Assembly (NCBI GenBank): GCA_039715015.1
Contig: JBDLIE010000005.1
Coordinates: 32,001 to 96,000, forward strand
Source: Thermodesulfobacteriota bacterium
GTDB taxonomy: Bacteria > Desulfobacterota > Desulfobulbia > Desulfobulbales > SURF-16
Direction of reading: 5' to 3'
Length of the DNA stretch: 64,000 nucleotides
The notes below the pieces were generated by a model that was not told the origin of the DNA, did not search any database, and saw nothing but the letters and a program-made list of their open reading frames with translations. A program made the position numbers and the translations under genes. This document shows, piece by piece, positions 1 through 64,000 of this stretch; position 1 is the stretch's first letter; every line of letters begins with the position of its first letter.

Positions 1-481
1 CGGTGATCTTATGAATGACTTCATCACAAAACTTAAGGATCATCTGGCGCTGTTTTTCCCTTTTGTCACGAAAACGTTTGCCCATGAGCATCTTGCCCGT
101 GGATGCATCGACAAGACGGAACTCAAGAACAAGGCGAGGCCCTTCGCTGATGTATTTGCCAATCACCACATAATTTGCCCCCAGCATGCGCCAATTTTGG
201 TCCTGACCACCGCCATAAACCTCCGGACTTATAATGTTGATAAAGCCGTGGAAATCTAAGCCCTTGGCAAGAAGTTCAGCCATGGATTTTCCTGAGTCGT
301 GATCCTGCTCAGGCCGATTTTTGTCGGTAAAATAGGGGACCGCAAAGTTAACCTTTTTGATCGCCGCATCAGTGATATCAATATCAATTACCTGTTGGGC
401 GTTTGAAGGTAAAGGTGTGCCGAAAATTAAAATGGCAGCAAGAAAAACAGTAGATGCGAAGTGGAGTTTCTTAATAGGCAT
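1..481 (-). CDS. tolB: Tol-Pal periplasmic protein TolB, N-terminal part (runs off the window)
   Basis: Not in the ORF track. Manual minus-strand translation from ATG at 481 gives MPIKKLHFASTVFLAAILIFGTPLPSNAQQVIDIDITDAAIKKVNFAVPYF..., a signal peptide plus a TolB_N-like segment, open to the window edge and directly downstream of tolQRA. Confidence 0.8.
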   Translation of the reverse strand, partial: MPIKKLHFASTVFLAAILIFGTPLPSNAQQVIDIDITDAAIKKVNFAVPYFTDKNRPEQDHDSGKSMAELLAKGLDFHGFINIISPEVYGGGQDQNWRMLGANYVVIGKYISEGPRLVLEFRLVDASTGKMLMGKRFRDKREKQRQMILKFCDEVIHKIT

Positions 482-513
482 AGTTAGCGACAAAGCTGAA
501 AATAGAGGGAAAA

Positions 514-1374
514 TCACATCATACCCTCAGGGTAGAATTTAAGGCGTAAGGGGCGGTGTGGTATTTCTTCAGGGAAGGGTGGTAGAGGAGAAGACTGTTC
601 AATGGTTTGCATGACGAATTTATCGAATTGGCCGTTTGCTGAAAGTTTTTCAAAGCTGCTTTCCGTTACAATTCCATCAAGACGGACTTCGATGATAACT
701 ATGGCCCGAAGATCTTTCGGCCAGATTTGACCTTCCGGCAGGCTCCAGAATCTGCCGATATGTTGGGCAACAAGGGCCTTATATTTTTTAAGGGCCGTGT
801 TGGCAGCCATACCCCTTTGTGAGCCAGAGCCTGTTGGAGTTCCGGTCTTGGCTGGGGCAATGATATCCATAACAGGCTCAGAGGCTGATTCTCTGGCCAT
901 GATCGATTGACGAATGGCCTTGAGGGCCTTTTCTTTTTCTGTCACCGCCTTTTCTTGCTGCTGAATACGGTCTAAGGCGGCAAGTACCATGGTTGGGTCC
1001 ATGGGCGGCAGACGGACATCCTTTTTAAGAGCGCGTGGGCGGATCAACTTAATCTCTGTGGGAGCCTTGGGAATAGTCCGGGTCGAGAGAAGGGGCTGAA
1101 GGCTTCGTGAGTTTTCTGTTGGGGCTGCATTCTCTCGCGGCGCAGGCTCATAGACATCATCGGGGGGGAGGGGGATCTCGTCTAGATCAATGAGGTCCAC
1201 TGAATAAATTTCCGGAATATTGCGGCTGAAAAAAAATAAGTCGCTGGGCAAGAGGGCAATACAAAGAATGGCCAGATGGATTGCAGCAGAAAAGAGAAAG
1301 GGATTACGCCATTTCTCGTCTTCCCATCGTGTTAGGAAGAAATCCTGCGGTGAAAATTTGAGTTGGCCAACCAT
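514..1374 (-). CDS. tolA: TolA/TonB-family envelope protein
   Basis: N-terminal TM helix with S..H (FSAAIHL), Pro-rich linker, TonB_C-like end (SSPLPPFP); lies between tolR and tolB. Confidence 0.8.
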   Translation of the reverse strand: MVGQLKFSPQDFFLTRWEDEKWRNPFLFSAAIHLAILCIALLPSDLFFFSRNIPEIYSVDLIDLDEIPLPPDDVYEPAPRENAAPTENSRSLQPLLSTRTIPKAPTEIKLIRPRALKKDVRLPPMDPTMVLAALDRIQQQEKAVTEKEKALKAIRQSIMARESASEPVMDIIAPAKTGTPTGSGSQRGMAANTALKKYKALVAQHIGRFWSLPEGQIWPKDLRAIVIIEVRLDGIVTESSFEKLSANGQFDKFVMQTIEQSSPLPPFPEEIPHRPLRLKFYPEGMM

Positions 1375-1449
1375 TTTTAGCTTAAATAATTCCTCTAGTG
1401 TCAGGTGAAACAGCAGCTATGCCGGAGTTTTTATTCAAAGGTGAGTGAG

Positions 1450-1869
1450 TTACCGTTTCTTTTCTACAGGGATAGTTACCATGCCCAGGTTGTCGAAGCC
1501 TGCCCTTTTGATATCGGCCATGACCTGGACAACAAGGCCATACTCCACCTTTTTGTCCGCCTTTATAAGGATAGTTTTTCCGGTATCATGGGTGGCAAGT
1601 TTGCTCAGTTCCTGGCGCAGAAGTTTGCGGTCTCCCTTAATCTTATCTATGCCAATGGCACCATTCTTCTTTATAGTTATAACAACAGGTTTATCATCCT
1701 GACGCAGGGCTTTGGCGGTTGTTTCGGGGAGATTGACCTCCAGACCTTCGGTCATCATGGGAGCTGTAATCATGAAAATGATGAGCAGCACCAGCATAAC
1801 ATCAACAAGGGGGGTGACATTGATGTCAGCCATCAGCCTTTTGCTGCCCCTGTTCGCTGTAAGGGCCAT
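1450..1869 (-). CDS. tolR: TolR (ExbD/TolR family)
   Basis: DINVTPLVDVMLVLLIIFMITAP motif; IKADKKVEYG. Confidence 0.92.
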   Translation of the reverse strand: MALTANRGSKRLMADINVTPLVDVMLVLLIIFMITAPMMTEGLEVNLPETTAKALRQDDKPVVITIKKNGAIGIDKIKGDRKLLRQELSKLATHDTGKTILIKADKKVEYGLVVQVMADIKRAGFDNLGMVTIPVEKKR

Positions 1870-2561
1870 TATTTTTCACCCTTTGAAATAAGATCACGCT
1901 CAACTAGATTGAGGAAGTCTGCTGAGAAGTTTGCCATGTCACTCTCAAGATAGCCTAATTTGTTGGAGTAAAAGTTGTAGAAGATAACAGCAGGAATGGC
2001 CACGGCTAGACCGGCGGCAGTGGCCACCAGTGCTTCGGAGATACCCGGTGCGACCACAGCAAGGGATGCCGAGCCATGGGTGCCGATTTCATTAAAAGAA
2101 ACCATGATGCCCCACACCGTGCCAAAAAGGCCAATGAAAGGGGTGGAGGAGCCGGTGGTGGCCAGAAAGGGCAGATATTTGCCGATGGTAACACTTTCAA
2201 TTGCCTCTGCCTTTTGCAAAACGCGTTTAAGGTTATTCATACCGGCGAGTCTCATTTCCAGGGTCTCCTGGCCATGCTCCCTGGCGCGTTCAATTTTCTG
2301 CATTTCGGTATAGCCAGTCTGGAAAATCTGGGCTTCGGGGCAAGGGCTCTCCTTGGCTATATGGAGGGCTTCCGTTAATGTTTTACAGAGCCAGAAGGAG
2401 GAAAGAAAGGTCTCAGATTCTTTTTCCAGTTCCTTGAAAAGAATAAATTTCTGGTAGACAATGAACCAGGAATAGCCTGAAAAGGTGAGAAGGACGAACA
2501 TGACAAATTTTACTGTGAAACCTGCATGCCAAAAGAGTGTAAAGATGTTGAGATCCTGCAC
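1869..2561 (-). CDS. tolQ: TolQ (MotA/TolQ/ExbB family)
   Basis: LATTGSSTPFIGLFGTVWGIM and VAPGISEALVATAAGL motifs; GTG start. Confidence 0.92.
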   Translation of the reverse strand: MQDLNIFTLFWHAGFTVKFVMFVLLTFSGYSWFIVYQKFILFKELEKESETFLSSFWLCKTLTEALHIAKESPCPEAQIFQTGYTEMQKIERAREHGQETLEMRLAGMNNLKRVLQKAEAIESVTIGKYLPFLATTGSSTPFIGLFGTVWGIMVSFNEIGTHGSASLAVVAPGISEALVATAAGLAVAIPAVIFYNFYSNKLGYLESDMANFSADFLNLVERDLISKGEK

Positions 2562-2923
2562 TGTTAGACCTGTTGGGAAGTTGAATTAGATATAATGATG
2601 GATGTTCTTGGAGCAAGATGTAAATTGATTATGAATCTATATCGTTTTTTTTGTTGATTATAAAGGAAATTCTTGGCTTCTGGGCGTGATAAAAACGCCT
2701 TGGTGCCTTTCAGATGGAAATTACCCTGCCATCCGCCTAAGTAAAGTGAAGGAAAATCCCCAAAAGGTTCCTTTTTTTCTTATGTCGTGTGGCTTTTTGC
2801 CTGTTTTTTTAACGGGCGATTTTTTTTGACACGTTCTTAAGCTTAATGGTAAATGATAAAATTCCAACAAAACTCATATTTTAATCGTTATCCCATAGAT
2901 ATTGCAGGTAGATTACCCCACCA

Positions 2924-4237
2924 ATGAAGACAATACATATCGGCATGATCGGCTTTGGCACCGTTGGCAGTGGTACGGCCCAGGTACTTCTTGAGCAGAG
3001 TAAGCGCATAACGCGCCGCACCGGTGTTCAAATCTGTCTAAAAACCGTTCTGGTTCGTTCTCCCCGGCAACTACCTGAAGAATTTGCAGATATTACTGTA
3101 ACCTGTGAGCCGGATGATCTTTTTAATGACCCGGATATTGATATCATCGTTGAGCTTATTGGTGGCATCGAACCTGCCCGTACCTATGCTCTCAAGGCTA
3201 TTGAAAAGGGCAAGCATGTGGTTACCGCCAACAAGGCCCTGCTTTCAGAGTGCGGTATTGAAATCTTTCAGGCTGCTGCCAAAAATAATGTTGAAGTAGG
3301 TTTTGAAGGCAGTGTGGCTGGTGGGATCCCGGTTGTTAAAACCATTAAAGAAGGTCTTGCAGCCAATCGTATTGTTTCCCTTATGGGTATTTTAAACGGT
3401 ACTGCTAACTACATTCTTACCCAGATGACCGATCATGGTTTGCCTTTTGCTGAGGTCTTGAAGGATGCCCAGGGCAAAGGCTATGCCGAGGCCGATCCTA
3501 CCTTTGATATTGAAGGTATTGATACGGCCCATAAGCTGGCAATTTTGGTTACCATGGCCTATGGCATTAAGGTCAATCTCGATGATATAGCGGTGGAAGG
3601 GATCAGTCGTATTGAGCCCATTGATATTAACTTGGCCCATGAGTTTGGCTACCGCATTAAGCTGCTGGCAATCAGTTGCAACCATGGTGATCATGTCGAG
3701 CTGCGGGTTCATCCTACTTTGGTTGCCGAATCCCATCTCCTGGCATCAATTAATGGTGCTTTTAATTCCGTTCATATTCAGGGAGATATGGTTGGTGATA
3801 TTCTCCTCTATGGACCTGGGGCGGGCAAGCTTGCAACCGGTAGTGCTGTTGCCGCAGATATTGTCGACATTTCCAGGAATATCGTCCATGGCGCCATTAA
3901 TCGTGTCTCGTGTCTCTCCTATCTTCCCGAGCATATAGAGTCACGCAAAGTTACTCCGATCAGCCAGTTGCGCTGTCCCTATTATTTCCGCTTCACCACC
4001 CTGGATCAGCCTGGTGTGCTGGCAACCATTGCCGGAATTTTAGGGAAATTCAATATCAGTATCGAGTCCGTTATCCAGAAATCCAATCATAAAAGCAAGA
4101 CCGTGCCTATTGTTATGCGCACCTACGAGGCAGTTGAGGCTTCCGTTGTTGAGGCCTTGGCCGAGATAGACAAGCTACCCATGGTTGCAGCTGAAACGGT
4201 GAAGATTCGAATCCTGGCTCAAGGGGATGAGGACTGA
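2924..4237 (+). CDS. hom: Homoserine dehydrogenase with C-terminal ACT domain
   Basis: GFGTVG, VVTANKA, GILNGTANYIL, YAEADPTFDIEGIDTAHK; ACT domain DQPGVLA. Confidence 0.95.
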   Translation: MKTIHIGMIGFGTVGSGTAQVLLEQSKRITRRTGVQICLKTVLVRSPRQLPEEFADITVTCEPDDLFNDPDIDIIVELIGGIEPARTYALKAIEKGKHVVTANKALLSECGIEIFQAAAKNNVEVGFEGSVAGGIPVVKTIKEGLAANRIVSLMGILNGTANYILTQMTDHGLPFAEVLKDAQGKGYAEADPTFDIEGIDTAHKLAILVTMAYGIKVNLDDIAVEGISRIEPIDINLAHEFGYRIKLLAISCNHGDHVELRVHPTLVAESHLLASINGAFNSVHIQGDMVGDILLYGPGAGKLATGSAVAADIVDISRNIVHGAINRVSCLSYLPEHIESRKVTPISQLRCPYYFRFTTLDQPGVLATIAGILGKFNISIESVIQKSNHKSKTVPIVMRTYEAVEASVVEALAEIDKLPMVAAETVKIRILAQGDED

Positions 4238-5433
4238 TGAAGACTGTAATTTTGGTGGGGGATGGCATGGGGGATTACGCCCATGAGGATCTTGGTGGTA
4301 AGACCGTCCTTGAGGCTGCTCGTACCCCTGGCATGGACCATCTCGCCCAAAATGGCAAGATGGCCCTCTTGCAAACAGTTCCTGATGGGATGCTGCCTGG
4401 CAGCGATGTTGCCAATTTGTCTCTGCTCGGATATCGGCCGGAGGAGTTTTATACCGGTCGCTCTCCCCTTGAAGCTGCCAGTATGGGGGTTGATCTTGGT
4501 CCTGAAGATATTGCCTTTCGCCTTAACCTGGTGAATGTCAGGGAGAAAGACGGGGCAATGACCATGATTGATTATAGTGCCGGTCATATCTCTACAGCTG
4601 AAGCCCATGAGTTGATTGATAGTCTGCAGGCCGCCCTGCCAGCTGAATACCTGGCCCTATATCCCGGTATCAGCTATCGCCATTTGCTTGTGGTGGATGC
4701 CGATATTGCGGACCTAAAGACAGTACCGCCCCATGATTATCCAGAAAAGGATGTGACCCCCTTTTGGCAGAGTTACTCCTCAGTGCCTTTACTTGCTGAT
4801 TTTATCCGCAAGGCAAAGATCATTCTTGCCGATCATCCGGTTAACCTGAAACGCGTTAGTGAAGGAAAATTGCCAGCTAATTGTGTCTGGCTTTGGGGAC
4901 AAGGCAAGGCACCAGCCATGCTGGACCTGCAAGAGCTCTACGGAGTGAGCGGGGCCCTTATCTCCGCAGTAGATCTCCTGAAAGGCATAGGCGTTTATGC
5001 CGGTATGGAAGTGCTGGAAGTTGAAGGGGCCACCGGATATCTTGACACCAATTACCAGGGCAAGGTTGAGGCAGCCTTGGATTCCTTAACGCGCCATGAC
5101 CTAGTTTTCGTCCATGTGGAAGCGCCTGATGAAACAGGCCATCAAGGGTTGCTCAGAGAAAAAATTCAGGCTGTTGAAGATTTTGACAGCAAAATTGTCC
5201 GGCCTATTTTTGCCGGCCTTGAGAAATTAGATTCCTTTCGCCTCGTTGTCTGCATGGACCATTTTACCCCGGTTTCATTGAAGACCCATACCAATGACCC
5301 GGTGCCGGTAGCTATCTATGATCCCAGCCAGCTTGGGCAGAATGATTTTTCTTCTTACACCGAAGAAAGCGGCCGTCAGGCAGGAGTAATTTATAATGAT
5401 GGTGCACAGTTCATGAAAGCGGTGCTTGCGTGA
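4237..5433 (+). CDS. apgM: Cofactor-independent phosphoglycerate mutase family protein (ApgM-type; proposed homoserine kinase subgroup)
   Basis: LVGDGMGD, PGSDVANLSLLGY, GRSPLEA, HVEAPDETGH, DHFTP metal-binding motifs; coupled to hom. Confidence 0.85.
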   Translation: MKTVILVGDGMGDYAHEDLGGKTVLEAARTPGMDHLAQNGKMALLQTVPDGMLPGSDVANLSLLGYRPEEFYTGRSPLEAASMGVDLGPEDIAFRLNLVNVREKDGAMTMIDYSAGHISTAEAHELIDSLQAALPAEYLALYPGISYRHLLVVDADIADLKTVPPHDYPEKDVTPFWQSYSSVPLLADFIRKAKIILADHPVNLKRVSEGKLPANCVWLWGQGKAPAMLDLQELYGVSGALISAVDLLKGIGVYAGMEVLEVEGATGYLDTNYQGKVEAALDSLTRHDLVFVHVEAPDETGHQGLLREKIQAVEDFDSKIVRPIFAGLEKLDSFRLVVCMDHFTPVSLKTHTNDPVPVAIYDPSQLGQNDFSSYTEESGRQAGVIYNDGAQFMKAVLA

Positions 5434-5873
5434 CAAGAAAACTTACCATGTCTATGTCCGAACCTGTCAAGAAAAGCCAGGTTCGTGTTCTATACGGCGA
5501 TACCGATGCTGGTGGTATGGTGTATAATGCTACCTATCTTCGCTATTTTGAACAGGGACGTGGAGATTTAATGAGGGAATGCGGTCTTCCCTATAAACTC
5601 CTTGAGGAAAGGGGCTATATTCTTCCCCTTGTTGAAAGTTATCTGCGCTACAAGGCGCCGGCGCGCTATGATGACCTGCTTTTGATAGAAACCTGTTTGG
5701 CCGATCTCTCTCCTTTTTCCTGCCGTTTTCATTGCCGTATTAAAAATAGTGAGGACGGCAGGCTGCTCGTTAAAGGATTTACCCATCATGCCGCAATTAA
5801 CCGGCAGGGAAAATTAACACCGTTGCCGGATGATGTTATTGATGTACTGAGTGGCTATCTTTGCGAGAAGTAG
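5430..5873 (+). CDS. YbgC/4HBT-family acyl-CoA thioesterase
   Basis: RVLYGDTDAGGMVYNATYLRYFEQGR, YKAPARYDD. Confidence 0.85.
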   Translation: MTRKLTMSMSEPVKKSQVRVLYGDTDAGGMVYNATYLRYFEQGRGDLMRECGLPYKLLEERGYILPLVESYLRYKAPARYDDLLLIETCLADLSPFSCRFHCRIKNSEDGRLLVKGFTHHAAINRQGKLTPLPDDVIDVLSGYLCEK

Positions 5874-5912
5874 GATCGTGCTTTTTAAGGGACGATCTTG
5901 AGTTGATGGCAT

Positions 5913-5947
5913 AAAAAAAGGCTAACCTAAAAAAAAGGTTAGCCTTT
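5913..5947. terminator. Intrinsic terminator-like hairpin between the thioesterase and tRNA
   Basis: aaaggctaacct ... aggttagccttt inverted repeat; the A-run on + gives a U-tail on - downstream of the tRNA. Confidence 0.65.
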
Positions 5948-5956
5948 GGAAGTACA

Positions 5957-6033
<77 letters not shown>

Positions 6034-6045
6034 TCAGTGAAAAAG

Positions 6046-6074
6046 ACAATACTTCTTGTCCCTTGCTATGTCAA
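6046..6074 (-). promoter_or_regulatory. sigma70 promoter of tRNA-fMet
   Basis: TTGACA-17 nt-TATTGT on the minus strand, about 12 nt upstream of the tRNA. Confidence 0.7.
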
Positions 6075-6143
6075 CGTTTTTGTTGCATTTAACTTGCTCT
6101 AAAAGGGCTTTTCCCTACAGTGCTGTAAGTAGCGAAGGTTATC

Positions 6144-7289
6144 ATGAAACATGCGCATGAAGAAGAGATTGGGGATAGGCGAAGCAGTATCCTCCTTGTT
6201 GATGATTTGATCAGCAACGTCAAATTACTTGCTCGTCACCTCGATGAATATAAACTTTTTTTTGCTTTGGATGGCGCCACGGCCCTATCTGTTGCCGAAG
6301 AAAGCCAACCTGATATCATTCTCCTTGACGTAATGATGCCTGATATCGATGGTTATGAGCTCTGCCGTCGTTTTAAGGAGAATCCCAAAACAAAAAAGAT
6401 ACCTGTCATTTTTGTTACAGCAAAAAACCAAGAGGATGATGAGGAGTTGGGTCTACAGGTCGGAGCCATCGATTTTATCTCAAAACCGGTAAATGGCGCC
6501 ATTCTCCGTGCCCGTCTGGGTAATCATCTTGAGCTTAAGGAGCATCGTGATAATCTCGCCGGCCTTCTTTCTGAAAAGAGCCAAGAGCTTGATGCAACCT
6601 ATGAACAATTGCTTCATGCTGAGAAACTGAGCACCCTTGGCAAGTTGACCTCGTCAATCTCCCATGAGTTTTCCAGTCCTCTTTTTGGAATGGAGCAGAT
6701 ACTGACCACCTTTTTTGAAGAAGAGGGCAATGATGATAAAAAACATTTGCTTGGTGTCTGTATCGATGAGTGCCGGCGGCTGAGAGAGCTCATTCGGTCC
6801 ATGCAGAATTTTGGCAGACCAACCTCTTCTCATATGGGGCCAACCGATTTGAATGATGTCATCGGTGATGTCTTACGGCTCTGCGCTAAAAATTTCGAGA
6901 AAAATAGTATTAATATAGAGAAAAAACTCCAGCAAATTCCTCTGATCAATGCCATTGATGACCAGATGAAGCAGGTGGTTTTCAATCTCGTAACCAACGC
7001 CTGTGACGCTGTTGACAAGCCGGGCGGCAGGGTATTACTCTCTACCAGCAACAAGGGAAAGTTTGTGATTTTCTCTGTTACGGATAATGGCAGCGGTATT
7101 GACTCCTCAGATGTTCAGGCAGTCTTTGCTCCTTTTTTTACCACCAAGGAAGAGGGGAGGGGCACCGGCTTGGGGCTTTCAATTTGCTATGGAATCGTCG
7201 CAACCCACAAAGGTACCATTGAGGTTAAATCAAAACCAGGCTATGGCTCTACCTTCACAGTTCGTATTCCTGTTATGGAGAAGAAATGA
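6144..7289 (+). CDS. Cytoplasmic hybrid response regulator / histidine kinase (REC-HisKA-HATPase)
   Basis: LLVDD..., LLDVMMP, SISHEFSSPL H-box, NLVTNACDA, DNGSGI, PFFTTK, GTGLGL. Confidence 0.9.
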   Translation: MKHAHEEEIGDRRSSILLVDDLISNVKLLARHLDEYKLFFALDGATALSVAEESQPDIILLDVMMPDIDGYELCRRFKENPKTKKIPVIFVTAKNQEDDEELGLQVGAIDFISKPVNGAILRARLGNHLELKEHRDNLAGLLSEKSQELDATYEQLLHAEKLSTLGKLTSSISHEFSSPLFGMEQILTTFFEEEGNDDKKHLLGVCIDECRRLRELIRSMQNFGRPTSSHMGPTDLNDVIGDVLRLCAKNFEKNSINIEKKLQQIPLINAIDDQMKQVVFNLVTNACDAVDKPGGRVLLSTSNKGKFVIFSVTDNGSGIDSSDVQAVFAPFFTTKEEGRGTGLGLSICYGIVATHKGTIEVKSKPGYGSTFTVRIPVMEKK

Positions 7290-7939
7290 TGGAAAATGAG
7301 GTAAAGGTTCTTCTGGTCGATGACCATCTTCTTGTCAGGTATGGCCTAAAAGCCATGTTGGAGCGTATTGATGGTTTTGTCTGTGTGGCAGAGGCCGATA
7401 ATGGTAGAGAAGGGATTTCCCTGGCCCGTGAGCACGAGCCGGATGTTGTGGTCCTTGATATTGATCTCGGTAAAGGTATGAATGGCTTTGATGTTGCCGA
7501 GGAGATTAAAGCTACCTCGCCAAATTCGAGAATTCTCATGCTCACGGGTAATCCTAAGCCACAGTTTTTTCAGATGGCCATTCAGACAGGTTGTGCTGGC
7601 TATGTCCTTAAGGTCGATTCTGACCAGGAATTCAAGCAGGCCCTTGAAACCGTGGCCAAAGGCGGAAAATATCTGTCAAGATCTTTTACTGACGATGTCT
7701 TTCAGCTTCTTCAACAGAGCAATAATCTTGAGGGGGATAACCCTGAAAACCTTCTTACCCCCAGGGAGAACTCCATAGCGCATCTCATCTGTAAAGGCCT
7801 TAATGACGATGCCATTGGTGAAGAACTCTGTATCAGTCCAAAGACGGTGCGTGTCCATAAGTCTAATATTAAAAGGAAATTTAACTGTAAGACCAGCGGT
7901 GAGCTTATTTTGAAATTAACGTCCCTTGATTTTGGTTAA
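7286..7939 (+). CDS. NarL/LuxR-family response regulator
   Basis: LLVDDH receiver domain; LTPRE...ISPKTVRVHKSNI helix-turn-helix. Confidence 0.92.
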   Translation: MMENEVKVLLVDDHLLVRYGLKAMLERIDGFVCVAEADNGREGISLAREHEPDVVVLDIDLGKGMNGFDVAEEIKATSPNSRILMLTGNPKPQFFQMAIQTGCAGYVLKVDSDQEFKQALETVAKGGKYLSRSFTDDVFQLLQQSNNLEGDNPENLLTPRENSIAHLICKGLNDDAIGEELCISPKTVRVHKSNIKRKFNCKTSGELILKLTSLDFG

Positions 7940-8088
7940 ATGCCTCTCTTTTTTTAGTAAACTCTATCTACTTTCCCCTAACTCCCTTGAAATACAATAT
8001 TTTCTTGCATTTTGCTTTTTTGAATGGTAGTCATTATCAATCTCGTTGTTTTAAATAACCAATGTGATGTTCATGGGGGTGGCACACA

Positions 8089-9078
8089 ATGGCAATGCAA
8101 GAAAAGATTTTTGAAGTTGATTTTGACAAGCTGCGAGACCGTGCTGATAAGCTCGATAACGCATTATCTGTAGAAACAACGGGGCTTGCCAGACATGTCA
8201 ATAATGACCAGATATGGCAGTGTACATTTGATTTCATAGAGGATCTCCTCTTTATTGTTGATCGACAGTTTAACATTATCCGTGCCAATAAAGCGGCACA
8301 GGATCTCTTCCCAGACAGACCGATTCTCGGTCAAAAATGCTTTAAAATTTTCCATAACTCAAACCAGCCCATAGAAAAATGCCCGGGCTGCCGTGTTTTC
8401 CATTCCGGCAATCCAGAATCCATGGAAAGCAGTGAGTGTAATATGTTTGGTCGTTCGTTTGAGGTAAACGTCCGCCCTGTCAAGGATGACCACGGTTTTG
8501 TCTGGCAGGTCCTTCATATCTGCAAAGATATCACCAAGCTTAAAAAGCTTGAACAACGACTCAGAGATTTAGAGATAAAAGATAGCCTTACCGCCCTATT
8601 TAACAGGCGTACTTTTAACAAGATACTGACCAGAGAGTATGAGTTGGCCGCTGTGCGGCGCTCCGATCTGACCGTGCTGGTCATGGAACTCGATGGGTTG
8701 AAATTGATTAACCAGGAATGTGGCCATCAGTATGGTGATTATATCCTGCAAGAATTTAGTCATGAGCTGCAAAATAGGCTGGGTCCCGCATCTCTCTGTG
8801 CTCGAACCACAGGTGAACAATTTGCTGTTTTGTTGCCTCAGGTTGATTTTGAGGGGGCACAACGGCTTGCTGAGGATATTCATCAAATGGCCGAAAATCA
8901 TATTTATGATGATTTTTTCTGTCGCCAGGTCACGGTGAGTATCGGTGTTGCCTCTCTCCTTGATCATAATCCCAACAGTCAGGACCAATTATTTTGTTTT
9001 GCTGAGAATGCCCTGCGTGTTGCAAAACGTTGCGGCCGAAATCAAATAACGGTTTACAATCTGGAAGATTTTATTTGA
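8089..9078 (+). CDS. PAS plus degenerate GGDEF-domain protein
   Basis: PAS-like N-terminus; DSLTALFNRR, VTVSIGVA, AKRCGRN; active-site motif reads RTTGEQF. Confidence 0.85.
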   Translation: MAMQEKIFEVDFDKLRDRADKLDNALSVETTGLARHVNNDQIWQCTFDFIEDLLFIVDRQFNIIRANKAAQDLFPDRPILGQKCFKIFHNSNQPIEKCPGCRVFHSGNPESMESSECNMFGRSFEVNVRPVKDDHGFVWQVLHICKDITKLKKLEQRLRDLEIKDSLTALFNRRTFNKILTREYELAAVRRSDLTVLVMELDGLKLINQECGHQYGDYILQEFSHELQNRLGPASLCARTTGEQFAVLLPQVDFEGAQRLAEDIHQMAENHIYDDFFCRQVTVSIGVASLLDHNPNSQDQLFCFAENALRVAKRCGRNQITVYNLEDFI

Positions 9079-9079
9079 T

Positions 9080-10087
9080 TTACCAGCCTTGGTAGAATTC
9101 CTGGCTGTTTCCCTGCTTGATTCGAACTATCTGTGTTTCAAGATCACCTATTTCCCGTTGCCAATACCCTTCTGTGCCCCAGTCAGGAATAATCGTGCTT
9201 GCCGCTTGTCTGTCATGGGATTGATAGGCGCACCAGGCCATGAAATGGATATAACGCATGGCCCGCAAGGGTTCAATGAGGGCCAGCTCACGCCGGTCAA
9301 AAGCTCTAAACACCTCATACCCATCCAGAAAATGTTCTATTTCCTGAAAGCTGTCATCCCGATATCCCGGCAAAACCATCCAGAAGTCCTGTACAGCCGG
9401 CCCCATAACCATGTCATCAAAATCGATGAGAAGAAAGGATTCCTGGCTACGGTGTAAAATGTTGCCAAAGTGGCAATCGCCATGGAGGCGGATGGTATCT
9501 GCATCGGTAAAGAGTGGCGTAATAAGCTCAAGGAGTTCCCGGCATACCCTTTCAAAAAGAGGGGCCAGTTCGCTTGGAAAGAAGTCCCCTGATAACAGAA
9601 ATTCTATCTGTTTACGGGTCATGTGGTCCGGCAAGAGGACGGGGCGGGCCTCGGCTTTTTTGGTGGCGGCAATGGTATGCATGCGGCCAATAAAACGGCC
9701 TAGCTCCTGCCACTGCTCTAATGAGTACTCATCAAGAAAGCGACCGCTCCGCTTTGGGTAGAGGGCATAATAAATGGAGTTATGGCAAAAGAGAGTTTGG
9801 TCGCCGTTTAAGGAGAGTGGGGAGACCACTGATAATTCTTGTTGGGCAAGCTCACCGACAAAGGCATGCTCTTCAAGGATGGCCTTTTTGCTCCAGCGGC
9901 CCGGACGGTAAAATTTAGCAATGAGCCTCGTTCCATCCTCTTTTTCAAGCTCGTAAACCCTATTTATATAAGAGTTAAGAGCCAAACAGTAGGGGGTGAA
10001 GTGGGATGATGTCGCCGCCTCTGCTGTTGAGATAATCTCATCAGGGCCAAGGGCGGCAAAAGAGTCCATGTCTTGAATTTTTGGCAA
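9080..10087 (-). CDS. srkA: Stress response Ser/Thr kinase SrkA/RdoA
   Basis: ALNSYINRVY, AKFYRPGRWS, RLHGDCH, DFDD, GPAVQD, LIEPLRAMR. Confidence 0.9.
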   Translation of the reverse strand: MPKIQDMDSFAALGPDEIISTAEAATSSHFTPYCLALNSYINRVYELEKEDGTRLIAKFYRPGRWSKKAILEEHAFVGELAQQELSVVSPLSLNGDQTLFCHNSIYYALYPKRSGRFLDEYSLEQWQELGRFIGRMHTIAATKKAEARPVLLPDHMTRKQIEFLLSGDFFPSELAPLFERVCRELLELITPLFTDADTIRLHGDCHFGNILHRSQESFLLIDFDDMVMGPAVQDFWMVLPGYRDDSFQEIEHFLDGYEVFRAFDRRELALIEPLRAMRYIHFMAWCAYQSHDRQAASTIIPDWGTEGYWQREIGDLETQIVRIKQGNSQEFYQGW

Positions 10088-10102
10088 AATGTTTGGTTGG
10101 CA

Positions 10103-10690
10103 CTAGTTGTTTATGACCCGGTAATAACGGCCATGGGCACAGCTTTTACAAAGGGTTTTCCCGTCTGTTTCTACTTCGCGGCAATCCTGTACCCAATCAC
10201 CGCATCCGTCACATTGCACCCTTTTTAAAGGGCGGCCAGGCATATCTGCAGGGGGAATGGTGATCTCTACCTCTTCAATCTTAAAGAGCTCATCTTCAGG
10301 CATGACACGGTAGGCCTCAAGCTGTTGTTTATACTTTCCCTCCGCCTCCGGCACATATTTCTTGGCAAGCTCCCGGGATTCCTCCCGTGCGGTAATGCGT
10401 ACGGCTTTACCTGTCTCTAAGTTCACAAAGGTAGCAGCCATGATTCCATAATCCAGCCATTTCAAAGAGCGTTTGCCCAGGGTGCAACCAGTAACTGTCT
10501 GGATGGCATCGGTGGCGCAACGGTCGATTTCAACGAGGACATAAAACTTTTTGCGCTCACTGCCCTTGGGGTCTGAAATATCTATTTCCCTAAGACCAAT
10601 CATCGACATGCGAACGCCGATGACCTGTCCGGCACAGACATGGCCGTGGATGGTGGTGGAGTGTTCAAGAAGTTCTTCGAAAGTCTGCAT
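10103..10690 (-). CDS. FmdE-family protein with C-terminal Zn finger
   Basis: HGHVCAG, EIDRCATDAIQ...GCTLGK, terminal CDGC...CKSC. Confidence 0.88.
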   Translation of the reverse strand: MQTFEELLEHSTTIHGHVCAGQVIGVRMSMIGLREIDISDPKGSERKKFYVLVEIDRCATDAIQTVTGCTLGKRSLKWLDYGIMAATFVNLETGKAVRITAREESRELAKKYVPEAEGKYKQQLEAYRVMPEDELFKIEEVEITIPPADMPGRPLKRVQCDGCGDWVQDCREVETDGKTLCKSCAHGRYYRVINN

Positions 10691-10716
10691 GCTGCCCTCA
10701 TGGTATAAGTTTGTTG

Positions 10717-10746
10717 ATTCCTAGCATGGGCAACGGCAATTGTCAA
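10717..10746 (-). promoter_or_regulatory. sigma70 promoter of the fmdE-family gene
   Basis: TTGACA-17 nt-TAGGAAT preceded by a TG extended -10 element. Confidence 0.5.
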
Positions 10747-11049
10747 AAAGCAATTTGGAATTTGATTAGCATGGAGCTTCAACCAAACATTGATCATCAT
10801 GGCGCATGGTTGCATGAACGGCCTGATTTGTAGGAGCACCCCAAGGGTATTCGAAGTCTTCGCTTATCTCCTGCGGGGCACCCGGCCCTCCGGCATCGTG
10901 TCTCAAGAATGACTGAAGATGAGTGATAATCAAAATTTAGAATGAGATCGTGGCTGTCTCAATACAATCTCTTAAAGCAAGAAGAAGGGGGAAGATTTTC
11001 TGGCCGTGCAGAGAGAAGAGCTCTTTGGCAGTGTTTGTCCTGGTTTTTT

Positions 11050-12240
11050 TTACTCTTCTTTAATGGCCAGTAAAGGCTCAAGGCGGGCTAAACGGATCAC
11101 CGGCAGGGCGGCGCCGGCAAGACAAATCAAAACACCAGCCAGGCATCCCAAGGCGCTGATAATGATGTTTTGGCTCGATGTTAAAGAGGTAGCGCCTAGG
11201 CTGGTGAGGAGATTAAAGTCCTCAGCCAGAAAATAGATGAGATAATGGCCGACAAATATACCCAGGCAGGCACCAATAATACTGATGAAGAATGCCTCAC
11301 TGAGAAAAAGAGAAATGACGTGTGATTTCTGGGCACCAAGGGCGCGTAGGATACCAACCTCACGCCGCCGTTCGTTTGCCAGAGCGGAAAAGGTGGACCA
11401 AGCCAGAAGAATGGCCAGAAGTGATGAGATTAGAATAGTTATGGTGAATACTCGGACAATATCGCGCAAGGTTGTGCGAACATCTGCGCCGATATTACCG
11501 CGGGTCATAATGCCAACACGTGGATTGATATCACGGATTTTTGCCACCACCCGCTCGACATCAAAGCCTTCTTTGACTTTGAGAAAGACAATGGATATCT
11601 GGCCACGTTTATAGCTACCTAAAGCCTCATCAGTGATATCGTCAAGGTCTTCAAGGCGCATGAACAGGCCGTGGTCAAGACCGGTACCGGTGACCTCAAG
11701 ATGATCAACCATCTTTATTTCATTGCCGAAAAGGGCCATTGTGTCGATGAGCCCCAGGTATTCCCAGACATAATTGCCCACATAGACCTCTCCTTTCTTG
11801 AGAGGGGTAGGGGTTTTTATCCATGGTGTAATGACAAAATCTTCGTCTTGATTAAAGGCGATGATTTGGCCTTCGATGATAGAACAGCAACCGGAATCTA
11901 AGGTGTTAAGGTAGACATGGTAGGTGGAGTCGGCGATCTCATCCATTCCCTTTGTTTCATCATAAATCCCTCTATCCATGTAGAAGATCTTTTCCTTGCT
12001 CTCAAGGATGAACTCTTCAGCCATGGACTTTGCCTTGGAGGGCACAATAACAATATCGGCTCCCAGCCGTTTTGTCGCCTGGTCAAGGTCCTCCTGCACA
12101 GCCTGCTTAAAGAGCAGAGCGAAAACGAGAAGGGCCACGAGAAGGGCCACGGCAATAACCAGGACGATATTGCGAAATAATTTACGGGAAAATCCCTTCC
12201 AGGCAACAAGGGGAAGGGGAAGTCGACCAGGGTTGGACAT
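11050..12240 (-). CDS. FtsX/MacB/LolE-type ABC permease
   Basis: RLGADIVIVP, SGCC in the periplasmic loop, NERRREVGILRALGA. Confidence 0.88.
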   Translation of the reverse strand: MSNPGRLPLPLVAWKGFSRKLFRNIVLVIAVALLVALLVFALLFKQAVQEDLDQATKRLGADIVIVPSKAKSMAEEFILESKEKIFYMDRGIYDETKGMDEIADSTYHVYLNTLDSGCCSIIEGQIIAFNQDEDFVITPWIKTPTPLKKGEVYVGNYVWEYLGLIDTMALFGNEIKMVDHLEVTGTGLDHGLFMRLEDLDDITDEALGSYKRGQISIVFLKVKEGFDVERVVAKIRDINPRVGIMTRGNIGADVRTTLRDIVRVFTITILISSLLAILLAWSTFSALANERRREVGILRALGAQKSHVISLFLSEAFFISIIGACLGIFVGHYLIYFLAEDFNLLTSLGATSLTSSQNIIISALGCLAGVLICLAGAALPVIRLARLEPLLAIKEE

Positions 12241-12259
12241 GTGAAGACCTTAAAGTACA

Positions 12260-12297
12260 AATAAAGAAAGGGAGACCTGAGTCTCCCTTTCTTTATT
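12260..12297. terminator. 17-bp perfect hairpin between the propeller gene and the permease
   Basis: aataaagaaagggagac-ctga-gtctccctttctttatt. Confidence 0.7.
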
Positions 12298-12319
12298 CAA
12301 TTATGGTGAAAAGGTTACT

Positions 12320-13468
12320 CTATTTCTTATACTCTGCATCCAAACCACAGAGTACAGCATGAACACCGTCTTCACCAGCGCCAATCTCTTCATCATGGCA
12401 GGCAAGACATACGGAGGTCGCTTTGCCGACGAATTTCTTGGCCTTCACATCATAGAGCTTGAGCTGACCGTCCATCAGATACTCATCTGGAGCAGGCTTA
12501 GTACGATCCTGGCAGTCCTCAGCAAAGATGGCCTTGGTCCTGGAGGTAACGACAACGTACTTGTCATCCGGGGTGAACATGGCGTCATGGGTCTCTTCCA
12601 GAGGAGGCATGGTCTCGGCATCAATGGTTTCCAAGGTGTTGGCATCAATAAGGAACATGATGTCACCGGTGGCATTGGCAATCATGGAAGAATCGTTTGA
12701 CCAGTACTGCCTAAAAGAAATAGTCTTCTTCTTGTTGCCGTCAGCAACGCCAGAGGCAAGGAGCTTTACTTTGCCTTTTTCAAGGGCTTTGGCATCGAGC
12801 ATTTTCAGGTGCAGTTTGCCGACACCGGTGCCGTAGCTGGCAAGAGAGGAGGAATCACTCTCGTTAATTGTGATGAGCATCTTGCTCATGTCTGGAGAGG
12901 TGGTGCCGTGAAAGTATTTATAGGGTACTTTGGGGTCAGCCTCAGAGCCTTCCAGGAAAACACGATGTTTGATCTTGAGATCTTTTTTGGTAAATACATC
13001 GATGTAGGCAGGGTTTGACATGGTGATGGGCATGAAATAATCTTTGGTCTGCCCTGATGCGCAGTACATCTTCTTGGTAACCTTGACTTGCTTCGGGGTG
13101 GGAACATTAACGTCCATGATAACCTCACCGGTGCGCAGATCTGTTTTGCCAACGTGGGTTTTGCCAGTGGCTGGGTCAAGTTTATAGGTAGACCAATACA
13201 TGGTGTTACGGTCTTTATAATCGATACGGGCATCGTGGACTGGATGGGACTCGCCATCACCAATATCAATTTTAGTAAGCTCATTACAGGTAATGGGGGA
13301 CTCTTTAGCTGGGTCTATGGTACAAACGGCCTTGGCAAAATGGCCACCCATGGCTGCTACATAAAAAGTAGCTTCGTAGGTTTTGCCTGCCATGGCGCCA
13401 GTTGCAATTCCTGCAGTGAGAGCAGTAGCGGTTACAGTGCTCAGCAATGCCTTTTTGGAAATCTTCAT
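12320..13468 (-). CDS. Secreted His/Cys-rich beta-propeller-like protein with one CxxCH motif (unknown function)
   Basis: Start re-called to ATG 13468 (GAGGAG RBS upstream); Sec signal MKISKKALLSTVTATALTAGIATGAMA; propeller-like SPDMSK and FTPDDKY turns; VCLACH near the C-terminus. Confidence 0.7.
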   Translation of the reverse strand: MKISKKALLSTVTATALTAGIATGAMAGKTYEATFYVAAMGGHFAKAVCTIDPAKESPITCNELTKIDIGDGESHPVHDARIDYKDRNTMYWSTYKLDPATGKTHVGKTDLRTGEVIMDVNVPTPKQVKVTKKMYCASGQTKDYFMPITMSNPAYIDVFTKKDLKIKHRVFLEGSEADPKVPYKYFHGTTSPDMSKMLITINESDSSSLASYGTGVGKLHLKMLDAKALEKGKVKLLASGVADGNKKKTISFRQYWSNDSSMIANATGDIMFLIDANTLETIDAETMPPLEETHDAMFTPDDKYVVVTSRTKAIFAEDCQDRTKPAPDEYLMDGQLKLYDVKAKKFVGKATSVCLACHDEEIGAGEDGVHAVLCGLDAEYKK

Positions 13469-13656
13469 TTTTTCTCCTCGCTTGAGTGTTGTCGCGATCT
13501 CTGTTGCAATCGCATTAACATTTGGATTCTGGAACAATGTGTCACTGGTAAAGGGATCAGAGAAGCCCTGTAGCAGCAGGTTTTACGCTCTCTTTTAGAC
13601 CTCTTTGGTTTTTCTCCAGTTACAGGAAAATCATGTTGCCAGAAAAAATACTTTGT

Positions 13657-13693
13657 GTGACAATCTGTCCCTAGTGTGACAAATTGTCACACT
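13657..13693. promoter_or_regulatory. Tandem RegA/PrrA-like boxes in a divergent promoter
   Basis: GTGACaatctGTCCC (13657-13671) and GTGACaaattGTCAC (13676-13690), the second inside the palindrome agtgtgacaa-a-ttgtcacact. Confidence 0.55.
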
Positions 13694-13824
13694 GGAAGGT
13701 TCCGAAAATAAATGATTGCGAAAAATTTGCAACAAGAAAAAAGAGAAAAACCCTCCCTTTTCTTGTTTAAAGTTGATTCCTGTTAACGGGGTTATGATCA
13801 GTGGCAGGGGCTGGGAAAATAAAA

Positions 13825-14505
13825 ATGTATATCGAATGTGAAAACCTGAACAAAAAATACAAGTCTGAAGGGGCTGTTTTAACAGCAGTTGATCAAGTCA
13901 ATCTTCAGGTGAACAAAGGGGAGTTCGTCGTCATCTTGGGTCATTCCGGTTCTGGAAAGACGACGCTTCTATCATTAATTGGCGGATTAACCAAGCCCGA
14001 TGGCGGCACGGTTAGAATCGACAATATTGATAATTGGCAGCAGGCTGATGATGAGCTTGCTGTGATGCGCAATAAGAAGATCGGCTTTATTTTTCAATTT
14101 GCCAGTCTTATCCCCACCCTGACTGTTCTCGAGAATATTCTTTTACCTCTTTCCTTCACAAGCGACCCGCAAGGGGACAGGCAATATGCATTGGACCTTC
14201 TGGAGAGAGTCGGCCTCAGTGGCCGGCAGGATGATCTTCCCGGCCAATTGTCAGGCGGCCAGCAACGCCGTGTCGCCATTGCCCGTTCTTTTATAAATCG
14301 CCCAGATATTATTTTAGCAGACGAACCCACAGGTGATCTGGATGAAGAGACTGAGAAAGAAATTCTTGCCATTTTTAAGGATTTTAATAAACAGGGGATC
14401 ACTTTTCTTGTTGTAAGCCATAATAAAGATCTGGCTCTCAGTCAGGACAGACCGCGTATGTTAACCATGAAAAACGGCTCTTTAGCTGAGACTTCTTCTC
14501 CATGA
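13825..14505 (+). CDS. LolD/MacB-type ABC ATP-binding protein
   Basis: GHSGSGKT, LSGGQQRRVAIAR, ADEPTGDLD; start re-called to ATG 13825. Confidence 0.92.
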   Translation: MYIECENLNKKYKSEGAVLTAVDQVNLQVNKGEFVVILGHSGSGKTTLLSLIGGLTKPDGGTVRIDNIDNWQQADDELAVMRNKKIGFIFQFASLIPTLTVLENILLPLSFTSDPQGDRQYALDLLERVGLSGRQDDLPGQLSGGQQRRVAIARSFINRPDIILADEPTGDLDEETEKEILAIFKDFNKQGITFLVVSHNKDLALSQDRPRMLTMKNGSLAETSSP

Positions 14506-14996
14506 AAAAACTTTTTTTATTGTGCACCCTGTTGCTATGTTTAGCCGCTTGCGGGCAGTCCCAACAGGCTCCAGAGCTGCAGGTCGGTGGACCAGCTCCT
14601 GGATTTTCCGGCCTTGATATTTCAGGTAATTCCTTTGACCTGGCTGATTTTTCTGGAAAGCCGGTTATTATTCGTTTTTGGTCAACTGAGTGTAATTACT
14701 GCCGGGCAGACACCCCTGTTTTTAATAAGTTGTACGCGAAATATCACGACAAGGGCCTACAAATTGCTTATATTAATACATTGTCAAGTTTGCCCCAGGT
14801 TAAAGAGTTTGTTGCTGATCTTGCTATTACATTCCCTGTCCTCATGGACGAGGATGGAACCATGGCGCGTAGCTACCAGGTGAAGCTTGTTCCCCAAACA
14901 ATAATTATCGATAAAAAACACAACATTGCTGCTGCTATTCTTGGCGGTGTCAGTGAAAAGGAAGTTATGGATTTGCTTCAGGAGGATTTGAAATAA
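14502..14996 (+). CDS. TlpA/ResA-like thiol-disulfide oxidoreductase lipoprotein
   Basis: Lipobox LAAC; FWSTECNYC (CxxC); VPQTIIID. Confidence 0.88.
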   Translation: MKKLFLLCTLLLCLAACGQSQQAPELQVGGPAPGFSGLDISGNSFDLADFSGKPVIIRFWSTECNYCRADTPVFNKLYAKYHDKGLQIAYINTLSSLPQVKEFVADLAITFPVLMDEDGTMARSYQVKLVPQTIIIDKKHNIAAAILGGVSEKEVMDLLQEDLK

Positions 14997-14997
14997 A

Positions 14998-15501
14998 ATG
15001 AGAACTTTGAAAAACATCTTTGTGGTCCTGTGTCTTGCTTTCTTGGCCTCTTCTGCTGTTGCCGTTGCCGAACCATTAGAAAATATTGCCGATGATAGCC
15101 GTTGCAATGTCTGTGGTATGTTTGTTGCCAAGTATCCCAATTGGCTCACCCAGGTTCATAGAGCCGATGGACAGGTTTCCCTTTTTGACGGGGTCAAGGA
15201 TATGATGGTCTTTTATTTCAACCCAGAGAAATATGGTGCCAAGGCAGACACTTTAAAGGATATTTGGGTAAAAGATTATTACACCATGAATTGGCTTGAT
15301 GGCCGTAAAGCCCTCTACGTTGTTGGTAGTGATGTTCATGGCCCCATGGGCCACGAATTCATCCCCTTTGCCAGTCATGAAGCAGCGGCATCTTTCTTAA
15401 AAGATCATTCTGGTAAAGCCATCCTTGCCTTTGATGATATTACCTCTGAAAAGGTGGAATCCATGCGCATGGGTATGAAGATGAAAATGAAGATGAAATA
15501 G
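14998..15501 (+). CDS. nosL: NosL-family copper chaperone
   Basis: Signal peptide; RCNVCGM, FDGVKD, VVGSDVHGPMG; Met-rich tail. Confidence 0.85.
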   Translation: MRTLKNIFVVLCLAFLASSAVAVAEPLENIADDSRCNVCGMFVAKYPNWLTQVHRADGQVSLFDGVKDMMVFYFNPEKYGAKADTLKDIWVKDYYTMNWLDGRKALYVVGSDVHGPMGHEFIPFASHEAAASFLKDHSGKAILAFDDITSEKVESMRMGMKMKMKMK

Positions 15502-15527
15502 AGTGCAGCCATCATCTCCATCTTCCT

Positions 15528-15812
15528 GTGCTCTTAATGCGTCCATCCTCCCTTTTTTTCTTTGTTCTTTTCGCCCTGGCCGTTACTACTGTAACGCTAG
15601 CGGCCCATGGCCGTCATCGTGCCCTTAAGGAGAAGGACGCATATTTTGTGCGCGATAGCCTGACCAGAGAACTTGGTTTAACCGACCTATGTCTGGCCAC
15701 CGAAGCTCGTTACACCAGACATCCTGCCCTGAGTGATGATCTTGCCCCTTTTATGGATTATCCAGCAGCCCTGGAGCATTTTCCCTCAGGTCTCTTCTGG
15801 GCGCCCAAATGA
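15528..15812 (+). CDS. Small hypothetical membrane-anchored protein
   Basis: N-terminal hydrophobic helix; LGLTDLCLATEARYTRHP; stop overlaps the next start (ATGA). Confidence 0.6.
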   Translation: MLLMRPSSLFFFVLFALAVTTVTLAAHGRHRALKEKDAYFVRDSLTRELGLTDLCLATEARYTRHPALSDDLAPFMDYPAALEHFPSGLFWAPK

Positions 15813-16990
15813 AAGAATTCCTTGAAAAACAGACCAATATTCTTGATTATGCCCTGGCTTCGCTCTGGCGCCGGAAGGGGAAGAATCTTAGTGTTTTTTG
15901 TGTCTTTACCCTGGTTATCTTTCTCTTAGCCTCTTTCCAGTTTTTAACACGATCTCTGTTGGTGTCTGCTGCTGATACTTTGCAGCAGACACCCGAAATC
16001 ACCGTCCAACGCATGGTTGCCGGTCGTCAGGAAACAATCCCTGTTGCCTATGGTGAAAAGATTAAAGCAATCTTCGGGGTGACTAGGGTCAGTGAAAGAG
16101 TGTGGGGCTATAAATTTAACGAAGTAACCGGCGCCAACCTTACTGTGATGGCTCTTGCCGACTTTTCCAAAGACAATCAGGCTGCTCTTGCTGAGGGGCG
16201 TTTTTTGGTTCAGGGAGATGCTGGCCAGGCCCTTATTGGTCAAGGGGTTTTAAAAGATCTGGGTTTGGGGAAACGGCGCAGCTTTTCTTTTTTTAGACCA
16301 GATCTCACCCTGAAATCGTTTTCAGTCAGCGGTATTTTTGCTCCTGCAACCGATATACTGACCTATGATTTGGTTGTCATGAATATCGGCGATGGCCGTG
16401 ATCTTTTCGGACTCCAGCCTGATGTGGCCACTGATCTTCTTGTCGAAGTTGGAAACCCTGTGGAGATTGATACCATTGCTAAGAAAATCTCAACGATCTT
16501 GCCAGATACCAGAGTGGTTACCCGTCCGCAGATTTTAATGACATACCAGGCTGTTTTTAGCTGGCGTTCAGGTTTTGCTTCAGTGTGTCTGTTAACAGCT
16601 CTTGCTGCCTTTATTATCTTGGCCTGGGACAAGGCCTCCGGCATGTCGCCTGAAGAACGGCGGGAAATTTCTATTCTGAAAATCCTTGGTTGGCAGACCC
16701 CTGATGTTTTAGCAGTTCGGTTCTGGGAAAGTTTTGCCATGGCACTGGTTGCCTTTGTCTCTGGTAATATTCTGGCCTATATCCATATTGGTTATTTCCA
16801 TGCAGCCCTTTTTCGTTCGGTGATGATGGGTTGGTCTGTGCTCCGTCCCACTCTTGATATTGTTCCGGCTGTATATTCTACGGACCTTTTCTTGCTCTTT
16901 TCTCTCTCCGTGCTTCCTTATTTGGCAGCCACGGTAATCCCTGCCTGGCGCTGTGCCTCAGTTGCCACTGATTCTGCGCTGAGGGGGTAA
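15809..16990 (+). CDS. FtsX/LolE-type ABC permease
   Basis: One plus three TM topology; EERREISILKILGW. Confidence 0.85.
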   Translation: MKEFLEKQTNILDYALASLWRRKGKNLSVFCVFTLVIFLLASFQFLTRSLLVSAADTLQQTPEITVQRMVAGRQETIPVAYGEKIKAIFGVTRVSERVWGYKFNEVTGANLTVMALADFSKDNQAALAEGRFLVQGDAGQALIGQGVLKDLGLGKRRSFSFFRPDLTLKSFSVSGIFAPATDILTYDLVVMNIGDGRDLFGLQPDVATDLLVEVGNPVEIDTIAKKISTILPDTRVVTRPQILMTYQAVFSWRSGFASVCLLTALAAFIILAWDKASGMSPEERREISILKILGWQTPDVLAVRFWESFAMALVAFVSGNILAYIHIGYFHAALFRSVMMGWSVLRPTLDIVPAVYSTDLFLLFSLSVLPYLAATVIPAWRCASVATDSALRG

Positions 16991-16994
16991 GTTC

Positions 16995-17678
16995 ATGATT
17001 GTTGAGCTCGAGGATATTGTTAAGATTTATAACCAGGGTGAGGCTAATGAAGTAACGGCCCTTGAGCAGGTTGATCTCACCATTGAGCATGGCTCCATGG
17101 TCTGTCTCAAGGGGCCCAGTGGCTCGGGGAAATCGACACTGCTTTCCATTATTGGCTGTATTTATCCGCCTACCAGCGGCAGGGCCGTTATAGGCGGCAA
17201 GCAGTTGTCACGTCTGCCAGATCGTTTTTTGACCATCCACCGCCGGCAGACCATCGGCTTTATCTTTCAACAATTCAATATTTTGCCGAAGCTTTCTGTT
17301 TTTGAGAATATTGTTCTGCCTCTTCTGCCTTTGGGGGTCTCTCCTGCAAAGCGAAGAGCCATGGCTGAACCTCTGCTTGAACGTTTTGCCATTAAGCATC
17401 GTCAGAATTTTCCTGCCGGCTCTATTTCTGGCGGTGAACTGCAAAGAGTCGCAATTGCCAGGGCCTTAATTAATAATCCGCCTATCATCATTGCCGATGA
17501 ACCCACAGCACATCTTGATAGCAACCTTACCAGGGGTTTTCTGCAAACAATGATGGAGCTGAAGGAGGAGGGGAAAACCATCATTATTGCCTCCCACGAC
17601 CCGCTTGTCACCGAAGATGCCAGAGTGGACAAGATGTTTAATGTTCTGGATGGCAGGGTGAGCCAGGATGTTTCTTAA
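16995..17678 (+). CDS. LolD-type ABC ATP-binding protein
   Basis: GPSGSGKS, ISGGELQRVAIARAL, ADEPTAHLD. Confidence 0.92.
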   Translation: MIVELEDIVKIYNQGEANEVTALEQVDLTIEHGSMVCLKGPSGSGKSTLLSIIGCIYPPTSGRAVIGGKQLSRLPDRFLTIHRRQTIGFIFQQFNILPKLSVFENIVLPLLPLGVSPAKRRAMAEPLLERFAIKHRQNFPAGSISGGELQRVAIARALINNPPIIIADEPTAHLDSNLTRGFLQTMMELKEEGKTIIIASHDPLVTEDARVDKMFNVLDGRVSQDVS

Positions 17679-18678
17679 CCCATGGAGTCTAGCCCTGTGT
17701 CTGCTTAGCGGACTCAGTATCTTTTTGATTGGGGTGGCCTGTAAAACGGCGATCAGGGTCATCCGCCAGTGGAACCCGGCCGCTGATAGCCAACAACAGA
17801 TTGAGCTTGAATCGGAGATTTGGCTGTCATCCACCCTGGTCCAGTATGGGCTTGGCTTTCAGATTATTTCCATGTTTCTCTACGTTCTGGCTGCAGATTC
17901 TTTTGCCCAGATGCTTTCCGGGGCCATGTGTGCCACCGGGTCTCTGCTGGCCAACGATTATGGCATTCCGCTTCTTGTTGTCAAAATTGCCGGCATGTTC
18001 CTGTACGGCTTGTGGATTGTTCTTCATCAGCTCGATATCAGCAGTGAGGAGTATCCTTTAGTACGGGTTAAATATGTCCTCCTTCTTTTTTTGCTGCCGC
18101 TGCTTGTCAGTGACACAGTCCTGTTGATTCTCTACCTGGCTGGATTGGAACCAGATATCATTACATCGTGCTGTGCAATTATTTTTGATGAAGGGGCCGG
18201 GGGCACGGTTCAGAATCTTTTCGGTGGACGGGGAGGGGAGGGGAGTTTGGCCTTTTATTACGGCTGGGCGATGCTTCTTTTCTGTCTTGGTTTTCTTGCC
18301 TGGTGGTGGCAGAAATTGGCCGCTTATCTTATCTACGGGATTGGTGTTGCCTTTTTTGGTGTTCTGGCACTGGAGACTCTCATCACTGTATTTTCATCGT
18401 ATATATACGCCATGCCCTTCCATAATTGCCCTTTTTGCATACTGAAGAAAGAGTATGGATATATTGGTTTTTTTATCTACATCCCCCTCTTTGTTGCTGT
18501 TTTCTGTGGCATCACTCCCATGCTTCTTGAGCCGTGTAAAAGAAAGAGTTCCATTGCCAGTACAGTAGCAACCATGCAGAAAAAACTTGTGGTTGTCTCC
18601 CTGGCCTCTCTGGCATTTTATGTCACCCTCTCGTCCTATCATTATCTTGCCTATACCCTGTTGGGAGGGGAGGGGTAG
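17668..18678 (+). CDS. Polytopic membrane protein with Cys motifs (unknown function)
   Basis: About eight hydrophobic segments; GAMCATG, TSCC, HNCPFC. Confidence 0.75.
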   Translation: MFLNPWSLALCLLSGLSIFLIGVACKTAIRVIRQWNPAADSQQQIELESEIWLSSTLVQYGLGFQIISMFLYVLAADSFAQMLSGAMCATGSLLANDYGIPLLVVKIAGMFLYGLWIVLHQLDISSEEYPLVRVKYVLLLFLLPLLVSDTVLLILYLAGLEPDIITSCCAIIFDEGAGGTVQNLFGGRGGEGSLAFYYGWAMLLFCLGFLAWWWQKLAAYLIYGIGVAFFGVLALETLITVFSSYIYAMPFHNCPFCILKKEYGYIGFFIYIPLFVAVFCGITPMLLEPCKRKSSIASTVATMQKKLVVVSLASLAFYVTLSSYHYLAYTLLGGEG

Positions 18679-18730
18679 GCGAGGCTAAAGGGCTGGCTGT
18701 AAAGACGATGAGTACTTGGGGTACCAAGTA

Positions 18731-19258
18731 TCAGAGGGTGGGGGGGAATTTTTGGAGTTTGCGCTGCAGGGTGCGGCGATGAATACCCAGCTTCTTAGCG
18801 GCCTGTGAAATATTATTGTTGCAGTCGCTTAAAACACGGCTGATATGCTCCCACTCAACCCGGGCAAGGGATGGAGCACTGATGCTGTCATCTTCCATTT
18901 CACGGAGATCTTCCGATTCAAAGGCAGCTATAATATCTTCAACTTCAGCAGGTTTGGTGAGATAGCCGATTGCTCCAAGCTTAATCGCCTTGGTGGCTGT
19001 GGCAATGGAGCCATAACCCGTCAAAACTACGGCTCGTAGATCGGGGTGGTGCCGCATGCCAGTCCGGATGACGTCAAGTCCTGACTTCCCTTCCATCTTG
19101 AGATCCACAACGGCAAAGGCGGGCTTGTGTCGCGCAATGATCTCCACAGCCCCGATGTAGTTACTCGCAGTCTCTACGTCGAAGCCACGGCGCTCTAGGG
19201 CCTTGGATAAACGGTTCCGGAAAATATCCTCGTCATCAACAAGTAAAATGGTCGGCAT
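18731..19258 (-). CDS. regA: RegA/PrrA/ActR-family response regulator
   Basis: VVLTGYGSIATA, SLARVEWEHI, NISQAAKKLGIHRRTLQRKL. Confidence 0.92.
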   Translation of the reverse strand: MPTILLVDDEDIFRNRLSKALERRGFDVETASNYIGAVEIIARHKPAFAVVDLKMEGKSGLDVIRTGMRHHPDLRAVVLTGYGSIATATKAIKLGAIGYLTKPAEVEDIIAAFESEDLREMEDDSISAPSLARVEWEHISRVLSDCNNNISQAAKKLGIHRRTLQRKLQKFPPTL

Positions 19259-19263
19259 GGTTC

Positions 19264-20619
19264 TTACACCTCCAAATCAGAGTCTGTTTGGGTGGCTAAT
19301 GATTTGCTGAAAGAGATAGTTATAGTTGTTCCTGTGTCTTCATGGCTTTCAATATCGAGGGCCCCTTCGAGCTGGGTTGCCAACGATTTTGCCAGAAAAA
19401 GGCCAAGTCCCATACCCTTGCCAACAGGTTTTGTGGTGAAGAAAGGGTCTGTCGCCTGTTCAGCAACTTCTTGTGACATACCACAACCTTGATCAGTTAC
19501 TATGAAATAAATGTACTCGCCATCCTCTTTACATTCAAGGGTGATTTCTCCGTCAGGCGGGCTTGCATCTGCTGCATTGGATAACAGGCCCTTTAATGAC
19601 CAAGAGACAGCATGAGAGGGGACATGGAGTTGTTTGCTTGGAAGCATATTGTTTACAACAAGGTTTTGAGAGATATTGCCAAGCAATTCTCGAGCGCTTT
19701 CGATGAGTTCATCAGTGGTACTGGGAGTATGTTTTTCCCCTTGGATAGCGCCGGCATCTGCAGACATTTGAAAGAGGATCTTTTTGCAACGGTTGGTTTG
19801 TTCCCGAATGAGCTGGGCGTCATCTAAGAGATCTTTGTCATAGATTTCATTCTCACAATGATAGACCATTTCCCCTGATGCCAGACCAATGGTGGCGAGG
19901 GGGGTGGAGAGTTCATGGGCAGCCCCTGCAGCCAGGGTGGCAAGAGCGCTAAGCTTGTCGTTTTGCAGCTTTTCCTGGCGCAGCTTGGCAATGGTACGAT
20001 GATAGTCCCTGAGGGATTGTTGGATGCGTGAAGCGAAAAAGGTGATCAAAACGGCACTAACAGCATAGGCAAACCACATACCCTGTAGATGAAGATCCAT
20101 ATTAAAATTAGTGATATTGCAAACCTGCTGAACCTCCTGACTTGCCCCAGCTCCACTTTGTTTGAGAAGTGAGGGCAGAAACATGCCCCCATAAGAAAGA
20201 ATTGTAGAGATGGAAAGGCCCCAGGCAAGAAGAGATGATAACAAGATGGCGCCAAGGGTGATATGGACCAGATAGATAAAGGTAAATGGGTTCATTGTGC
20301 CGCCAGTAATATAGAGCAACCCTGTGAGAAGGATTATGTCGCCATATAAAGTCAGAGGCAGAAGATATTCAGGTGGTGGCTTTTGGTGGCTGTGAAGACG
20401 AAGAGCAAGGGCGGTGTTGGTAATAATTTCAACAATAATTACAGTACTGACGGCAAAGATAGGAAGGTCAAGATGGAAAAAGAATGAACCAATGGCAATG
20501 GTGAGAATCTGGCCAGCAACGGCCCACCATCGCAATTTGACTAACCAGTTAAGGCCAATACTCCGCGTATCATGGAGATTTTGTTGTGATTCTAAGCTGG
20601 TAAAAAGTGAGTGATGCAT
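19264..20619 (-). CDS. regB: RegB/PrrB/ActS-family sensor histidine kinase
   Basis: LRWWAVAGQ, TGGTMNPF (quinone-site GGxxNPF), AAGAAHELSTPLATI, RCKKIL redox Cys, GMGLGLFL. Confidence 0.92.
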   Translation of the reverse strand: MHHSLFTSLESQQNLHDTRSIGLNWLVKLRWWAVAGQILTIAIGSFFFHLDLPIFAVSTVIIVEIITNTALALRLHSHQKPPPEYLLPLTLYGDIILLTGLLYITGGTMNPFTFIYLVHITLGAILLSSLLAWGLSISTILSYGGMFLPSLLKQSGAGASQEVQQVCNITNFNMDLHLQGMWFAYAVSAVLITFFASRIQQSLRDYHRTIAKLRQEKLQNDKLSALATLAAGAAHELSTPLATIGLASGEMVYHCENEIYDKDLLDDAQLIREQTNRCKKILFQMSADAGAIQGEKHTPSTTDELIESARELLGNISQNLVVNNMLPSKQLHVPSHAVSWSLKGLLSNAADASPPDGEITLECKEDGEYIYFIVTDQGCGMSQEVAEQATDPFFTTKPVGKGMGLGLFLAKSLATQLEGALDIESHEDTGTTITISFSKSLATQTDSDLEV

Positions 20620-20751
20620 TTGGTGTTGATTTAATAATTAATAGAAAAAATGCTCTTAATTAAAACACGTTAGCATATCAATTTTATGGCTGCTAGGTAT
20701 TTGAAAAAAGGCTTTGGCATAGCTTGGTGAAAAGGGAAAAAACAGGCCTAT

Positions 20752-20766
20752 GCGACAATTTGCCAC
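20752..20766. promoter_or_regulatory. RegA-like box upstream of regB (copy 1)
   Basis: GCGACaatttGCCAC, identical to 30681-30695. Confidence 0.6.
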
Positions 20767-20877
20767 ATTTTTCCGGTCGGCAACTTGTGTTCATGTGAAT
20801 CCTTTACATATTTCTGATGAGCGAACCCAAGTAAACATTGAATATTTACCCTTTTATCCTTCTGCTTGTTATGTTGA

Positions 20878-21180
20878 GACACCTTAAACAGCATCATCGT
20901 CGATAAAACCCGCGAATATTTTTGCAAGCATGGGTTTGACATAACAACCAATGAATTCCCTGATCATCTTGTTGTTGAGCTTGACTTCATCGCCTCGCCT
21001 GAGGATGAAAAAGAGGCCAGCAGCGAAGAATTTCTGCGCATCTATTTCCGGCCTTGGTTTGGTCAATTTCGCAACCTTGTTTGTAAAGAAGTTGAGGTTC
21101 GCGATATTAAAGCGGCTGTGGAGGGGGTAGATTTTTTCACGAGCAATGAGACTGACGCGGACTCGGACCAGGCCGCTTAA
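20878..21180 (+). pseudogene. Truncated TorD/DmsD chaperone remnant, paralogous to 30893-31444
   Basis: Translates DTLNSIIVDKTREYFCKHGFDITTNEFPDHLVVELDFIASPEDEKEASSEEFLRIYFRPWFGQFRNLVCKEVEV..., collinear with the C-terminal half of the intact copy; in-frame TGA just upstream and no start codon. Confidence 0.9.
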
Positions 21181-21359
21181 GATTAGAGCCCTAGAAGGCA
21201 TATTTTTTTATGGTCTTCATCCATTTGGACACTTTGAATTAGTCCTACTCCGCGCCGCCGCACACCCTTGCGGCTGTCAATGAAATCTCCCCCCCCCCTT
21301 CACCTGCCGCGGGAAACACTCCCCTTTGCGGGGCGAGAATAGAAGCCCCTTCCCAGCCT

Positions 21360-21392
21360 GCGACACTTCACCAATCTGCGACAATTCGCCAT
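21360..21392. promoter_or_regulatory. RegA-like boxes upstream of the TonB-dependent receptor operon
   Basis: GCGACacttc (half site at 21360) and GCGACaattcGCCAT (21378-21392), directly before a TTGATA -35-like hexamer. Confidence 0.5.
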
Positions 21393-21491
21393 ATTGATAA
21401 AAATTGTATCGGTGGTGTTAACTATTCCTAGAGATTTTCAAGTCTCTGAAATGAATCTTATTTTTTAACTTTAACAAGAGAGTACTGAGGC

Positions 21492-23588
21492 ATGATTCTG
21501 CGATGCAATGAACGTACTTTATTGCGCGCTGCCCTGGTTACCGGGACAGCGGCATTCTTTGTTTTGCCGCAACAGGTTTTTGCGGCTGAAGACCAGGTTG
21601 TCGAACTCAGTGACGTTGTTATCACGGCCTCCAGGATCAGTCAGCAGGTTAAGGATGCCCCGGTTGCCATCAGTATTGTTTCCGAACAGGAACTGGACAA
21701 AATAAAGGCCAGGAATCCGCAAGAGTTTCTTTCCAGGGTCCCAGGTGTCAACTCCAGTAACTTTGGCGGTGAATCAGAGCTTACCTCCATCAGGATACCA
21801 ACCCATTTCACCAATCCATATACCGTTGTGTTGGTTGATGGCGTGCAGTATGGCAGCTATGGTTCCGGTAGCTCGAGCCAGTTTCGGGAGATTAACCTCA
21901 ACAACATCGCACGTATCGAGGTGATCAAAGGGCCTGCCTCAGCTCTGTATGGCAGTAACGCCATCGGCGGTGTCATTAACGTGATCACCAAGGAGCCTTC
22001 AGCTTTCCCCCAGGCCAGGATCTGGTCGGAACTGGGAGATTACAGGCAATGGCGGGCCGGCGTCTCCGGCAGTGGCGGATTTGATAAACTCAGCTATTTT
22101 ATCGACGCCAATCACACCGATACGGAAGCTGCCCGGGAGCATAGTGGTGTTGATAAGCAGTCTGGCTCCGTGAAGTTGAACTATACCGCCACTGATGTGT
22201 CATTGCTGACCTTTAAAATAGACTATGTCACTGTCGAGAATGACTCCCCAGGCTCTATTAACCAGGATGATTTCGAAGAAGACTGGCTGCAGAGTTATCA
22301 TAATTTTGCCTACAACAAGTCAGACAGGGTGGCACCTGCCCTCTCCTATGTCCATTATCTTGATGCTGCTGAGATGCGGGCAATTTTTGTCTTACGGGAC
22401 ACTGAGGAGGAAACCATACCTAACTACAGCATTCGCCAGCTGACCTTTGGCCCATTTCCACGCCCCTATATTGGCAGTTATACAGAGGATGACAGTCTCG
22501 ATATGAGCCTGCAGCTCTTATATAGTCACGACCTCTCCCTTTGGCGCAGCAAGGTAATTGTCGGCCTTGATACGGAGTATGGCAGCAAATATTCAAAGAC
22601 CTATGACCTTTCGGTATCCTATGACAGCGCTCTCAACAAATATGAGAGCTATACCTTAGGGGACCTCGACAAGTCCTATGATATGACAACCAAGGTGGCA
22701 GCGCCATATCTGCAGCTCGAGAGTTCCCCTTGGAAAAAGCTGCGCATAACTGTCGGCGCCCGCTATGACTCGGCCCGGTATGAAGTTGAAGATCAATTGA
22801 GCAACAGCATTGAAAACAAGCGGGGGTTTGCCAAGACCAGCCCCAAAGCCGGTGTTACCTATGATATTAATGCCAACCTCAACACCTATGTCAGTTACTC
22901 AAAGGGCTTTGTTGTGCCCACCACTAGTCAGCTGTGGACCTCGCGCTATGACAACGCCGATCTGGATCCTGAAAATGCCGAAAATTATGAGGTCGGTCTG
23001 CGCAGCAGCTTTATGAACAGACGTCTTAGGCTCGACATCTCTGTTTATGATATGACTATCACAGATAAGATCGTTATCAACAACACCCCGGCGCCGAATA
23101 CCCGCTACATAAATGCGGGTAAGAGCTCACAGAAAGGCATCGAGGTAATGACCTCTTACGCGCCGCTGGAAAGCGTTCAGTTGAGTGTTGCCTACACATA
23201 TGCCCGCAACAAGTATGAATCTTATAGTGATCAGGGTGTCGATTATAGCGGCAACTGGCAACCGCGCTCCCCTAAACATCACCTCAACGCCCGCCTGTCT
23301 GTATTCCCAGTCGACGGTGTAGAGGTCGAGCTGGAAATGGATGAGGTCAGCAGCCAGTTTGCTGACGACGCCAACCTTTTTGAGTACACCAGGCCTACCC
23401 TTTTTAACCTCCGCGCCTCATACTACTGGAAGCGCTTCACTTTCTGGGGCCATATCCTGAATCTTACCGATAAGGAGCATGCAAACTATATGAGCTATAG
23501 TACCTCGGAAGACACCATGACCCTCTTTCCTGGTATTGCCAGAACGGCATTTGTCGGCCTTTCCTATCGGTTCGGAGGAGACAAGTAG
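21492..23588 (+). CDS. TonB-dependent outer-membrane receptor
   Basis: Signal peptide; TonB box DVVITASR; plug motif IARIEVIKGPASALYGSNAIGGVINVITK; beta-barrel end RTAFVGLSYRF. Confidence 0.95.
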   Translation: MILRCNERTLLRAALVTGTAAFFVLPQQVFAAEDQVVELSDVVITASRISQQVKDAPVAISIVSEQELDKIKARNPQEFLSRVPGVNSSNFGGESELTSIRIPTHFTNPYTVVLVDGVQYGSYGSGSSSQFREINLNNIARIEVIKGPASALYGSNAIGGVINVITKEPSAFPQARIWSELGDYRQWRAGVSGSGGFDKLSYFIDANHTDTEAAREHSGVDKQSGSVKLNYTATDVSLLTFKIDYVTVENDSPGSINQDDFEEDWLQSYHNFAYNKSDRVAPALSYVHYLDAAEMRAIFVLRDTEEETIPNYSIRQLTFGPFPRPYIGSYTEDDSLDMSLQLLYSHDLSLWRSKVIVGLDTEYGSKYSKTYDLSVSYDSALNKYESYTLGDLDKSYDMTTKVAAPYLQLESSPWKKLRITVGARYDSARYEVEDQLSNSIENKRGFAKTSPKAGVTYDINANLNTYVSYSKGFVVPTTSQLWTSRYDNADLDPENAENYEVGLRSSFMNRRLRLDISVYDMTITDKIVINNTPAPNTRYINAGKSSQKGIEVMTSYAPLESVQLSVAYTYARNKYESYSDQGVDYSGNWQPRSPKHHLNARLSVFPVDGVEVELEMDEVSSQFADDANLFEYTRPTLFNLRASYYWKRFTFWGHILNLTDKEHANYMSYSTSEDTMTLFPGIARTAFVGLSYRFGGDK

Positions 23589-24640
23589 TGCCTTCTTTTT
23601 CAGGTGGTATACCGGGGCTTAAGGGCTCGGTCTGTTTTCTGACTTCAGTTATGCCGTTTCTTTTGCTGGGCGTTGCGACAGTGACTGAGGCGCAAGGGCT
23701 TCCCCCTTTGCGCCTCGCCCTTTCGCCCACTGCCCCTGTCGGTGAAGAATGCCTAGCGCATGGTCAAGGCGGCCCTGCCAAGGGCGGCAAGGCTGTAGAT
23801 GACCGGCGGCCGGTACTTGAGTCAGAGCATAGACCACTGCCTGTCCGCACCTACCACTTCAACGCTCATCGTCGCTTGGCCGATGTAAAGGCCTATGTCC
23901 GGCATCCCGATGGCACAGTAGATGTGCCTGAACTTCGCCTGGGGGCCAATCCGCAACTTACTTTTAAAACACCCTTTGGCGATGGCCCCAATCATGGGGC
24001 ACACAATGTCTATGTTGTCGAGCAGGGCGTTGAGGGAGATGTCCTGGTTGTCCGCACCGCAAAATGGATTGTCATGCACCATAGCTGCGGTTGGGGACAT
24101 GATCAAAAATTTAATGAGCAGCTCACCCAACCTCAACCTCTTGAGTCCATTCCCATGGAAATTCTGATCTCAGACCTTTGGGACGGCAATTTCCACTTCC
24201 GGGTGACCACAGGTCAAAAACTTTCAATAACAGTGCTGCGGAATGGTCACCCCCTTGCCAAAGCCCGGGTAAGCGTGAGGAGTGAGCAAGGCTGGGTCAA
24301 AGAGGTAGATGCAGATAAAGATGGTGTCGCCACCTTTCAGCTGATCAGGGATTATTACCCCACCAGATGGCAGGAGTTTCACCGCACCCGGCGGGGCGAG
24401 TTTTTGGCCACGGCAACCTACGAGGCAGAGGAGCACGGCGAATATAAAGGGATACCGTATGGGCGTGTGCGCTATATCACAACCCACCCCTGGACCTATG
24501 GCCCTTCAAGCTGGGACTATGCCTCCTATTCGATGGGTTTGCTGATCGCCGTCATTGCCATGGCCCTTACCGGTGGCGGTGTATTTATCTATCGTGAACG
24601 GCGCAAAAAGCCTTATCAGGAGATTGTTTTTGAAGAGTAA
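23588..24640 (+). CDS. Periplasmic His-rich protein with C-terminal membrane anchor (DUF4198/CbiL-like)
   Basis: Signal-like N-terminus; NHGAHN and MHHSCGWGH; GHPLAKARV...DADKDGVATF carboxypeptidase-regulatory-like fold; C-terminal TM helix followed by RERRKK. Confidence 0.65.
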   Translation: MPSFSGGIPGLKGSVCFLTSVMPFLLLGVATVTEAQGLPPLRLALSPTAPVGEECLAHGQGGPAKGGKAVDDRRPVLESEHRPLPVRTYHFNAHRRLADVKAYVRHPDGTVDVPELRLGANPQLTFKTPFGDGPNHGAHNVYVVEQGVEGDVLVVRTAKWIVMHHSCGWGHDQKFNEQLTQPQPLESIPMEILISDLWDGNFHFRVTTGQKLSITVLRNGHPLAKARVSVRSEQGWVKEVDADKDGVATFQLIRDYYPTRWQEFHRTRRGEFLATATYEAEEHGEYKGIPYGRVRYITTHPWTYGPSSWDYASYSMGLLIAVIAMALTGGGVFIYRERRKKPYQEIVFEE

Positions 24641-25619
24641 ACTGCAGACCGCCATCAATAACTGTAATGTCAGCCGCTTTCGGTTTTACGTGCAGATCTT
24701 CAGCTTTGCACTCCTCGTTTATGGTGGATACCTGGCCATAAATATTGGCGACCAGTTGCCAACCTTTGCGTGTGTGTTCGATCAAATGAGGGGAGGGGCC
24801 TGCTACCTCATGGGCCTGCAGCATCAGATGACCACCCCCTTCAAGAGCTATTTCAGCGGCCGGGGCATTGGTATGCTGACTGGGCTGCTGACTTTTTTTC
24901 TCTTTTTTATCGCCCTCAACAAGGCCTGGTGCGGTTTTGTTTGCCCCCTTGGCACCCTTCAGGACTGGCTGAGCAGCCTGCGCCGTAAATTCGGGATCCG
25001 GTACGCAACGTACTCGGCACAGAATTTCAAGGGCCTCGGTACCATCAAGTATATCCTGCTGGCCCTGTTGATTCTTCTCCCCATGGCCATAGGCAACAGC
25101 TTTTTCGGCCTGCCCAAGCTCAATCATGATTTTGGCGTGCCGTTCTGCATGATTTGTCCGGGGAGAACCCTGCTCCCGGTTTTTCATGGTGATTTTTCGC
25201 AGTTCATCATCGATTTCAGTTCAAAGACCAAGATGGTCTTCACGGCCCTGGGTATGGCGGTGACAGGTATGTTATTGGCCGGCGCCTTTGCGAAGAAGCG
25301 GTTCTTCTGCCTCTTTTGCCCGATGAGCGCCTTTCACTATATCTTCCACAAGGCAGGCTTGCTGCGCCTTACCAAGGATGGCAGCAAGTGCACCCGTTGC
25401 GGAAACTGTTACCGGGCCTGTGATGTTGGTATCCATGCCATCGCCGATGACTTGACCCATAAAAATATTATCAAGGATGATTGCATGATGTGCCTGAAAT
25501 GCATTGAAGCATGCCCGGAGGAAGATTGCCTGAAGGCTTCTTTTTTTGCAATGCCGGTTTATGAGTCAAGCGCCCAAGGGTTTTTTAAAAGGATGCAGGG
25601 GAAATGTCATGGAAAATGA
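24630..25619 (+). CDS. NapH/MauN-like membrane 4Fe-4S protein
   Basis: WCGFVCPLG, FCMICP, FCLFCPM; two ferredoxin motifs CTRCGNCYRAC and CMMCLKCIEACP; start re-called to TTG 24630 after AGGAG. Confidence 0.88.
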   Translation: MKSKLQTAINNCNVSRFRFYVQIFSFALLVYGGYLAINIGDQLPTFACVFDQMRGGACYLMGLQHQMTTPFKSYFSGRGIGMLTGLLTFFLFFIALNKAWCGFVCPLGTLQDWLSSLRRKFGIRYATYSAQNFKGLGTIKYILLALLILLPMAIGNSFFGLPKLNHDFGVPFCMICPGRTLLPVFHGDFSQFIIDFSSKTKMVFTALGMAVTGMLLAGAFAKKRFFCLFCPMSAFHYIFHKAGLLRLTKDGSKCTRCGNCYRACDVGIHAIADDLTHKNIIKDDCMMCLKCIEACPEEDCLKASFFAMPVYESSAQGFFKRMQGKCHGK

Positions 25620-26922
25620 ACGACTAAGGCGAGTGCGGAAGACGACCCTTCTTCATTTGGCCATGGAGGCCAAGAACACCCTGCTGAAGATAGAAGAAGA
25701 GTTTCCCGATAACCCGGCGGCAATGGACTACTTCTACACGCTCTATAAGGATGTATTCAACGACGAGCCGAAGCTGCCCACCGATAAGAAAATTATCGGG
25801 ACGATGTGCGTCCAGGTCCCCCAAGAGCTTATACATGCTGTTGGGGCATTCCCCTTACGGTTATGCAATGGGGCTAGTGCCTATGATCAGGTAGGTGCCG
25901 AGTTTATGCCTGCCAAGTCCTGCCCTGTGGTGCGGGCGACAATGGGCATGCTTCATGTCGACCAGGCGCTGTGGGGGGAATCCCTGCAGGCCGTCGTCAT
26001 CCCTACCACCTGCGACCAAAAGAAAAAATCATGCCAGATTCTTGCCGATATGGGCTACCCAGTCTATGCCCTGGACATGCCAGCGACCAAGGAGAGCGAG
26101 GCCTCTCGTTTTTATTGGCAGGAGTCGATAAAAAAATTCACCCTGGATATGCAAAAAATAACCGGGGTGAAAATAACTGCAAAGCGTGTCCAGGCAGCCA
26201 TAGCAAAAGTAGCCTCAGCATCATCCCTGTACCGGAAGTTGCAGGAATTGCGAAAATCTGATTATGCCCTGATTCTTGGCAAGGATATGTTTTTGGTCAC
26301 CAATGCCTATTTTTTTGATGAAATTGATCGCTGGCAGCAGTCTGTCAGCCGGCTGGTCGCCGAATTGGAAGAACGTAAACGAAACGGCTTTAGCGCCGGC
26401 AAGCGCCAGGCCCCACGCATCCTTTTTACCGGTTCGCCACCAATATTTCCCAACCTCAAGGTTCCCATTCTGGTGGAACAGGCCGGCGGGGTTATCGTGG
26501 CAGATGAAACCTGCTCGTCGGGAAGACTTCTCTATGATTCCGTTGCCTTTGATGAAGCAACTCTCAACGACATGATTCCCGCTCTTGCCGACCGCTCCCT
26601 GAAGCCCTGCACCTGCCCATGTCTCACCCCAAACAAGGACCGGCTGCGGAAGCTCATTAACATGGCCAAAGAATTTGAGGCCGATGGCGTTGTCTATCAG
26701 GCTTTTTCTGGTTGCCTCCCCTATGAAATGGAGCAGAAGCAGGTTGCCAAGGCCCTGGCCGAAGCCGAAGTGCCGATGCTATATGTTGAAACCGACTATA
26801 GCCCTGAAGATATGGGGCAGCTTTCCACACGGATAGAGGCCTTTATCGAATCGATCCTGGCCCGGAGAAGAAAAAAGAAGGTTGCCCAGCTTCATCAGAA
26901 GGCAGGTGAGGAAGGCTCGTGA
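25609..26922 (+). CDS. 2-hydroxyacyl-CoA dehydratase (HgdB/FldB-C) family protein, probable double-cubane-cluster reductase
   Basis: GTMCVQVPQEL, RLCNG, SCPVVR, TTCDQKKK, DETCS, CTCPC, SGCLPY, ETDYS...TRIEAF; start re-called to ATG 25609. Confidence 0.85.
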   Translation: MENERLRRVRKTTLLHLAMEAKNTLLKIEEEFPDNPAAMDYFYTLYKDVFNDEPKLPTDKKIIGTMCVQVPQELIHAVGAFPLRLCNGASAYDQVGAEFMPAKSCPVVRATMGMLHVDQALWGESLQAVVIPTTCDQKKKSCQILADMGYPVYALDMPATKESEASRFYWQESIKKFTLDMQKITGVKITAKRVQAAIAKVASASSLYRKLQELRKSDYALILGKDMFLVTNAYFFDEIDRWQQSVSRLVAELEERKRNGFSAGKRQAPRILFTGSPPIFPNLKVPILVEQAGGVIVADETCSSGRLLYDSVAFDEATLNDMIPALADRSLKPCTCPCLTPNKDRLRKLINMAKEFEADGVVYQAFSGCLPYEMEQKQVAKALAEAEVPMLYVETDYSPEDMGQLSTRIEAFIESILARRRKKKVAQLHQKAGEEGS

Positions 26923-27734
26923 ACTACTTTGCAGGTATTGATATCGGTTCGACCTCGATAAAGATTGTTCTGGCCGACGACAATGAACAGATTGTTGCCT
27001 CAGATGTCTGTCCGACTGGCAGTTTTTTTCATAAAAATACCATGACTGCCTTTGCTGGTTTATTGACCCAAAAAAATATCGATCGCCAGGAGGTGGTCTA
27101 TATCATTTCCACCGGCTATGGCCGTAAGCTTTTCAAAGAGTCCGACGAGACTATCAGCGAGATCACTGCCAATGCCATTGGCGCCCGTAAAATCGGTGAG
27201 CGCTATGGCCAGACACGGACAATCATCAATATTGGCGGCCAGGACTTGAAGGTAATTCTTCTTGATGACGAGGGCCATGTTAAAAACTTTGCCATGAACG
27301 ACAAGTGTGCGGCTGGTACCGGCCGCTTTCTGGAGATGACTGCCCGCAACCTGGAGGTTGAGGTTGATGAGCTTGGTGACTTTCATGAAAGGTGCGCCAC
27401 TATTCCGTTAATCATTAACAGCACCTGTACTGTGTTTGCCGAGTCTGAGATTATCAGCCTGCTCGCCAACGGTCATGGCAAAGAAGAACTCATTACCGGC
27501 ATTCACTATTCCGTTGCCAGAAGGGTAGCGCGTCTGGCAAAACGCCATGGCGTAGAGGACATGGTCTTCTTTGATGGCGGGCCTGCCTTAAATCAGGGTC
27601 TTGTTAAGGCCCTGGAGGATGAGTTGATGCACCGGGTTGTTGTCCCCGACACTCCACAGATTACCACCGCCTATGGTGCTGCCTTGTTGGCCAGGGACGC
27701 CTATCTCTGTGAAGACGAGGTGGTTAATGGCTGA
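26919..27734 (+). CDS. ATP-dependent activator (BcrAD/BadFG/HgdC family)
   Basis: GIDIGSTSIK, TGYGR, IGGQD, MNDKCAAGTGRFLE, STCTVFAESE. Confidence 0.93.
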   Translation: MNYFAGIDIGSTSIKIVLADDNEQIVASDVCPTGSFFHKNTMTAFAGLLTQKNIDRQEVVYIISTGYGRKLFKESDETISEITANAIGARKIGERYGQTRTIINIGGQDLKVILLDDEGHVKNFAMNDKCAAGTGRFLEMTARNLEVEVDELGDFHERCATIPLIINSTCTVFAESEIISLLANGHGKEELITGIHYSVARRVARLAKRHGVEDMVFFDGGPALNQGLVKALEDELMHRVVVPDTPQITTAYGAALLARDAYLCEDEVVNG

Positions 27735-28332
27735 ACTCTTCAGCTTTCTCGGCCTCGGTGTACTGTACGGCTGCACCATGTGTAGCTTTACCTGCCTGCC
27801 ATACCTGGGCATCTATCTCATGGGTACTGGCCAGGGTTTTGGCGACGGGGTGCGGGCATCGTTTTTTTTTCTGCTGGGAAAGGTTTGCACCTATACCTTG
27901 TTCGGGGCCTTGGCCGGGGCCTTGGGGATGGTCCTTGATTTGAGCGCCACCCAGGGCAAGGTATTGGGCCTTGTCTTGATAACGACCGGTATTTTCTTGC
28001 CCTTTGTGGCCAGGAAGCAATGCCAGGGGACTTGCCGGCAATCAGGGAAAAGACTCTCTCTCTTTTCCCTGGGCATGGCCACCAGTCTGTTACCATGCCC
28101 GCCCTTGGCTGCGGTTTTTCTTGTGGCTGCCCAAAAAGGCTCCTGGCTCCTGGGGGCAGGATACGGAGCGCTGTTCGGTCTGGGCCTTTTTGTGTCGCCG
28201 CTCCTGCTGGCTGGAGGAGGGCTGGCCCATATAACAAAGACAATCCAGTTTGAAGCAAAGGGATTCACCCCCTACCTGCAGGGTATTTCCATGTTGATAA
28301 TAGTAGTGATTGGTCTGCGAGTTTTTATCTAA
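27727..28332 (+). CDS. DsbD_2/UreH/TauE-like membrane protein
   Basis: CTMCSFTC, GKVCTYTLFGALAG, LLPCPPL; start re-called to ATG 27727. Confidence 0.78.
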   Translation: MAELFSFLGLGVLYGCTMCSFTCLPYLGIYLMGTGQGFGDGVRASFFFLLGKVCTYTLFGALAGALGMVLDLSATQGKVLGLVLITTGIFLPFVARKQCQGTCRQSGKRLSLFSLGMATSLLPCPPLAAVFLVAAQKGSWLLGAGYGALFGLGLFVSPLLLAGGGLAHITKTIQFEAKGFTPYLQGISMLIIVVIGLRVFI

Positions 28333-28338
28333 GGGGGA

Positions 28339-28773
28339 ATGGCTATGGAATGGCTTAAGGATGTCATTGATTATGGAATAATTGGTTTCTTGCTGGTGAT
28401 GAGTGTGGTTGCATGCGCCATCGCCATAGAAAGGTTCTTGGTTTTTCGTTCTATCAGGCTTGACGACTACCCCAACAAGCAGCTCTTGCAGATTGAGCTC
28501 ACCAAAAAGCTGCATGTCATTGCGATCATCGGCAGCAATGCCCCCTATTTGGGTCTGCTTGGCACGGTCCTCGGTATTATGCTGACCTTCTATAATCTGG
28601 GCCGGGAAGGCTTTATGGATACCAGCGAGATAATGGTGGGTTTGGCCTTGGCCCTGAAGGTAACAGCTGTTGGCTTGGTCGTGGCGATTCCGGCCGTTTT
28701 TCTTTATAATATGCTGCTGCGCCAGGCAAAGGTGCTGATGTTGCAATGGGAGAGTACCCATGGACGAGACTGA
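28339..28773 (+). CDS. exbB: ExbB (short form)
   Basis: IGSNAPYLGLLGTVLGIM, LALKVTAVGLVVAIP. Confidence 0.9.
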   Translation: MAMEWLKDVIDYGIIGFLLVMSVVACAIAIERFLVFRSIRLDDYPNKQLLQIELTKKLHVIAIIGSNAPYLGLLGTVLGIMLTFYNLGREGFMDTSEIMVGLALALKVTAVGLVVAIPAVFLYNMLLRQAKVLMLQWESTHGRD

Positions 28774-29140
28774 GTTCAATACCTTGAATGTGATCCCCCT
28801 CGTCGATGTGATGCTGGTCTTGCTGACCATTGTTTTGATGACATCGACTTTTATTGCGGTGGGCGGACTTTCCATTGAATTGCCGCAAGCCGCCGGGGAA
28901 AAAGTGGAAATGTTAAAGACGCTGACCATCGAAATAGATAGTGAGGGCACCATATTTCTTGAGGCCGCGGCAATATCACTTGCCGGGTTGACTGATTCCT
29001 TGGCCGGAACCGATAAGGAGACACCCCTAATCATCCGGGCCGACAAGAAATTGGCCTTACAACATTTTGTTGAGGTGATGAGTGCGGCAAAGGCTTTGGG
29101 TTTCACCAAGGTAAGCCTGCAAACCGAGGTGACCTCATGA
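28760..29140 (+). CDS. exbD: ExbD
   Basis: NVIPLVDVMLVLLTIVL, IIRADK. Confidence 0.9.
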   Translation: MDETEFNTLNVIPLVDVMLVLLTIVLMTSTFIAVGGLSIELPQAAGEKVEMLKTLTIEIDSEGTIFLEAAAISLAGLTDSLAGTDKETPLIIRADKKLALQHFVEVMSAAKALGFTKVSLQTEVTS

Positions 29141-29871
29141 ATTATCAAGGCTGGGGCTTAGGAATATCCATGATGCTCCATGGCCTTTTGGCCTGGGGGC
29201 TGTTGAGCACAATTACCACTTCCACCCTGAATCCCTTGGACGGCAAGAGCCGGATAAGCCTTGATTTCTGCCTGCTGCCTCTCCAGGCGGTGGTGCTGGC
29301 ACAAAGCTCACCATCTCCGCCCCAACCTAGGAAGGTGGTGAAAAAAAAACCAGCCACGCCTGTCAAGGTGCGGGAGATAGCCAAACCTGAAGCCAGCAAG
29401 AAAAAAACTGTCGTTGCCGAAAAACAACCCGATCCGGCCCAGGTTGCCCCGGCACTGGCTGAAGAACGGCTGGTTGCCAAACAGGAAGTTGGAGCTGAAG
29501 ATTTGCCGCCAGCCGGCTTTAGCGAGGCTGGGCCGGGCACGGCTGACGAGGCTGCCACCGTTCCGCAGGCTTCTCTGCAAGCCGCCAAACGGCAGCAGTA
29601 TGTTGATACCTATTTTTCTGATATCTGCCAAAAGATACAGCAAAACATGCGTTATCCCAAACTAGCCCGCCGTATGGGCCTGGAAGGGAAGGTTGTGGTC
29701 TCATTTATGGTTCATAAAGATGGCAATATTGATGATGTGCGTATAGTGCAAAGCTCCGGGGTGAGAATTCTTGATAAAAACGCCATTGATACCATAAAAA
29801 ATACGGCCCCCTTTCCGAAGCCGCCGATCACTGCCGAGTTGATTGTGCCGATCAAATACGGTTTGGTCTGA
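29137..29871 (+). CDS. tonB: TonB energy transducer
   Basis: TM helix with SMMLH, Pro/Lys-rich linker, YPKLARRMGLEGKVVVSF, SSG...LD. Confidence 0.9.
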   Translation: MNYQGWGLGISMMLHGLLAWGLLSTITTSTLNPLDGKSRISLDFCLLPLQAVVLAQSSPSPPQPRKVVKKKPATPVKVREIAKPEASKKKTVVAEKQPDPAQVAPALAEERLVAKQEVGAEDLPPAGFSEAGPGTADEAATVPQASLQAAKRQQYVDTYFSDICQKIQQNMRYPKLARRMGLEGKVVVSFMVHKDGNIDDVRIVQSSGVRILDKNAIDTIKNTAPFPKPPITAELIVPIKYGLV

Positions 29872-30022
29872 AACCGTTGATCCTTGCAGGTCTTCTTGCC
29901 TGTAATCCCATGGCAGGTAATGTAACTGCCTGCTGTTAATGGCTTTTTCCAAGACTCTCATTTCATCGACTTAGATACAAATCCAAAGACCTGGCAGGTA
30001 TCGGCTAGGTGCTTGGATTTTG

Positions 30023-30063
30023 TGGTACTTGAGCGAGAATCAAACTCGAACGGGCGCAATGTC
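30023..30063 (-). pseudogene. Possible degenerate tRNA 3' half (long variable arm, Leu-like)
   Basis: Minus strand GACATTGCGCCCGTTCGAG-TTTGATT-CTCGCTCAAGT-ACCA: T-arm-like stem-loop and ACCA end, followed by a hairpin at 29978-30022. Confidence 0.35.
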
Positions 30064-30256
30064 AAACCGCTTTGAAAATTAACCTCTCAACCGCGTCCAA
30101 TTTTGCCCCCTTATTTTAAACAAAAGAGATCATTTTCTGTTTTTCAACCTCCAATTCTCCCTTGTGAAGAGTGTCATTGCAGGGCCAATCAGCAACCGGT
30201 TCTTTACGGAGCGTCAGGGGCTCAGTCGGGGTGATTCTTGCCAAGGCGGTTGGCTC

Positions 30257-30553
30257 CTACTCTCTGGCAATGGTGCGGTGTCACTCGCTTAAGGATTGCT
30301 GAATGTGCGAGACGAAAAAGGTCGTTAAAATTGCACTTATGGCAGAAGCAAGCTCCATACCCTATAGATGAAGGTCCATATTCAAGGTAGTAATAGTGCA
30401 AACCTGCTGGAAAAGAAATGAACCGATCTTGATCGTAAGAATTTGGCTGGCCACGGCCCACCAACGTAATTTTAGCAGCCACAAGAGACCAATTCGCTTG
30501 GTGTTATGAGTATTTTGCTAAGGATTCAGTCTGCTTAGAAAAGTGGGATCCAT
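30257..30553 (-). pseudogene. regB remnant with internal deletion and stop codons
   Basis: MDPTFLSRLNP*QNTHNTKRIGLLWLLKLRWWAVASQILTIKIGSFLF|QQVCTITTLNMDLHL*GMELASAISAILTTFFVSHIQQSLSE*HRTIA; matches two separate segments of RegB at 19264-20619. Confidence 0.9.
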
Positions 30554-30680
30554 TGTGTTTGGTTGAGGTGGAAGGGAAGGTGTCGACTGAATCAAAATCA
30601 GCACATCAACCTCAAGCCCGCCAACCACCTAAGGGACACTTTCTCAATATCTTTTGGCCAAAAGGATCAACGAGACTTAT

Positions 30681-30695
30681 GCGACAATTTGCCAC
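30681..30695. promoter_or_regulatory. RegA-like box upstream of the torD-molybdoenzyme operon (copy 2)
   Basis: GCGACaatttGCCAC; flanks shared with 20749-20791 (tatgcgacaatttgccacatttt...aacttgtgtt). Confidence 0.6.
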
Positions 30696-30892
30696 ATTTT
30701 CCCTGCCGCTAACTTGTGTTAAGGAGAATCGTTTACAAGGAAAAGGTGAATTGGCCTAAGTATGCAATGCTTATACAAAATTCATTCTCTTATTTTTTTT
30801 AACGAGTATGTAAAGCTCCTTTGAATATTTGATTCTCATTTTTTTTATTTTGTAATGAGTACACCAATATATTCTGACAACCACGGTATCTT

Positions 30893-31444
30893 ATGTCAGC
30901 AGCAGACGAGCCAATCAGGCTTGCAGAAATCTATCGTTTCCTGGCGCAGACCATGCGCTATCCAGAGTCATCATGGTTCCATGATGACTATCTCTCTGTT
31001 TTTAAAGAGATGCTCGTTCAGCTTGAGTGGCAAGATAACGTCAATGCCCTTCCTGAGAGGATTACTGACGAGATCCTTGAAGAGATTCAGGTTGATTACA
31101 CCCGCCTTTTTATCAATGCCGTTCCTCATGTTATAGCCCCTCCTTATGCCTCGGTATATATCGATGGTACCTTAAATAGCACCACTGCTGATAAGACCCG
31201 CGAGTATTTCCGCCAGAAAGGCTTCGATACCACAAACACCGAGTTCCCTGACCATCTTGTTACTGAACTTGATTTCCTGTCCTTGCTTGAGGATGAGAGT
31301 GAGGGCAGTAGCGAAGAATTTTTAACCCAATATTTTCGCCCCTGGTTTGAGATGTTTCGCGATCTTGTTCTAAAAGAGGTTGAAGTTTCATACATCAAAT
31401 CAGCCATTGAACTAATAGATTTTTTCACCACCAATGAGACCTAA
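30893..31444 (+). CDS. TorD/DmsD-family molybdoenzyme chaperone
   Basis: DYTRLF, APPYASVY, EFPDHLVTELDFL. Confidence 0.9.
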   Translation: MSAADEPIRLAEIYRFLAQTMRYPESSWFHDDYLSVFKEMLVQLEWQDNVNALPERITDEILEEIQVDYTRLFINAVPHVIAPPYASVYIDGTLNSTTADKTREYFRQKGFDTTNTEFPDHLVTELDFLSLLEDESEGSSEEFLTQYFRPWFEMFRDLVLKEVEVSYIKSAIELIDFFTTNET

Positions 31445-31544
31445 GCGGGCTGTGAACAGGCCGCTTAATATATGAGTCTACAAAGCATATTTTTTTTGAA
31501 GCTTACTGTTTCAAATAATTAAAACCTGAGGGAGGTAAGAGAAT

Positions 31545-33749
31545 ATGGCTTTCAACTTAACAAGACGTAAATTCCTGCAAACGGCTTCGCTTGCAGCGGC
31601 TTCTGTGCCGTTGGCAAATGTTGTCGCTGCAGAGGCCGGCGTTGCCAAGTCGCCATTTACACCGTCTGGTACCATTGCAGATAAAACTGCTGTTGGCGGT
31701 ATCTGTGAGATGTGTTTTTGGCGCTGTCAGCTTGTCGGTAAGGTTCGTGACAACAAGCTCATGAAGCTTGAGGGTAACCCCAAGTCGATTGACAACGGCA
31801 AGGCGATTTGTGCCCGCGGTAATGCCGGTGTCCAGCTTCTTTATGATAAGGATCGTCTCAAGTACCCCATGAAAAATGTCGGTAAGCGTGGTGCTCCTAA
31901 GTGGAAGAGAATCTCCTGGGACGAAGCCCTTGATACCTGTGCCAAGAAGCTGAAAGCCACTGAGAAGAAGTTTGGCGCCAAGGGTATCTGTATGTTTCCC
32001 CATGGTGCTTCAGCCAAATATCCCATGCATTATTTTGAGAAGACAGTTGGTACTCACAATGTAAGTGAGGCCTCTTTCTTCCAGTGCCGTGGTATCCGTG
32101 ACACTGCCTTTGTTAATACCATCGGAACCCCTCCAGGTGAGAATGTTGATATGGCAAACGCCAAGGTTATCTTTGCCCTTGGTGGCCATTTTGGCGAGAA
32201 CGTTCATGTCTCCCATGTGAAGCGTTACCTGAAAGGCCTGGAGAATGGTGCCAAGCTGGTTATCGTTGATCCCCGTTTTTCCGCCTCTGCCGCCAAGGCT
32301 GATGAGTGGGTACCTGTTAAGCCTGGTACTGATACCGCTCTTATGCTCGGTATGATGAACTACATCATCAAAAAAGGTAAGCACAACAAGGCATTCATTG
32401 AGAAGCACGGAAGCGGTTTTGACGAGTTCAAAGAGGCTATTTCCGGCTGGTCCATTAAGAAGACCGCTAAGACCTGTGACGTTCCTGCTGATCAGATCAA
32501 ACGCGTTGCTAATCTTTTGGCTGACAATGCTCCTAATGTATCAATCCATCCCGGCCGTCACGTAAGTTGGCATGGTAATGACTTCCAGCGTCAGCGCTCT
32601 CTTGGCTGTATGATGGGTCTGCTTGGCGCCATGGGGGTCAAGGGCGGATTTGTTAAGGGTAAAGGCCCTAAAGGTGTCGGCAAGGTGAGCTGGCCTAAAG
32701 GTGACCATCATGAAGAGGCCCTTCATGTCGCCGCAGATGTCCATCATTTCGCGCCTCCAGGAACACCCACTGATCTGATTCGTGATGCGGCAATTACCGG
32801 TAATCCCTATCCGATCAAGTCCTGCGTTATCTGGGGCCAGAACCCTATGCAGACTATTCCGAACCAGAAAAAGACCATCGATATGCTTAAGCAGATGGAT
32901 TTTGTAATGTGTGTTGATGTTATGCCCACCGACATCACCATGTATGCTGATATCCTCCTGCCCGAGGGTTCGTATCTGGAACGTTACGACTATATCAAGA
33001 AGGGTACTCAGTGGAACCTCTCCGGCAAACAGGAGCAGTATATCTCTGCTCGTATGCCAATGGTGAAGGCTGATTTCGAACGTAAGGACCAGGTCTACAT
33101 CACCAACGAAATAGCTGAACGTATGGGTTATGGTGATAAGATTCCTGTTAAGACTCTTCCCGAGATGGTTGATAAGCAGCTTGCCGGTGCCGGTCTTTCT
33201 ATCAAGAAACTAGTTGCTGAAAATGGTATCCATGTCCAGCCAGGTAAAGATCCCTATGGTGTTTCCGAGGACCTGGAAGTCATCTTCAATAATGAAGAGA
33301 TTGGCGAGCTCGGTTATCCGTCCTCACCGACCTATATTCCTGTTGAAGAGGTGCCATCCGGTCATTTTCGTCTGCTTTACGGTCGTTCACCTGTGCATAC
33401 CTTTAACCGCAGTCAGAACAATGTTTGGCTCCATAACGCCATGCCTGAAAATCCTGTATGGCTTAATGATGCAATGGCTGAAAAACTTGGTCTTAAAGAT
33501 GGTGACCGGGTATATTGTGTTAACAGCGAAGGCGTGAAGTCTCGCACCACTACATCTGTCAAGGTCACCCCAGGTATCCGCAAAGACTGCGTATACATGG
33601 CCCATGGCTATGGTTCCATGAACCCTGCTTTGAGCGTTGGTGTGGGCGCTGGTATTGATGATCAGTCTCTGATCACCAAGCTGGCTGTGGATCCAGAAAC
33701 AGGTTGTCACGGTATGCGTAATAACTTTGTTAAACTGGTTAAAGCGTAA
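31545..33749 (+). CDS. Tat-exported molybdopterin oxidoreductase catalytic subunit, polysulfide/thiosulfate reductase (PsrA/PhsA) type
   Basis: TRRKFL Tat motif; CEMCFWRC...ICARG Fe-S site; FQCRG likely Mo ligand Cys; VDPRFS, PGTD, ADILLPEGSYLER; C-terminal Mo-binding domain. Confidence 0.88.
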   Translation: MAFNLTRRKFLQTASLAAASVPLANVVAAEAGVAKSPFTPSGTIADKTAVGGICEMCFWRCQLVGKVRDNKLMKLEGNPKSIDNGKAICARGNAGVQLLYDKDRLKYPMKNVGKRGAPKWKRISWDEALDTCAKKLKATEKKFGAKGICMFPHGASAKYPMHYFEKTVGTHNVSEASFFQCRGIRDTAFVNTIGTPPGENVDMANAKVIFALGGHFGENVHVSHVKRYLKGLENGAKLVIVDPRFSASAAKADEWVPVKPGTDTALMLGMMNYIIKKGKHNKAFIEKHGSGFDEFKEAISGWSIKKTAKTCDVPADQIKRVANLLADNAPNVSIHPGRHVSWHGNDFQRQRSLGCMMGLLGAMGVKGGFVKGKGPKGVGKVSWPKGDHHEEALHVAADVHHFAPPGTPTDLIRDAAITGNPYPIKSCVIWGQNPMQTIPNQKKTIDMLKQMDFVMCVDVMPTDITMYADILLPEGSYLERYDYIKKGTQWNLSGKQEQYISARMPMVKADFERKDQVYITNEIAERMGYGDKIPVKTLPEMVDKQLAGAGLSIKKLVAENGIHVQPGKDPYGVSEDLEVIFNNEEIGELGYPSSPTYIPVEEVPSGHFRLLYGRSPVHTFNRSQNNVWLHNAMPENPVWLNDAMAEKLGLKDGDRVYCVNSEGVKSRTTTSVKVTPGIRKDCVYMAHGYGSMNPALSVGVGAGIDDQSLITKLAVDPETGCHGMRNNFVKLVKA

Positions 33750-33795
33750 GACTTTATAAGCCTACGAGATACTCTATTAAGGAGGATTTACCGTT

Positions 33796-34596
33796 ATGCA
33801 ATACGGAATGGTTATAGATTTAAATAAGTGTGTTGGCTGTCACGCCTGCACCATCGCCTGTAAAGCCGAGTGGGAAGTGCCGGCAGATAAGGGCAGAAAC
33901 TGGGTTCATCGTCTGGGCCCTGCCAATACTCCCCATGGCCTGGCTTCCACTTACTATCCAGGTCTATGCAACCACTGCAATGAGCCTGCCTGTGTTCCTG
34001 TCTGCCCTGCTGACACCGTTCAGAAGACCTTCAAGGACAAGAAAACCGGCAAGACCAAGAGCATGGAAGTGGCTGCAACATATAAAGATCCCTTTAACGG
34101 TACTGTTCAGATCGATAAGGAACGTTGCCTGGGTTGTGGTGCTTGTGCTGATGCCTGTCCTTACAGCGCTCGTTATGTGAACGAGAACCAGATCAACGAG
34201 GAAATTGGCAGTGAAGGTACGGCTGACAAGTGCACTTACTGCATGCCCCGGGTAGAGAAGGGCCTTGAACCTGCCTGTGTTCAGACCTGTCTGGCTGGCG
34301 CTCGCATCTTTGGCGACCTGGATGATCCTAACTCTGCGCCTTCCAAGTACAAGAAGGATGGGGCCAAGAGTCTGTCGTCCGCCAAGGTCAATATTGGCTC
34401 TAACGGTCTCTATTACGGCAACAAACGTGATATGGCACTGCTAACCTCCATGTCAACTCCCCAGGAGATGCCGGAGGCCAATATGCGCCGTATCCTGATG
34501 GCTAAAATGAAGCCTGGCTTCAATAAGGCCAAAAAACTTGGCATGCTGGGCCTTGTTGGCGCAGTAGCTATGAAAGGAATGAGCGAAGAAGAGTAG
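33796..34596 (+). CDS. 4Fe-4S dicluster subunit (PsrB/DmsB type) with C-terminal hydrophobic tail
   Basis: CVGCHACTIAC, CNHCNEPACVPVCP, CLGCGACADACPY, KCTYC...PACVQTC. Confidence 0.92.
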   Translation: MQYGMVIDLNKCVGCHACTIACKAEWEVPADKGRNWVHRLGPANTPHGLASTYYPGLCNHCNEPACVPVCPADTVQKTFKDKKTGKTKSMEVAATYKDPFNGTVQIDKERCLGCGACADACPYSARYVNENQINEEIGSEGTADKCTYCMPRVEKGLEPACVQTCLAGARIFGDLDDPNSAPSKYKKDGAKSLSSAKVNIGSNGLYYGNKRDMALLTSMSTPQEMPEANMRRILMAKMKPGFNKAKKLGMLGLVGAVAMKGMSEEE

Positions 34597-34620
34597 ACTC
34601 TTTAGATCTTTAGGCCTTGT

Positions 34621-34660
34621 AAGGCGTCCCCGGGGAATTTTTCCGGGGACGCCTTTTTTT
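34621..34660 (+). terminator. Intrinsic terminator after the molybdoenzyme operon
   Basis: aaggcgtccccgg-loop-ccggggacgcctt followed by a T-run. Confidence 0.85.
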
Positions 34661-34897
34661 ATGTCAGAAATGGTGAGCGAAAAACTAAGGGGCCTCGATA
34701 TGCAGGGTCCCGCTGAGGGTAATGGGTAGAAACGCGAATATGAACATGTAGGAGTTAAATAGCTATATATATGGCCATTCTCGTAAATGATGGAGGTTTG
34801 AGTGTCTCAAGAAATATGTCTGGACAACTTTCTGAGGATGATAGAGGCAGTTAACGTACTGATTTGTAAATATTGAATTACTTTAAAGAAAGAGAGC

Positions 34898-35539
34898 TTA
34901 AGAGAGAATTGCTTTCTTAAGACTTTCTATACCTGCCCGTTCTACAAAACGAGCTGTTCTTTCCCCCTTCTTGGCATTTTTTAGGTAATAATTAAGGCAT
35001 TTCTCCACAACGGAAAACACCTCACTGTCGCTTAAGCCTTCAATAATTATATCCGCAATGCGTGGTTTGGCGCCGGCATTACCACCAAAGACCAGGGTCC
35101 AGCCACTGAGATTAGCAAAAAGGCCAATGTCTTTAGTGAAACTGGCACAACAGTTTCTGGGACAGCTTGAGATCCCGATCTTGAGTTTTGCTGGTGATAA
35201 GAGGTTGTTGAAAAGGCTTTCAATGTCTGCTGTGAGAGCATCTAATGAAAAACAGGCATGTTTGCAGCTGTTACGTTCCTGGCAGGCTATGACATAACCC
35301 GTAGTACCCCTGGCCCCCACGTGAAAATAACGATCAATATGGTCCTTGATTGACTCCCTATCTTTTTCTTTGGCCCCACTAAAGGCAAGGCGTTTAGCCG
35401 AGGTAATCTTTATTCTTGGGACCTGGTATTTTTTGGCAATATGGATGATTTCTTCCATATCGGCAAGAGACATCACTCCTGATGCTTTACCTGGGATAAT
35501 GAGGGGGGATGATGGTTTTTTTTGGGATCCATTGGGCAT
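34898..35539 (-). CDS. Small nitrite/sulfite-reductase-domain (siroheme/4Fe-4S) protein
   Basis: IKITSAKRL ferredoxin-like half; CQERNSC...KIGISSCPRNC; GGNAG; ERTARFVER. Confidence 0.78.
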   Translation of the reverse strand: MPNGSQKKPSSPLIIPGKASGVMSLADMEEIIHIAKKYQVPRIKITSAKRLAFSGAKEKDRESIKDHIDRYFHVGARGTTGYVIACQERNSCKHACFSLDALTADIESLFNNLLSPAKLKIGISSCPRNCCASFTKDIGLFANLSGWTLVFGGNAGAKPRIADIIIEGLSDSEVFSVVEKCLNYYLKNAKKGERTARFVERAGIESLKKAILS

Positions 35540-35614
35540 TTGATACTCTTTTGGTTATAGATATGGCAAAGGTAACCAGTGCTTATCGTTTTAAGTAGGA
35601 AGAAACTGTAGCTT

Positions 35615-37444
35615 ATGTCGTCACAAAATATTTCTAAACATCCAGTGCTTACGAACGCCTTTCTCAAGGGAGTGGCGACCGGTCCGGGTGTTTATTTAAT
35701 GAAGGATAGCAAAAAACGGGTCATCTATGTTGGTAAGGCGCGTAACCTTCGTAAGCGGCTTACCTCCTATGCCCGCCTGCAGGCCCAGGCACATAATAAG
35801 ACCAAGGCCCTGGTCGCCAAAATAGCAGCAGTAGAGACAATCCTCACTGCCACTGAAAAAGAGGCTCTCATTCTTGAAGCCTCTCTCATAAAAAAAAATA
35901 AACCAAAATATAATGTCATTTTACGTGATGACAAGAACTATCCCTTTATAAAGGTCACAGTTCAGGACAAGTGGCCACGGCTCATGATGACCCGCAGGCG
36001 TCTTAAAGATAAGGCCCGTTATTTTGGGCCGTATTCATCTGTGTCGTCCATGTGGGCTGCCATAAAACTTTTGGGGAACCTTTTCCCTCTGCGGCGCTGT
36101 AAAGTAGTAAGGCCGAGGAAGAGGCCGTGTTTGAACGGTCAGATGGGTGCCTGCTTGGCGCCCTGTGTCCCAGGTTGTGACGAGCGTATGTATATGCAAG
36201 CGGTTGACAATGTCATCATGGTTCTTGAAGGAAAGAGCCAGGAACTGCTTAAGCGATTGCGTGAGAAGATGACGGTGGCTTCAGGTAATCTCGATTTTGA
36301 AGAGGCAGCGCTTTGTCGTGACCAGATTACATCCCTGGAAAAAACTCTGGAAAAGCAGGTGATGGTGGCCAGCAGCAGCCATGATATTGATGTTTTCGGA
36401 GTCCAGAGACAGGCCGGCTCAATGGCGATATCAGTTATCACAGTGCGGAGCGGCAAGGTGGAGGGGCACCAATCATTTTTTATTGCCGAACCGGTTGGTG
36501 ATGATCATGACGTCCTCGCTGAGGCCCTTCGGCGATTTTATAGTGATGATATCTATATCCCCAAATTGGTTTTGCTCCCGTGGTCTACAGGGGAAGAGGC
36601 GTTTTTTGAGGAGTACCTTACTGATCAGAAAAGTGGCAAGGTTACCATGCGCATTCCACAAAAGGGCGATTTGCGTCGTCTTGTAGCCATGGCAAATGAA
36701 AATGCCGCCCAGGTTTTTAGTGATAGGGATAAACAGGAAAAGTCGTGGCAGGTTATGGCTCGTCAGCTCAAAGAAACTCTTAACCTCTCAAGGTTACCCC
36801 GCCGGATTGAATGTTTGGATATTTCCAACACAAGCGGCAAGGAGGCTGTGGGCTCCCTCGTCTGTTTTGTGGATGGGGAGAAGGCTGCAACTCATTATCG
36901 TCATTATAAGATTAGGAGTGTTGCAGGGCCCGATGATTACGCAATGATGGCCGAAGTTCTTTGCCGTCGTTTTGCCCCTGAGAAGGGTCCTGAATTGCCC
37001 GATCTGTTTATTGTTGATGGCGGTAAAGGGCAGCTGAATATCGGGGTGAAAATTTTCAAAGATCTGGCTATTTTTAACGAAGTTGATCTTCTGGGCATTG
37101 CCAAGGAGCGGCAAGGGGAAGGGGAAAAACTCTTTCGGCCCGGCAGAAAAAATCCATATCAGCTGGCCCGTCACTCCCAGCTTCTTCTTTTTGTTATGCG
37201 TATTCGTGATGAATCGCATCGCTATGGTGTTACCTTTCACCGAAAGTTGCGGAAGAAAAGAACCCTTACATCCGAGCTCGATCATGTCGTGGGAATTGGG
37301 CCTGCCAGGCGGAAGAGATTGCTTAGTCATTTCGGCAGCGTTGCAGGGGTTAAAAAGGCCTCTCTTGAAGAGCTTGCATCCGTTGATACCGTCGGCAAAG
37401 AGCTTGCGCAAACCATCTTTCACGCCTTGCACCGTCAAGGTTAA
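35615..37444 (+). CDS. uvrC: Excinuclease ABC subunit C
   Basis: PGVYLM...IYVGKARNLRKRL GIY-YIG domain, ECLDISN, VDGGKGQL, RIRDESHR, C-terminal HhH. Confidence 0.96.
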   Translation: MSSQNISKHPVLTNAFLKGVATGPGVYLMKDSKKRVIYVGKARNLRKRLTSYARLQAQAHNKTKALVAKIAAVETILTATEKEALILEASLIKKNKPKYNVILRDDKNYPFIKVTVQDKWPRLMMTRRRLKDKARYFGPYSSVSSMWAAIKLLGNLFPLRRCKVVRPRKRPCLNGQMGACLAPCVPGCDERMYMQAVDNVIMVLEGKSQELLKRLREKMTVASGNLDFEEAALCRDQITSLEKTLEKQVMVASSSHDIDVFGVQRQAGSMAISVITVRSGKVEGHQSFFIAEPVGDDHDVLAEALRRFYSDDIYIPKLVLLPWSTGEEAFFEEYLTDQKSGKVTMRIPQKGDLRRLVAMANENAAQVFSDRDKQEKSWQVMARQLKETLNLSRLPRRIECLDISNTSGKEAVGSLVCFVDGEKAATHYRHYKIRSVAGPDDYAMMAEVLCRRFAPEKGPELPDLFIVDGGKGQLNIGVKIFKDLAIFNEVDLLGIAKERQGEGEKLFRPGRKNPYQLARHSQLLLFVMRIRDESHRYGVTFHRKLRKKRTLTSELDHVVGIGPARRKRLLSHFGSVAGVKKASLEELASVDTVGKELAQTIFHALHRQG

Positions 37445-37616
37445 GGCAAGATATGACAAACAATAATTGACAGCCCGGAGAACCGTTGTTAGAAGTCTAA
37501 TCTGCTAGAATTTTTTATGATATTACTCTTTTCATGCCCTATGGCTGAAATGTCAAATGACAGGGGGCTCACCGTTCTAAGCAGCTCCTCTGTTGTATAA
37601 TGGAGATTTTATAATC

Positions 37617-38453
37617 ATGTGGGAATATACGGATAAGGTTAAGGACCATTTTCTTAACCCAAGAAATGTCGGAGAAATAGAAGATGCCGACGGGGTAGGG
37701 GATGTTGGGTCCCTGTCCTGCGGTGATGCTTTGAAGTTTACCTTCAAGTTGGGCGATGATGGCCGGATTGTTGATGCAAAATTTAAGACATTTGGCTGTG
37801 CAAGTGCCATTGCATCGTCTTCAGCCCTGACCTTGATGGTTATTGGCCTCACCCTGGCAGAGGCCGAAAAAATTACCAATGAGGACCTCGCTGATTTCTT
37901 GGGTGGTTTACCTAAAGAGAAGATGCACTGCTCGGTGATGGGGCGTGAAGCCCTGGAAGCAGCTATTGCTAACTATCGCGGTGTTGAGTTGCCGCAGGCT
38001 GAAGGTGAGGTGGTTTGTGAGTGTTTTGGCGTTACCGATGTTGAAATACGCCGGGCCATTGAAGAAAGTGATCTAAAAACGCTTGAAGAGGTTACAAATT
38101 TCACCAAGGCCGGCGGTGGTTGCGGCAAGTGTGAAGATCGTATCCAGGAGTTGATAGATGAGGTCCGTAAGAACGCTCCAAAAACTATCCCCATGTCAGG
38201 TGCTAAACGCTTGACCACAGTCCAGAAAATCAAGATGATCGAGGATGTTTTTGAGCGTGAAGTCAGGCCCAATCTGAAAAAAGATGGTGGAGACATTGAG
38301 CTCGTCGATGTTGATGGCGATTATGTTATAGTATCTTTGCGCGGAGCCTGTGTCAGCTGCGCAAAATCCCAGACCACCCTGAAAGAGTATGTTGAAAAGA
38401 AGCTACGGGAAGAGGTCCTTGAGACCCTGATTGTTGAGGAGAGCAAAGGATGA
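37617..38453 (+). CDS. nifU: Fe-S cluster assembly scaffold NifU
   Basis: MWEYTDKVKDHF, SCGDAL, FGCASAIAS, KMHCSVM, VCECF...GGCGKC, DGGDIEL...GACVSC; start ATG 37617. Confidence 0.95.
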   Translation: MWEYTDKVKDHFLNPRNVGEIEDADGVGDVGSLSCGDALKFTFKLGDDGRIVDAKFKTFGCASAIASSSALTLMVIGLTLAEAEKITNEDLADFLGGLPKEKMHCSVMGREALEAAIANYRGVELPQAEGEVVCECFGVTDVEIRRAIEESDLKTLEEVTNFTKAGGGCGKCEDRIQELIDEVRKNAPKTIPMSGAKRLTTVQKIKMIEDVFEREVRPNLKKDGGDIELVDVDGDYVIVSLRGACVSCAKSQTTLKEYVEKKLREEVLETLIVEESKG

Positions 38454-39676
38454 GCGAGCCTAAAACCATATATATGGACAACAACGCAACAACTCGTGTT
38501 GCCCCTGAAGTTCTTGAGATCATGTTGCCATATTTCAGCGATCTCTATGGCAATCCCTCTTCAATGCATAGTTTCGGAGATCAAGTCGGTGGTGCGGTGA
38601 AGAAGGCCAGGCAGCAGATTGCCGATCTGCTTGGTGCTCATCCTGATGAGATTATTTTCACCAGTTGCGGCACAGAGAGTGATTCCACGGCTATTTTCTC
38701 GGCACTGCAGACTTCGGTTGAGAAGCGTCATATCGTCACCACCCGTGTCGAACATCCGGCTGTGAAAAATCTATGTGAGAACCTTGATCGCCTCACCGGC
38801 CATAAGCATCGTGTTACCCAGCTTCCTGTTGAAAGTGATGGCACCATAGACCTGAAACGCTATGAGAATGCCTTGTCCGACGACACAGCCATTGTCAGTG
38901 TCATGTGGGCTAATAACGAAACCGGAGTCATTTTTCCCATTGATGAAATGGCCAGGATTGCCAAAAGTCGTGGTATTCTCTTCCATACTGACGCGGTTCA
39001 GGCGGTGGGTAAGATACCTATAAATCTTGCTGAAACGCCGGTTGATTTTCTTTCCCTGTCTGGTCATAAGCTCCACGCTCCCAAGGGAGTTGGGGTTCTT
39101 TATGTCCGTAAACGTACTCCTTATATGCCTTTTCTCATGGGTGGCCACCAGGAACATGGTCGCCGGGGCGGTACAGAGAATGTTGCGTCTATTATTGGTC
39201 TTGGCAAGGCCTGTGAACTTGCCGGTAAAAATATGCAGCGGGAAAATACCACGGTTCGTGTTCTGCGTGATAAGCTTGAAAACGGCTTAATGAACTCCAT
39301 ACCAAATACCATTCTTAATGGTCATAAAGAAGATCGGCTCCCAAACACCACTAATGTCAGCTTTGAATATGTGGAAGGAGAGGCCATCTTACTGCATCTG
39401 GATCGATTCGGCATTTGTGCCTCTTCGGGCTCAGCCTGTACTTCCGGCTCTTTAGAGCCATCCCATGTTTTGCGTGCCATGGGTGTGCCTTTTACAGCTG
39501 CTCACGGCTCCATTCGTTTCAGTCTAAGTGTCTATAATACAGAGGACGAGGTTGATTATATTTTAGAGCAATTACCGCCCATCATCGCTAATCTTCGTGA
39601 GATGTCTCCTTTCTGGAAAGATCGTGATAAGATAGCCGGCGGTGGCTCCTGTAGCAGTTGCGGATGTGGTAAATAA
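38450..39676 (+). CDS. nifS: Cysteine desulfurase NifS
   Basis: YMDNNATT, HTDAVQ, SGHKLHAPKG, SSGSACTS. Confidence 0.95.
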   Translation: MSEPKTIYMDNNATTRVAPEVLEIMLPYFSDLYGNPSSMHSFGDQVGGAVKKARQQIADLLGAHPDEIIFTSCGTESDSTAIFSALQTSVEKRHIVTTRVEHPAVKNLCENLDRLTGHKHRVTQLPVESDGTIDLKRYENALSDDTAIVSVMWANNETGVIFPIDEMARIAKSRGILFHTDAVQAVGKIPINLAETPVDFLSLSGHKLHAPKGVGVLYVRKRTPYMPFLMGGHQEHGRRGGTENVASIIGLGKACELAGKNMQRENTTVRVLRDKLENGLMNSIPNTILNGHKEDRLPNTTNVSFEYVEGEAILLHLDRFGICASSGSACTSGSLEPSHVLRAMGVPFTAAHGSIRFSLSVYNTEDEVDYILEQLPPIIANLREMSPFWKDRDKIAGGGSCSSCGCGK

Positions 39677-39754
39677 GTAAGTAGTCAAGCCCTGAGAGTT
39701 TGTTTTTCCATCGGGCTTGATAATTCCTTTTAACCTAAGACTTCCTGAGAAAAT

Positions 39755-40708
39755 ATGATTGTCATCCCACCATCCTATGAGATCCTGAACGATCTTGATC
39801 AGCAGAGCCTCCCTATTCGTATCGAGGTTTGTGGTCGCCTTTGCTACAAAAGTGAAGATAAGATTACTGATGAGTCAGCCCCGGCTTTTATTAGAAATAT
39901 CTTAAAGCATGGCCATAATTCTGTGGCGGAAATGGCAGTTGTCACCTTGGAAGTAATAGTAGAGAAAGAATCGCTTGCCAGCCAGCTTTTTAAAGCACAG
40001 CCCAAATTCTTGAATGTTGACTTGTTGGAGAAAAACATTCTCCTTATCACAGCATCTGTGCGGGCATTTCGTGAGCTGTATCTTGACCACGGTAATATTA
40101 AAATAGTCAAAGCCATCACAGCCTTTCTTCTGAAAAGGCATCCCCTCTTTTTTGAGGATATAACCCCTGAGCGTGGAATTGTGCCTCAGAGCGGGGTTAT
40201 GGTTAAGAAACTCTACCTCTCGGAGGTGGAGAATCTTCCTGTTAATATCTTTGCCCGTCATCGTTATCTTGCCGTTAAATTTACGGTTAATCGGGCTGTA
40301 ACCCATGAGATGGTGCGCCACCGTCCATGTAGTTTCCTGCAGGAGAGCCAGCGCTATTGCCGTTATGGCACAGATAAGTTTGGCAACCAGGTCACCTTTG
40401 TGAAACCTCTTTTTTATGATGACCAGGAGAGCGAAGAGTACAAGCTGTGGGCCCAGGCCATGGAGGATACCGAGAAAATCTATCTCAAACTTCTGGAAAC
40501 ATCCACCCCCCAAGCTGCTCGGACAGTTCTTCCTAATTCCTGCAAAACCGAGTTGATTGTCTATGCCAACCTTATCCAGTGGGTTCATATGTTTAAGCTG
40601 CGTGTTGCTAAGGGCGCTGATCCGTCAATGCGTGAGGTCATGATCCCCCTGTTGGCTGATTTTGCTGAACAGTTTCCTGAGGTTTTTGGACCTCTGGTGC
40701 AGGAATAA
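39755..40708 (+). CDS. thyX: FAD-dependent thymidylate synthase
   Basis: HGHNSVAE, RAVTHEMVRHR, SFLQESQRY, ARTVLPN. Confidence 0.9.
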   Translation: MIVIPPSYEILNDLDQQSLPIRIEVCGRLCYKSEDKITDESAPAFIRNILKHGHNSVAEMAVVTLEVIVEKESLASQLFKAQPKFLNVDLLEKNILLITASVRAFRELYLDHGNIKIVKAITAFLLKRHPLFFEDITPERGIVPQSGVMVKKLYLSEVENLPVNIFARHRYLAVKFTVNRAVTHEMVRHRPCSFLQESQRYCRYGTDKFGNQVTFVKPLFYDDQESEEYKLWAQAMEDTEKIYLKLLETSTPQAARTVLPNSCKTELIVYANLIQWVHMFKLRVAKGADPSMREVMIPLLADFAEQFPEVFGPLVQE

Positions 40709-40748
40709 AATAATTCAGCATTTTTTCTGTTAAGGGGAATGGTCCCTG

Positions 40749-40788
40749 AAAAGCTCCTCCATTCATCTAGTTGGCGGGAGCTTTTTTT
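40749..40788 (+). terminator. Intrinsic terminator after thyX
   Basis: aaaagctcc...ggagctttt inverted repeat with T-run. Confidence 0.7.
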
Positions 40789-40984
40789 GCGTGTGGCAAA
40801 ATAAGTAGTTCTGCGGATTGCCTTTTGCGGAAAACTAGGGTAATCACACTAGGCTTTTTTTGAATTATACCGCTGTTTACTTACAACGTTAATTTGAGTG
40901 GTTATTTTTTTTAACCGCTTATTTTTTTAAGCTAATGACGAGTCAGAAATTCTCGTCTTAGTGAAACTTTATATGGAGGGAAAA

Positions 40985-42751
40985 ATGGCTCTTGATCCTA
41001 CTAAGCATGCGGATTGGGAAATCGCGCAAGATGCAGAAAAGAACATGAAAACCGTCTATGAGCTTGGCGAGATACTCGGTCTTGATAAAGAAGAGGTTCT
41101 GCCCTACGGCCACTATGTTGGTAAGCTTGATTTTAATAAAATCATGGGTCGCCTCGCCGACAAACCAGATGGCAAGTATGTTGACGTAACAGCTATTTCC
41201 CCCACCCCCCTTGGTGAAGGTAAATCCACCTGTGCCATGGGTCTTGTTCAGGGTCTTGGCAAGCGTAACAAGTCTGTTGTTGGTGCTATTCGCCAGCCCT
41301 CCGGCGGACCCACCATGAACATCAAGGGCTCTGCCGCTGGTGGTGGTCTTGCTCAGTGTATTCCCCTTACCGAGTTTTCCCTCGGTCTCACCGGTGACAT
41401 CAACGCCATCATGAACGCCCATAACCTGGGTATGGTGGCTCTGACCTCCCGTATGCAGCATGAGGCCAACTACACCGATGAGCAGCTTGGTAAGCGTAAC
41501 CTCAAGCGCCTTAATATCCATCCCAAGAAGGTTGAGTTCAACTGGATCTTGGATTTCTGTGCCCAGGCCCTGCGGGATATCACCATTGGTCAGGGACCCG
41601 GCAAGATGGACGGCTTTACCATGAAGTCCTCCTTTGCCATTGCCGTATCTTCCGAGATCATGGCTATCCTTTCTGTTGCCAATGACCTGGCTGATATGCG
41701 TCGCCGTATCGCTAAGATCGTTGTTGCCTATGACAAACAGGATCGTCCCATCACCACTGCTGACCTTGAAGTTGACGGCGCTATGACCGCTTGGATGGTC
41801 CAGGCCCTGAACCCCAACCTGATGCAGACCCTGGAAGGCCAGCCGGTCCTGGTTCATGCCGGTCCTTTTGCCAATATCGCCATTGGTCAGTCCTCAGTTA
41901 TTGCTGACCGTGTTGGTCTGAAGATTGCCGACTACAACGTAACCGAGTCTGGCTTTGGTGCTGATATCGGTTTTGAGAAGTTCTGGAACCTCAAGTGTCG
42001 TTTCTCCGGTAATAAGCCTAACTGTGCTGTTGTTGTTGCCACCATCCGCGCTCTGAAATGCCACGGTGGTGCACCTATTCCGGTACCTGGAAAGCCCATG
42101 CCTGATGAGTATAATAAGGAGAATGTCGGCTGGGTTGAAGAGGGTTGTAAGAACCTTATCCACCACATTGAGACCGTTAAGAAGGCAGGTATCAACCCTG
42201 TTGTCTGTATCAACGCCTTCTACACCGATACCGACAACGAGATTAAGGCTGTGCGCCGCATCTGTGAGGCTGCCGGTGCCCGCGTTGCCCTGTCCCGTCA
42301 TTGGGAACATGGTGGTGACGGTGCTCTGGAGTTTGCTGACGCCGTTGTTGATGCCTGTGAAGAGCCTAACGACTTCAAGTTTCTCTATGATCTCTCTGAT
42401 CCCCTTGAGAAGCGTATCGATCTCATTGCCAAAGAGGTATACGGCGCTGATGGCGTAACTTATACCCCTGAGGCCCAGGCCAAGCTCAAGCGTCTTGAGG
42501 CTGATCCTGAGCTGAAGGAGATGGGGACCTGTATGGTTAAGACCCATCTCTCTCTCTCCCATAATCCTGCCCTCAAAGGTACTCCTAAGGGCTGGACCCT
42601 GCCAATCCGCGACATCCTCACCTATAAGGGTGCTGGTTTTGTTGTGCCTGTTGCTGGGGCCATCAGCCTTATGCCTGGTACCGGGTCTGATCCGGCCTAT
42701 CGCCGTGTTGATGTTGATGTTGAGACTGGCAAGGTTAAGGGTGTTTTCTAA
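40985..42751 (+). CDS. fhs: Formate--tetrahydrofolate ligase
   Basis: [40 protein letters not shown]; start ATG 40985 after GGAGG. Confidence 0.97.
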
Positions 42752-42779
42752 GAAATTTACACACTTACATCTTGATTCA

Positions 42780-42818
42780 TAAAAAAAGCAGAGTCTATTT
42801 TAGACTCTGCTTTTTTTA
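42780..42818 (+). terminator. Intrinsic terminator after fhs
   Basis: taaaaaaagcagagtcta-ttt-tagactctgcttttttta. Confidence 0.85.
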
Positions 42819-42928
42819 TTTGGCTTCGTGGAGAATAAAGTTGCATCTGGGCTAACTCTTCTCCTACAATAACTTGATGGGATCCCGTTATTTTAATCTT
42901 TTAATCTCTTTATTATCATATTTTATAC

Positions 42929-45145
42929 ATGACCGCGAGCAATCCAAAAGCAGGTAAGAGCAGCCTTTCCGCTTCAGTAAAAGATCAATCCGGGGCCGGA
43001 AAGCTCAAAATTGGTGAGATCCTTCGTAAAGAGGGGCAGATCACCAAGAATATGCTTGAACAGGCTGTTGGTATCCAAAAGAAACAGGGGGGGCGTCTCA
43101 GCTCTATTCTTCTTAGCCTTGGCTATATCGACGAGGACACGGTTTGTAAGATTCTCAGCCGCGTTCAGAGTTTTACCGTCATCACCATAAAGGACGAGCA
43201 TCCGAATAAGGAAGTTTTTGATCTTGTTCCCTACGAATTGGCTAAGAAATACATGATGCTGCCAATTCGTAAGACTGACAAGACCCTGCAGATCACCATG
43301 GCCGAGCCCACTGATACCCAAGCTGTGGATGAACTTCAGTTTGAATTGAAGCTTGGCCTTTCGGTAGGAGTGTCAACAGAACGTGATATCATCGAGGGTT
43401 TTAAGGAATTCTACAATATTCCTAATGAGGAGTATCTTGAACTGCTCAACATTGAAGAGGGTGTTGGGGAGGAAGAGGAAGAGATAACCAGTATTGATGA
43501 TTTTGGCTCCTTGGCCTCGGAAGTTGCTGATGATATGGCCATTGAGGCTGATGATATGGATGAGGGGCCTGAGGAGTTTTCCGCCTCTGATGCGCCGATC
43601 ATCAAGCTTGTGAACGGTATCTTGATCAAGGCGGTCAAGGATGGGGTGAGTGACGTTCATATCGAACCCTATGAGAAAAATCTTCAGGTTCGTTACCGTC
43701 TTGATGGCTCCCTCTACAAGTCCATGAATCTGCCCATAGGAATCAAGAATGCCCTGACCTCAAGGATGAAAATCCTTGCCACACTTGATATCACCGAGCG
43801 CCGAATTCCCCAGGATGGTCGTATCAAGATGCGTATCGGCAAAAACAGGGTGGTTGATTTTCGTGTCTCCACCTTGCCCACCCTTTGGGGTGAGTCCATT
43901 GTTCTGCGTATCTTGGATAAGAGTTCTCTTAATGTCGACCTTGTTAAGCTCGGTTTTGAGGTTGCAACCTTTGATGCCTTAAAGCGTTGCCTCAATCGCC
44001 CCCAAGGTTTGCTGCTTGTTACAGGTCCCACCGGTTCCGGTAAAACAGTTACCCTCTACTCTGCTCTTAATTCGTTGAACCAGGAGGACACAAAAATCCT
44101 CACCGCTGAAGATCCGGTGGAATTTAACTTTAAAGGGATTAACCAGGTTAATGTCCATCAGGAAGTGGGAATGACCTTTCCGGCCGCCCTGAAGGCCTTT
44201 CTTCGCCAGGATCCTGATATCATCATGGTTGGTGAGATTCGTGATATGGAGACTGCTGAAATCGCTATTAAGGCAGCGATGACCGGTCATCTTGTTTTCT
44301 CGACCCTCCATACCAATGACGCGGCTGCCACCATTGGTCGTCTTGTCGATATCGGCATCCCGCCCTATATGTTGGCCTCGTCCCTTACCATGGTTCTGGC
44401 TCAGCGCCTCGGCCGCCGCCTCTGTCAAAAATGTATGTCTCCCATTGATCGCCCTGATGAAAAATTGTTGTTGTCCATGGGGTTCACTGAGGAATTGCTT
44501 GAAAAAGAATGGACTCTCCATGAAAAGAAAGGCTGTTCGGCATGTAATGGCGGTGGTTATAAAGGCCGGGTAGGGTTTTTCGAGCTCATGGAGGTGACTG
44601 ATGATGTTGCTGAGGCCATTAATGCCCAAGTGGCTGAAGAGCAGCTGCGCAAGGTTGCCGTTCAGGAGGGCATGAACCCACTGCGCTATGCCGCCATACT
44701 CAAGGCAACTCAGGGAATCACTGATTTGCATGAGGTGGAGCGTCGTACTATTCTTAACGAGGAGAGTTTGCCGGCCTATCTGGTGAACCCTGATGTTGAA
44801 CTGTATGAAGATGGCGACGACATCATACATCAAGGCAATAAGGATAGTGATTTTTTCCAGCTCCTGCAGGGGACGGTGATGGTTGTTCGTGACGGGAAAA
44901 GGATCGCAGACATTAAGGAGCCCGGCGAATATTTTGGTGAGATGTCAGCTATCTCTGGGGAGCCACGCTCTGCGTCCATTGTTTCCAAAGGGCGCTCAAA
45001 GATCAAACGGTATCCGGGCGACAAGATTATGGAGGTTATCCAGACCCAGCCCAAGGTTGCCCGTTACCTCTTTAAGACTCTGGTCAATCGTCTTTCTCAA
45101 ACATCTGATATTATTGTCAAGCTTGCTGAAAACGCCCATCGCTAA
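42929..45145 (+). CDS. pilB: Type IV pilus assembly ATPase PilB with C-terminal cyclic-nucleotide-binding domain
   Basis: MshEN-like N-terminus, SDVHIEP, GPTGSGKT, AEDPVE, LRQDPDIIMVGEIRD, CQKC/CSAC; extension GEYFGEMS...PRSAS. Confidence 0.9.
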   Translation: MTASNPKAGKSSLSASVKDQSGAGKLKIGEILRKEGQITKNMLEQAVGIQKKQGGRLSSILLSLGYIDEDTVCKILSRVQSFTVITIKDEHPNKEVFDLVPYELAKKYMMLPIRKTDKTLQITMAEPTDTQAVDELQFELKLGLSVGVSTERDIIEGFKEFYNIPNEEYLELLNIEEGVGEEEEEITSIDDFGSLASEVADDMAIEADDMDEGPEEFSASDAPIIKLVNGILIKAVKDGVSDVHIEPYEKNLQVRYRLDGSLYKSMNLPIGIKNALTSRMKILATLDITERRIPQDGRIKMRIGKNRVVDFRVSTLPTLWGESIVLRILDKSSLNVDLVKLGFEVATFDALKRCLNRPQGLLLVTGPTGSGKTVTLYSALNSLNQEDTKILTAEDPVEFNFKGINQVNVHQEVGMTFPAALKAFLRQDPDIIMVGEIRDMETAEIAIKAAMTGHLVFSTLHTNDAAATIGRLVDIGIPPYMLASSLTMVLAQRLGRRLCQKCMSPIDRPDEKLLLSMGFTEELLEKEWTLHEKKGCSACNGGGYKGRVGFFELMEVTDDVAEAINAQVAEEQLRKVAVQEGMNPLRYAAILKATQGITDLHEVERRTILNEESLPAYLVNPDVELYEDGDDIIHQGNKDSDFFQLLQGTVMVVRDGKRIADIKEPGEYFGEMSAISGEPRSASIVSKGRSKIKRYPGDKIMEVIQTQPKVARYLFKTLVNRLSQTSDIIVKLAENAHR

Positions 45146-45513
45146 AAAATCTTTTTAGCCTCATTTCCCCCTCTTTTCCCGTTCGTCCAACCCTCTTCTG
45201 TAATATTACCTAATCTTCTTAGGTAGAGTTACTGGCTTTTAAAAAAGTGTGTGAAAAAAGCGGCTTACTCCTGTCGAAAATGAAGTTTAGAACGTATAAA
45301 TTTGTTGCGAAAAGCATTTTTTTTCACTAGTATCTATGACTCCAAATCTTCGTGGTTATTCCCGGTTGAGCTCATAATTTAAGCGAACTTTTAACGATTT
45401 TAGGAACAGTATAAGGAAAACTACGCTCCTGGAAATAGGAAGATTTTAGTCCGACATACTATTCATGGTTTAATTTTTTTTTGATTCACCATATTTGTTT
45501 ATAAGGAGATCCA

Positions 45514-46398
45514 ATGAGTGCCAAGATTATAAGTGGAACCGAAACAGCAAAGGCTATTCGGGAAGAACTGCAGGTTGAAGTAGCTGAACTTAAGGACAAG
45601 CATGGCGTTGTGCCAGGCCTTGTAACAATTCTTGTCGGCGAGGACCCTGCTTCACAATCCTACGTGAGTGCAAAAAATAAAACAGCTCATGCTCTTGGTA
45701 TACATTCTGAGCAGGTAACCTTGGATGTCGACACCAGTGAGGAAGATCTCCTGGCCCTTGTTGATAAATATAATAAAGACGACAAAATTAACGGCATCTT
45801 GGTTCAGCTCCCTTTGCCTAAGCATATCAACGAAGCCAAGGTCCTCTACGCAATTGACCCTGAAAAGGATGTTGACGGTTTTCATCCTGTTAATGTCGGC
45901 AAAATGGTGCTTGGAGAGCAATGCTTTTTGCCATGTACTCCCCACGGCATCCTGGAACTCCTTACCCGTTCCGGCGTTGAAACCAGTGGTGCTGAGGTTG
46001 TCGTGGTTGGTCGTTCTAATATTGTCGGCAAACCCATTGCTAACCTCATGCTGCAAAAGCGTGATGCCGGTAACGCCACCATTACCCTGTGTCATACCCG
46101 CACCAAGGATATGGATATCCACCTTAAGCGCGCAGATATCATCATTGCCGCTGTTGGTGTGGCAAATATGATTAAGGCTGACCAGGTCAAAGAAGGCGTT
46201 GTGGTTATTGACGTTGGTGTTAACCGTGTCGGCATGAGTGCAAGCGGTAAGGCTATTTTGGCCGGTGATGTTGAGTTTGATTCCGTCAAGGAGAAGGCTT
46301 CGGCCATTACTCCTGTTCCCGGCGGCGTTGGTCCTATGACCATTACAATGTTAATGAAAAATACAGTTCAAGCGGCTCGCCAGGCGAACGGTATTTAG
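45514..46398 (+). CDS. folD: Methylene-THF dehydrogenase/cyclohydrolase
   Basis: GILVQLPLP, KDVDGFHP, PCTP, GRSNIVGKP, TPVPGGVGPMT. Confidence 0.97.
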   Translation: MSAKIISGTETAKAIREELQVEVAELKDKHGVVPGLVTILVGEDPASQSYVSAKNKTAHALGIHSEQVTLDVDTSEEDLLALVDKYNKDDKINGILVQLPLPKHINEAKVLYAIDPEKDVDGFHPVNVGKMVLGEQCFLPCTPHGILELLTRSGVETSGAEVVVVGRSNIVGKPIANLMLQKRDAGNATITLCHTRTKDMDIHLKRADIIIAAVGVANMIKADQVKEGVVVIDVGVNRVGMSASGKAILAGDVEFDSVKEKASAITPVPGGVGPMTITMLMKNTVQAARQANGI

Positions 46399-46426
46399 TG
46401 TTTTCAATTTTTTTGAGGAAATATAG

Positions 46427-48418
46427 ATGGCTACTTCAAAAACTGGGTGTGAAGGGTGCACTGATATCACGTGCTCTTCCACGAAATTAGTTCTTGAGCA
46501 AGATATAGCAAAAGACGTTACCACTGCTTATGACCGTATTCAGGCCCGTGGTATGTCTGCATGTCTGTTCGGTTCCGGTGGTACGTGTTGCCGTAACTGT
46601 AACATGGGGCCTTGTCAGATCATAGATGGTGTTGCTGACATGATCGGTGTTTGTGGCGCCACTGCTGATACAGTTGCCGCCAGGAATTTCGCGCGAACTG
46701 TTGCTGCCGGTTCTGCCTCTCATGGTGACCATGCCCGTGAAATGGTTAAGGGTTTTATTGAGACTGCCAAAGGTAACGGCCCGCATGAAATTAAAGATGT
46801 GGACAAGCTGCACGATCTTGCCAAGGTTTTCGGCATTGAGACCGAGGATCGCGACAAGAACGAGATTGCCCTTGAGCTTGGCGAAATGGCCTTGGCCGAA
46901 TTTGGCAGCCAGAACGACAAAGGCTTGACCATGCTCCAGCGTGCCCCTAAAAAACGCCAGGATATTTGGAAAAAACTTGGTGTTGAGCCTCGTGGTGTTG
47001 ACCGTGAAGTAGTTGAGATGATGCATCGTACCCATATGGGGGTTGATCAGGAATATGAGAATATCATGCTCCAGGCCTCCCGTTGTGCTCTCTCTGACGG
47101 TTGGGGTTCTTCCATGCTCTCCACCGAGCTTACTGACATCATGTTCGGCACCCCTGTTCCTCGCCGTTCCATCGTTGATCTTGGCGTCTTGAAGCCCGAT
47201 CAGGTAAATGTCACCGTTCATGGTCATGAGCCCCTGCTTGCAGAATCTCTCTGTATCGCAGCCCAAGATCCTGAGATGCTTGCCCTTGCCAAGAAGCAGG
47301 GTGCCAAGGGAATCAACCTTGCCGGTGTCTGCTGTACTGGTAACGAGATCCTTATGCGCCGCGGTATCCCTGTCGCAGCCGGTTTTGTTCAGCAGGAGAT
47401 TGCTCTTTCCACTGGTGCTGTTGAGGCCATGGTCGTTGATGTCCAGTGTGTAATGCAGTCTGTGGCTGACGTTGCCAAGAGCTTTCATACCGATATTATT
47501 ACCACCAATTACCGCGCTAAGATGCCTGGTGGCGTTCATATTCAGTTTGATGAGCATGAGGCCTTAAACTCTGCAAAAGAGATTTTGACCAAAGCCATTA
47601 TGAACTATAAGAAGCGTGGTAAGTTCTTTATCCCTGAAGAGACTAAGCTTGATGTGGTTGTCGGTTTCAGCCATGAAACCATCAACTATATGCTTGGTGG
47701 TCGTTTCCGGGCCAGCTATCGTCCTTTGAATGATAACATTATCAATGGTCGTATTCGTGGTGTTGCCGCCATTGTTGGTTGTGACAATTTTAAGCTTGCA
47801 GATGATTCTCATGAGGTCATTGTTCGGGAACTTTTAAAGAACAATATCCTTGTTGTGGCCACCGGTTGTGCGGCCACCTCCTTGGGGCGTGCTGGTTTAG
47901 TAAATCCTGAAGCTGCTCAGTATTGTGGTGACAGTCTGCGTGAGGTTTGCGAGACCGTTGGTATGCCACCTGTCCTTCATATGGGTTCCTGCGTTGATAA
48001 CAGCCGCATCCTTATTGCTCTTACTCAGATGGTTCTCCAGGGCGGTCTTGGTGAAGATATCAACGATCTGCCAGCCATTGGTACAGCTCCCCTGTGGATG
48101 AGTGAGAAAGCCGTAGCCATTGGCCAGTATTTCGTGGCTAGTGGTGCTCAGGTTGTCTTCCAGGATTTGGCCACCTCCGGTGCCAAAACCTTCAACAAGT
48201 ATCTTCTTGAAGACATGATGGGAACCTATGGTGCCCATTGGAATGTTGCCAAGGATCCTAAAGAGATTGCCCGTGTCATGATTGAGGCCATTGAGTCTAA
48301 GCGCGATGCCCTTGGTATCAATAAGAAGAAAGAGCGTGTTCTTTTTGATATGAATATGCGTCGTGATCTTGGCGATGGTCAAGGCCTTACCGATGTCGGC
48401 TGTCACGGACCTGCCTAA
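46427..48418 (+). CDS. cooS: Anaerobic Ni-CO dehydrogenase catalytic subunit (AcsA)
   Basis: CCRNCNMGPC, HGHEP, GVCCTG, DVQC, GC, TGC, HMGSCVDNSR, MSEKA. Confidence 0.96.
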   Translation: MATSKTGCEGCTDITCSSTKLVLEQDIAKDVTTAYDRIQARGMSACLFGSGGTCCRNCNMGPCQIIDGVADMIGVCGATADTVAARNFARTVAAGSASHGDHAREMVKGFIETAKGNGPHEIKDVDKLHDLAKVFGIETEDRDKNEIALELGEMALAEFGSQNDKGLTMLQRAPKKRQDIWKKLGVEPRGVDREVVEMMHRTHMGVDQEYENIMLQASRCALSDGWGSSMLSTELTDIMFGTPVPRRSIVDLGVLKPDQVNVTVHGHEPLLAESLCIAAQDPEMLALAKKQGAKGINLAGVCCTGNEILMRRGIPVAAGFVQQEIALSTGAVEAMVVDVQCVMQSVADVAKSFHTDIITTNYRAKMPGGVHIQFDEHEALNSAKEILTKAIMNYKKRGKFFIPEETKLDVVVGFSHETINYMLGGRFRASYRPLNDNIINGRIRGVAAIVGCDNFKLADDSHEVIVRELLKNNILVVATGCAATSLGRAGLVNPEAAQYCGDSLREVCETVGMPPVLHMGSCVDNSRILIALTQMVLQGGLGEDINDLPAIGTAPLWMSEKAVAIGQYFVASGAQVVFQDLATSGAKTFNKYLLEDMMGTYGAHWNVAKDPKEIARVMIEAIESKRDALGINKKKERVLFDMNMRRDLGDGQGLTDVGCHGPA

Positions 48419-48490
48419 AATGTAATTTCTTTTACCGGCAGCGCACGCTGTCTGTGAATATCTAAGAATGTAACGAGAAGGATATAGCCG

Positions 48491-51184
48491 ATGAAATCGG
48501 GTAGTCGTTTAGAACGTATATTAAAGGCCGGTCATTTTGCTGTGACTGGTGAGCTTGGTCCGCCAAAGAGTGGTGATCCTGAGGTAGTTCGTAAGAAGGC
48601 CCGCATCCTGAAAGGCCATGTTGACGCAGTTAATATTACTGATTGTCAGACCGCCATTGTCCGGATGTCCAGTATTGCTGCAGGCCTTATCACCCAGCAG
48701 GAAGGTGTTGAGCCGGTAATCCAGATGACTTGCCGTGACCGTAATAGGATCGGTATGCAGAGTGATATCCTCGGTGCTTCAGCCTTGGGATTGAAAAATC
48801 TTCTCTGCCTCACTGGTGATCACCAGAAATTTGGTAACCACCCTGGTTCCAAGGGTGTCTTTGACATGGACTCCATCCAGCTTTTAGGGATGGTTAAGGA
48901 CATGCGGGATGAAAAGCAGTTTCAATGCGGTGAAGCAATTAAATCTGCTGAACCAAAGCTCTTTTTAGGCTGTGCAGCTAATCCCTTTGCCTTTCCTTTC
49001 GAGTTTCGCGCCAAGCGTCTTGCCAAAAAGGTGGCCAACGGTGCTGATTTTGTCCAGACCCAGATCATCTATAATGTTGAGAAATTTGCCAAATTCATGG
49101 AAATGGCCCGTGATATCGGCCTCCATGAAAAGGTGCATATCCTTGCCGGTGTAACCCCGCCGAAATCCCTCGGCATGGCCCGTTACATGAAAAATTTCGT
49201 GCCGGGTATGGATGTTACTGATGATGTTATCCAGCGCCTGAAAGATGCCAAGGATAAGCAGGATGAGGCCATAAATATCTGTGTGGATGTAATCAATCAG
49301 ATTAAGGAGATTGAAGGTGTTGCCGGTGCCCATGTCATGGCAATTGAGTGGGAAGAAGCCGTACCTGAAATTGTTAAACGGGCTGGGATGGATTCTCGTC
49401 CTGTTCTTGATGATGATGTTGCTGAAGCAGCTCCGTCTGAGACAAGAGAAACCATTGAAGTTCAAACTTTTGCCGCAGGGGAGAGTAAAGCTACTCTTGA
49501 TGATGCCAAGGCAGAGGCTGAAAAGATAATAGCAGCAGCAAAGGCTGAGGCCGCTAAACTTGTAGAACTCGAGAAGAGCGCTACTCCGGCACCTGTTTCA
49601 GCCCAACCTTCTGAAAAAGATAACGTTGTCGAAACGCAAGATGATGCAGGAGAACATGAGATGAACGAAAGAGAACGTCTGATGGCGTTAGAATCTGTTC
49701 AGAATGGTCTGAAGGCTTTGAAGGAGGCCTTTAACCTTACCGATGAACAGTTTGATGCCCTGGCAAATTTTGCTGGTGCTAAAAGCGTCCTTGAAAAAGA
49801 TCCAAATGTGACACCGGCTCCTGCAGCCCCTGTCTCTGCAGCTCCTGCCGCACCGGTCGCCCCTGCTGCGCCGGCTCCTGCAAGTACTGCAAGTGCAGCT
49901 TCTGCCGCTGCCCTTGAAAAACCAGCGCCAACTCCTCAGACTGCTGTTGACCTTCCTTCAGCTGTAGTGGCACGATACGAAGAGTTGATGAAACGTGCCG
50001 GCGCTTCAGTGCCATCTGCTGCTGCACCTGCTGCCGAGGCTGTTGATACAGCTGCCGCAGATGCTGCTGCCAAGAAGAAGGCTGAAGAAGAGGCTGCAGC
50101 TGAGAAGAAGAAAGCAGCAAAGCCGGCTGCCAAGAAAAAAGCAGCTCCTAAAAAGAAGAAGGCTGCTAAGTCGGCTCCGGTTGCAACTGGTGATGTCGGA
50201 GCATTTGCCGTCGAGCAGGAAGCCCTTGCTGATCGAGCTTCAAAGGTTCCTGTTGACTCCTACACTCAGAAATACACAGGTGCTATTCGTGAAACTACCC
50301 TGGGTAACGGCGATAATACCTTAACCATTGGTGGCGAGGATTCCATGCCCTTCCAGCTTTTTGAAGGGACCATGGCTAACAAACCACGCATTGCTATGGA
50401 TATCGTTGATGTCGACCCCAAAGAATGGCCAGAGACTCTGCGCCGTCATTTTGAGGATGTTATTGATAATCCGGTTGCTTGGGCTCAGAAATGTGTCAAC
50501 GAGTACAATGCAGAGGCAATCTGCATTTCCCTGGTTTCAACCGATCCTAACGGTATGAACAGAGACTCTGCAGAAGCTGCCAAGACTGCTGCCGAGGTAA
50601 TTGAAAATATCGACGTCCCCACCATTGTCTGGGGTTGTGGAAACGCTGATAAGGATACCGATACACTCCGTGAACTCACCTCTCTCATCGGTGACAAGAA
50701 GGTTTCTTTGGCTCCCCTTGAAGACAGCAACTACCGCTCTCTGGGCGCAACAGCAATGGCTTTCCAGCATCCCATTGTTGCTGCAAGCCCCATTGATGTA
50801 AACCTGGCCAAACAGCTCAACATTCTCTTGGAAAATCTTGGTGTCGGTCTTGACAACGTCATGATCGATCCTTCTGTGGGTGCACTTGGTTATGGTATCG
50901 AATATACTTACTCTGTCATGGAGCGTATCCGTCAGGCTGCCTTAATGCAGCAGGATGAAAAACTGCAGGTACCTATTATCTGTAACCTTGGTCGTGAAGT
51001 ATGGAAGGCGAAAGAATGTCGTCTGCCTTCTGATGATCTTATTGGTGACCAGGAAACCAGAAGCATCCTGATGGAAGCTATTACCGCAAGCTGTATGTTG
51101 ATGGCTGGTGGTGAGTTGATGATTATGCGTCATCCTAAGTCAATGAATCTGACCAAGGCTGTAATTGAAGGCCTCATGGCATAA
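48491..51184 (+). CDS. acsD: Fusion: methylene-THF reductase (MetF), Ala/Pro/Lys-rich linker, corrinoid Fe-S protein small subunit (AcsD)
   Basis: N-terminal QMTCRDRNR, LCLTGD, GADFVQTQ (MetF); C-terminal SPIDVNLAKQLN, ALGYGIEYTYSVMERIR, MRHP (AcsD/CdhD); one uninterrupted ORF. Confidence 0.9.
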   Translation: MKSGSRLERILKAGHFAVTGELGPPKSGDPEVVRKKARILKGHVDAVNITDCQTAIVRMSSIAAGLITQQEGVEPVIQMTCRDRNRIGMQSDILGASALGLKNLLCLTGDHQKFGNHPGSKGVFDMDSIQLLGMVKDMRDEKQFQCGEAIKSAEPKLFLGCAANPFAFPFEFRAKRLAKKVANGADFVQTQIIYNVEKFAKFMEMARDIGLHEKVHILAGVTPPKSLGMARYMKNFVPGMDVTDDVIQRLKDAKDKQDEAINICVDVINQIKEIEGVAGAHVMAIEWEEAVPEIVKRAGMDSRPVLDDDVAEAAPSETRETIEVQTFAAGESKATLDDAKAEAEKIIAAAKAEAAKLVELEKSATPAPVSAQPSEKDNVVETQDDAGEHEMNERERLMALESVQNGLKALKEAFNLTDEQFDALANFAGAKSVLEKDPNVTPAPAAPVSAAPAAPVAPAAPAPASTASAASAAALEKPAPTPQTAVDLPSAVVARYEELMKRAGASVPSAAAPAAEAVDTAAADAAAKKKAEEEAAAEKKKAAKPAAKKKAAPKKKKAAKSAPVATGDVGAFAVEQEALADRASKVPVDSYTQKYTGAIRETTLGNGDNTLTIGGEDSMPFQLFEGTMANKPRIAMDIVDVDPKEWPETLRRHFEDVIDNPVAWAQKCVNEYNAEAICISLVSTDPNGMNRDSAEAAKTAAEVIENIDVPTIVWGCGNADKDTDTLRELTSLIGDKKVSLAPLEDSNYRSLGATAMAFQHPIVAASPIDVNLAKQLNILLENLGVGLDNVMIDPSVGALGYGIEYTYSVMERIRQAALMQQDEKLQVPIICNLGREVWKAKECRLPSDDLIGDQETRSILMEAITASCMLMAGGELMIMRHPKSMNLTKAVIEGLMA

Positions 51185-51228
51185 TAGAGCAAAGATTTTT
51201 ACCCGATCTTCAGTAGAGGAATTATTCA

Positions 51229-53436
51229 ATGTCTAAAATAATCTGTTCAGCAGCAATTCGCGGTGCTCATAATATCGTGGATATGGCTGAGGAAAAATAT
51301 GAAGAAGCCCTGAAGAAATATGGAGCGGATCAGGATGTCAGCTTTCCGAATACCGCCTATTTCTTGCCCATTATCTACTCAATGCTTGGTGCCAAGGTCG
51401 AAAAGATTGGCGACATGAAGGATATCTTCCAGGAATGTCGCAAGCTTCTTCCTGAGCTTGTTACCGATCACACCTGGCTTCCCTATCTTGCTCCGGCCCT
51501 TGATGCTGGTATGGCCACCTATTTCGCTGAAGAGATGTATGAGGCCATTCGCTACATCGATACACCTGAATTTTATACCAAGAGCGAAGATCCCACTGAC
51601 AGCAATTTATGGCTTGGTGCTGCTGATGATGTCATCTTCCGTAAGCGTGGTGTAGAATTTGTTGATGGTTCTGCCCCTGGTTTTGCCGCAATTGTCGGTG
51701 CTCCTGATGATAAAGATGTAGCTTCTAAGATTGCCCTGGAGCTGCAGGAAAAGAATCTTTACATCTTCATGCACGACCACAGCAAAAACGGCAAAAACAT
51801 GTCGCAGCAGTTGGTTGATAGTGGTGTTCAGGTTGGCTGGAATACCCGTCTGGTGCCTTTTGCTGATAATTATACATCCGTTGTTTTTGCCATTGGTTTT
51901 GCCTGTCGTGTGGCCATGGCCTTCGGTGGAATCAAGCCCGGTGATTACACCGGTAACCTGATTTACAATAAGGATCGTACCTTTGCCTTTGTTATGGCCT
52001 TTGGCGATGTCTCTGATGAGTGGTATGCCAATGCCGCTGGTGCCATCAACTGGGGCTTCCCAACCATCTCTGACTACGATATCCCTGAGGTGCTGCCAAC
52101 TGGTATCTGCACCTACGAGCATGTTGTCTCCAACGTGCCCCATGATGAGTTTGTCCAGAAGGCCATTGAGGTCCGCGGCCTGAAGGTTAATGTTACCAAG
52201 ATTGACATCCCCATGTCCTTTGGTCCTGCCTTTGAGGGTGAGCGTATCCGTAAGGATGACCTGTTCATGGAATGTGGTGGTGGCCGTACAACTGGCGTTG
52301 AGGTTCTTATCTCCAAAGAGATGGACGAGGTTGAAGACGGCCTTGTTACTCTGGAAGGCTTAGATATCTCTGATATCAAACAGGGTCAGAACCTGCCCAT
52401 CAGTATCCTGGTTGAGGTTGCCGGCCGCGAGATGCAGTCAGATTTTGAGCCTATTTTGGAGCGTCAATTCCATCACCTGATGAATTATATCCAGGGTATC
52501 ATGCATATTGGTCAGCGTGATATTATGTGGATCAGGATTGGTCACGGTGCTGTTGAAAAAGGATTCTCTTTCAAGCACTTGGGTAAAGTGCTTCACGGAA
52601 AGCTTCATCAGGAGTTTGGTGCAATCCTTGATAAGGTTCAGGTTAAAATCTCCACTGTTCAGGAAACAGTTGAGCAGGTTCTTGCCCTTGCCAAAGAGAC
52701 CTATGGTGAACGTGACCTTCGCCTCGGCAACATGACCGATGAGACTGAAGAGGTCTTCTACTCATGTACCCTGTGTCAGTCTTTCGCCCCATCCCACGTC
52801 TGTGTTATCACCCCGGAGCGTGTCGGTATGTGTGGTGCCTATAACTGGCTGGATGGTAAGGCCTCTTTCCAGATCAACCCCACCGGACCGAACCAGCCCA
52901 TTGAGAAGGGTGAATGTACTGATGAAGAGCTTGGTGATTTTGTCGGAATTAACGACTTTGTTAACCAGGCCTCCCGTGGTGCTGTCCCTGAGGTAAGCTG
53001 TTACTCCCTGATGAACAACCCCATGACCGCTTGCGGTTGTTTTGAGGCCATTGCTGCCATGCTGCCTCAATGTAACGGCATCATGGTCGTTAACCGCGAC
53101 TATATGGGGATGACACCTTCTGGTATGAAGTTCACCTCCCTGGCTGGTATGGCTGGTGGTGGCGCCCAGACCCCTGGTTTCATGGGTGTTTCTAAACATT
53201 ACATGACCAGCCGTAAGCTGTTCATGGCTGAGGGTGGTCTCAAGCGTGTTGTTTGGATTCCTAAGATCCTCAAGGATGAGATTAGCGACAAGCTGAGGGC
53301 TCGCTGCGAAGAGATCGGTATGCCGGAACTTTACGATATGATTGCCACAGAAGAGCAGGGCACCACTGAAGAGGAAATCCTTGCCTTCCTGAAAGAAAAA
53401 GGTCATCCGGCCTTGGAGATGGAGTCTGCAGTATAA
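51229..53436 (+). CDS. acsB: Acetyl-CoA synthase
   Basis: FPNTAYFLP, YSCTLCQSFAPSHVC, GMCGAYNW, PMTACGCFE. Confidence 0.97.
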   Translation: MSKIICSAAIRGAHNIVDMAEEKYEEALKKYGADQDVSFPNTAYFLPIIYSMLGAKVEKIGDMKDIFQECRKLLPELVTDHTWLPYLAPALDAGMATYFAEEMYEAIRYIDTPEFYTKSEDPTDSNLWLGAADDVIFRKRGVEFVDGSAPGFAAIVGAPDDKDVASKIALELQEKNLYIFMHDHSKNGKNMSQQLVDSGVQVGWNTRLVPFADNYTSVVFAIGFACRVAMAFGGIKPGDYTGNLIYNKDRTFAFVMAFGDVSDEWYANAAGAINWGFPTISDYDIPEVLPTGICTYEHVVSNVPHDEFVQKAIEVRGLKVNVTKIDIPMSFGPAFEGERIRKDDLFMECGGGRTTGVEVLISKEMDEVEDGLVTLEGLDISDIKQGQNLPISILVEVAGREMQSDFEPILERQFHHLMNYIQGIMHIGQRDIMWIRIGHGAVEKGFSFKHLGKVLHGKLHQEFGAILDKVQVKISTVQETVEQVLALAKETYGERDLRLGNMTDETEEVFYSCTLCQSFAPSHVCVITPERVGMCGAYNWLDGKASFQINPTGPNQPIEKGECTDEELGDFVGINDFVNQASRGAVPEVSCYSLMNNPMTACGCFEAIAAMLPQCNGIMVVNRDYMGMTPSGMKFTSLAGMAGGGAQTPGFMGVSKHYMTSRKLFMAEGGLKRVVWIPKILKDEISDKLRARCEEIGMPELYDMIATEEQGTTEEEILAFLKEKGHPALEMESAV

Positions 53437-53509
53437 GCCGACCCCCATTCTTACCCAGATAATGATAAAAATTGATTGTATTTATATAAATAAGAGAGAG
53501 GGCTAGAAA

Positions 53510-54865
53510 ATGGCTTTAACTGGTATCCAGATCCTCAAAATGCTCCCCAAGAAGAATTGTGGTGAGTGTCAAATTCCTACCTGCCTTGCCTTTGCAATGA
53601 AAGTTGCAGCTGGTCAGGCTGAGATTGGCGAGTGTCCTTACGTAAGTGACGAAGCAAAGGCCACCATTGGCGAGGCCTCAGCCCCTCCTATCCGTACTGT
53701 TCAGGTGGGTAATGGCGACACCGCCTTTAAGGCTGGTGGTGAGACATGCCTCTATCGTCATGAAAAGCGTTTTGAAAATCCCACTGGTATTGCCGTACTT
53801 GTTACAACGGAAATGGCAGATGCTGATGTTGACGGTCGGGTCGAGCGTTTTAAGACCCTTCGCTATGATCGCGTTGGCGTGAACTTGAAGGCCGATCTTA
53901 TTGCTATCAAAGATAGTGACGGTGATCAGGGTAAGTTTACTAGCCTTGTTCAGAAAGTCCTGGATGGTGCAACTGATGCCAACATTATCCTCATGACTGA
54001 AGATGCCGGTAATATGGCTGCTGGAGCTAAACTCTGCGGCGACCGTAAGCCGCTTCTCTTTGGTGCCACCGATGGAAATGTTGGTGAAATGGCGGCATTA
54101 GCCAAAGATAGCGGTTACGCTTTGGGCTGTAAGGGTACCAATATGGATAACCTTGTTGATGTGTCTGAAAAGGCTCAGGCAGAAGGCCTTAAGGACCTTA
54201 TGATCGACACCGGTGCCCGTACCCTCCGTGCTGTTTTTGAAGACAATGTCGTTGCCCGTCGGGCCGCTGTTAACAGCAAGTATAAGCCCCTAGGTTTCCC
54301 GACCATCACCTTCCCCTGTGAGATGACTGACGATCCAATGATGGAGGCGATGATTGCCTCTGTTGTGATGGCTAAGTATGCCGGCATAGTGGTTCTGTCT
54401 GATCTTCAGGGCGATATTCTCTTTCCTCTGCTTCTTGAGCAGCTGAACATCTTCACTGATCCTCAGCGCCCAATGGTTGTTCAGGAGGACATTTATAATA
54501 TCAACGGGCCTGACGAGAATTCTCCGGTCCTGATTACCTGTAACTTCTCACTGACTTATTTCATTGTCTCTGGTGAGATTGAGGGTGCTAATGTTCCTTC
54601 CTGGTTATTGATCAAGGATACAGAGGGCCTGTCCGTTCTTACTGCCTGGGCTGCTGGTAAATTTGGTGCAGATCTCATTGCTCAGTTCATGAAGAAGGCT
54701 GCCATTGAGGATAAGGTCAAGCATCGTGAGCTGATCATTCCCGGTTATCTTGCCTCTATGAAGGGTGAGCTTGAGGAAGAGCTCCCTGGTTGGACCATCA
54801 CCATTGGTCCCCGTGAGGCTGGTCACCTGCCATCCTTTCTGAAAGAATGGAAACCTGCAGCCTAA
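53510..54865 (+). CDS. acsC: Corrinoid Fe-S protein large subunit
   Basis: LPKKNCGECQIPTCLAFA...CPY, IFTDPQRP, NFSLTYF, GLSVLTAWAAGKF. Confidence 0.96.
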   Translation: MALTGIQILKMLPKKNCGECQIPTCLAFAMKVAAGQAEIGECPYVSDEAKATIGEASAPPIRTVQVGNGDTAFKAGGETCLYRHEKRFENPTGIAVLVTTEMADADVDGRVERFKTLRYDRVGVNLKADLIAIKDSDGDQGKFTSLVQKVLDGATDANIILMTEDAGNMAAGAKLCGDRKPLLFGATDGNVGEMAALAKDSGYALGCKGTNMDNLVDVSEKAQAEGLKDLMIDTGARTLRAVFEDNVVARRAAVNSKYKPLGFPTITFPCEMTDDPMMEAMIASVVMAKYAGIVVLSDLQGDILFPLLLEQLNIFTDPQRPMVVQEDIYNINGPDENSPVLITCNFSLTYFIVSGEIEGANVPSWLLIKDTEGLSVLTAWAAGKFGADLIAQFMKKAAIEDKVKHRELIIPGYLASMKGELEEELPGWTITIGPREAGHLPSFLKEWKPAA

Positions 54866-54982
54866 TCAAACTGTTGTTGAAGAAATAAGGATTCAGAGGA
54901 TGTGATAGTTTGGCTGTCTTATGCTGGCCAACTGTCCTTTTTTTGAACTCTTCATTCTTAAGTCTTAGATTCGTAAAGAAAC

Positions 54983-57900
54983 ATGTCGACGATTACTTTA
55001 GAAATAGACGGCTCTGAAATCATTGCCGAAGACGGGCTTACTATCCTCGAAATAGCTAAGCGTTCGGGGATTCATATTCCTACCCTTTGTCATGTCAATG
55101 GCAAGCATGGTCAAGTTCCCTGCCAGCTCTGTGTTGTTGAGGTTGAAGGTTCTGATGATTTTGTGCGCTCCTGTGCCACTGTTGCCACAGCAGGCATGAA
55201 AATTATCACTGAATCAAAAGACCTGACAAAACATCGGCAGGATAGACTTTCCACTGTTTCAGCCAGCCATTTTGGTGACTGTAAGGCTCCCTGTAACCTT
55301 ACCTGCCCTGGCCAGCTTAATGTCCAAGGTTATATTGCCCATGTTTCCAAGGGGGAATATGAAGAGGCGCTGCGCCTTGTCATGGATCGTAATCCCTTCC
55401 CCTTTTCCGTGGGCAGGGTGTGTCCTCGTTTCTGCGAAACACGGTGCAGGCGCCTGATGGTTGATGAACCTGTTTCTATCAACCATCTTAAGCGTTTTGT
55501 TGCTGATTGGTGCATGACCAATAACATTGACCTGCATATCCCCCGGGAGAAGAATACAGGCAAGCGTGTTGCTGTTATCGGCGGTGGCCCTGCCGGATTG
55601 ACTGCGGCCTATTTTCTTGCCCAAAAGGGCCATGAAGTTACTGTTTTTGAAGCAAACCCCAAGGTCGGCGGTATGCTTCGCTATGGAATGCCTGAATATA
55701 AGATTCCCCGTAAGGTTCTTGATTATGAGACGAACATGATCATGAAAATGGGGATTTCAGTCCGTTTGAATCAAAAATGGGGTGAAGATTTTAATCTCCA
55801 GGACCTGAAGGACCAGGGCCATGATGCCATTTTCGTCGCCACTGGCGCCGGGGTAGATGTTCGTCTGGATGTTCCAGGCTGTCAGCTCCCAATGGTTCAT
55901 CGTGCGGCTGAATTCCTTAAGGCTATAGCCACTGGCAAAAAACGTAATTATGGCAAAACCGCTGCTGTTATTGGCGGTAATAATATTGCCATGGAATGCG
56001 CCCGCTCTTTATTACGGCAAGGTGTTGAGCAGGTTACCGTGATTTTTCACCGTGCTCAGGAAGAGATGACTGCTAACCAGCGTGTCATCCGCCAGGCTCT
56101 TGGTGAAGGTGTTCAATTCCTGCTTATGGCCGCCCCTGTTCAGGTTTCAGATGTTGACGGGAAGATGAAGGTGGAGCTTGTCCGTATGCGGCTTGGCGAA
56201 CCTGACGAAAAGGGCACCAGACATCCTGAGGCGGTTCCAAACTCCAGTAATTCCTTAATCGTTGATACTGTAGTTTCTTCCTTGGGGCAGATGGCCTGCG
56301 ATGGTTCCTTTGCTGGAGGTGAGTTGGAAAATGAGCTTGCGATTTCACCGAAAAATACCATAAAGGCTTCGCCTCGTGACTTTTTGACTTCTGTCCCTGG
56401 GGTCTATGCGGCTGGTGATTGCGTATCCGGACCTAGAACAGTTATCCAGACGGTTGTTGCAGCCCGTAAGGCTGCAAACAATATCCACGCCTTTATTACT
56501 GGTGAACCGAAAGAAGAGGCGGACAACAGGTTTAACTTCACCCGCGGTAAATCCTTTGATCAGGTTGATATGGCCAACTTCGAAGGTGTCGGCATTAAGC
56601 TTCGTGAGAAGATGCCCACCCGGCCACCGGAAACAGCTATTCAGGATTTCAGCGAGGTCAAGCTCGGTTTCTCTGAAGAGATGGCCAAGAATGAGGCAGA
56701 TCGTTGTCTCTCCTGTGGTTGTACAGCCTTTGATCGCTGTGATCTAAAAAAATTGGATATTGATCACAAGGTCAATATCAATAAGACCGGCATGGGCACC
56801 ACACCTATTTATGCCAAGGATACTTCCCATCCGGTTATCACGGTTGACCTAAATAAGTGTGTCTATTGTCAGCGCTGTGTAAACAGCTGTGAGTATGATG
56901 CCCTTGATCTGGGCCATGACGGTTTTGATGAAAATGGCATGCCGGCCAATATCAGCCTTAACTTTAATGACAACTGTGTAAACTGCGGTAATTGTGTTGA
57001 TAATTGCTCGACTGGTTCCCTTAATAAGAAAACCTCCATCGTCCCCCTTAACTATGAGAAGATGGAAGAGGTACGGACCACCTGTCCTTATTGTGGTGCT
57101 GGTTGCCAGCTCCTTTTAAAGGTCAAAGGCGACACCTTGATGGAAGTTTCTTCAGAGCCTGATCTGGCCCCTAATTATGGCGCTCTCTGTGTTAAGGGAC
57201 GTTTTGCCCATAATTTTGTCCAGTCAGAAGAGCGCCTCACCAAGCCTCTTGTTCGGCGTCATGGCCAGTTAGTTGAGACGACCTGGGAAGATGCCTATAA
57301 CGTCATTGCCAAGAATTTCTTCGATATCAAGTCCATGTATGGCCCTGACTCCATTGCCGGTTTCAGCTGCGCACGGGCGACCAACGAAGAAAATTATTTA
57401 ATGCAGAAATTTATGCGCACAGCGATCGGCACTAATAACATCGATCACTGTGCCCGACTCTGACACGCTCCCACGGTGGCCAGTTTGGCCCTCACCTTTG
57501 GCAGCGGCGCAATGACTAACTCCATTGCAGATACAGAGAAGACAGATCTCTTTTTGATGATTGGTTCAAACCCTGATACCGGTCATCCCACCATTGGCCT
57601 TCGTGTTCATCAGGCGGTTGATCGTGGCGCTAAACTTATTGTCGTTGATCCCCGCCGCACTAAGCTTGCTGACCGTGCTGATCATTGGCTGCGTATCGAG
57701 CCTGGTACGGATGTCGCCTTCCTTAACGGTTTGATGCATATCATTCTCGAAGAGGATCTCTGGGACAAGAAGTTTGTTGAGGACCGCACCGAAGATTTTG
57801 ATGAGTTGCAAAGGCTGGTCAAAAAATATACCCCAGAACATGTCTCCGGCATTACCGGTATTCCGGAGGAGCAACTCTATGCCGTTGCCCGGCTCTATGC

Positions 57901-59110
57901 CGCAGAAGGGCGCCATGCCATCTTCCACGGTATGGGTATCACCCATTATGTAACTGGTACTGACCGTGTGAAGAGTATTGCCAATCTTGCCATGCTCTGC
58001 GGTAAGGTCGGTGTCGAAGGTGGTGGCTGTAACCCTCTGCGCGGCCAGAACAATGTCCAGGGCGCCTGTGATATGGGTGCGCTCTTTAATACCCTGCCTG
58101 GTTATGGCGCTCTTAATAATGAAAATATGCTGGACAGGCTGGAAGAGCTCTGGAAGGTTAAGGTCCCGCGTAAGCCTGGTAAGCCTGCCACTGAGGTTTG
58201 GGACAATGTTACTAGTGGCGATATTCGCGCCCTCTATGTCTTTGGTGAAGATCCAGCTGTTGCTGATGCCAATATCGCCCACGTCCAGGCTGCCCTTGAG
58301 AAGGTGGATTTCCTGGTGGTTCAGGACCTCTTTCTTACCGATACAGCCAAGGCTGCTGACGTTGTTTTGCCCGCCGCCTGCTTTGCAGAAAAGGACGGAA
58401 CCTTTTCCAATACCGAACGCCGTGTCCAGAGGGTTCGTAAGGCCGTCAATCCTCCCGGTGATGCCAAACCGGACTGGCAGATTTTCTCTGAGCTCTCCCA
58501 GAAGATGGGATATGACAACATGCAATACAGCTCAGCAGAAGAGGTCTTTGAGGAGATTCGTAATCTTCTTCCCCAGTATAAGGGCATTACCTACCAGCGT
58601 TTGGAAGAGGTTGGCTTGCAGTGGCCTGTGCCCACAGAGGATCATCCTGGCACGCCGGTCCTCCATACCGAGACCTTTACCCGCGGCAAAGGTCTGTTCA
58701 TCCCTGAGGATTATATCCCACCCGTTGAACTGCCGGACGATGAGTATCCCATGAAGTTTACCACGGGCCGTGATATTGCCCGTTATAACTTCAGCAGTAT
58801 GACCGGTAAAACCGCTGAAATTGATGTTATCAGCCCAGAGGCCTTTGCTGAGGTCAATCCTGTTGATGCTGAACGTCTCGGTATCAAGGAGGGCAACTGG
58901 ATTCGGATGACCTCTCGCCGCGGTTCCGTTGAGATGCGGGCGACCATTACTGATCGTTCCCAACTGGGGACAATTTTTACAACATATAACCATATAGAAG
59001 CGTTAGTTAACTTCTTGACTCTGGATGCCCTGGATCGTCTTTCCAGGACTCCGGAATATAAGCTCTGTGCAATTAAAGTTGAAGTACTAGGTGATGATTT
59101 GTCCAACTAG
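54983..59110 (+). CDS. fdhA: Selenocysteine formate dehydrogenase alpha subunit with N-terminal 2Fe-2S and GltD-like flavin domains
   Basis: ORFs 54983-57463 and 57476-59110 are in one frame joined through TGA 57461-57463 (DHCARL-U-HAPTVA); CPYCGAGC, LRGQNNVQG; 1375 aa in total. Confidence 0.92.
57478..57490 (+). promoter_or_regulatory. Putative SECIS apical hairpin (fdh)
   Basis: GGCCA-GTT-TGGCC shortly after the in-frame TGA. Confidence 0.6.
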
Positions 59111-59143
59111 GACAATAGAATATTTTACTTATTTGGTGTGATT

Positions 59144-62100
59144 ATGGGACAAGCAAAAGGGAAAGGATCCGGATCAGTAATGGTCGTCGGTGGTGGTATC
59201 GCCGGTGTCCAGGCTGCTCTTGATCTTACCGAACTTGGCTATTATGTCTATTTAGTGGAAAAGGGGCCCGCTGTCGGCGGCGCTATGGCCCAGCTCGATA
59301 AAACGTTTCCGACCAATGATTGTTCGCTTTGAATCCTGGCGCCTAAGCTGGTAGAGGCCGGTCGGTCTCCAAATATCGAAATAGTCAGTAACGCTGATCT
59401 TCTCTCTCTTGAGGGAAAACCAGGTGATTTTAAAGCAAAAGTACGCCTGCGTCCCCGGTATATTGATGCAGATAAGTGTACAGCCTGCGGGCTCTGTACT
59501 CAGTACTGCCCCCGTCATCTTACCGATGAGTACAATGAAGGCTTGTCAATAACCAGACCCATCCATATTGACTATCCTCAGGCAGTACCCGCCACCTACT
59601 ACATTGATCCGGGCGCCTGCCTGCATCTTAAGCATGATACCTGTCAGATCTGTGTGCCGGTTTGCCAATCAAAGGCTATTGATTTTAGTCAGAAGCCTAC
59701 GGATAAGACCCTGTCCGTCGGGGCAGTGATCATGTCTCCAGGTTTCGGTAAGATTTCAGACGAAACCTTGGCCCAGTTCGGCTATGGCAAGCATCCAGAT
59801 GTTGTTACCTCATTGGAATTCGAGAGAATGACCAATGCCTCCGGCCCCTTTGAGGGTGAGGTGGTCTGTGCTGATAAATCCCATCCTAAGCGTCTGGCCT
59901 TCATTCAATGCGTAGGTTCCCGTGACCTTGGCTGCGGCAACGGCTATTGTTCCTCTGTGTGCTGTATGTACGCCATTAAAGAGGCCATGGTAGCCAAAGA
60001 GCATGATCCTGAGTGTGAGGTCACCATTTTCTACATGGATATCCGGACCCAGGGTAAGGATTTTGACATGGCCCGTACCCGGGCGGAAGAGCAATATGGC
60101 GTCAAATTCGTCCGTGCTAAGGTTGCTGATGTTATGCCTTGGGGTAAAGACCTGAAGCTGACCTATGCCACCATGGACGGTAATCATCGTTTTGAGGCCT
60201 TTGATATGGTTGTTCTCTCAGTTGGCTTGGACTCCCCTAAGGATGCCAAGAATCTTGCTGAGATTGGCGATTTTGGCCTCAATGAGTATGACTTTGCCCA
60301 GACCGCTACCTTTGATCCACTGCAGACCAGTCGACCTGGAGTGATGGTGGCAGGTGCTTTTCAGGGCCCTAAGGATATTCCTGAGTCAGCCACCCAATCA
60401 TCTGCTGCTGCCAGTCTTGCTGCCGGCATCATGAAGGAACAGCGCAACGCTGCCATCGTCGTTAAGGAATACCCAAAGGAGCAAGAGGTTGCTGAGGACG
60501 ATGAGGTTCGCATCGGCGTCTTTGTCTGCCATTGCGGTATTAATATTAGCAGCACGGTTGATGTGGAAAAGGTTGCTAACTACGCCGGTGGTATGGAGAA
60601 TGTCGCCTACTATAGCGAAACCCTCTATGCCTGCTCTCAGGATGCCCAGGAGGTTATCAAGGAGAAGATTAAGGAGCATAAGCTGAACCGTCTGGTTATG
60701 TCTGCCTGTTCTCCCCGTACCCATGAGCCTCTTTTTCAGGAGACCTTGAAGGATGCCGGGTTGAACCGCTCTCTCTTTGAGATGGTCAATATCCGTGACC
60801 ATTGTTCCTGGGTTCATGCCCAAGAGCCGGAAGAGGCCACTGATAAGTCCATGGACCTTGTCCGTATGGGTGTTGCCAAGGCCCGCCATATCAAGCCCCT
60901 GCCTGAGCAGAAGGTGCCTGTAACATCCGGGGCCCTGATCATTGGTGGTGGTGTTGCCGGTATGACCGCGGCTGAGAATCTCGCCAACCAGGGGTTTGAG
61001 TGTCATCTTGTTGAACGGGATGCCAAACTGGGCGGTAATCTTGCCAATATTAAGTCCACCATCTGGGGTGATGATCCAGCGACCTTGCTCAAGGATCTCA
61101 CCGCCCGGGTGAAGAAGAATAAGAACATATCCGTTTATACTAATACGGAACTGGCTACCACCTCTGGTTTTATCGGTAATTTCTCCTCGGTCATTGCCAA
61201 GAAATCAGCCCAAAAGACCACTGAGAAGACCATTGACCATGGTGTCATTGTTATGGCCACTGGCGGCAAGGAGCATCGCACCAAGAACTTTATGCTCGGC
61301 AAGGACAAGAAGGTTGTTACCCAACTTGAGCTTGAGGCCAAGCTGGCTGGCAAGGGCAAGAACAGGGCTCCTGGCTCGGTGGTGATGATCCAGTGTGCTG
61401 GCAGCCGCGGTGATGACCTCAATTACTGCTCCAAGGTTTGCTGTAATCAGGCCGTTAAGAACGCCCTGAAAATCAAAGAGATAAACCCTGAATCGCAGGT
61501 AATTGTTCTCTATCGCGATATGCGTACCTATGGCTATGCTGAGGATGCCTATCGTGAGGCCCGTCAGAAGGGTGTTATTTTTATTCCTTACGAGGTGGAT
61601 GACAAGCCCAAGGTTCATAACAAAGGTAAGTCAACCGTGGTTTCCTTCTTTGATCCCATCCTTCAGGATAAGGTGACCATGAATCCTGATATGGTTGCCC
61701 TCAGTGTTGGTGTGGTTCCTGAGGGAACTGAAGAGCTTTCCAAGCTTCTTAAGGCTCCGGTCACTGCTGATGAGTTCTATCTTGAGGCCCATGTTAAGCT
61801 GCGGCCTGTCGAGCTTTCCGTAGACGGTGTTTATGTCTGCGGTCTGGCCCACTCGCCGAAGCCTATCGAAGAGACCATTGTTCAGGCCCAGGCTGCGGCT
61901 GGTAAGGCAGCTATTCCGTTGGTCAGTGGTTCTGTTACCGTAGCACCTATTGTTTCCATCATTGATAAGGAAGCCTGTATTGGTTGCGGTATCTGTGAGG
62001 CCCTCTGTCCCTATAAGGCCATCAAGATGGTCAAGGTTGACAAGAAGCGCAAGGCCGAGACCATTGCCGCTTCCTGTAAGACTTGCGGTATCTGCGCCTC

Positions 62101-62197
62101 ACGTTGCCCCACCTTTGCCATTGACATGGGTGGTTTCACCCAGGATCAAATTTTTGCCCAGATTGCCGCCTTTGGCGCCATTGAAGAGGATAAGTAA
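59144..62197 (+). CDS. hdrA: Selenocysteine-containing HdrA-like flavoprotein (large form)
   Basis: [27 protein letters not shown] through TGA 59330-59332, in frame with 59543-62197; [24 protein letters not shown]. Confidence 0.92.
59354..59369 (+). promoter_or_regulatory. Putative SECIS apical hairpin (hdrA)
   Basis: GAGGCC-GGTC-GGTCTC after the in-frame TGA. Confidence 0.55.
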
Positions 62198-62793
62198 TGA
62201 GTGATTATAATCCCAAAATATTAGGGTTTCTCTGTAACTGGTGTTGTTACGCTGCAGCAGATGCTGCCGGTGTTGCCCGTTACCAATACCCGCCTAATCT
62301 TCGAACCATCCGTGTTATGTGTACTGGCCGTATTGACCCTGCCTTTATTCTCCGTGGCTTTGTCGAAGGTGCCGCCGGCATCTTCACAGGCGGCTGACAA
62401 CTTGGCGAATGCCATTACCAGTTTGGTAATTATGATGCCATGGGTGTTGATGCTCTTGTTCACAAGGTTCTTCGTGATATCGGTGTAGATGAACGTCGTT
62501 ATAATCTGCAATGGGCCTCTGCTGCTGAAGCCCCTCGTTTCGTTAAGCTCATTACTGAGTTTACCGCTCAGGTTCGCGAGCTTGGTCCTCTGGGCCATGC
62601 TGAAGGTGTAGCCCCTGATGAGATGAAGGACCGTCTTGAAACAGCCCTTGAGGCCCTCTCAAGTCGAAAGGTACGAACCACGTTTGGTACGGCGACACGT
62701 TCACTGCGAAAGGACAATGTCTTAGATAAAAAGGCAATCACTGAGACTGTTGAAACAAAAATTGAAAAGAGTTTGGCTTCAGCACTGGGCTAA
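62197..62793 (+). CDS. mvhD: Selenocysteine-containing MvhD/FlpD 2Fe-2S subunit
   Basis: FLCNWCCY, RVMCTGRID, GG-U-QLGECHY through TGA 62395-62397, in frame with 62440-62793; WASAAE. Confidence 0.92.
62414..62430 (+). promoter_or_regulatory. Putative SECIS apical hairpin (mvhD)
   Basis: ATTACCA-GTT-TGGTAAT; same CCAGTTTGG core as in fdh. Confidence 0.6.
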
Positions 62794-62816
62794 ACATCTT
62801 TTTATCTAGAACCTCA

Positions 62817-62857
62817 AGGGGCCTGATCGACGTTATGTCGGTCAGGCCCCTTTTTTT
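62817..62857 (+). terminator. Intrinsic terminator after mvhD
   Basis: aggggcctgatcgac...gtcggtcaggcccct followed by a T-run. Confidence 0.88.
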
Positions 62858-63028
62858 GTGGCCTATTCCCCTTATCCCTCCTTATTTATGCGCTCGAAAA
62901 CTCTTCTAGCTAGAGCATAATAAATAACTATCCACAGTCATTGACTGTTCGTAATGACACTCTTAAATTCTTTAAAAAGGTCTTTTATTTCATCTCGCAT
63001 CATTCTTCTAGTCCATGGAGGACCTGAA

Positions 63029-63379
63029 ATGGATAACCGTAATTTAAAGATTTTTCGGAAAACTTCTATCTCCCTATATCTCTTGGTTTTTATTTGTTTT
63101 TTCTTGTTGCCGGTTCAACTTTCCTGGGCTGAAGATCAAGAAGATGTCCTGTCTATTAATGGTGTGGTTAAAGAGATACTCCTGATAGAACGTAGCCTCA
63201 TAGTTAAGCCTAAAGAAGGGAAGAGACATAAAATTGTTTTTACTGAGCAGACTGTCTTTAAAGGTGTTGCCGGCGCCGGTAATATTGAGGTGAAACAGAA
63301 GGTGAGGATCTGGTATGTGCGAGAAAATGACCTTCTTAAGGCCTTGAAGATTAAGGTGATGCCTGAACTTGGCTGCTGA
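63029..63379 (+). CDS. Hypothetical exported protein (OB-fold-like)
   Basis: GGAGG RBS before ATG 63029; signal-like hydrophobic stretch; GVVKEI...VKQKVRIWY. Confidence 0.55.
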   Translation: MDNRNLKIFRKTSISLYLLVFICFFLLPVQLSWAEDQEDVLSINGVVKEILLIERSLIVKPKEGKRHKIVFTEQTVFKGVAGAGNIEVKQKVRIWYVRENDLLKALKIKVMPELGC

Positions 63380-63437
63380 AAAGATCTCTTGTTTCTTTCG
63401 AGTATTTTTTTCTTACCCTGACGTTGGGAGGTGAATC

Positions 63438-63935
63438 ATGTTTTCTCTATTTCGTTTGACCCTCGTAGTTTTAATTTTCTCTTTTTTCTCTAGCCCGTTG
63501 ACTGCCGCTACCCAAGGACAGGTTCTGCCAGAAGCTGTTAAGGCTTCTGGATTGCGTGTTTATTTTGATGTTAATGTCGGTGTCCCCCATAAGCTGGAAA
63601 TCAGGCTCATGCTCATAAATAAAACATATGACCAGCTTTTGCAGCTAGGTCATCAGCCTGAGTTTGTTGTCGGTTTCAGGAGTACGGCCAGCTATTTTGT
63701 TACAAAAGGTGATGAGTATGTGGAACCGGAAGAACTTGTCTTAAAGAAAAAGATCCACCAGTGGGTGAAAACTCTCAAGAGTAAGGGGATTCGGATTGAG
63801 CAATGCCTACTTGCTGCCGATTTTGTCGACATCGAACATGAAGATTTCCTGTCTGAAATGGCATTGGTGAAAAACGGCTATGTGTCGATGATTATCTATC
63901 AAAGTCAGGGGTTTGCCCATGTTTCCATGGACTAA
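63438..63935 (+). CDS. Exported DsrE-like protein
   Basis: GGAGG RBS; signal peptide; RVYFDVN, GIRIEQCLLAA, VKNGYVSMIIYQSQGFA (DsrE-type C-terminus). Confidence 0.65.
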   Translation: MFSLFRLTLVVLIFSFFSSPLTAATQGQVLPEAVKASGLRVYFDVNVGVPHKLEIRLMLINKTYDQLLQLGHQPEFVVGFRSTASYFVTKGDEYVEPEELVLKKKIHQWVKTLKSKGIRIEQCLLAADFVDIEHEDFLSEMALVKNGYVSMIIYQSQGFAHVSMD

Positions 63936-64000
63936 TATTGCGAACCTCCGATAATGGTGAAGGTCATTATCGCCCAGGGTCTAGGGATTCGAGCAGTTCT

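Follow-up and report, generated by a model that had tools for sequence, protein, structure and literature searches.

Two separable modules, a NosL cassette and an orphan beta-propeller with its ABC partner, share a divergent locus in a Thermodesulfobacteriota genome without nosZ

The window, the whole 64,000-nucleotide stretch of DNA analysed here, contains a divergent cluster of nine genes flanked by an FmdE-like gene and a redox two-component pair (Table 1). All nine open reading frames claimed for the cluster in the original prediction were recovered at the positions it gave. The cluster is composed of two separable modules: M1, comprising the propeller gene, permease A and ATPase1, and M2, a self-contained cassette of TlpA, NosL, the small protein, permease B, ATPase2 and the 8-TM cysteine protein. 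In type I loci, such modules are interlocked, with ATPase1 heading the M2 operon and co-transcribed with it. In type II loci, propeller, permease A and ATPase1 are colinear in that order and M2 is unlinked. Sequence conservation of ATPase1 starts at residue 11 of the called frame, and the ATG at 13825 is probably its real start codon. The FmdE-like gene, which lies downstream of permease A, may have an accessory role; it adjoins permease A in close relatives and in 8/40 genus-level loci, and one locus (L028) carries it as an FmdE-MoCF fusion.

Table 1. Genes and features of the cluster and its flanks, in window coordinates.
Feature	Position	Strand	Matches and characteristics
FmdE-like protein, C-terminal zinc ribbon	10103-10690	-	PF02663 4.2e-37; zf-dskA_traR
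Permease A	11050-12240	-	FtsX 2.3e-22; weak MacB_PCD match
Propeller, 382 aa	12320-13468	-	Predicted exported six-bladed beta-propeller, orphan family
Divergent promoter region	13469-13800	n/a	Palindrome GTGACAAATTGTCAC at 13676-13690
ATPase1, ABC ATPase partnering permease A	13801-14505	+	ABC_tran 9.5e-36; LolD/MacB-like
TlpA/ResA-like periplasmic thiol-disulfide oxidoreductase lipoprotein	14502-14996	+	AhpC-TSA 4.7e-26; Redoxin 2.1e-24
NosL-family chaperone	14998-15501	+	PF05573 1.5e-34
Small protein, 94 aa	15528-15812	+	N-terminal hydrophobic segment; conserved C-terminal motif
Permease B, second MacB/FtsX-type permease	15809-16990	+	MacB_PCD 2.4e-08; FtsX 5.1e-05
ATPase2, ABC ATPase for permease B	16995-17678	+	ABC_tran 1.8e-32
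8-TM cysteine membrane protein	17668-18678	+	GAMC, SCC and HNCPFC motifs; no family match
RegA/RegB-like redox two-component pair	18731-20619	-	ActR_PrrA 1.8e-55; ActS_PrrB 1.9e-66

The RegA/RegB-like pair is a probable regulator of the cluster, judging from an operator motif and its position. The motif GYGAC-N5-GYCAC occurs four times in the window, where 0.22 occurrences would be expected, including a copy at 20752-20766 beside the pair itself. It recurs in the same propeller/ATPase1 intergenic region in 9/38 divergent loci, of which only two lie beyond the closest relatives. The pair is adjacent to the cluster in close relatives as well, and its family names denote best matches that fall below the curated cut-offs (187.6 bits against 250, and 224.7 against 350).

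The propeller protein had no Pfam match at an E-value of 0.01 or better and no NCBIfam match. A signal-like N-terminal segment marks it, on its sequence, as Sec-exported. Its AF2 model (pLDDT 91.8, 24 strands) has six-bladed propellers as best fold matches, led by 1npe (VIA Z 26.0, rmsd 2.6 Å, 257 residues aligned); these matches are generic in character. The protein has 851 relatives; in a set of 1.84 billion proteins, the family accounts for 113 clusters when grouped at 50% identity. A CXXCH motif at residues 354-358 (C354xxC357H358), overlooked in the motif list of the original prediction, is invariant in 30/30 members down to 28% identity. Other conserved residues are H43, H78-D79, C136, H187, R253, H294-D295 and C374 (alignment A1). 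Alignment and AF2 model together show one conserved polar or metal-binding residue per blade, recurring in one strand, as is typical of a central active site; strand order, rather than coordinates, suggests that these residues line the central channel. The protein also has the sequence hallmarks of a c-type cytochrome, namely the CXXCH, the signal-like N-terminus and two Cytochrom_C_asm genes in the genome. We infer that it is a haem protein with a predicted haem c on the CXXCH, since invariance of the whole motif, including the His, is easier to reconcile with haem attachment than with a disulfide. Hosts of the family are Desulfobulbales and their relatives. In three loci (L027, L025 and L015) the propeller has multihaem cytochrome, NrfD-like or rhodanese genes as neighbours; in L015 a rhodanese-domain gene follows a fused propeller, and in L025 an NrfD-like gene is nearby.

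Thiocyanate dehydrogenase and NosZ are periplasmic propellers in which inner-strand histidines surround a central copper site. The protein described here matches their structures (VIA Z 19.8 to 5f75 and 20.2 to 2iwf) in a tie with dozens of unrelated propellers, at profile E-values of 0.06-0.25, and it differs from them in its six blades and its much smaller number of conserved histidines. An identity as NosZ of clades I-III was rejected, as the motifs are absent from 30/30 family members, save for PHG in one; as a positive control, 6/6 lactonase-type NosZ-like ORFs carried all five motifs. Clusters of clade III (lactonase-type) NosZ were reportedly described by He et al. in 2025 (Nature 646:152). 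These clusters are reported to lack nosDFYL and to encode cytochromes as well as ABC components, including a MacB-type one (PMC13685413 and PMC13477213), and clade III enzymes are, like the propeller here, Sec-type propellers of anaerobes, including Desulfobacterota. All three lactonase-type ORFs that we scanned against Pfam matched Lactonase, nos_propeller and Cupredoxin, whereas the propeller matched none of these domains, carries none of the five NosZ motifs, and aligned with an hhalign probability of 5%, so that it was also rejected as a lactonase-type NosZ. The three loci scanned encode ABC-2 permeases, cytochrome b and two Vgb_lyase-type propellers, with no FtsX permease seen; these accessory propellers show no significant profile similarity to ours.

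The constant partner of the propeller is permease A with ATPase1, not NosL. Permease A directly follows the propeller in 39/40 genus-level loci. Among metagenome loci with permease identity of at least 38% and sufficient room upstream, the propeller was paired with a Cys-Cys permease in every case (37/37). The predicted SGCC motif was confirmed at residues 116-119, where C118 and C119 are invariant in 16/16 sequences and stay in register in homologues as distant as 26% identity; the pair is predicted to be periplasmic. Permease A has a 217-residue loop in addition to four hydrophobic segments, its MacB_PCD match reaches 21 bits where the cut-off requires 27, and its closest solved relatives are YtrF, MacB, LolE/F and FtsX. 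An FtsX C-terminal domain, a MacB-like periplasmic domain and a LolD/MacB-like ATPase place the system among the type VII ABC systems, which act through periplasmic partners. As in MacB, LolCDE, FtsEX and YtrF, both permeases of the cluster combine four TM segments with a large periplasmic domain, and both modules use LolD/MacB-like ATPases; unlike such systems, the cluster has no membrane-fusion protein or outer-membrane partner. An invariant periplasmic Cys-Cys is not known from the characterised type VII members.

Permease A aligns, with its Cys-Cys in the same column, to the permeases of uncharacterised triads encoding DUF4418, a Cys-Cys FtsX permease and an ATPase. Desulfobulbales loci appear to have the propeller instead of DUF4418 in the position neighbouring the permease. 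No DUF4418 was found in the cluster, and a genome search gave zero matches, as did its positive control; a literature search for the DUF4418-linked Cys-Cys FtsX permease family found nothing. In one distant lineage (L027), an independent recurrence, the gene order is propeller, permease A, NosL-like, DUF4418 and ATPase1, the DUF4418 protein there being Cys-rich.

M2 centres on a clear NosL-family protein (PF05573, 119.6 bits against a curated cut-off of 24). It matches solved NosL structures 7og7 and 7osf at E about 1e-9, with its CxxCGM aligned to ECHLCGM and ECHVCGM, and the C36xxC39GM cysteines and H137 are invariant among 24 orthologues. It has a signal peptide and a Met-rich C-terminal tail, with no L-x-[GAS]-C lipobox after the signal-like segment (C12 is conserved in only 4%). 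The TlpA-like redoxin has C64xxC67 in 20/20 sequences and the lipobox Cys17 in 90%; redoxin-domain matches, the CxxC and the predicted lipid anchor agree with a TlpA/ResA-type protein, and its NCBIfam scores for ResA (1e-30) and TlpA lie below the equivalog cut-offs. The small protein has no Pfam or NCBIfam match, is conserved across 22 loci and is always positioned between NosL and permease B. Permease B has no Cys-Cys pair in its alignment with permease A, and no solved relative was found for it at an E-value up to 0.01. The 8-TM protein, modelled by AF2 with eight long helices (pLDDT 87), has no Pfam or NCBIfam match and no significant solved relative. The GAMC, CC and HNCPFC motifs predicted for it are conserved beyond chance, with C88, C168, C169, H252 and C254 invariant in 14/14 sequences (alignment A2). 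Charge distribution predicts a topology in which these residues face the periplasm.

Elsewhere in the phylum sample, two of the four nosZ loci above the cut-off have an M2 cassette immediately downstream of the canonical nosZ and on its strand; these cassettes are 35-46% identical to the one described here. This supports a role in copper-enzyme maturation, and M2 appears, by its sequence and setting, to behave like such machinery. The genome studied here, which is 99.99% complete, encodes its NosL outside the nosZ/nosDFY context of known NosL proteins. The absence of nosZ and nosD, originally noted for the window, extends to the whole genome and to every NosZ clade: TIGR04246 found no NosZ, no ORF of at least 300 aa carries the NosZ motif sets, and TIGR04247 found no NosD; PF18764 likewise gave zero matches, as did its positive control. 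Both permeases are FtsX-type rather than ABC-2 NosY, and an identity with NosDFY was rejected on these two grounds. COX1 and COX2 are also missing from the genome, so few other clients remain. One multicopper oxidase is encoded elsewhere and could be the client of NosL.

The original prediction held that a maturation system analogous to the nos machinery serves the propeller, and implied that their genes would keep company across genomes. The second claim held for most propeller genomes. Among 401 genomes of the order, with M2 scored by the 8-TM protein, 130 have the propeller and 199 the 8-TM protein; both occur in 117, M2 alone in 82 and the propeller alone in 13, counts whose weight is limited because related genomes are non-independent and neighbouring genes are gained and lost together. 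The 8-TM protein is thus present in 117/130 propeller genomes, including type II lineages with unlinked modules, against 82/271 genomes without the propeller. Further, TlpA-like genes lie directly beside type II propeller operons in four loci (L056, L057, L063 and L068). The claim failed in the M2-only genomes, where the cassette is flanked by unrelated genes and evidently does not need the propeller, and in one 100% complete genome (G160) that has an intact M1 but encodes neither a NosL family protein nor the M2 membrane protein, which indicates that the propeller does not strictly need NosL. Consequently, the maturation idea is partly supported. Co-occurrence, ATPase1 at the head of the M2 operon, the L027 operon and M2 beside nosZ speak for it; M2 without the propeller, M1 without NosL and the constancy of permease A and ATPase1 as partners speak against it. 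Among local candidates the propeller is the best client, though neither the sole nor an obligate one.

We tentatively propose, at slightly less than an even chance, a two-stage periplasmic relay of a thiol-seeking metal, most likely Cu(I), with a new haem-c beta-propeller as its end point. The proposal goes beyond what the sequences show in its metal, its haem, the direction in which the metal passes, the contacts between proteins and any catalysis. M2 would act as a portable chaperone-loading cassette, in which the TlpA lipoprotein keeps cysteines reduced, NosL carries the metal, the 8-TM protein offers a periplasm-facing Cys/His/Met site, and permease B with ATPase2, a motor-type ABC pair, performs mechanical work outside the membrane. 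M1 would be the client-specific module, with permease A and ATPase1 accepting the metal on the periplasmic Cys-Cys and inserting it into a central propeller pocket lined by H78, H187, H294, C136, C374, D79, D295 and R253. An electron-transferring haem c would sit on the CXXCH, perhaps with H43 as its distal ligand, and the RegBA-like redox system would govern the divergent promoter. If true, this could represent a new metal enzyme and its assembly system in a sulphur-cycle bacterium without nitrous-oxide reductase.

Such a relay would mirror NosL to NosD(FY) to NosZ as known from P. stutzeri and S. denitrificans (PDB 7osf-7osj, 7znq, 7og7). Clade III nos clusters, which dispense with nosDFYL and include a MacB-type ABC component (PMC13685413), offer a precedent for it. 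The two systems have in common a NosL-family chaperone with an aligned CxxCGM, a nearby thiol-disulfide oxidoreductase and, as proposed here, an ABC ATPase and permease working in the periplasm on an exported beta-propeller client; the M2-type cassette itself resides within nos clusters in two of four loci elsewhere in the phylum. They differ in that the present cluster has no NosD, MacB/FtsX-type permeases in place of ABC-2 NosY, two ABC systems rather than one, a NosL that is not a lipoprotein, an additional 8-TM cysteine protein and small protein, and a proposed six-bladed client without a cupredoxin domain or any of the NosZ copper motifs.

Alternatively, two unrelated systems might simply share a neighbourhood and a RegBA redox regulon, which we consider rather unlikely. 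M2 would then buffer or detoxify Cu(I) in the periplasm in a general way, or have other clients, the multicopper oxidase for one, and M1 would pair a haem-propeller redox protein with an ABC partner that performs another job, for example on a sulphur or nitrogen compound. The modules do separate in both directions, with M2 alone in L017-L024 and L030 and M1 alone in L011, L025, L029 and L032, as well as in the M2-only genomes and G160 above. The restricted distribution of the shared operator and the cytochrome, NrfD-like and rhodanese neighbours of some propellers are also consistent with independence. However, co-occurrence of 90% even where modules are unlinked, ATPase1 embedded at the M2 operon head, NosL-like and DUF4418 genes within the L027 operon, TlpA-like genes adjoining type II operons, and Cys-Cys motifs common to permease A and the M2 membrane protein all argue for a connection.

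It is improbable that the propeller is non-enzymatic, serving a MacB-type machine as an adaptor or cargo-binding partner in the manner of EnvC-FtsEX or LolA-LolCDE, with its cysteines forming structural disulfides made or checked by TlpA. Its strict adjacency to permease A, the type VII relatives of that permease and their reliance on periplasmic partners would suit such a role, as would the fusion of some family members to fn3, Big_2 or caspase domains, which are typical of surface proteins; the invariant CXXCH with its His and the active-site pattern of one residue per blade do not. Least probable is a sulphane-sulphur or thiol relay, in which the Cys-Cys pairs and propeller cysteines carry persulphide or polysulphide and NosL has a side role: the sulphur-cycling hosts, the rhodanese and NrfD-like neighbours in L015 and L025 and the many invariant, predicted periplasm-facing cysteines are countered by the copper-chaperone family and conserved metal motif of NosL, by M2 cassettes within nosZ clusters, and by distant DUF4418-linked Cys-Cys permeases that also occur in non-sulphur settings, for example on a gut metagenome contig and in one locus adjoining a cupredoxin-like gene.

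We tentatively read this cluster as a two-stage relay that moves a thiol-seeking metal, probably Cu(I), into a haem c propeller, an interpretation that we hold at somewhat short of probable. M2, the module of TlpA lipoprotein, NosL, small protein, permease B, ATPase2 and cysteine membrane protein, would load NosL with metal. In M1, the module of propeller, permease A and ATPase1, the Cys-Cys pair of the permease, together with its ATPase, would hand this metal into the propeller, which would additionally bear haem c. The original prediction described a metalloprotein maturation cluster with NosL but no NosZ, and every gene that it named was recovered in its predicted place by ORF listing and family scans. 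Beyond permease A, one gene is FmdE-like and another encodes a YihE-type kinase. ATPase1 probably starts later than the listed GTG (13801), because conservation among orthologues begins near an ATG at 13825.

Genes of the cluster and its flanks, with window positions and strand
Feature	Position	Strand	Description
FmdE-like zinc-ribbon protein	10103-10690	-	
Permease A	11050-12240	-	FtsX/MacB-type permease; SGCC at residues 116-119
Propeller	12320-13468	-	382 aa, exported; no Pfam or NCBIfam match
ATPase1	13801-14505	+	Family scans
M2 as a whole	14502-18678	+	The six genes that follow
TlpA/ResA-like lipoprotein		+	Family scans
NosL		+	PF05573, 1.5e-34
Small protein		+	94 aa; single N-terminal hydrophobic segment
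Permease B		+	MacB_PCD and FtsX
ATPase2		+	Family scans
Cysteine membrane protein		+	336 aa; no family match
RegA/RegB-like pair	18731-20619	-	Next after the membrane protein; family scans

The strongest evidence that M2 serves the maturation of copper enzymes comes from nosZ loci elsewhere in the phylum. A NosZ search of the phylum sample matched 13 of 401 genomes, four of them above the curated cut-off. In two of these four (G057 and G092), genes for the small protein, permease B, ATPase2 and membrane protein lie directly downstream of nosZ on the same strand. These cassettes are 35-46% identical to that of the window, and are preceded by NosL copies and a TlpA-like gene. The nosZ locus of G239 includes NosL-like and TlpA-like genes, with no cassette within the 20 kb retrieved, and the fourth nosZ contig above the cut-off is only 3.7 kb long.

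Neither clade II NosZ (TIGR04246) nor NosD (TIGR04247) was matched in the window's own genome, which is 99.99% complete, and the NosZ motif sets are absent from all of its six-frame ORFs of at least 300 aa. The absence of nosZ and nosD, originally noted for the window, consequently holds genome-wide. A search of the same genome for nos_propeller also found no match, as did its control everywhere. Haem-copper oxidase (COX1, COX2) was not found in this genome, and its only recognisable cuproenzyme is one multicopper oxidase on contig C8. On contig C17 (L002:1465-2391), in an unrelated neighbourhood, there is a second and unrelated NosL-like gene, whose exported product of 308 aa combines a NosL match with several further CxxC-type motifs. 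NosL without NosZ is remarked on in a passage of one report on another organism, there with NosDFY present (PMC13068155).

We asked whether the propeller might itself be a NosZ. Passages in two reports describe a recently recognised clade III, lactonase-type NosZ from Desulfobacterota and Nitrospirota, whose clusters do without nosDFYL and reportedly contain an ABC component of the MacB type (PMC13477213, PMC13685413). Motifs of NosZ, listed in bioRxiv 10.64898/2026.07.10.737647, were each found in 0/30 members of a propeller-family alignment that extends down to 28% identity, except for PHG, present in one. Further, hhalign of the propeller family against one lactonase-type NosZ-like ORF returned a probability of 5%. 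The motifs and the profile comparison rule out clade III, and the propeller consequently belongs to no known NosZ clade. Of the divergent NosZ-like ORFs from this phylum, which span 565-600 aa, 6/6 carry all five motifs, and Pfam found Lactonase, nos_propeller and Cupredoxin in 3/3 of those scanned. These lactonase-type ORFs come from six genomes of the phylum sample (L155:9642-11444, L157:9820-11562, L160:9145-10911, and also L156, L158 and L159). At the three scanned loci, the ORF is followed by cytochrome b, two six-bladed propellers of the Vgb_lyase/SGL type, c-type cytochromes and an ABC-2 system, and L155 additionally carries two TlpA-like genes. Against a propeller of the Vgb_lyase type, hhalign gave our family a probability of 1%. 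Within the 401 genomes, which sample the phylum evenly, the propeller occurs in 9 and NosZ in 13 with none shared, a non-overlap that is uninformative because the expected overlap is below one.

Synteny was compared across 14 named loci, 18 regions from genomes, and 40 further regions at approximately one per genus. Permease A directly follows the propeller in 39/40 loci, with ATPase1 nearby in 35/40. Of the M2 genes, TlpA is found next to M1 in 28/40 and each of the other five in 24/40. Two arrangements of propeller loci are apparent. In type I, where the propeller is at least 50% identical to that of the window, permease A and the propeller diverge from a run of genes in which ATPase1 precedes TlpA, NosL, small protein, permease B, ATPase2 and membrane protein, so that M1's ATPase is the first gene of the M2 operon. 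In type II, where identity is 42-47%, the propeller, permease A and ATPase1 form a colinear operon and M2 lies elsewhere in the genome, 600 kb away in the case of G278 (L029, L030). A TlpA-like gene adjoins the type II operon in L056, L057, L063 and L068. Each module also occurs alone, M2 between unrelated housekeeping genes (L017-L024) and M1 in L011, L025 and L032. A locus from another family of the phylum (L027) encodes, in this order, two multihaem cytochromes, the propeller, permease A, a His-rich NosL-like protein, a DUF4418 protein and ATPase1. Thus, NosL and a cysteine membrane protein have joined the propeller module more than once.

In an order-level sample of 401 genomes, the window's own included, the propeller profile matched 130 and the M2 membrane protein 199. 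Both occur in 117 genomes, the propeller only in 13, the membrane protein only in 82, and neither in 189; these counts are descriptions rather than tests, because related genomes are not independent. The expected co-occurrence of propeller, NosL and membrane protein is partly borne out by the 117/130 propeller genomes that have the membrane protein. It breaks down in the 82 with the membrane protein only and in G160, which is 100% complete and carries an intact M1 with no NosL family gene and no M2 membrane protein. The proposal that the machinery matures a propeller client fares similarly, being favoured by the nosZ-linked cassettes and the shared genomes and weakened by the same exceptions. 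The wide distribution of M2 on its own and the case of G160 both favour the main rival explanation, in which the modules have separate functions and share only their regulation. We judge this rather unlikely. Among the other propeller-only genomes, several are only 56-92% complete, and the contig of G554 ends within the cassette (L026). In G305, a complete, small genome, the propeller is split by a TGA codon (G305:C2:34982-35849), and NosL and the M2 membrane protein are missing, a pattern that fits joint decay of the system.

The Cys-Cys pair assigned to metal transfer in the relay, C118-C119 of permease A, is invariant in 16/16 sequences with identity down to 35%. Scanning metagenome contigs with the permease A profile returned 80 loci, and the propeller lies upstream in 37/37 of those with permease identity of at least 38% and at least 1.4 kb of upstream sequence. 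Eleven more distant homologues (26-32% identity) have Cys-Cys within the first 200 match residues and no propeller. In 6/6 of the distant homologues scanned with Pfam, the permease is immediately preceded by a gene for DUF4418, a small, four-helix, cysteine-rich protein, and the Cys-Cys pair occupies permease A's alignment column. Triads of DUF4418, Cys-Cys FtsX permease and ATPase are widespread (L137, L141, L145, L146, L149, L152). That of L141 adjoins a cupredoxin-like protein and an LVIVD propeller, and those of L145 and L152 have a second FtsX pair alongside, together with FMN_bind and FtrD-like genes. A Cys-Cys permease with an ATPase is also present on a short contig from human gut (L150).

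The M2 membrane protein is modelled with eight long helices (pLDDT 87). Its residues M87, C88, S167, C168, C169, H252 and C254 are invariant, and C257 varies. Judging from the distribution of Lys and Arg, the invariant residues probably lie in loops on the same, periplasmic side. Foldseek found no solved relatives at E <=0.001, and the VIA matches (Z up to 16) are to four-helix bundles and extend over residues 1-165 only. Atlas structure matches to CcsA/CcmF-like proteins, at a TM of 0.35-0.38, are not meaningful. Comparison of the family with one DUF4418 protein by hhalign gave a probability of 0.3%.

The propeller had 851 relatives in a set of 5.8 billion proteins, the best 120 of which are at 56-100% identity. 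With only 113 clusters at 50% identity in a set of 1.84 billion representatives, the family is small. Propellers of the closest loci are 86-93% identical to that of the window. Invariant residues of the 30-member alignment include G41, D79, H294, C354, C357 and H358; those at least 90% conserved include G42, H43, H78, C136, H187, G188, R253, D295, C374 and G375. Searches of PDB sequences with the single sequence or a profile found nothing significant. The AF2 model (pLDDT 91.8) has 24 strands, and its best structural matches in Foldseek and VIA are six-bladed YWTD, NHL and YVTN propellers, with 1npe the top VIA match (Z 26.0, rmsd 2.6 A, 257 residues aligned). VIA Z scores for NosZ (20.2), hydrazine synthase beta (19.9) and thiocyanate dehydrogenase (19.8) tie with those of dozens of unrelated propellers. 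As modelled, the fold is that of a propeller and nothing further.

Placed by strand order rather than by coordinates, H78, C136, H187, R253, H294 and C374 appear to fall one per blade on an equivalent strand, and would therefore line the central channel. The same placement puts the CXXCH helix in a connection that probably crosses one face of the propeller from rim to centre, with H43 in a loop apparently on that face. Such an arrangement points to a metal or active site at the centre, above which haem c would sit. Genes for cytochrome c assembly are present in the window's genome. A predicted complex between propeller residues 29-382 and residues 46-262 of permease A, its periplasmic domain, scored 0.21 against a mark of 0.32, and weighs neither way. 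Within the family, some members are fused to an fn3, Big_2 or caspase domain and others are tandem propellers of approximately 720-810 aa (all among P0121, P0135, P0186, P0201, L015:4199-6622 and L034:9215-11386). A rhodanese-domain gene lies after the tandem form on a contig of Candidatus Sulfobium.

Two minor alternatives to the metal relay are that it carries sulfur instead, and that the propeller is a non-enzymatic partner protein. We speculate further, as an improbable extension, that the propeller is a new periplasmic enzyme, haem-copper or haem-copper-sulfur in type, found in Desulfobulbales and a few Nitrospirota-type anaerobes, and a six-bladed functional counterpart of nitrous-oxide reductase or thiocyanate dehydrogenase. 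It would be built by a two-motor relay of NosL, the Cys-Cys MacB-type permease and the 8-TM cysteine protein, and would be the main cuproenzyme of hosts otherwise almost without any. Literature searches found nothing on the propeller family, the M2 cassette or DUF4418 beyond one unrelated DUF4418 paper, nothing on NosL with Desulfobulbaceae, cable bacteria or sulfur disproportionation, and nothing relevant on NosL/FtsX/TlpA or beta-propeller/Desulfurivibrio/cytochrome. What is new is the coupling of the M2 cassette and DUF4418-linked permeases to an orphan, putative haem propeller. If the relay is real, a copper-chaperone cassette common among anaerobes, and apparently undescribed, gains a client that can be tested. 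Motor-type (MacB/FtsX) ABC systems would then be able to replace NosDFY in assembling periplasmic metal centres, and bacteria that drive sediment sulfur cycling would possess a new haem-metal enzyme. Even if the modules are unrelated, the propeller and Cys-Cys permease represent a conserved unknown system in approximately one third of the Desulfobulbales genomes searched.

The divergent promoter between the propeller and ATPase1 contains a perfect palindrome, GTGACAAATTGTCAC, at 13676-13690. The pattern GYGAC-N5-GYCAC has four matches in the window against 0.22 expected, including this promoter site, 20752-20766 (upstream of regB) and 30681-30695; overall, there are 30 matches in 1.26 Mb. It recurs in the propeller/ATPase1 intergenic region of 9/38 divergent loci, which are the seven closest relatives (L004-L009, L040), L011 and L071. 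A RegBA-like pair (at least 48% identity) adjoins the cluster in 5/7 of the closest relatives, L004 being too short to show it. The motif appears to be a shared, operator-like element. The FmdE-like gene follows permease A in close relatives and in 8/40 genus-level loci. A distant genome encodes an FmdE-MoCF_biosynth fusion (L028:3703-5367), with a molybdopterin oxidoreductase on one side and an FtsX/ATPase/propeller set on the other. These FmdE neighbourhoods hint at a second metal theme.

Follow-up and report, generated by a model that had tools for sequence, protein, structure and literature searches.

The operon and its genes

The window considered here, a stretch of 64,000 nt from a Thermodesulfobacteriota bacterium (GCA_039715015.1, contig JBDLIE010000005.1, forward strand 32,001 to 96,000), carries at 21492..29871 all nine co-oriented genes of the original prediction. 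In order, they encode a TonB-dependent receptor (TBDR), a periplasmic protein termed P2, a NapH-like protein, a double-cubane cluster protein (DCCP), an activase, a DsbD_2-family protein, ExbB, ExbD and TonB (Table 1). These domain assignments match the gene content proposed earlier (receptor, periplasmic protein, NapH-like protein, HgdB-family protein, activator, DsbD_2-like protein and ExbB-ExbD-TonB). The frames overlap or nearly abut, as had been claimed: with revised starts, the coordinates give overlaps of 1, 11, 11, 4, 8, 14 and 4 nt and one 6-nt gap. The DsbD_2 start was corrected to ATG 27727. For the NapH-like gene, a start at 24555 was rejected in favour of TTG 24630, which has AGGAG 7 nt on its 5′ side; homologues of the longer frame have stops inside its first 22 codons.

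Table 1. Features of the operon and of the flanking DNA (positions in the window)
Feature	Position	Strand	Evidence or remark
TlpA-like thioredoxin	14502-14996	+	Pfam
NosL	14998-15501	+	Pfam
RegA-like response regulator	18731-19258	-	best NCBIfam ActR/PrrA/RegA, 187.6 bits vs 250
RegB-like histidine kinase	19264-20619	-	best NCBIfam ActS/PrrB/RegB, 224.7 bits vs 350
Decayed TorD-like fragment, read as insertion scar	20881..21153	+	left of operon
Operator-like box GCGACAATTCGCCAT	21378..21392	+	114 nt 5′ of receptor start
TonB-dependent outer-membrane receptor (TBDR), 698 aa	21492..23588	+	Pfam Plug 4e-25, barrel 2e-43
P2, periplasmic two-domain beta protein, predicted DUF4198 fold, His/Cys signature, C-terminal membrane anchor	23588..24640	+	
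NapH-like four-helix membrane polyferredoxin, 329 aa	24630..25619	+	Fer4_5, Fer4_10
DCCP, 437 aa	25609..26922	+	NF040772
HgdC/BcrAD-type ATP-dependent activase, 271 aa	26919..27734	+	TIGR00241, BcrAD_BadFG
DsbD_2-family membrane protein	27727..28332	+	Pfam DsbD_2
ExbB, short ExbB2 type	28339..28773	+	TIGR02805
ExbD	28760..29140	+	Pfam ExbD 1e-26
TonB	29137..29871	+	TonB_C 1.5e-21; TIGR01352
Two decayed RegB-like fragments, read as insertion scar	30263..30553	-	right of operon

No NCBIfam equivalog reaches its cut-off on the receptor, whose closest solved structures are YncD (4e-37) and PqqU. A DVVITA stretch follows its signal peptide and is, by its motif, presumably the TonB box. Since two receptor types with a mutual identity of only about 25% accompany one and the same module in related loci, the receptor is not diagnostic. 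ExbB and TonB score 165 bits on TIGR02805 (cut-off 135) and 73 bits on TIGR01352 (cut-off 27), respectively, and no ABC importer was found within the operon.

The DCCP scores 364.6 bits on NF040772 (cut-off 350), its residues 33-416 match 6ENO and 7YYL at 2e-77, and all seven reference cysteines are present (Cys 67, 86, 105, 135, 302, 336/338 and 369). Accordingly, the protein first described as HgdB-like belongs to the double-cubane group and not to the CoA-ester dehydratases, the grouping that had been named as an argument against the prediction. It is the only DCCP of the genome. The adjacent activase is equally clear (TIGR00241, 239 bits against a cut-off of 125; BcrAD_BadFG, 2e-54). The pair thus resembles DCCP/DCCP-R of Carboxydothermus hydrogenoformans (6ENO, 7YYL) in its NF040772 score, its seven cysteines, its neighbouring HgdC-type ATPase and its long N-terminal region, which aligns with 6ENO; such an extension is tied to narrow channels and small substrates in the available part of a review (PMC7317905). 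The Carboxydothermus pair, as that part of the review describes it, is soluble, stands alone and has no known physiological substrate, whereas the pair of the operon is flanked by genes for a polyferredoxin of the membrane, for a capture protein of the periplasm and for TonB-dependent import.

The DsbD_2-family protein scores 56.4 bits (cut-off 24.9; Pfam 5e-15) and has invariant cysteines in a CxxxC motif of helix 1 and a PCPP motif of helix 4. Its Atlas neighbours are DsbD_2 clusters, often fused with HMA, FtrD-like or cupredoxin domains, and the HMA fusion concerns 46-98% of members in several of them. The protein may therefore be a Cys-lined metal permease and not a thiol-redox protein alone.

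P2 and the NapH-like protein

P2 starts with a signal peptide and ends with a membrane helix followed by a conserved basic tail. The description of P2 as His-rich is borne out moderately, as it contains only 15 His in 350 residues (4.3%). What characterizes it is an invariant His/Cys signature (ESEHRP, GDGPxHG and HHxCGWGH), with H136, H165, C167 and H171 among the residues invariant across 30 sequences. On Pfam DUF4198 it reaches only 23.7 bits (cut-off 34). The AlphaFold2 model (pLDDT 78.6), however, finds as its best Foldseek matches Zcp (9mhl, 3.4e-10) and the Ni-bound DUF4198 protein 9gcb, with a probability of 1.00, and the matched Zcp structures bind Zn, Cu or Co. DUF4198 proteins are periplasmic metal binders in the accessible text of PMC12663993, and P2 is predicted by its model to have the fold of these metal-capture proteins, an assignment that is new here. 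Zcp of Neisseria gonorrhoeae and 9gcb share with P2 the two-domain beta fold, the periplasmic location and the association with a TonB-dependent receptor; P2 differs by falling below the Pfam cut-off and by its own His/Cys signature, C-terminal helix and basic tail. In addition, Zcp is, in the same portion of that paper, soluble, Zur-regulated and dispensable for uptake.

The NapH-like protein scores 73.8 bits on the NapH model (cut-off 234) and combines Fer4_5 with two ferredoxin motifs. It has 17 invariant cysteines, four of which lie, with one His, in two loops that the prediction places on the periplasmic side. Proteins that naturally join P2-like and NapH-like parts in one chain are described here for the first time: Ruminococcus-type proteins of 575-615 aa combine a beta domain and a single helix with a NapH-like part, and the beta domain of the fusion model again finds Zcp/DUF4198 as first Foldseek match (9mhj, 4.8e-5). 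Moreover, the P2 fold matches at TM 0.82 an Atlas cluster of 795 aa, with Fer4_5 in 99% of its members and NosL in 20%. Because of these fusions of their relatives, P2 and the NapH-like protein appear to form one functional unit, and the site of reduction may consequently be the periplasmic side of the inner membrane and not the cytoplasm. In the extracytoplasmic domains of the Ruminococcus-type fusions, neither His nor Cys is invariant anywhere; metal capture is therefore not common to all relatives.

A complex prediction with the NapH-like protein and P2 residues 78-350 gave a score of 0.59 (best of three controls, 0.01). Of 157 solved complexes 116 reach this mark, as do 2 of 215 mismatched pairs; among those that reach it with 0.60 or less are only 18 of the solved complexes and both passing mismatches. 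At least 86% of contacts are common to the runs, the partner pLDDT is at least 73, and the model lends weak support to an association.

NapH/Fer4_5-type polyferredoxins occur with periplasmic beta-sandwich metal proteins in FtrABCD/P19-type iron uptake and in the CcoG cupric reductase, and the operon resembles both in pairing such a membrane protein with a periplasmic metal protein. It differs from these systems by the absence of Ftr1 permease, P19 and cupredoxin and by the presence of an ATP-driven double-cubane reductase and TonB import genes. We know of no nos system with a DCCP or an activase, and in the window NosL lies outside the operon. The nos accessory set (NosA, NosL, NosR/NosH; NosL is the subject of PMC6530538 and PMC8457098) is nevertheless similar in its outer-membrane metal receptor, its nearby NosL chaperone and its membrane Fe-S protein of NapH-like type, which is presumed to act on a metal centre in the periplasm.

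Conservation, neighbours and regulation

The predicted co-occurrence of receptor, HgdB, HgdC and NapH families is found across genomes as conserved synteny, beyond what chance would give, and the loss of synteny that had been named as a refutation is not what is seen: NapH-DCCP-activase is kept in all seven loci around DCCP orthologues in relatives, the nine-gene order recurs in 7 of 7 of these loci, and 30 loci with this order were located via P2. Among 31 clustered loci, several of which stop at contig ends, accounting for some missing families, the counts are TBDR 30, P2 30, NapH-like 29, DCCP 28, activase 27, ExbB 24, ExbD 24, DsbD_2 21 and TonB 20. The gene cluster is a conserved possession of sulfide-zone bacteria. 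The core (NapH-like protein, DCCP, activase and Cys-rich membrane protein) also occurs on metagenomic contigs lacking any TonB genes, with Ruminococcus sp. given as the source of their proteins; this TonB-less core is new here, and the reductase core predates the TonB part and is more widely distributed. The literature search found no paper that joins these modules or describes the operon, in agreement with the earlier statement that no described pathway links them.

Decayed fragments lie on both sides of the operon (tblastn): the TorD-like one matches its resident TorD-like counterpart over residues 93-183 with 68% identity, and the RegB-like ones match the resident kinase over residues 164-212 (67% identity) and 1-49 (59%). 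NosL genes adjoin 7 of the 31 loci, a new observation; in L026 and L045 NosL is on the operon strand and adjoins operon genes, and in L048 the activase is followed by a TlpA-like gene. In the window, the TlpA-like and NosL genes (14502..15501) are probably regulon partners of the operon. A search of the genome for NosZ gave no match, and neither did its search control.

The box upstream of the receptor is a putative RegA-type operator, new here. Of 30 related loci, 12 have a box of this type between -450 and +60 relative to the receptor ORF, and its density is 0.85 per kb in this region against 0.047 per kb in all locus DNA. Further boxes are found in the window at 13676, in the NosL/ABC cluster, and at 30681, at a PhsA/PsrA-like reductase operon. 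Three further loci (L034, L046 and L050) have a RegBA-like pair next to the operon, and L029 has only the kinase there. The search of this clade's loci revealed neither a metal-responsive regulator nor a riboswitch. The operon is probably regulated by the RegB/RegA-type redox pair at 18731..20619 and not by a metal sensor.

Candidate roles of the module

The proposal that a scarce ligand is imported and subjected to ATP-driven reduction remains the best frame, in which we infer both the cargo and the target of reduction. Our tentative reading, which we hold to be possible, is TonB-energised capture-and-reduce uptake of a tightly bound thiophilic trace metal, with copper as first guess and nickel, cobalt, zinc or iron as further candidates. 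Specifically, the receptor with its own ExbB-ExbD-TonB would bring a metal complex, probably sulfide- or ligand-bound in sulfidic habitats, into the periplasm, where P2, anchored in the inner membrane and sitting on the NapH-like protein, would capture the metal at its invariant His/Cys site. The NapH-like protein would join this site to the cytoplasmic reductase pair through its four invariant periplasmic cysteines, the CxxxCP/CxxCP motifs in its membrane part and two [4Fe-4S] clusters on the cytoplasmic side. The activase would use ATP to drive very low-potential electrons into the double-cubane protein, so that the cargo is released or converted, and passage through the inner membrane, of either the metal or reducing equivalents, would be the task of the Cys-lined DsbD_2 protein. 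The redox two-component system would turn the operon on via the conserved operator.

This reading builds on what the genes encode and how strictly they occur together, on the metal-capture fold predicted for P2 and on the P2-like/NapH-like fusions. As for copper, we know of no uptake step that needs a very low potential, and no heme-copper oxidase was found in the host genome (99.99% complete). Moreover, terminal reduction is the only role known for double-cubane proteins in the available part of PMC7317905, and a transfer of electrons from there to the NapH-like protein would therefore be unprecedented.

It is somewhat unlikely that, as in sister clades, cobalt or a corrinoid is the imported cargo. 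The corrinoid would then enter through the receptor, the His/Cys site of P2 would hold it, and the ATP-driven pair would reduce the cobalt, releasing and activating the corrinoid, with the module standing in for a BtuFCD importer. The Co(II)/Co(I) couple lies at about -610 mV, a potential that fits an ATP-driven reductase, and the operon has no ABC importer. In addition, a Cobalamin riboswitch, newly seen here, lies directly 5′ in two of six distant variants of the phylum sample: at 115 bits before genes for P2-like, NapH-like, DCCP and Aminotran_1_2 proteins (L156), and at 106 bits before ExbB, ExbD, TonB, P2-like, NapH-like, DCCP, activase and TBDR (L160). However, the P2-like proteins of these variants share 15-17% identity with P2 and have none of its His/Cys motifs, the riboswitch reaches its gathering score in none of the 33 loci of this clade, window included, and the neighbours in this clade are NosL and TlpA-like genes rather than cobalamin genes.

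We regard as unlikely that the module exports ATP-boosted electrons via the NapH-like protein to the periplasm, there to activate or maintain a metal site or enzyme (P2 itself or a neighbouring propeller enzyme, compare NosR/NosH for N2O reductase), with the receptor supplying metal only. The invariant periplasmic Cys and His of the NapH-like loops, the fusions, the operator common to the operon and the NosL/ABC cluster and the core devoid of TonB genes agree with such a role; the operon, however, encodes no periplasmic Fe-S or flavin partner, and the terminal-reductase precedent counts against it. All 8 operon-carrying relatives have a 405-aa protein that the neighbouring cluster encodes, but so do 15 of 33 relatives lacking the operon.

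There is little likelihood that the DCCP reduces an imported non-metal small compound in the cytoplasm (in catabolism, respiration or detoxification), with P2 as a mere binding protein. The C. hydrogenoformans DCCP reduces acetylene, according to the portion of PMC7317905 available, and both the redox-type control and the box shared with the PhsA/PsrA-like operon would suit this role; against it stand the predicted fold of P2, the lack of a permease for an organic compound, the NosL neighbours and the HMA domains on DsbD_2 relatives. Finally, it is very improbable that a chalcogen is mobilised, selenium first, with insoluble elemental or metal-bound Se reduced to selenide for selenophosphate synthesis and a thiol relay crossing the membrane: the Se(0)/HSe- couple (about -730 mV), the Cys-rich membrane parts and the genome's own SelD with an in-frame TGA are met by the fold and His-rich site of P2, which favour a metal cation, by recurrent flank families free of selenium genes and by a tRNA-Sec gene near one locus only. 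In the available text of a preprint (10.1101/2022.07.06.499078), 955 of 970 strong NF040772 proteins are in SelD-encoding assemblies, a point in favour of selenium, and its SAO locus likewise links NF040772 proteins to uptake, with reduction of an imported metal-bearing cargo proposed; as described there, it differs in its ABC importer, which has selenoprotein subunits, in its MerB-like lyase and in lacking TonB genes, a NapH-like and a DUF4198-like protein.

If capture-and-reduce uptake is true, the operon would give a clue to the natural role of the double-cubane enzyme, namely the uptake of a tightly bound trace metal or metal cofactor.

Conservation and gene content of the operon

The operon consists of nine co-oriented genes encoding, in order, a TonB-dependent receptor, a periplasmic beta protein (P2), a NapH-like membrane protein, an HgdB-family double-cubane cluster protein (DCCP), an HgdC/BcrAD-type ATPase (activase), a DsbD_2 protein, ExbB, ExbD and TonB, and both the layout and the identities put forward in the original prediction were confirmed by Pfam and NCBIfam. 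In particular, the first gene product carries the Plug and barrel domains of a TonB-dependent receptor, and a dedicated Ton complex accompanies it, with ExbB (TIGR02805), ExbD and the TonB C-terminal domain all matched. The start of the NapH-like gene was moved from a longer frame to a TTG preceded by AGGAG, because in homologues that frame is interrupted by stops within its first 22 codons, and the start of the DsbD_2 gene was corrected to an ATG (see table). With these starts, the operon junctions are overlaps of 1-14 nt, with a single 6-nt gap. Scans for consensus promoters and terminators within the operon returned no more sites than in shuffled sequences. The G+C content is 0.49-0.53 in the operon and 0.42-0.48 in the flanks.

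The order was represented by 41 genomes, among them the window's own; eight have an orthologue at least 50% identical to DCCP and seven have P2, and the eighth orthologue-bearing copy lies on a 3.5-kb contig. The genes for the NapH-like protein, DCCP and activase are kept in order at all seven loci fetched, and ExbB-ExbD-TonB as well in five of them. A pattern scan built on the P2 alignment yielded 30 loci, five of which are contigs already among the seven, whose titles are mostly those of Desulfobulbia metagenome-assembled genomes, while one record each bears Spirochaetota, Myxococcota or Krumholzibacteriia in its title. The expectation that synteny would hold in other genomes was thus upheld, first at the orthologue loci and then at the P2 loci. 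Among 31 clustered loci, several of which stop at contig ends, the families were counted as follows: receptor 30, P2 30, NapH-like 29, DCCP 28, activase 27, ExbB 24, ExbD 24, DsbD_2 21 and TonB 20. In an even sample of the phylum, a NapH-like orthologue (E at most 1e-30) was found in 11 of 401 genomes, which makes the operon rare and its distribution patchy. Decay is apparent in some copies, with a split receptor (L029), a stop (L030) or frameshift (L054) in P2, or a split DCCP (L027 and L044).

As judged from sequence models, the HgdB-like protein of the operon is a double-cubane cluster protein. Specifically, it passes the curated cut-off of NF040772 (364.6 bits against 350), and the cysteines of its seven-Cys ligand motif (C67, C86, C105, C135, C302, C336/338 and C369) align with cysteines of 7YYL/6ENO. 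The first Cys spacing is 18 residues, equal to the reference, while a preprint (10.1101/2022.07.06.499078) prints 19. Over residues 33-416 it matches the solved Carboxydothermus hydrogenoformans protein (2e-77), the N-terminal region being aligned too; in a 2020 review (PMC7317905), this region is linked to narrow channels and small substrates, and the physiological function or natural substrate of double-cubane proteins is given as not known. The activase and DCCP genes share 4 nt at the DCCP stop, and the activase scores 239 bits against 125 in TIGR00241. A CoA-ester dehydratase identity of the HgdB-like protein, which the original prediction had named as an outcome that would refute it, is rejected, and so is a benzoyl-CoA reductase identity, as those models stay far below their cut-offs (HadC 97.6 against 700, BzdN 103 against 454) and the operon has no second HGD-D gene, that is, no second catalytic subunit. 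The window's DCCP is the sole one of its genome; a second paralogue, about 33% identical, is often found elsewhere in the genomes of relatives.

The periplasmic P2 protein and its membrane partners

P2 misses the Pfam cut-off for DUF4198 (PF10670): the match is confined to residues 205-252 and reaches 23.7 bits, the threshold being 34. Its AlphaFold2 model (pLDDT 78.6) runs from a signal peptide through a disordered linker and two beta domains to a C-terminal helix. The top Foldseek matches of this model, at probability 1.00, are Zcp of Neisseria gonorrhoeae, whose matched structures hold Zn, Cu or Co, and then a Ni-bound DUF4198 protein (3.4e-10 with a TM by target of 0.61 for 9mhl, and 3e-6 for 9gcb); Atlas DUF4198 clusters match the fold at a TM of 0.73. 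In its predicted structure, P2 has the fold of solved DUF4198 members, though it stays below the Pfam score. Zcp is described in PMC12663993 as the first characterised DUF4198 protein and a periplasmic metal binder. In thirty sequences of P2, E78, Y89, H136, H165, C167, W169, H171 and H203 are invariant and H81 and H164 nearly so, the conserved residues sitting in the motifs ESEHRP, GDGPxHG and HHxCGWGH. These His and Cys residues may be others than the three His of the Zcp metal site. The family comprises about 202 clusters in a collection of 5.8 billion proteins; their names are all hypothetical or DUF4198, and one cluster bears the name of a cultured species. Desulfurivibrio dismutans is the source name of one P2 homologue. 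Selenocysteine in the P2 of L030 was considered and rejected: the in-frame stop aligns with a Tyr of the other sequences, not with the conserved Cys.

The NapH-like protein has a mean column identity of 72%. It does not belong to NapH proper, whose model it misses by far (73.8 bits against 234), and a Pfam search of the nine operon genes for a NapG partner or periplasmic ferredoxin found none encoded. Hydropathy and charge predict four membrane helices, with both ends and the two ferredoxin motifs in the cytoplasm and with four invariant Cys and one invariant His in the two periplasmic loops. Solved relatives were found for its ferredoxin part only, and none for the DsbD_2 protein. The latter scores 56.4 bits against 24.9 in PF13386 and has three invariant cysteines (C49, C53 and C154 in long-frame numbering), in a CxxxC of helix 1 and a PCPP of helix 4. 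Its neighbours in the Atlas, themselves DsbD_2 clusters, frequently carry fused HMA (46-98% of members), FtrD-like or cupredoxin domains; these fusions favour a metal path, thiol-redox transfer being a less likely alternative.

A profile search of 1.84 billion representatives recovered proteins of 575-615 aa in which the NapH-like part is C-terminal. They start with a helix, a beta domain and a helix with a basic tail, which precede a NapH-like part with the same periplasmic Cys pattern, and Pfam named nothing in their first ~280 residues. One such protein falls in a 529-member cluster with the source name Ruminococcus sp.; its model (mean pLDDT 63, beta domain mostly 70-90) has Zcp and 9gcb as first matches. 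Comparison by hhalign of P2 with the ectodomains of the fused proteins gave no significance (E 0.21 and 0.35), and a P2-profile search among longer proteins found none. P2 is linked to the fused proteins by fold, not by sequence profiles. In addition, an Atlas cluster of 795 aa, with Fer4_5 in 99% of members and NosL in 20%, matches the P2 fold at a TM of 0.82. On this evidence, P2 and the NapH-like protein may work as a single unit.

In complex prediction, the NapH-like protein and residues 78-350 of P2 scored 0.59 (best of three controls, 0.01). Of 157 solved complexes, 116 reach the mark that this score passes, as do 2 of 215 mismatched pairs; passing scores of 0.60 or less comprise only 18 of the 157 solved complexes plus both of these mismatches. 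Contact agreement between runs was at least 86% and partner pLDDT at least 73. The predicted complex lends weak support to a physical pairing of the two proteins.

Regulation and genomic surroundings

The two-component pair divergent from the operon is RegB/RegA-like (of ActS/ActR, PrrB/PrrA type), with full-length best matches that stay short of the equivalog cut-offs (224.7 against 350 and 187.6 against 250), and homologous pairs adjoin the operon in three further loci (L034, L046 and L050). In 12 of 30 loci the receptor is preceded by an operator-like box, GCGACAATTTGCCAC; 26 matches occur in 554 kb, 13 of them within 15 kb of upstream DNA. The four copies in the window (see table) suggest one regulon. 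Each of the decayed fragments that bracket the operon shares 59-68% identity with the intact resident gene across the operon from it, which looks like the recombination scar of an acquired cluster and fits insertion by recombination.

Coordinates of features in the window and at related loci
Feature	Location	Remark
Nine-gene operon	window 21492-29871	co-oriented
NapH-like gene start	window 24630	TTG
DsbD_2 gene start	window 27727	ATG
GYGAC-N5-GYCAY box	window 13676	before NosL/ABC cluster
GYGAC-N5-GYCAY box	window 20752	before RegB-like kinase gene
GYGAC-N5-GYCAY box	window 21378	before receptor
GYGAC-N5-GYCAY box	window 30681	before TorD-like + PhsA-like operon
Decayed TorD-like fragment	window 20881-21153	one flank of operon
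Decayed RegB-like fragments	window 30263-30553	other flank of operon
TlpA-like gene and NosL	window 14502-15501	
FmdE/ABC/NosL gene group	window 10103-18678	
TorD-like/molybdoenzyme gene group	window 30893-34596	directly downstream of operon
tRNA-Sec gene	L051:1225-1318	related operon locus
SelD gene	G000:C51:11990-12904	L138, window's own genome
Riboswitch-led distant variant	L156:8271-13045	
Small secreted protein	L059:1348-1878	metagenome locus

NosL genes (PF05573) lie beside 7 of the 31 loci, and in L026 and L045 they share the strand of the operon and adjoin its genes; the window has one with a TlpA-like gene, and in L048 a TlpA-like gene follows the activase. The surrounding group in the window contains FmdE, two MacB-type ABC sets, the TlpA-like gene, NosL, and two proteins outside any Pfam family, 405 aa and 336 aa long. 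The longer of these two is found in 23 of the 41 related genomes, that is, in 8/8 operon carriers and 15/33 non-carriers, all of them kin, and its tie to the operon by co-occurrence is weak. The group downstream of the operon encodes a TorD-like chaperone, a PhsA/PsrA-like molybdoenzyme (439 bits in the PhsA model, cut-off 694) and a four-cluster ferredoxin subunit.

Variants of the core and candidate cargoes

Of the proposal that a TonB-imported scarce ligand is released or converted by ATP-driven reduction, the gene content and synteny are borne out; the import of a cargo and its reduction are what we infer. The prediction knew of no described pathway joining these modules, and word searches of the literature likewise found no paper on the linkage. 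The receptor itself names no cargo: no NCBIfam equivalog reaches its cut-off for it or for eight receptors of another type, and the nearest solved structures, YncD and PqqU, point to no particular ligand.

We tentatively read the operon as a possible capture-and-reduce system for uptake of a thiophilic metal, with copper as the leading candidate in view of the links to NosL, TlpA-like genes and HMA-fused DsbD_2 relatives. A search of the genome for a heme-copper oxidase (COX1) found none, which counts against copper; a parallel search for the NosZ propeller, whose control gave no match, carries no weight here. It also counts against copper that no known step of its uptake needs so low a potential.

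An unlikely alternative is that the cargo is cobalt or a corrinoid. A cobalamin riboswitch stands directly upstream in two of six distant variants from the phylum sample (L156 and L160), and in L156 it is followed by genes for a P2-like protein, a NapH-like protein, DCCP and a class I/II aminotransferase, with no activase in the 20-kb stretch by tblastn with the window's. The P2-like proteins of these two loci share 15-17% identity with P2 but none of its motifs; in two other distant variants the receptor is adjoined by a bona fide DUF4198 gene, which is present in addition to the P2-like gene. In the operon's own clade, an Rfam scan of window positions 20500-31600, with E up to 1, gave no match, and neither the window nor 32 further loci (L057 left out) hold a riboswitch at gathering score or other RNA; 15 metagenome loci hold no riboswitch at that score either. 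The receptor does not score as BtuB either (TIGR01779, 167.8 against 599.7, and no cobalamin riboswitch upstream). The core appears to serve different cargoes, picked by the ectodomain.

On metagenome contigs, the core (NapH-like protein, DCCP, activase and Cys-rich membrane protein) also exists without TonB. A scan with the fused proteins gave 80 loci, 62 of which were clustered, with a NapH-family ORF in 60. Counting only contigs long enough to show the gene concerned, a DCCP-like gene lies directly downstream of that ORF in 44 of 52 loci, an activase beside it in 38 of 41, a DsbD_2-resembling Cys-rich membrane protein in 33 of 37; upstream, 40 of 43 have a further HGD-D gene, which is divergent. 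In NF040772 the downstream gene scores 314-340 bits, just below the cut-off, and the upstream gene 144-164. Searches of these loci by tblastn with the window's receptor, ExbB, ExbD and TonB gave no matches. No neighbour names a substrate; the genes that recur beside the core are limited to regulators of LysR or OmpR type and those of two small proteins rich in Cys. L059 and 19 other metagenome loci encode a small secreted protein that has a Pro/Thr-rich linker and, at its C-terminus, a four-Cys motif. That the core exports electrons to a periplasmic site, which such TonB-less loci could accommodate, is a rather improbable explanation.

Selenium as the cargo is very improbable. One related operon has a tRNA-Sec gene some 6.5 kb upstream of its receptor, and the SelD gene of the window's genome contains an in-frame TGA, so that the organism uses selenocysteine.

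If the uptake reading with a thiophilic metal is true, it would explain how trace metals bound in very stable complexes become available to anaerobes of sulfidic habitats. The normal inner-membrane partner of TonB uptake routes is an ABC importer; here a redox machine would take its usual place. To judge from the sister clades behind cobalamin riboswitches, the supply of cobalt or corrinoids may likewise be a task of this machine. In any case, the strictly conserved context narrows the search for the double-cubane substrate to a cargo that needs TonB import and periplasmic capture. More broadly, and with considerable doubt, a DUF4198-like ectodomain, the NapH-like protein, DCCP, activase and a Cys-lined DsbD_2 protein may form an ancient modular machine that spends ATP to deliver very low-potential electrons to cargo at the outer face of the cytoplasmic membrane, the exchangeable ectodomain setting the cargo (His/Cys type here, B12-riboswitch type in sister clades). 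If true, this would give double-cubane proteins a first physiological role and amount to a new, ABC-independent way of freeing and importing sulfide-locked or ligand-locked metals and metal cofactors.
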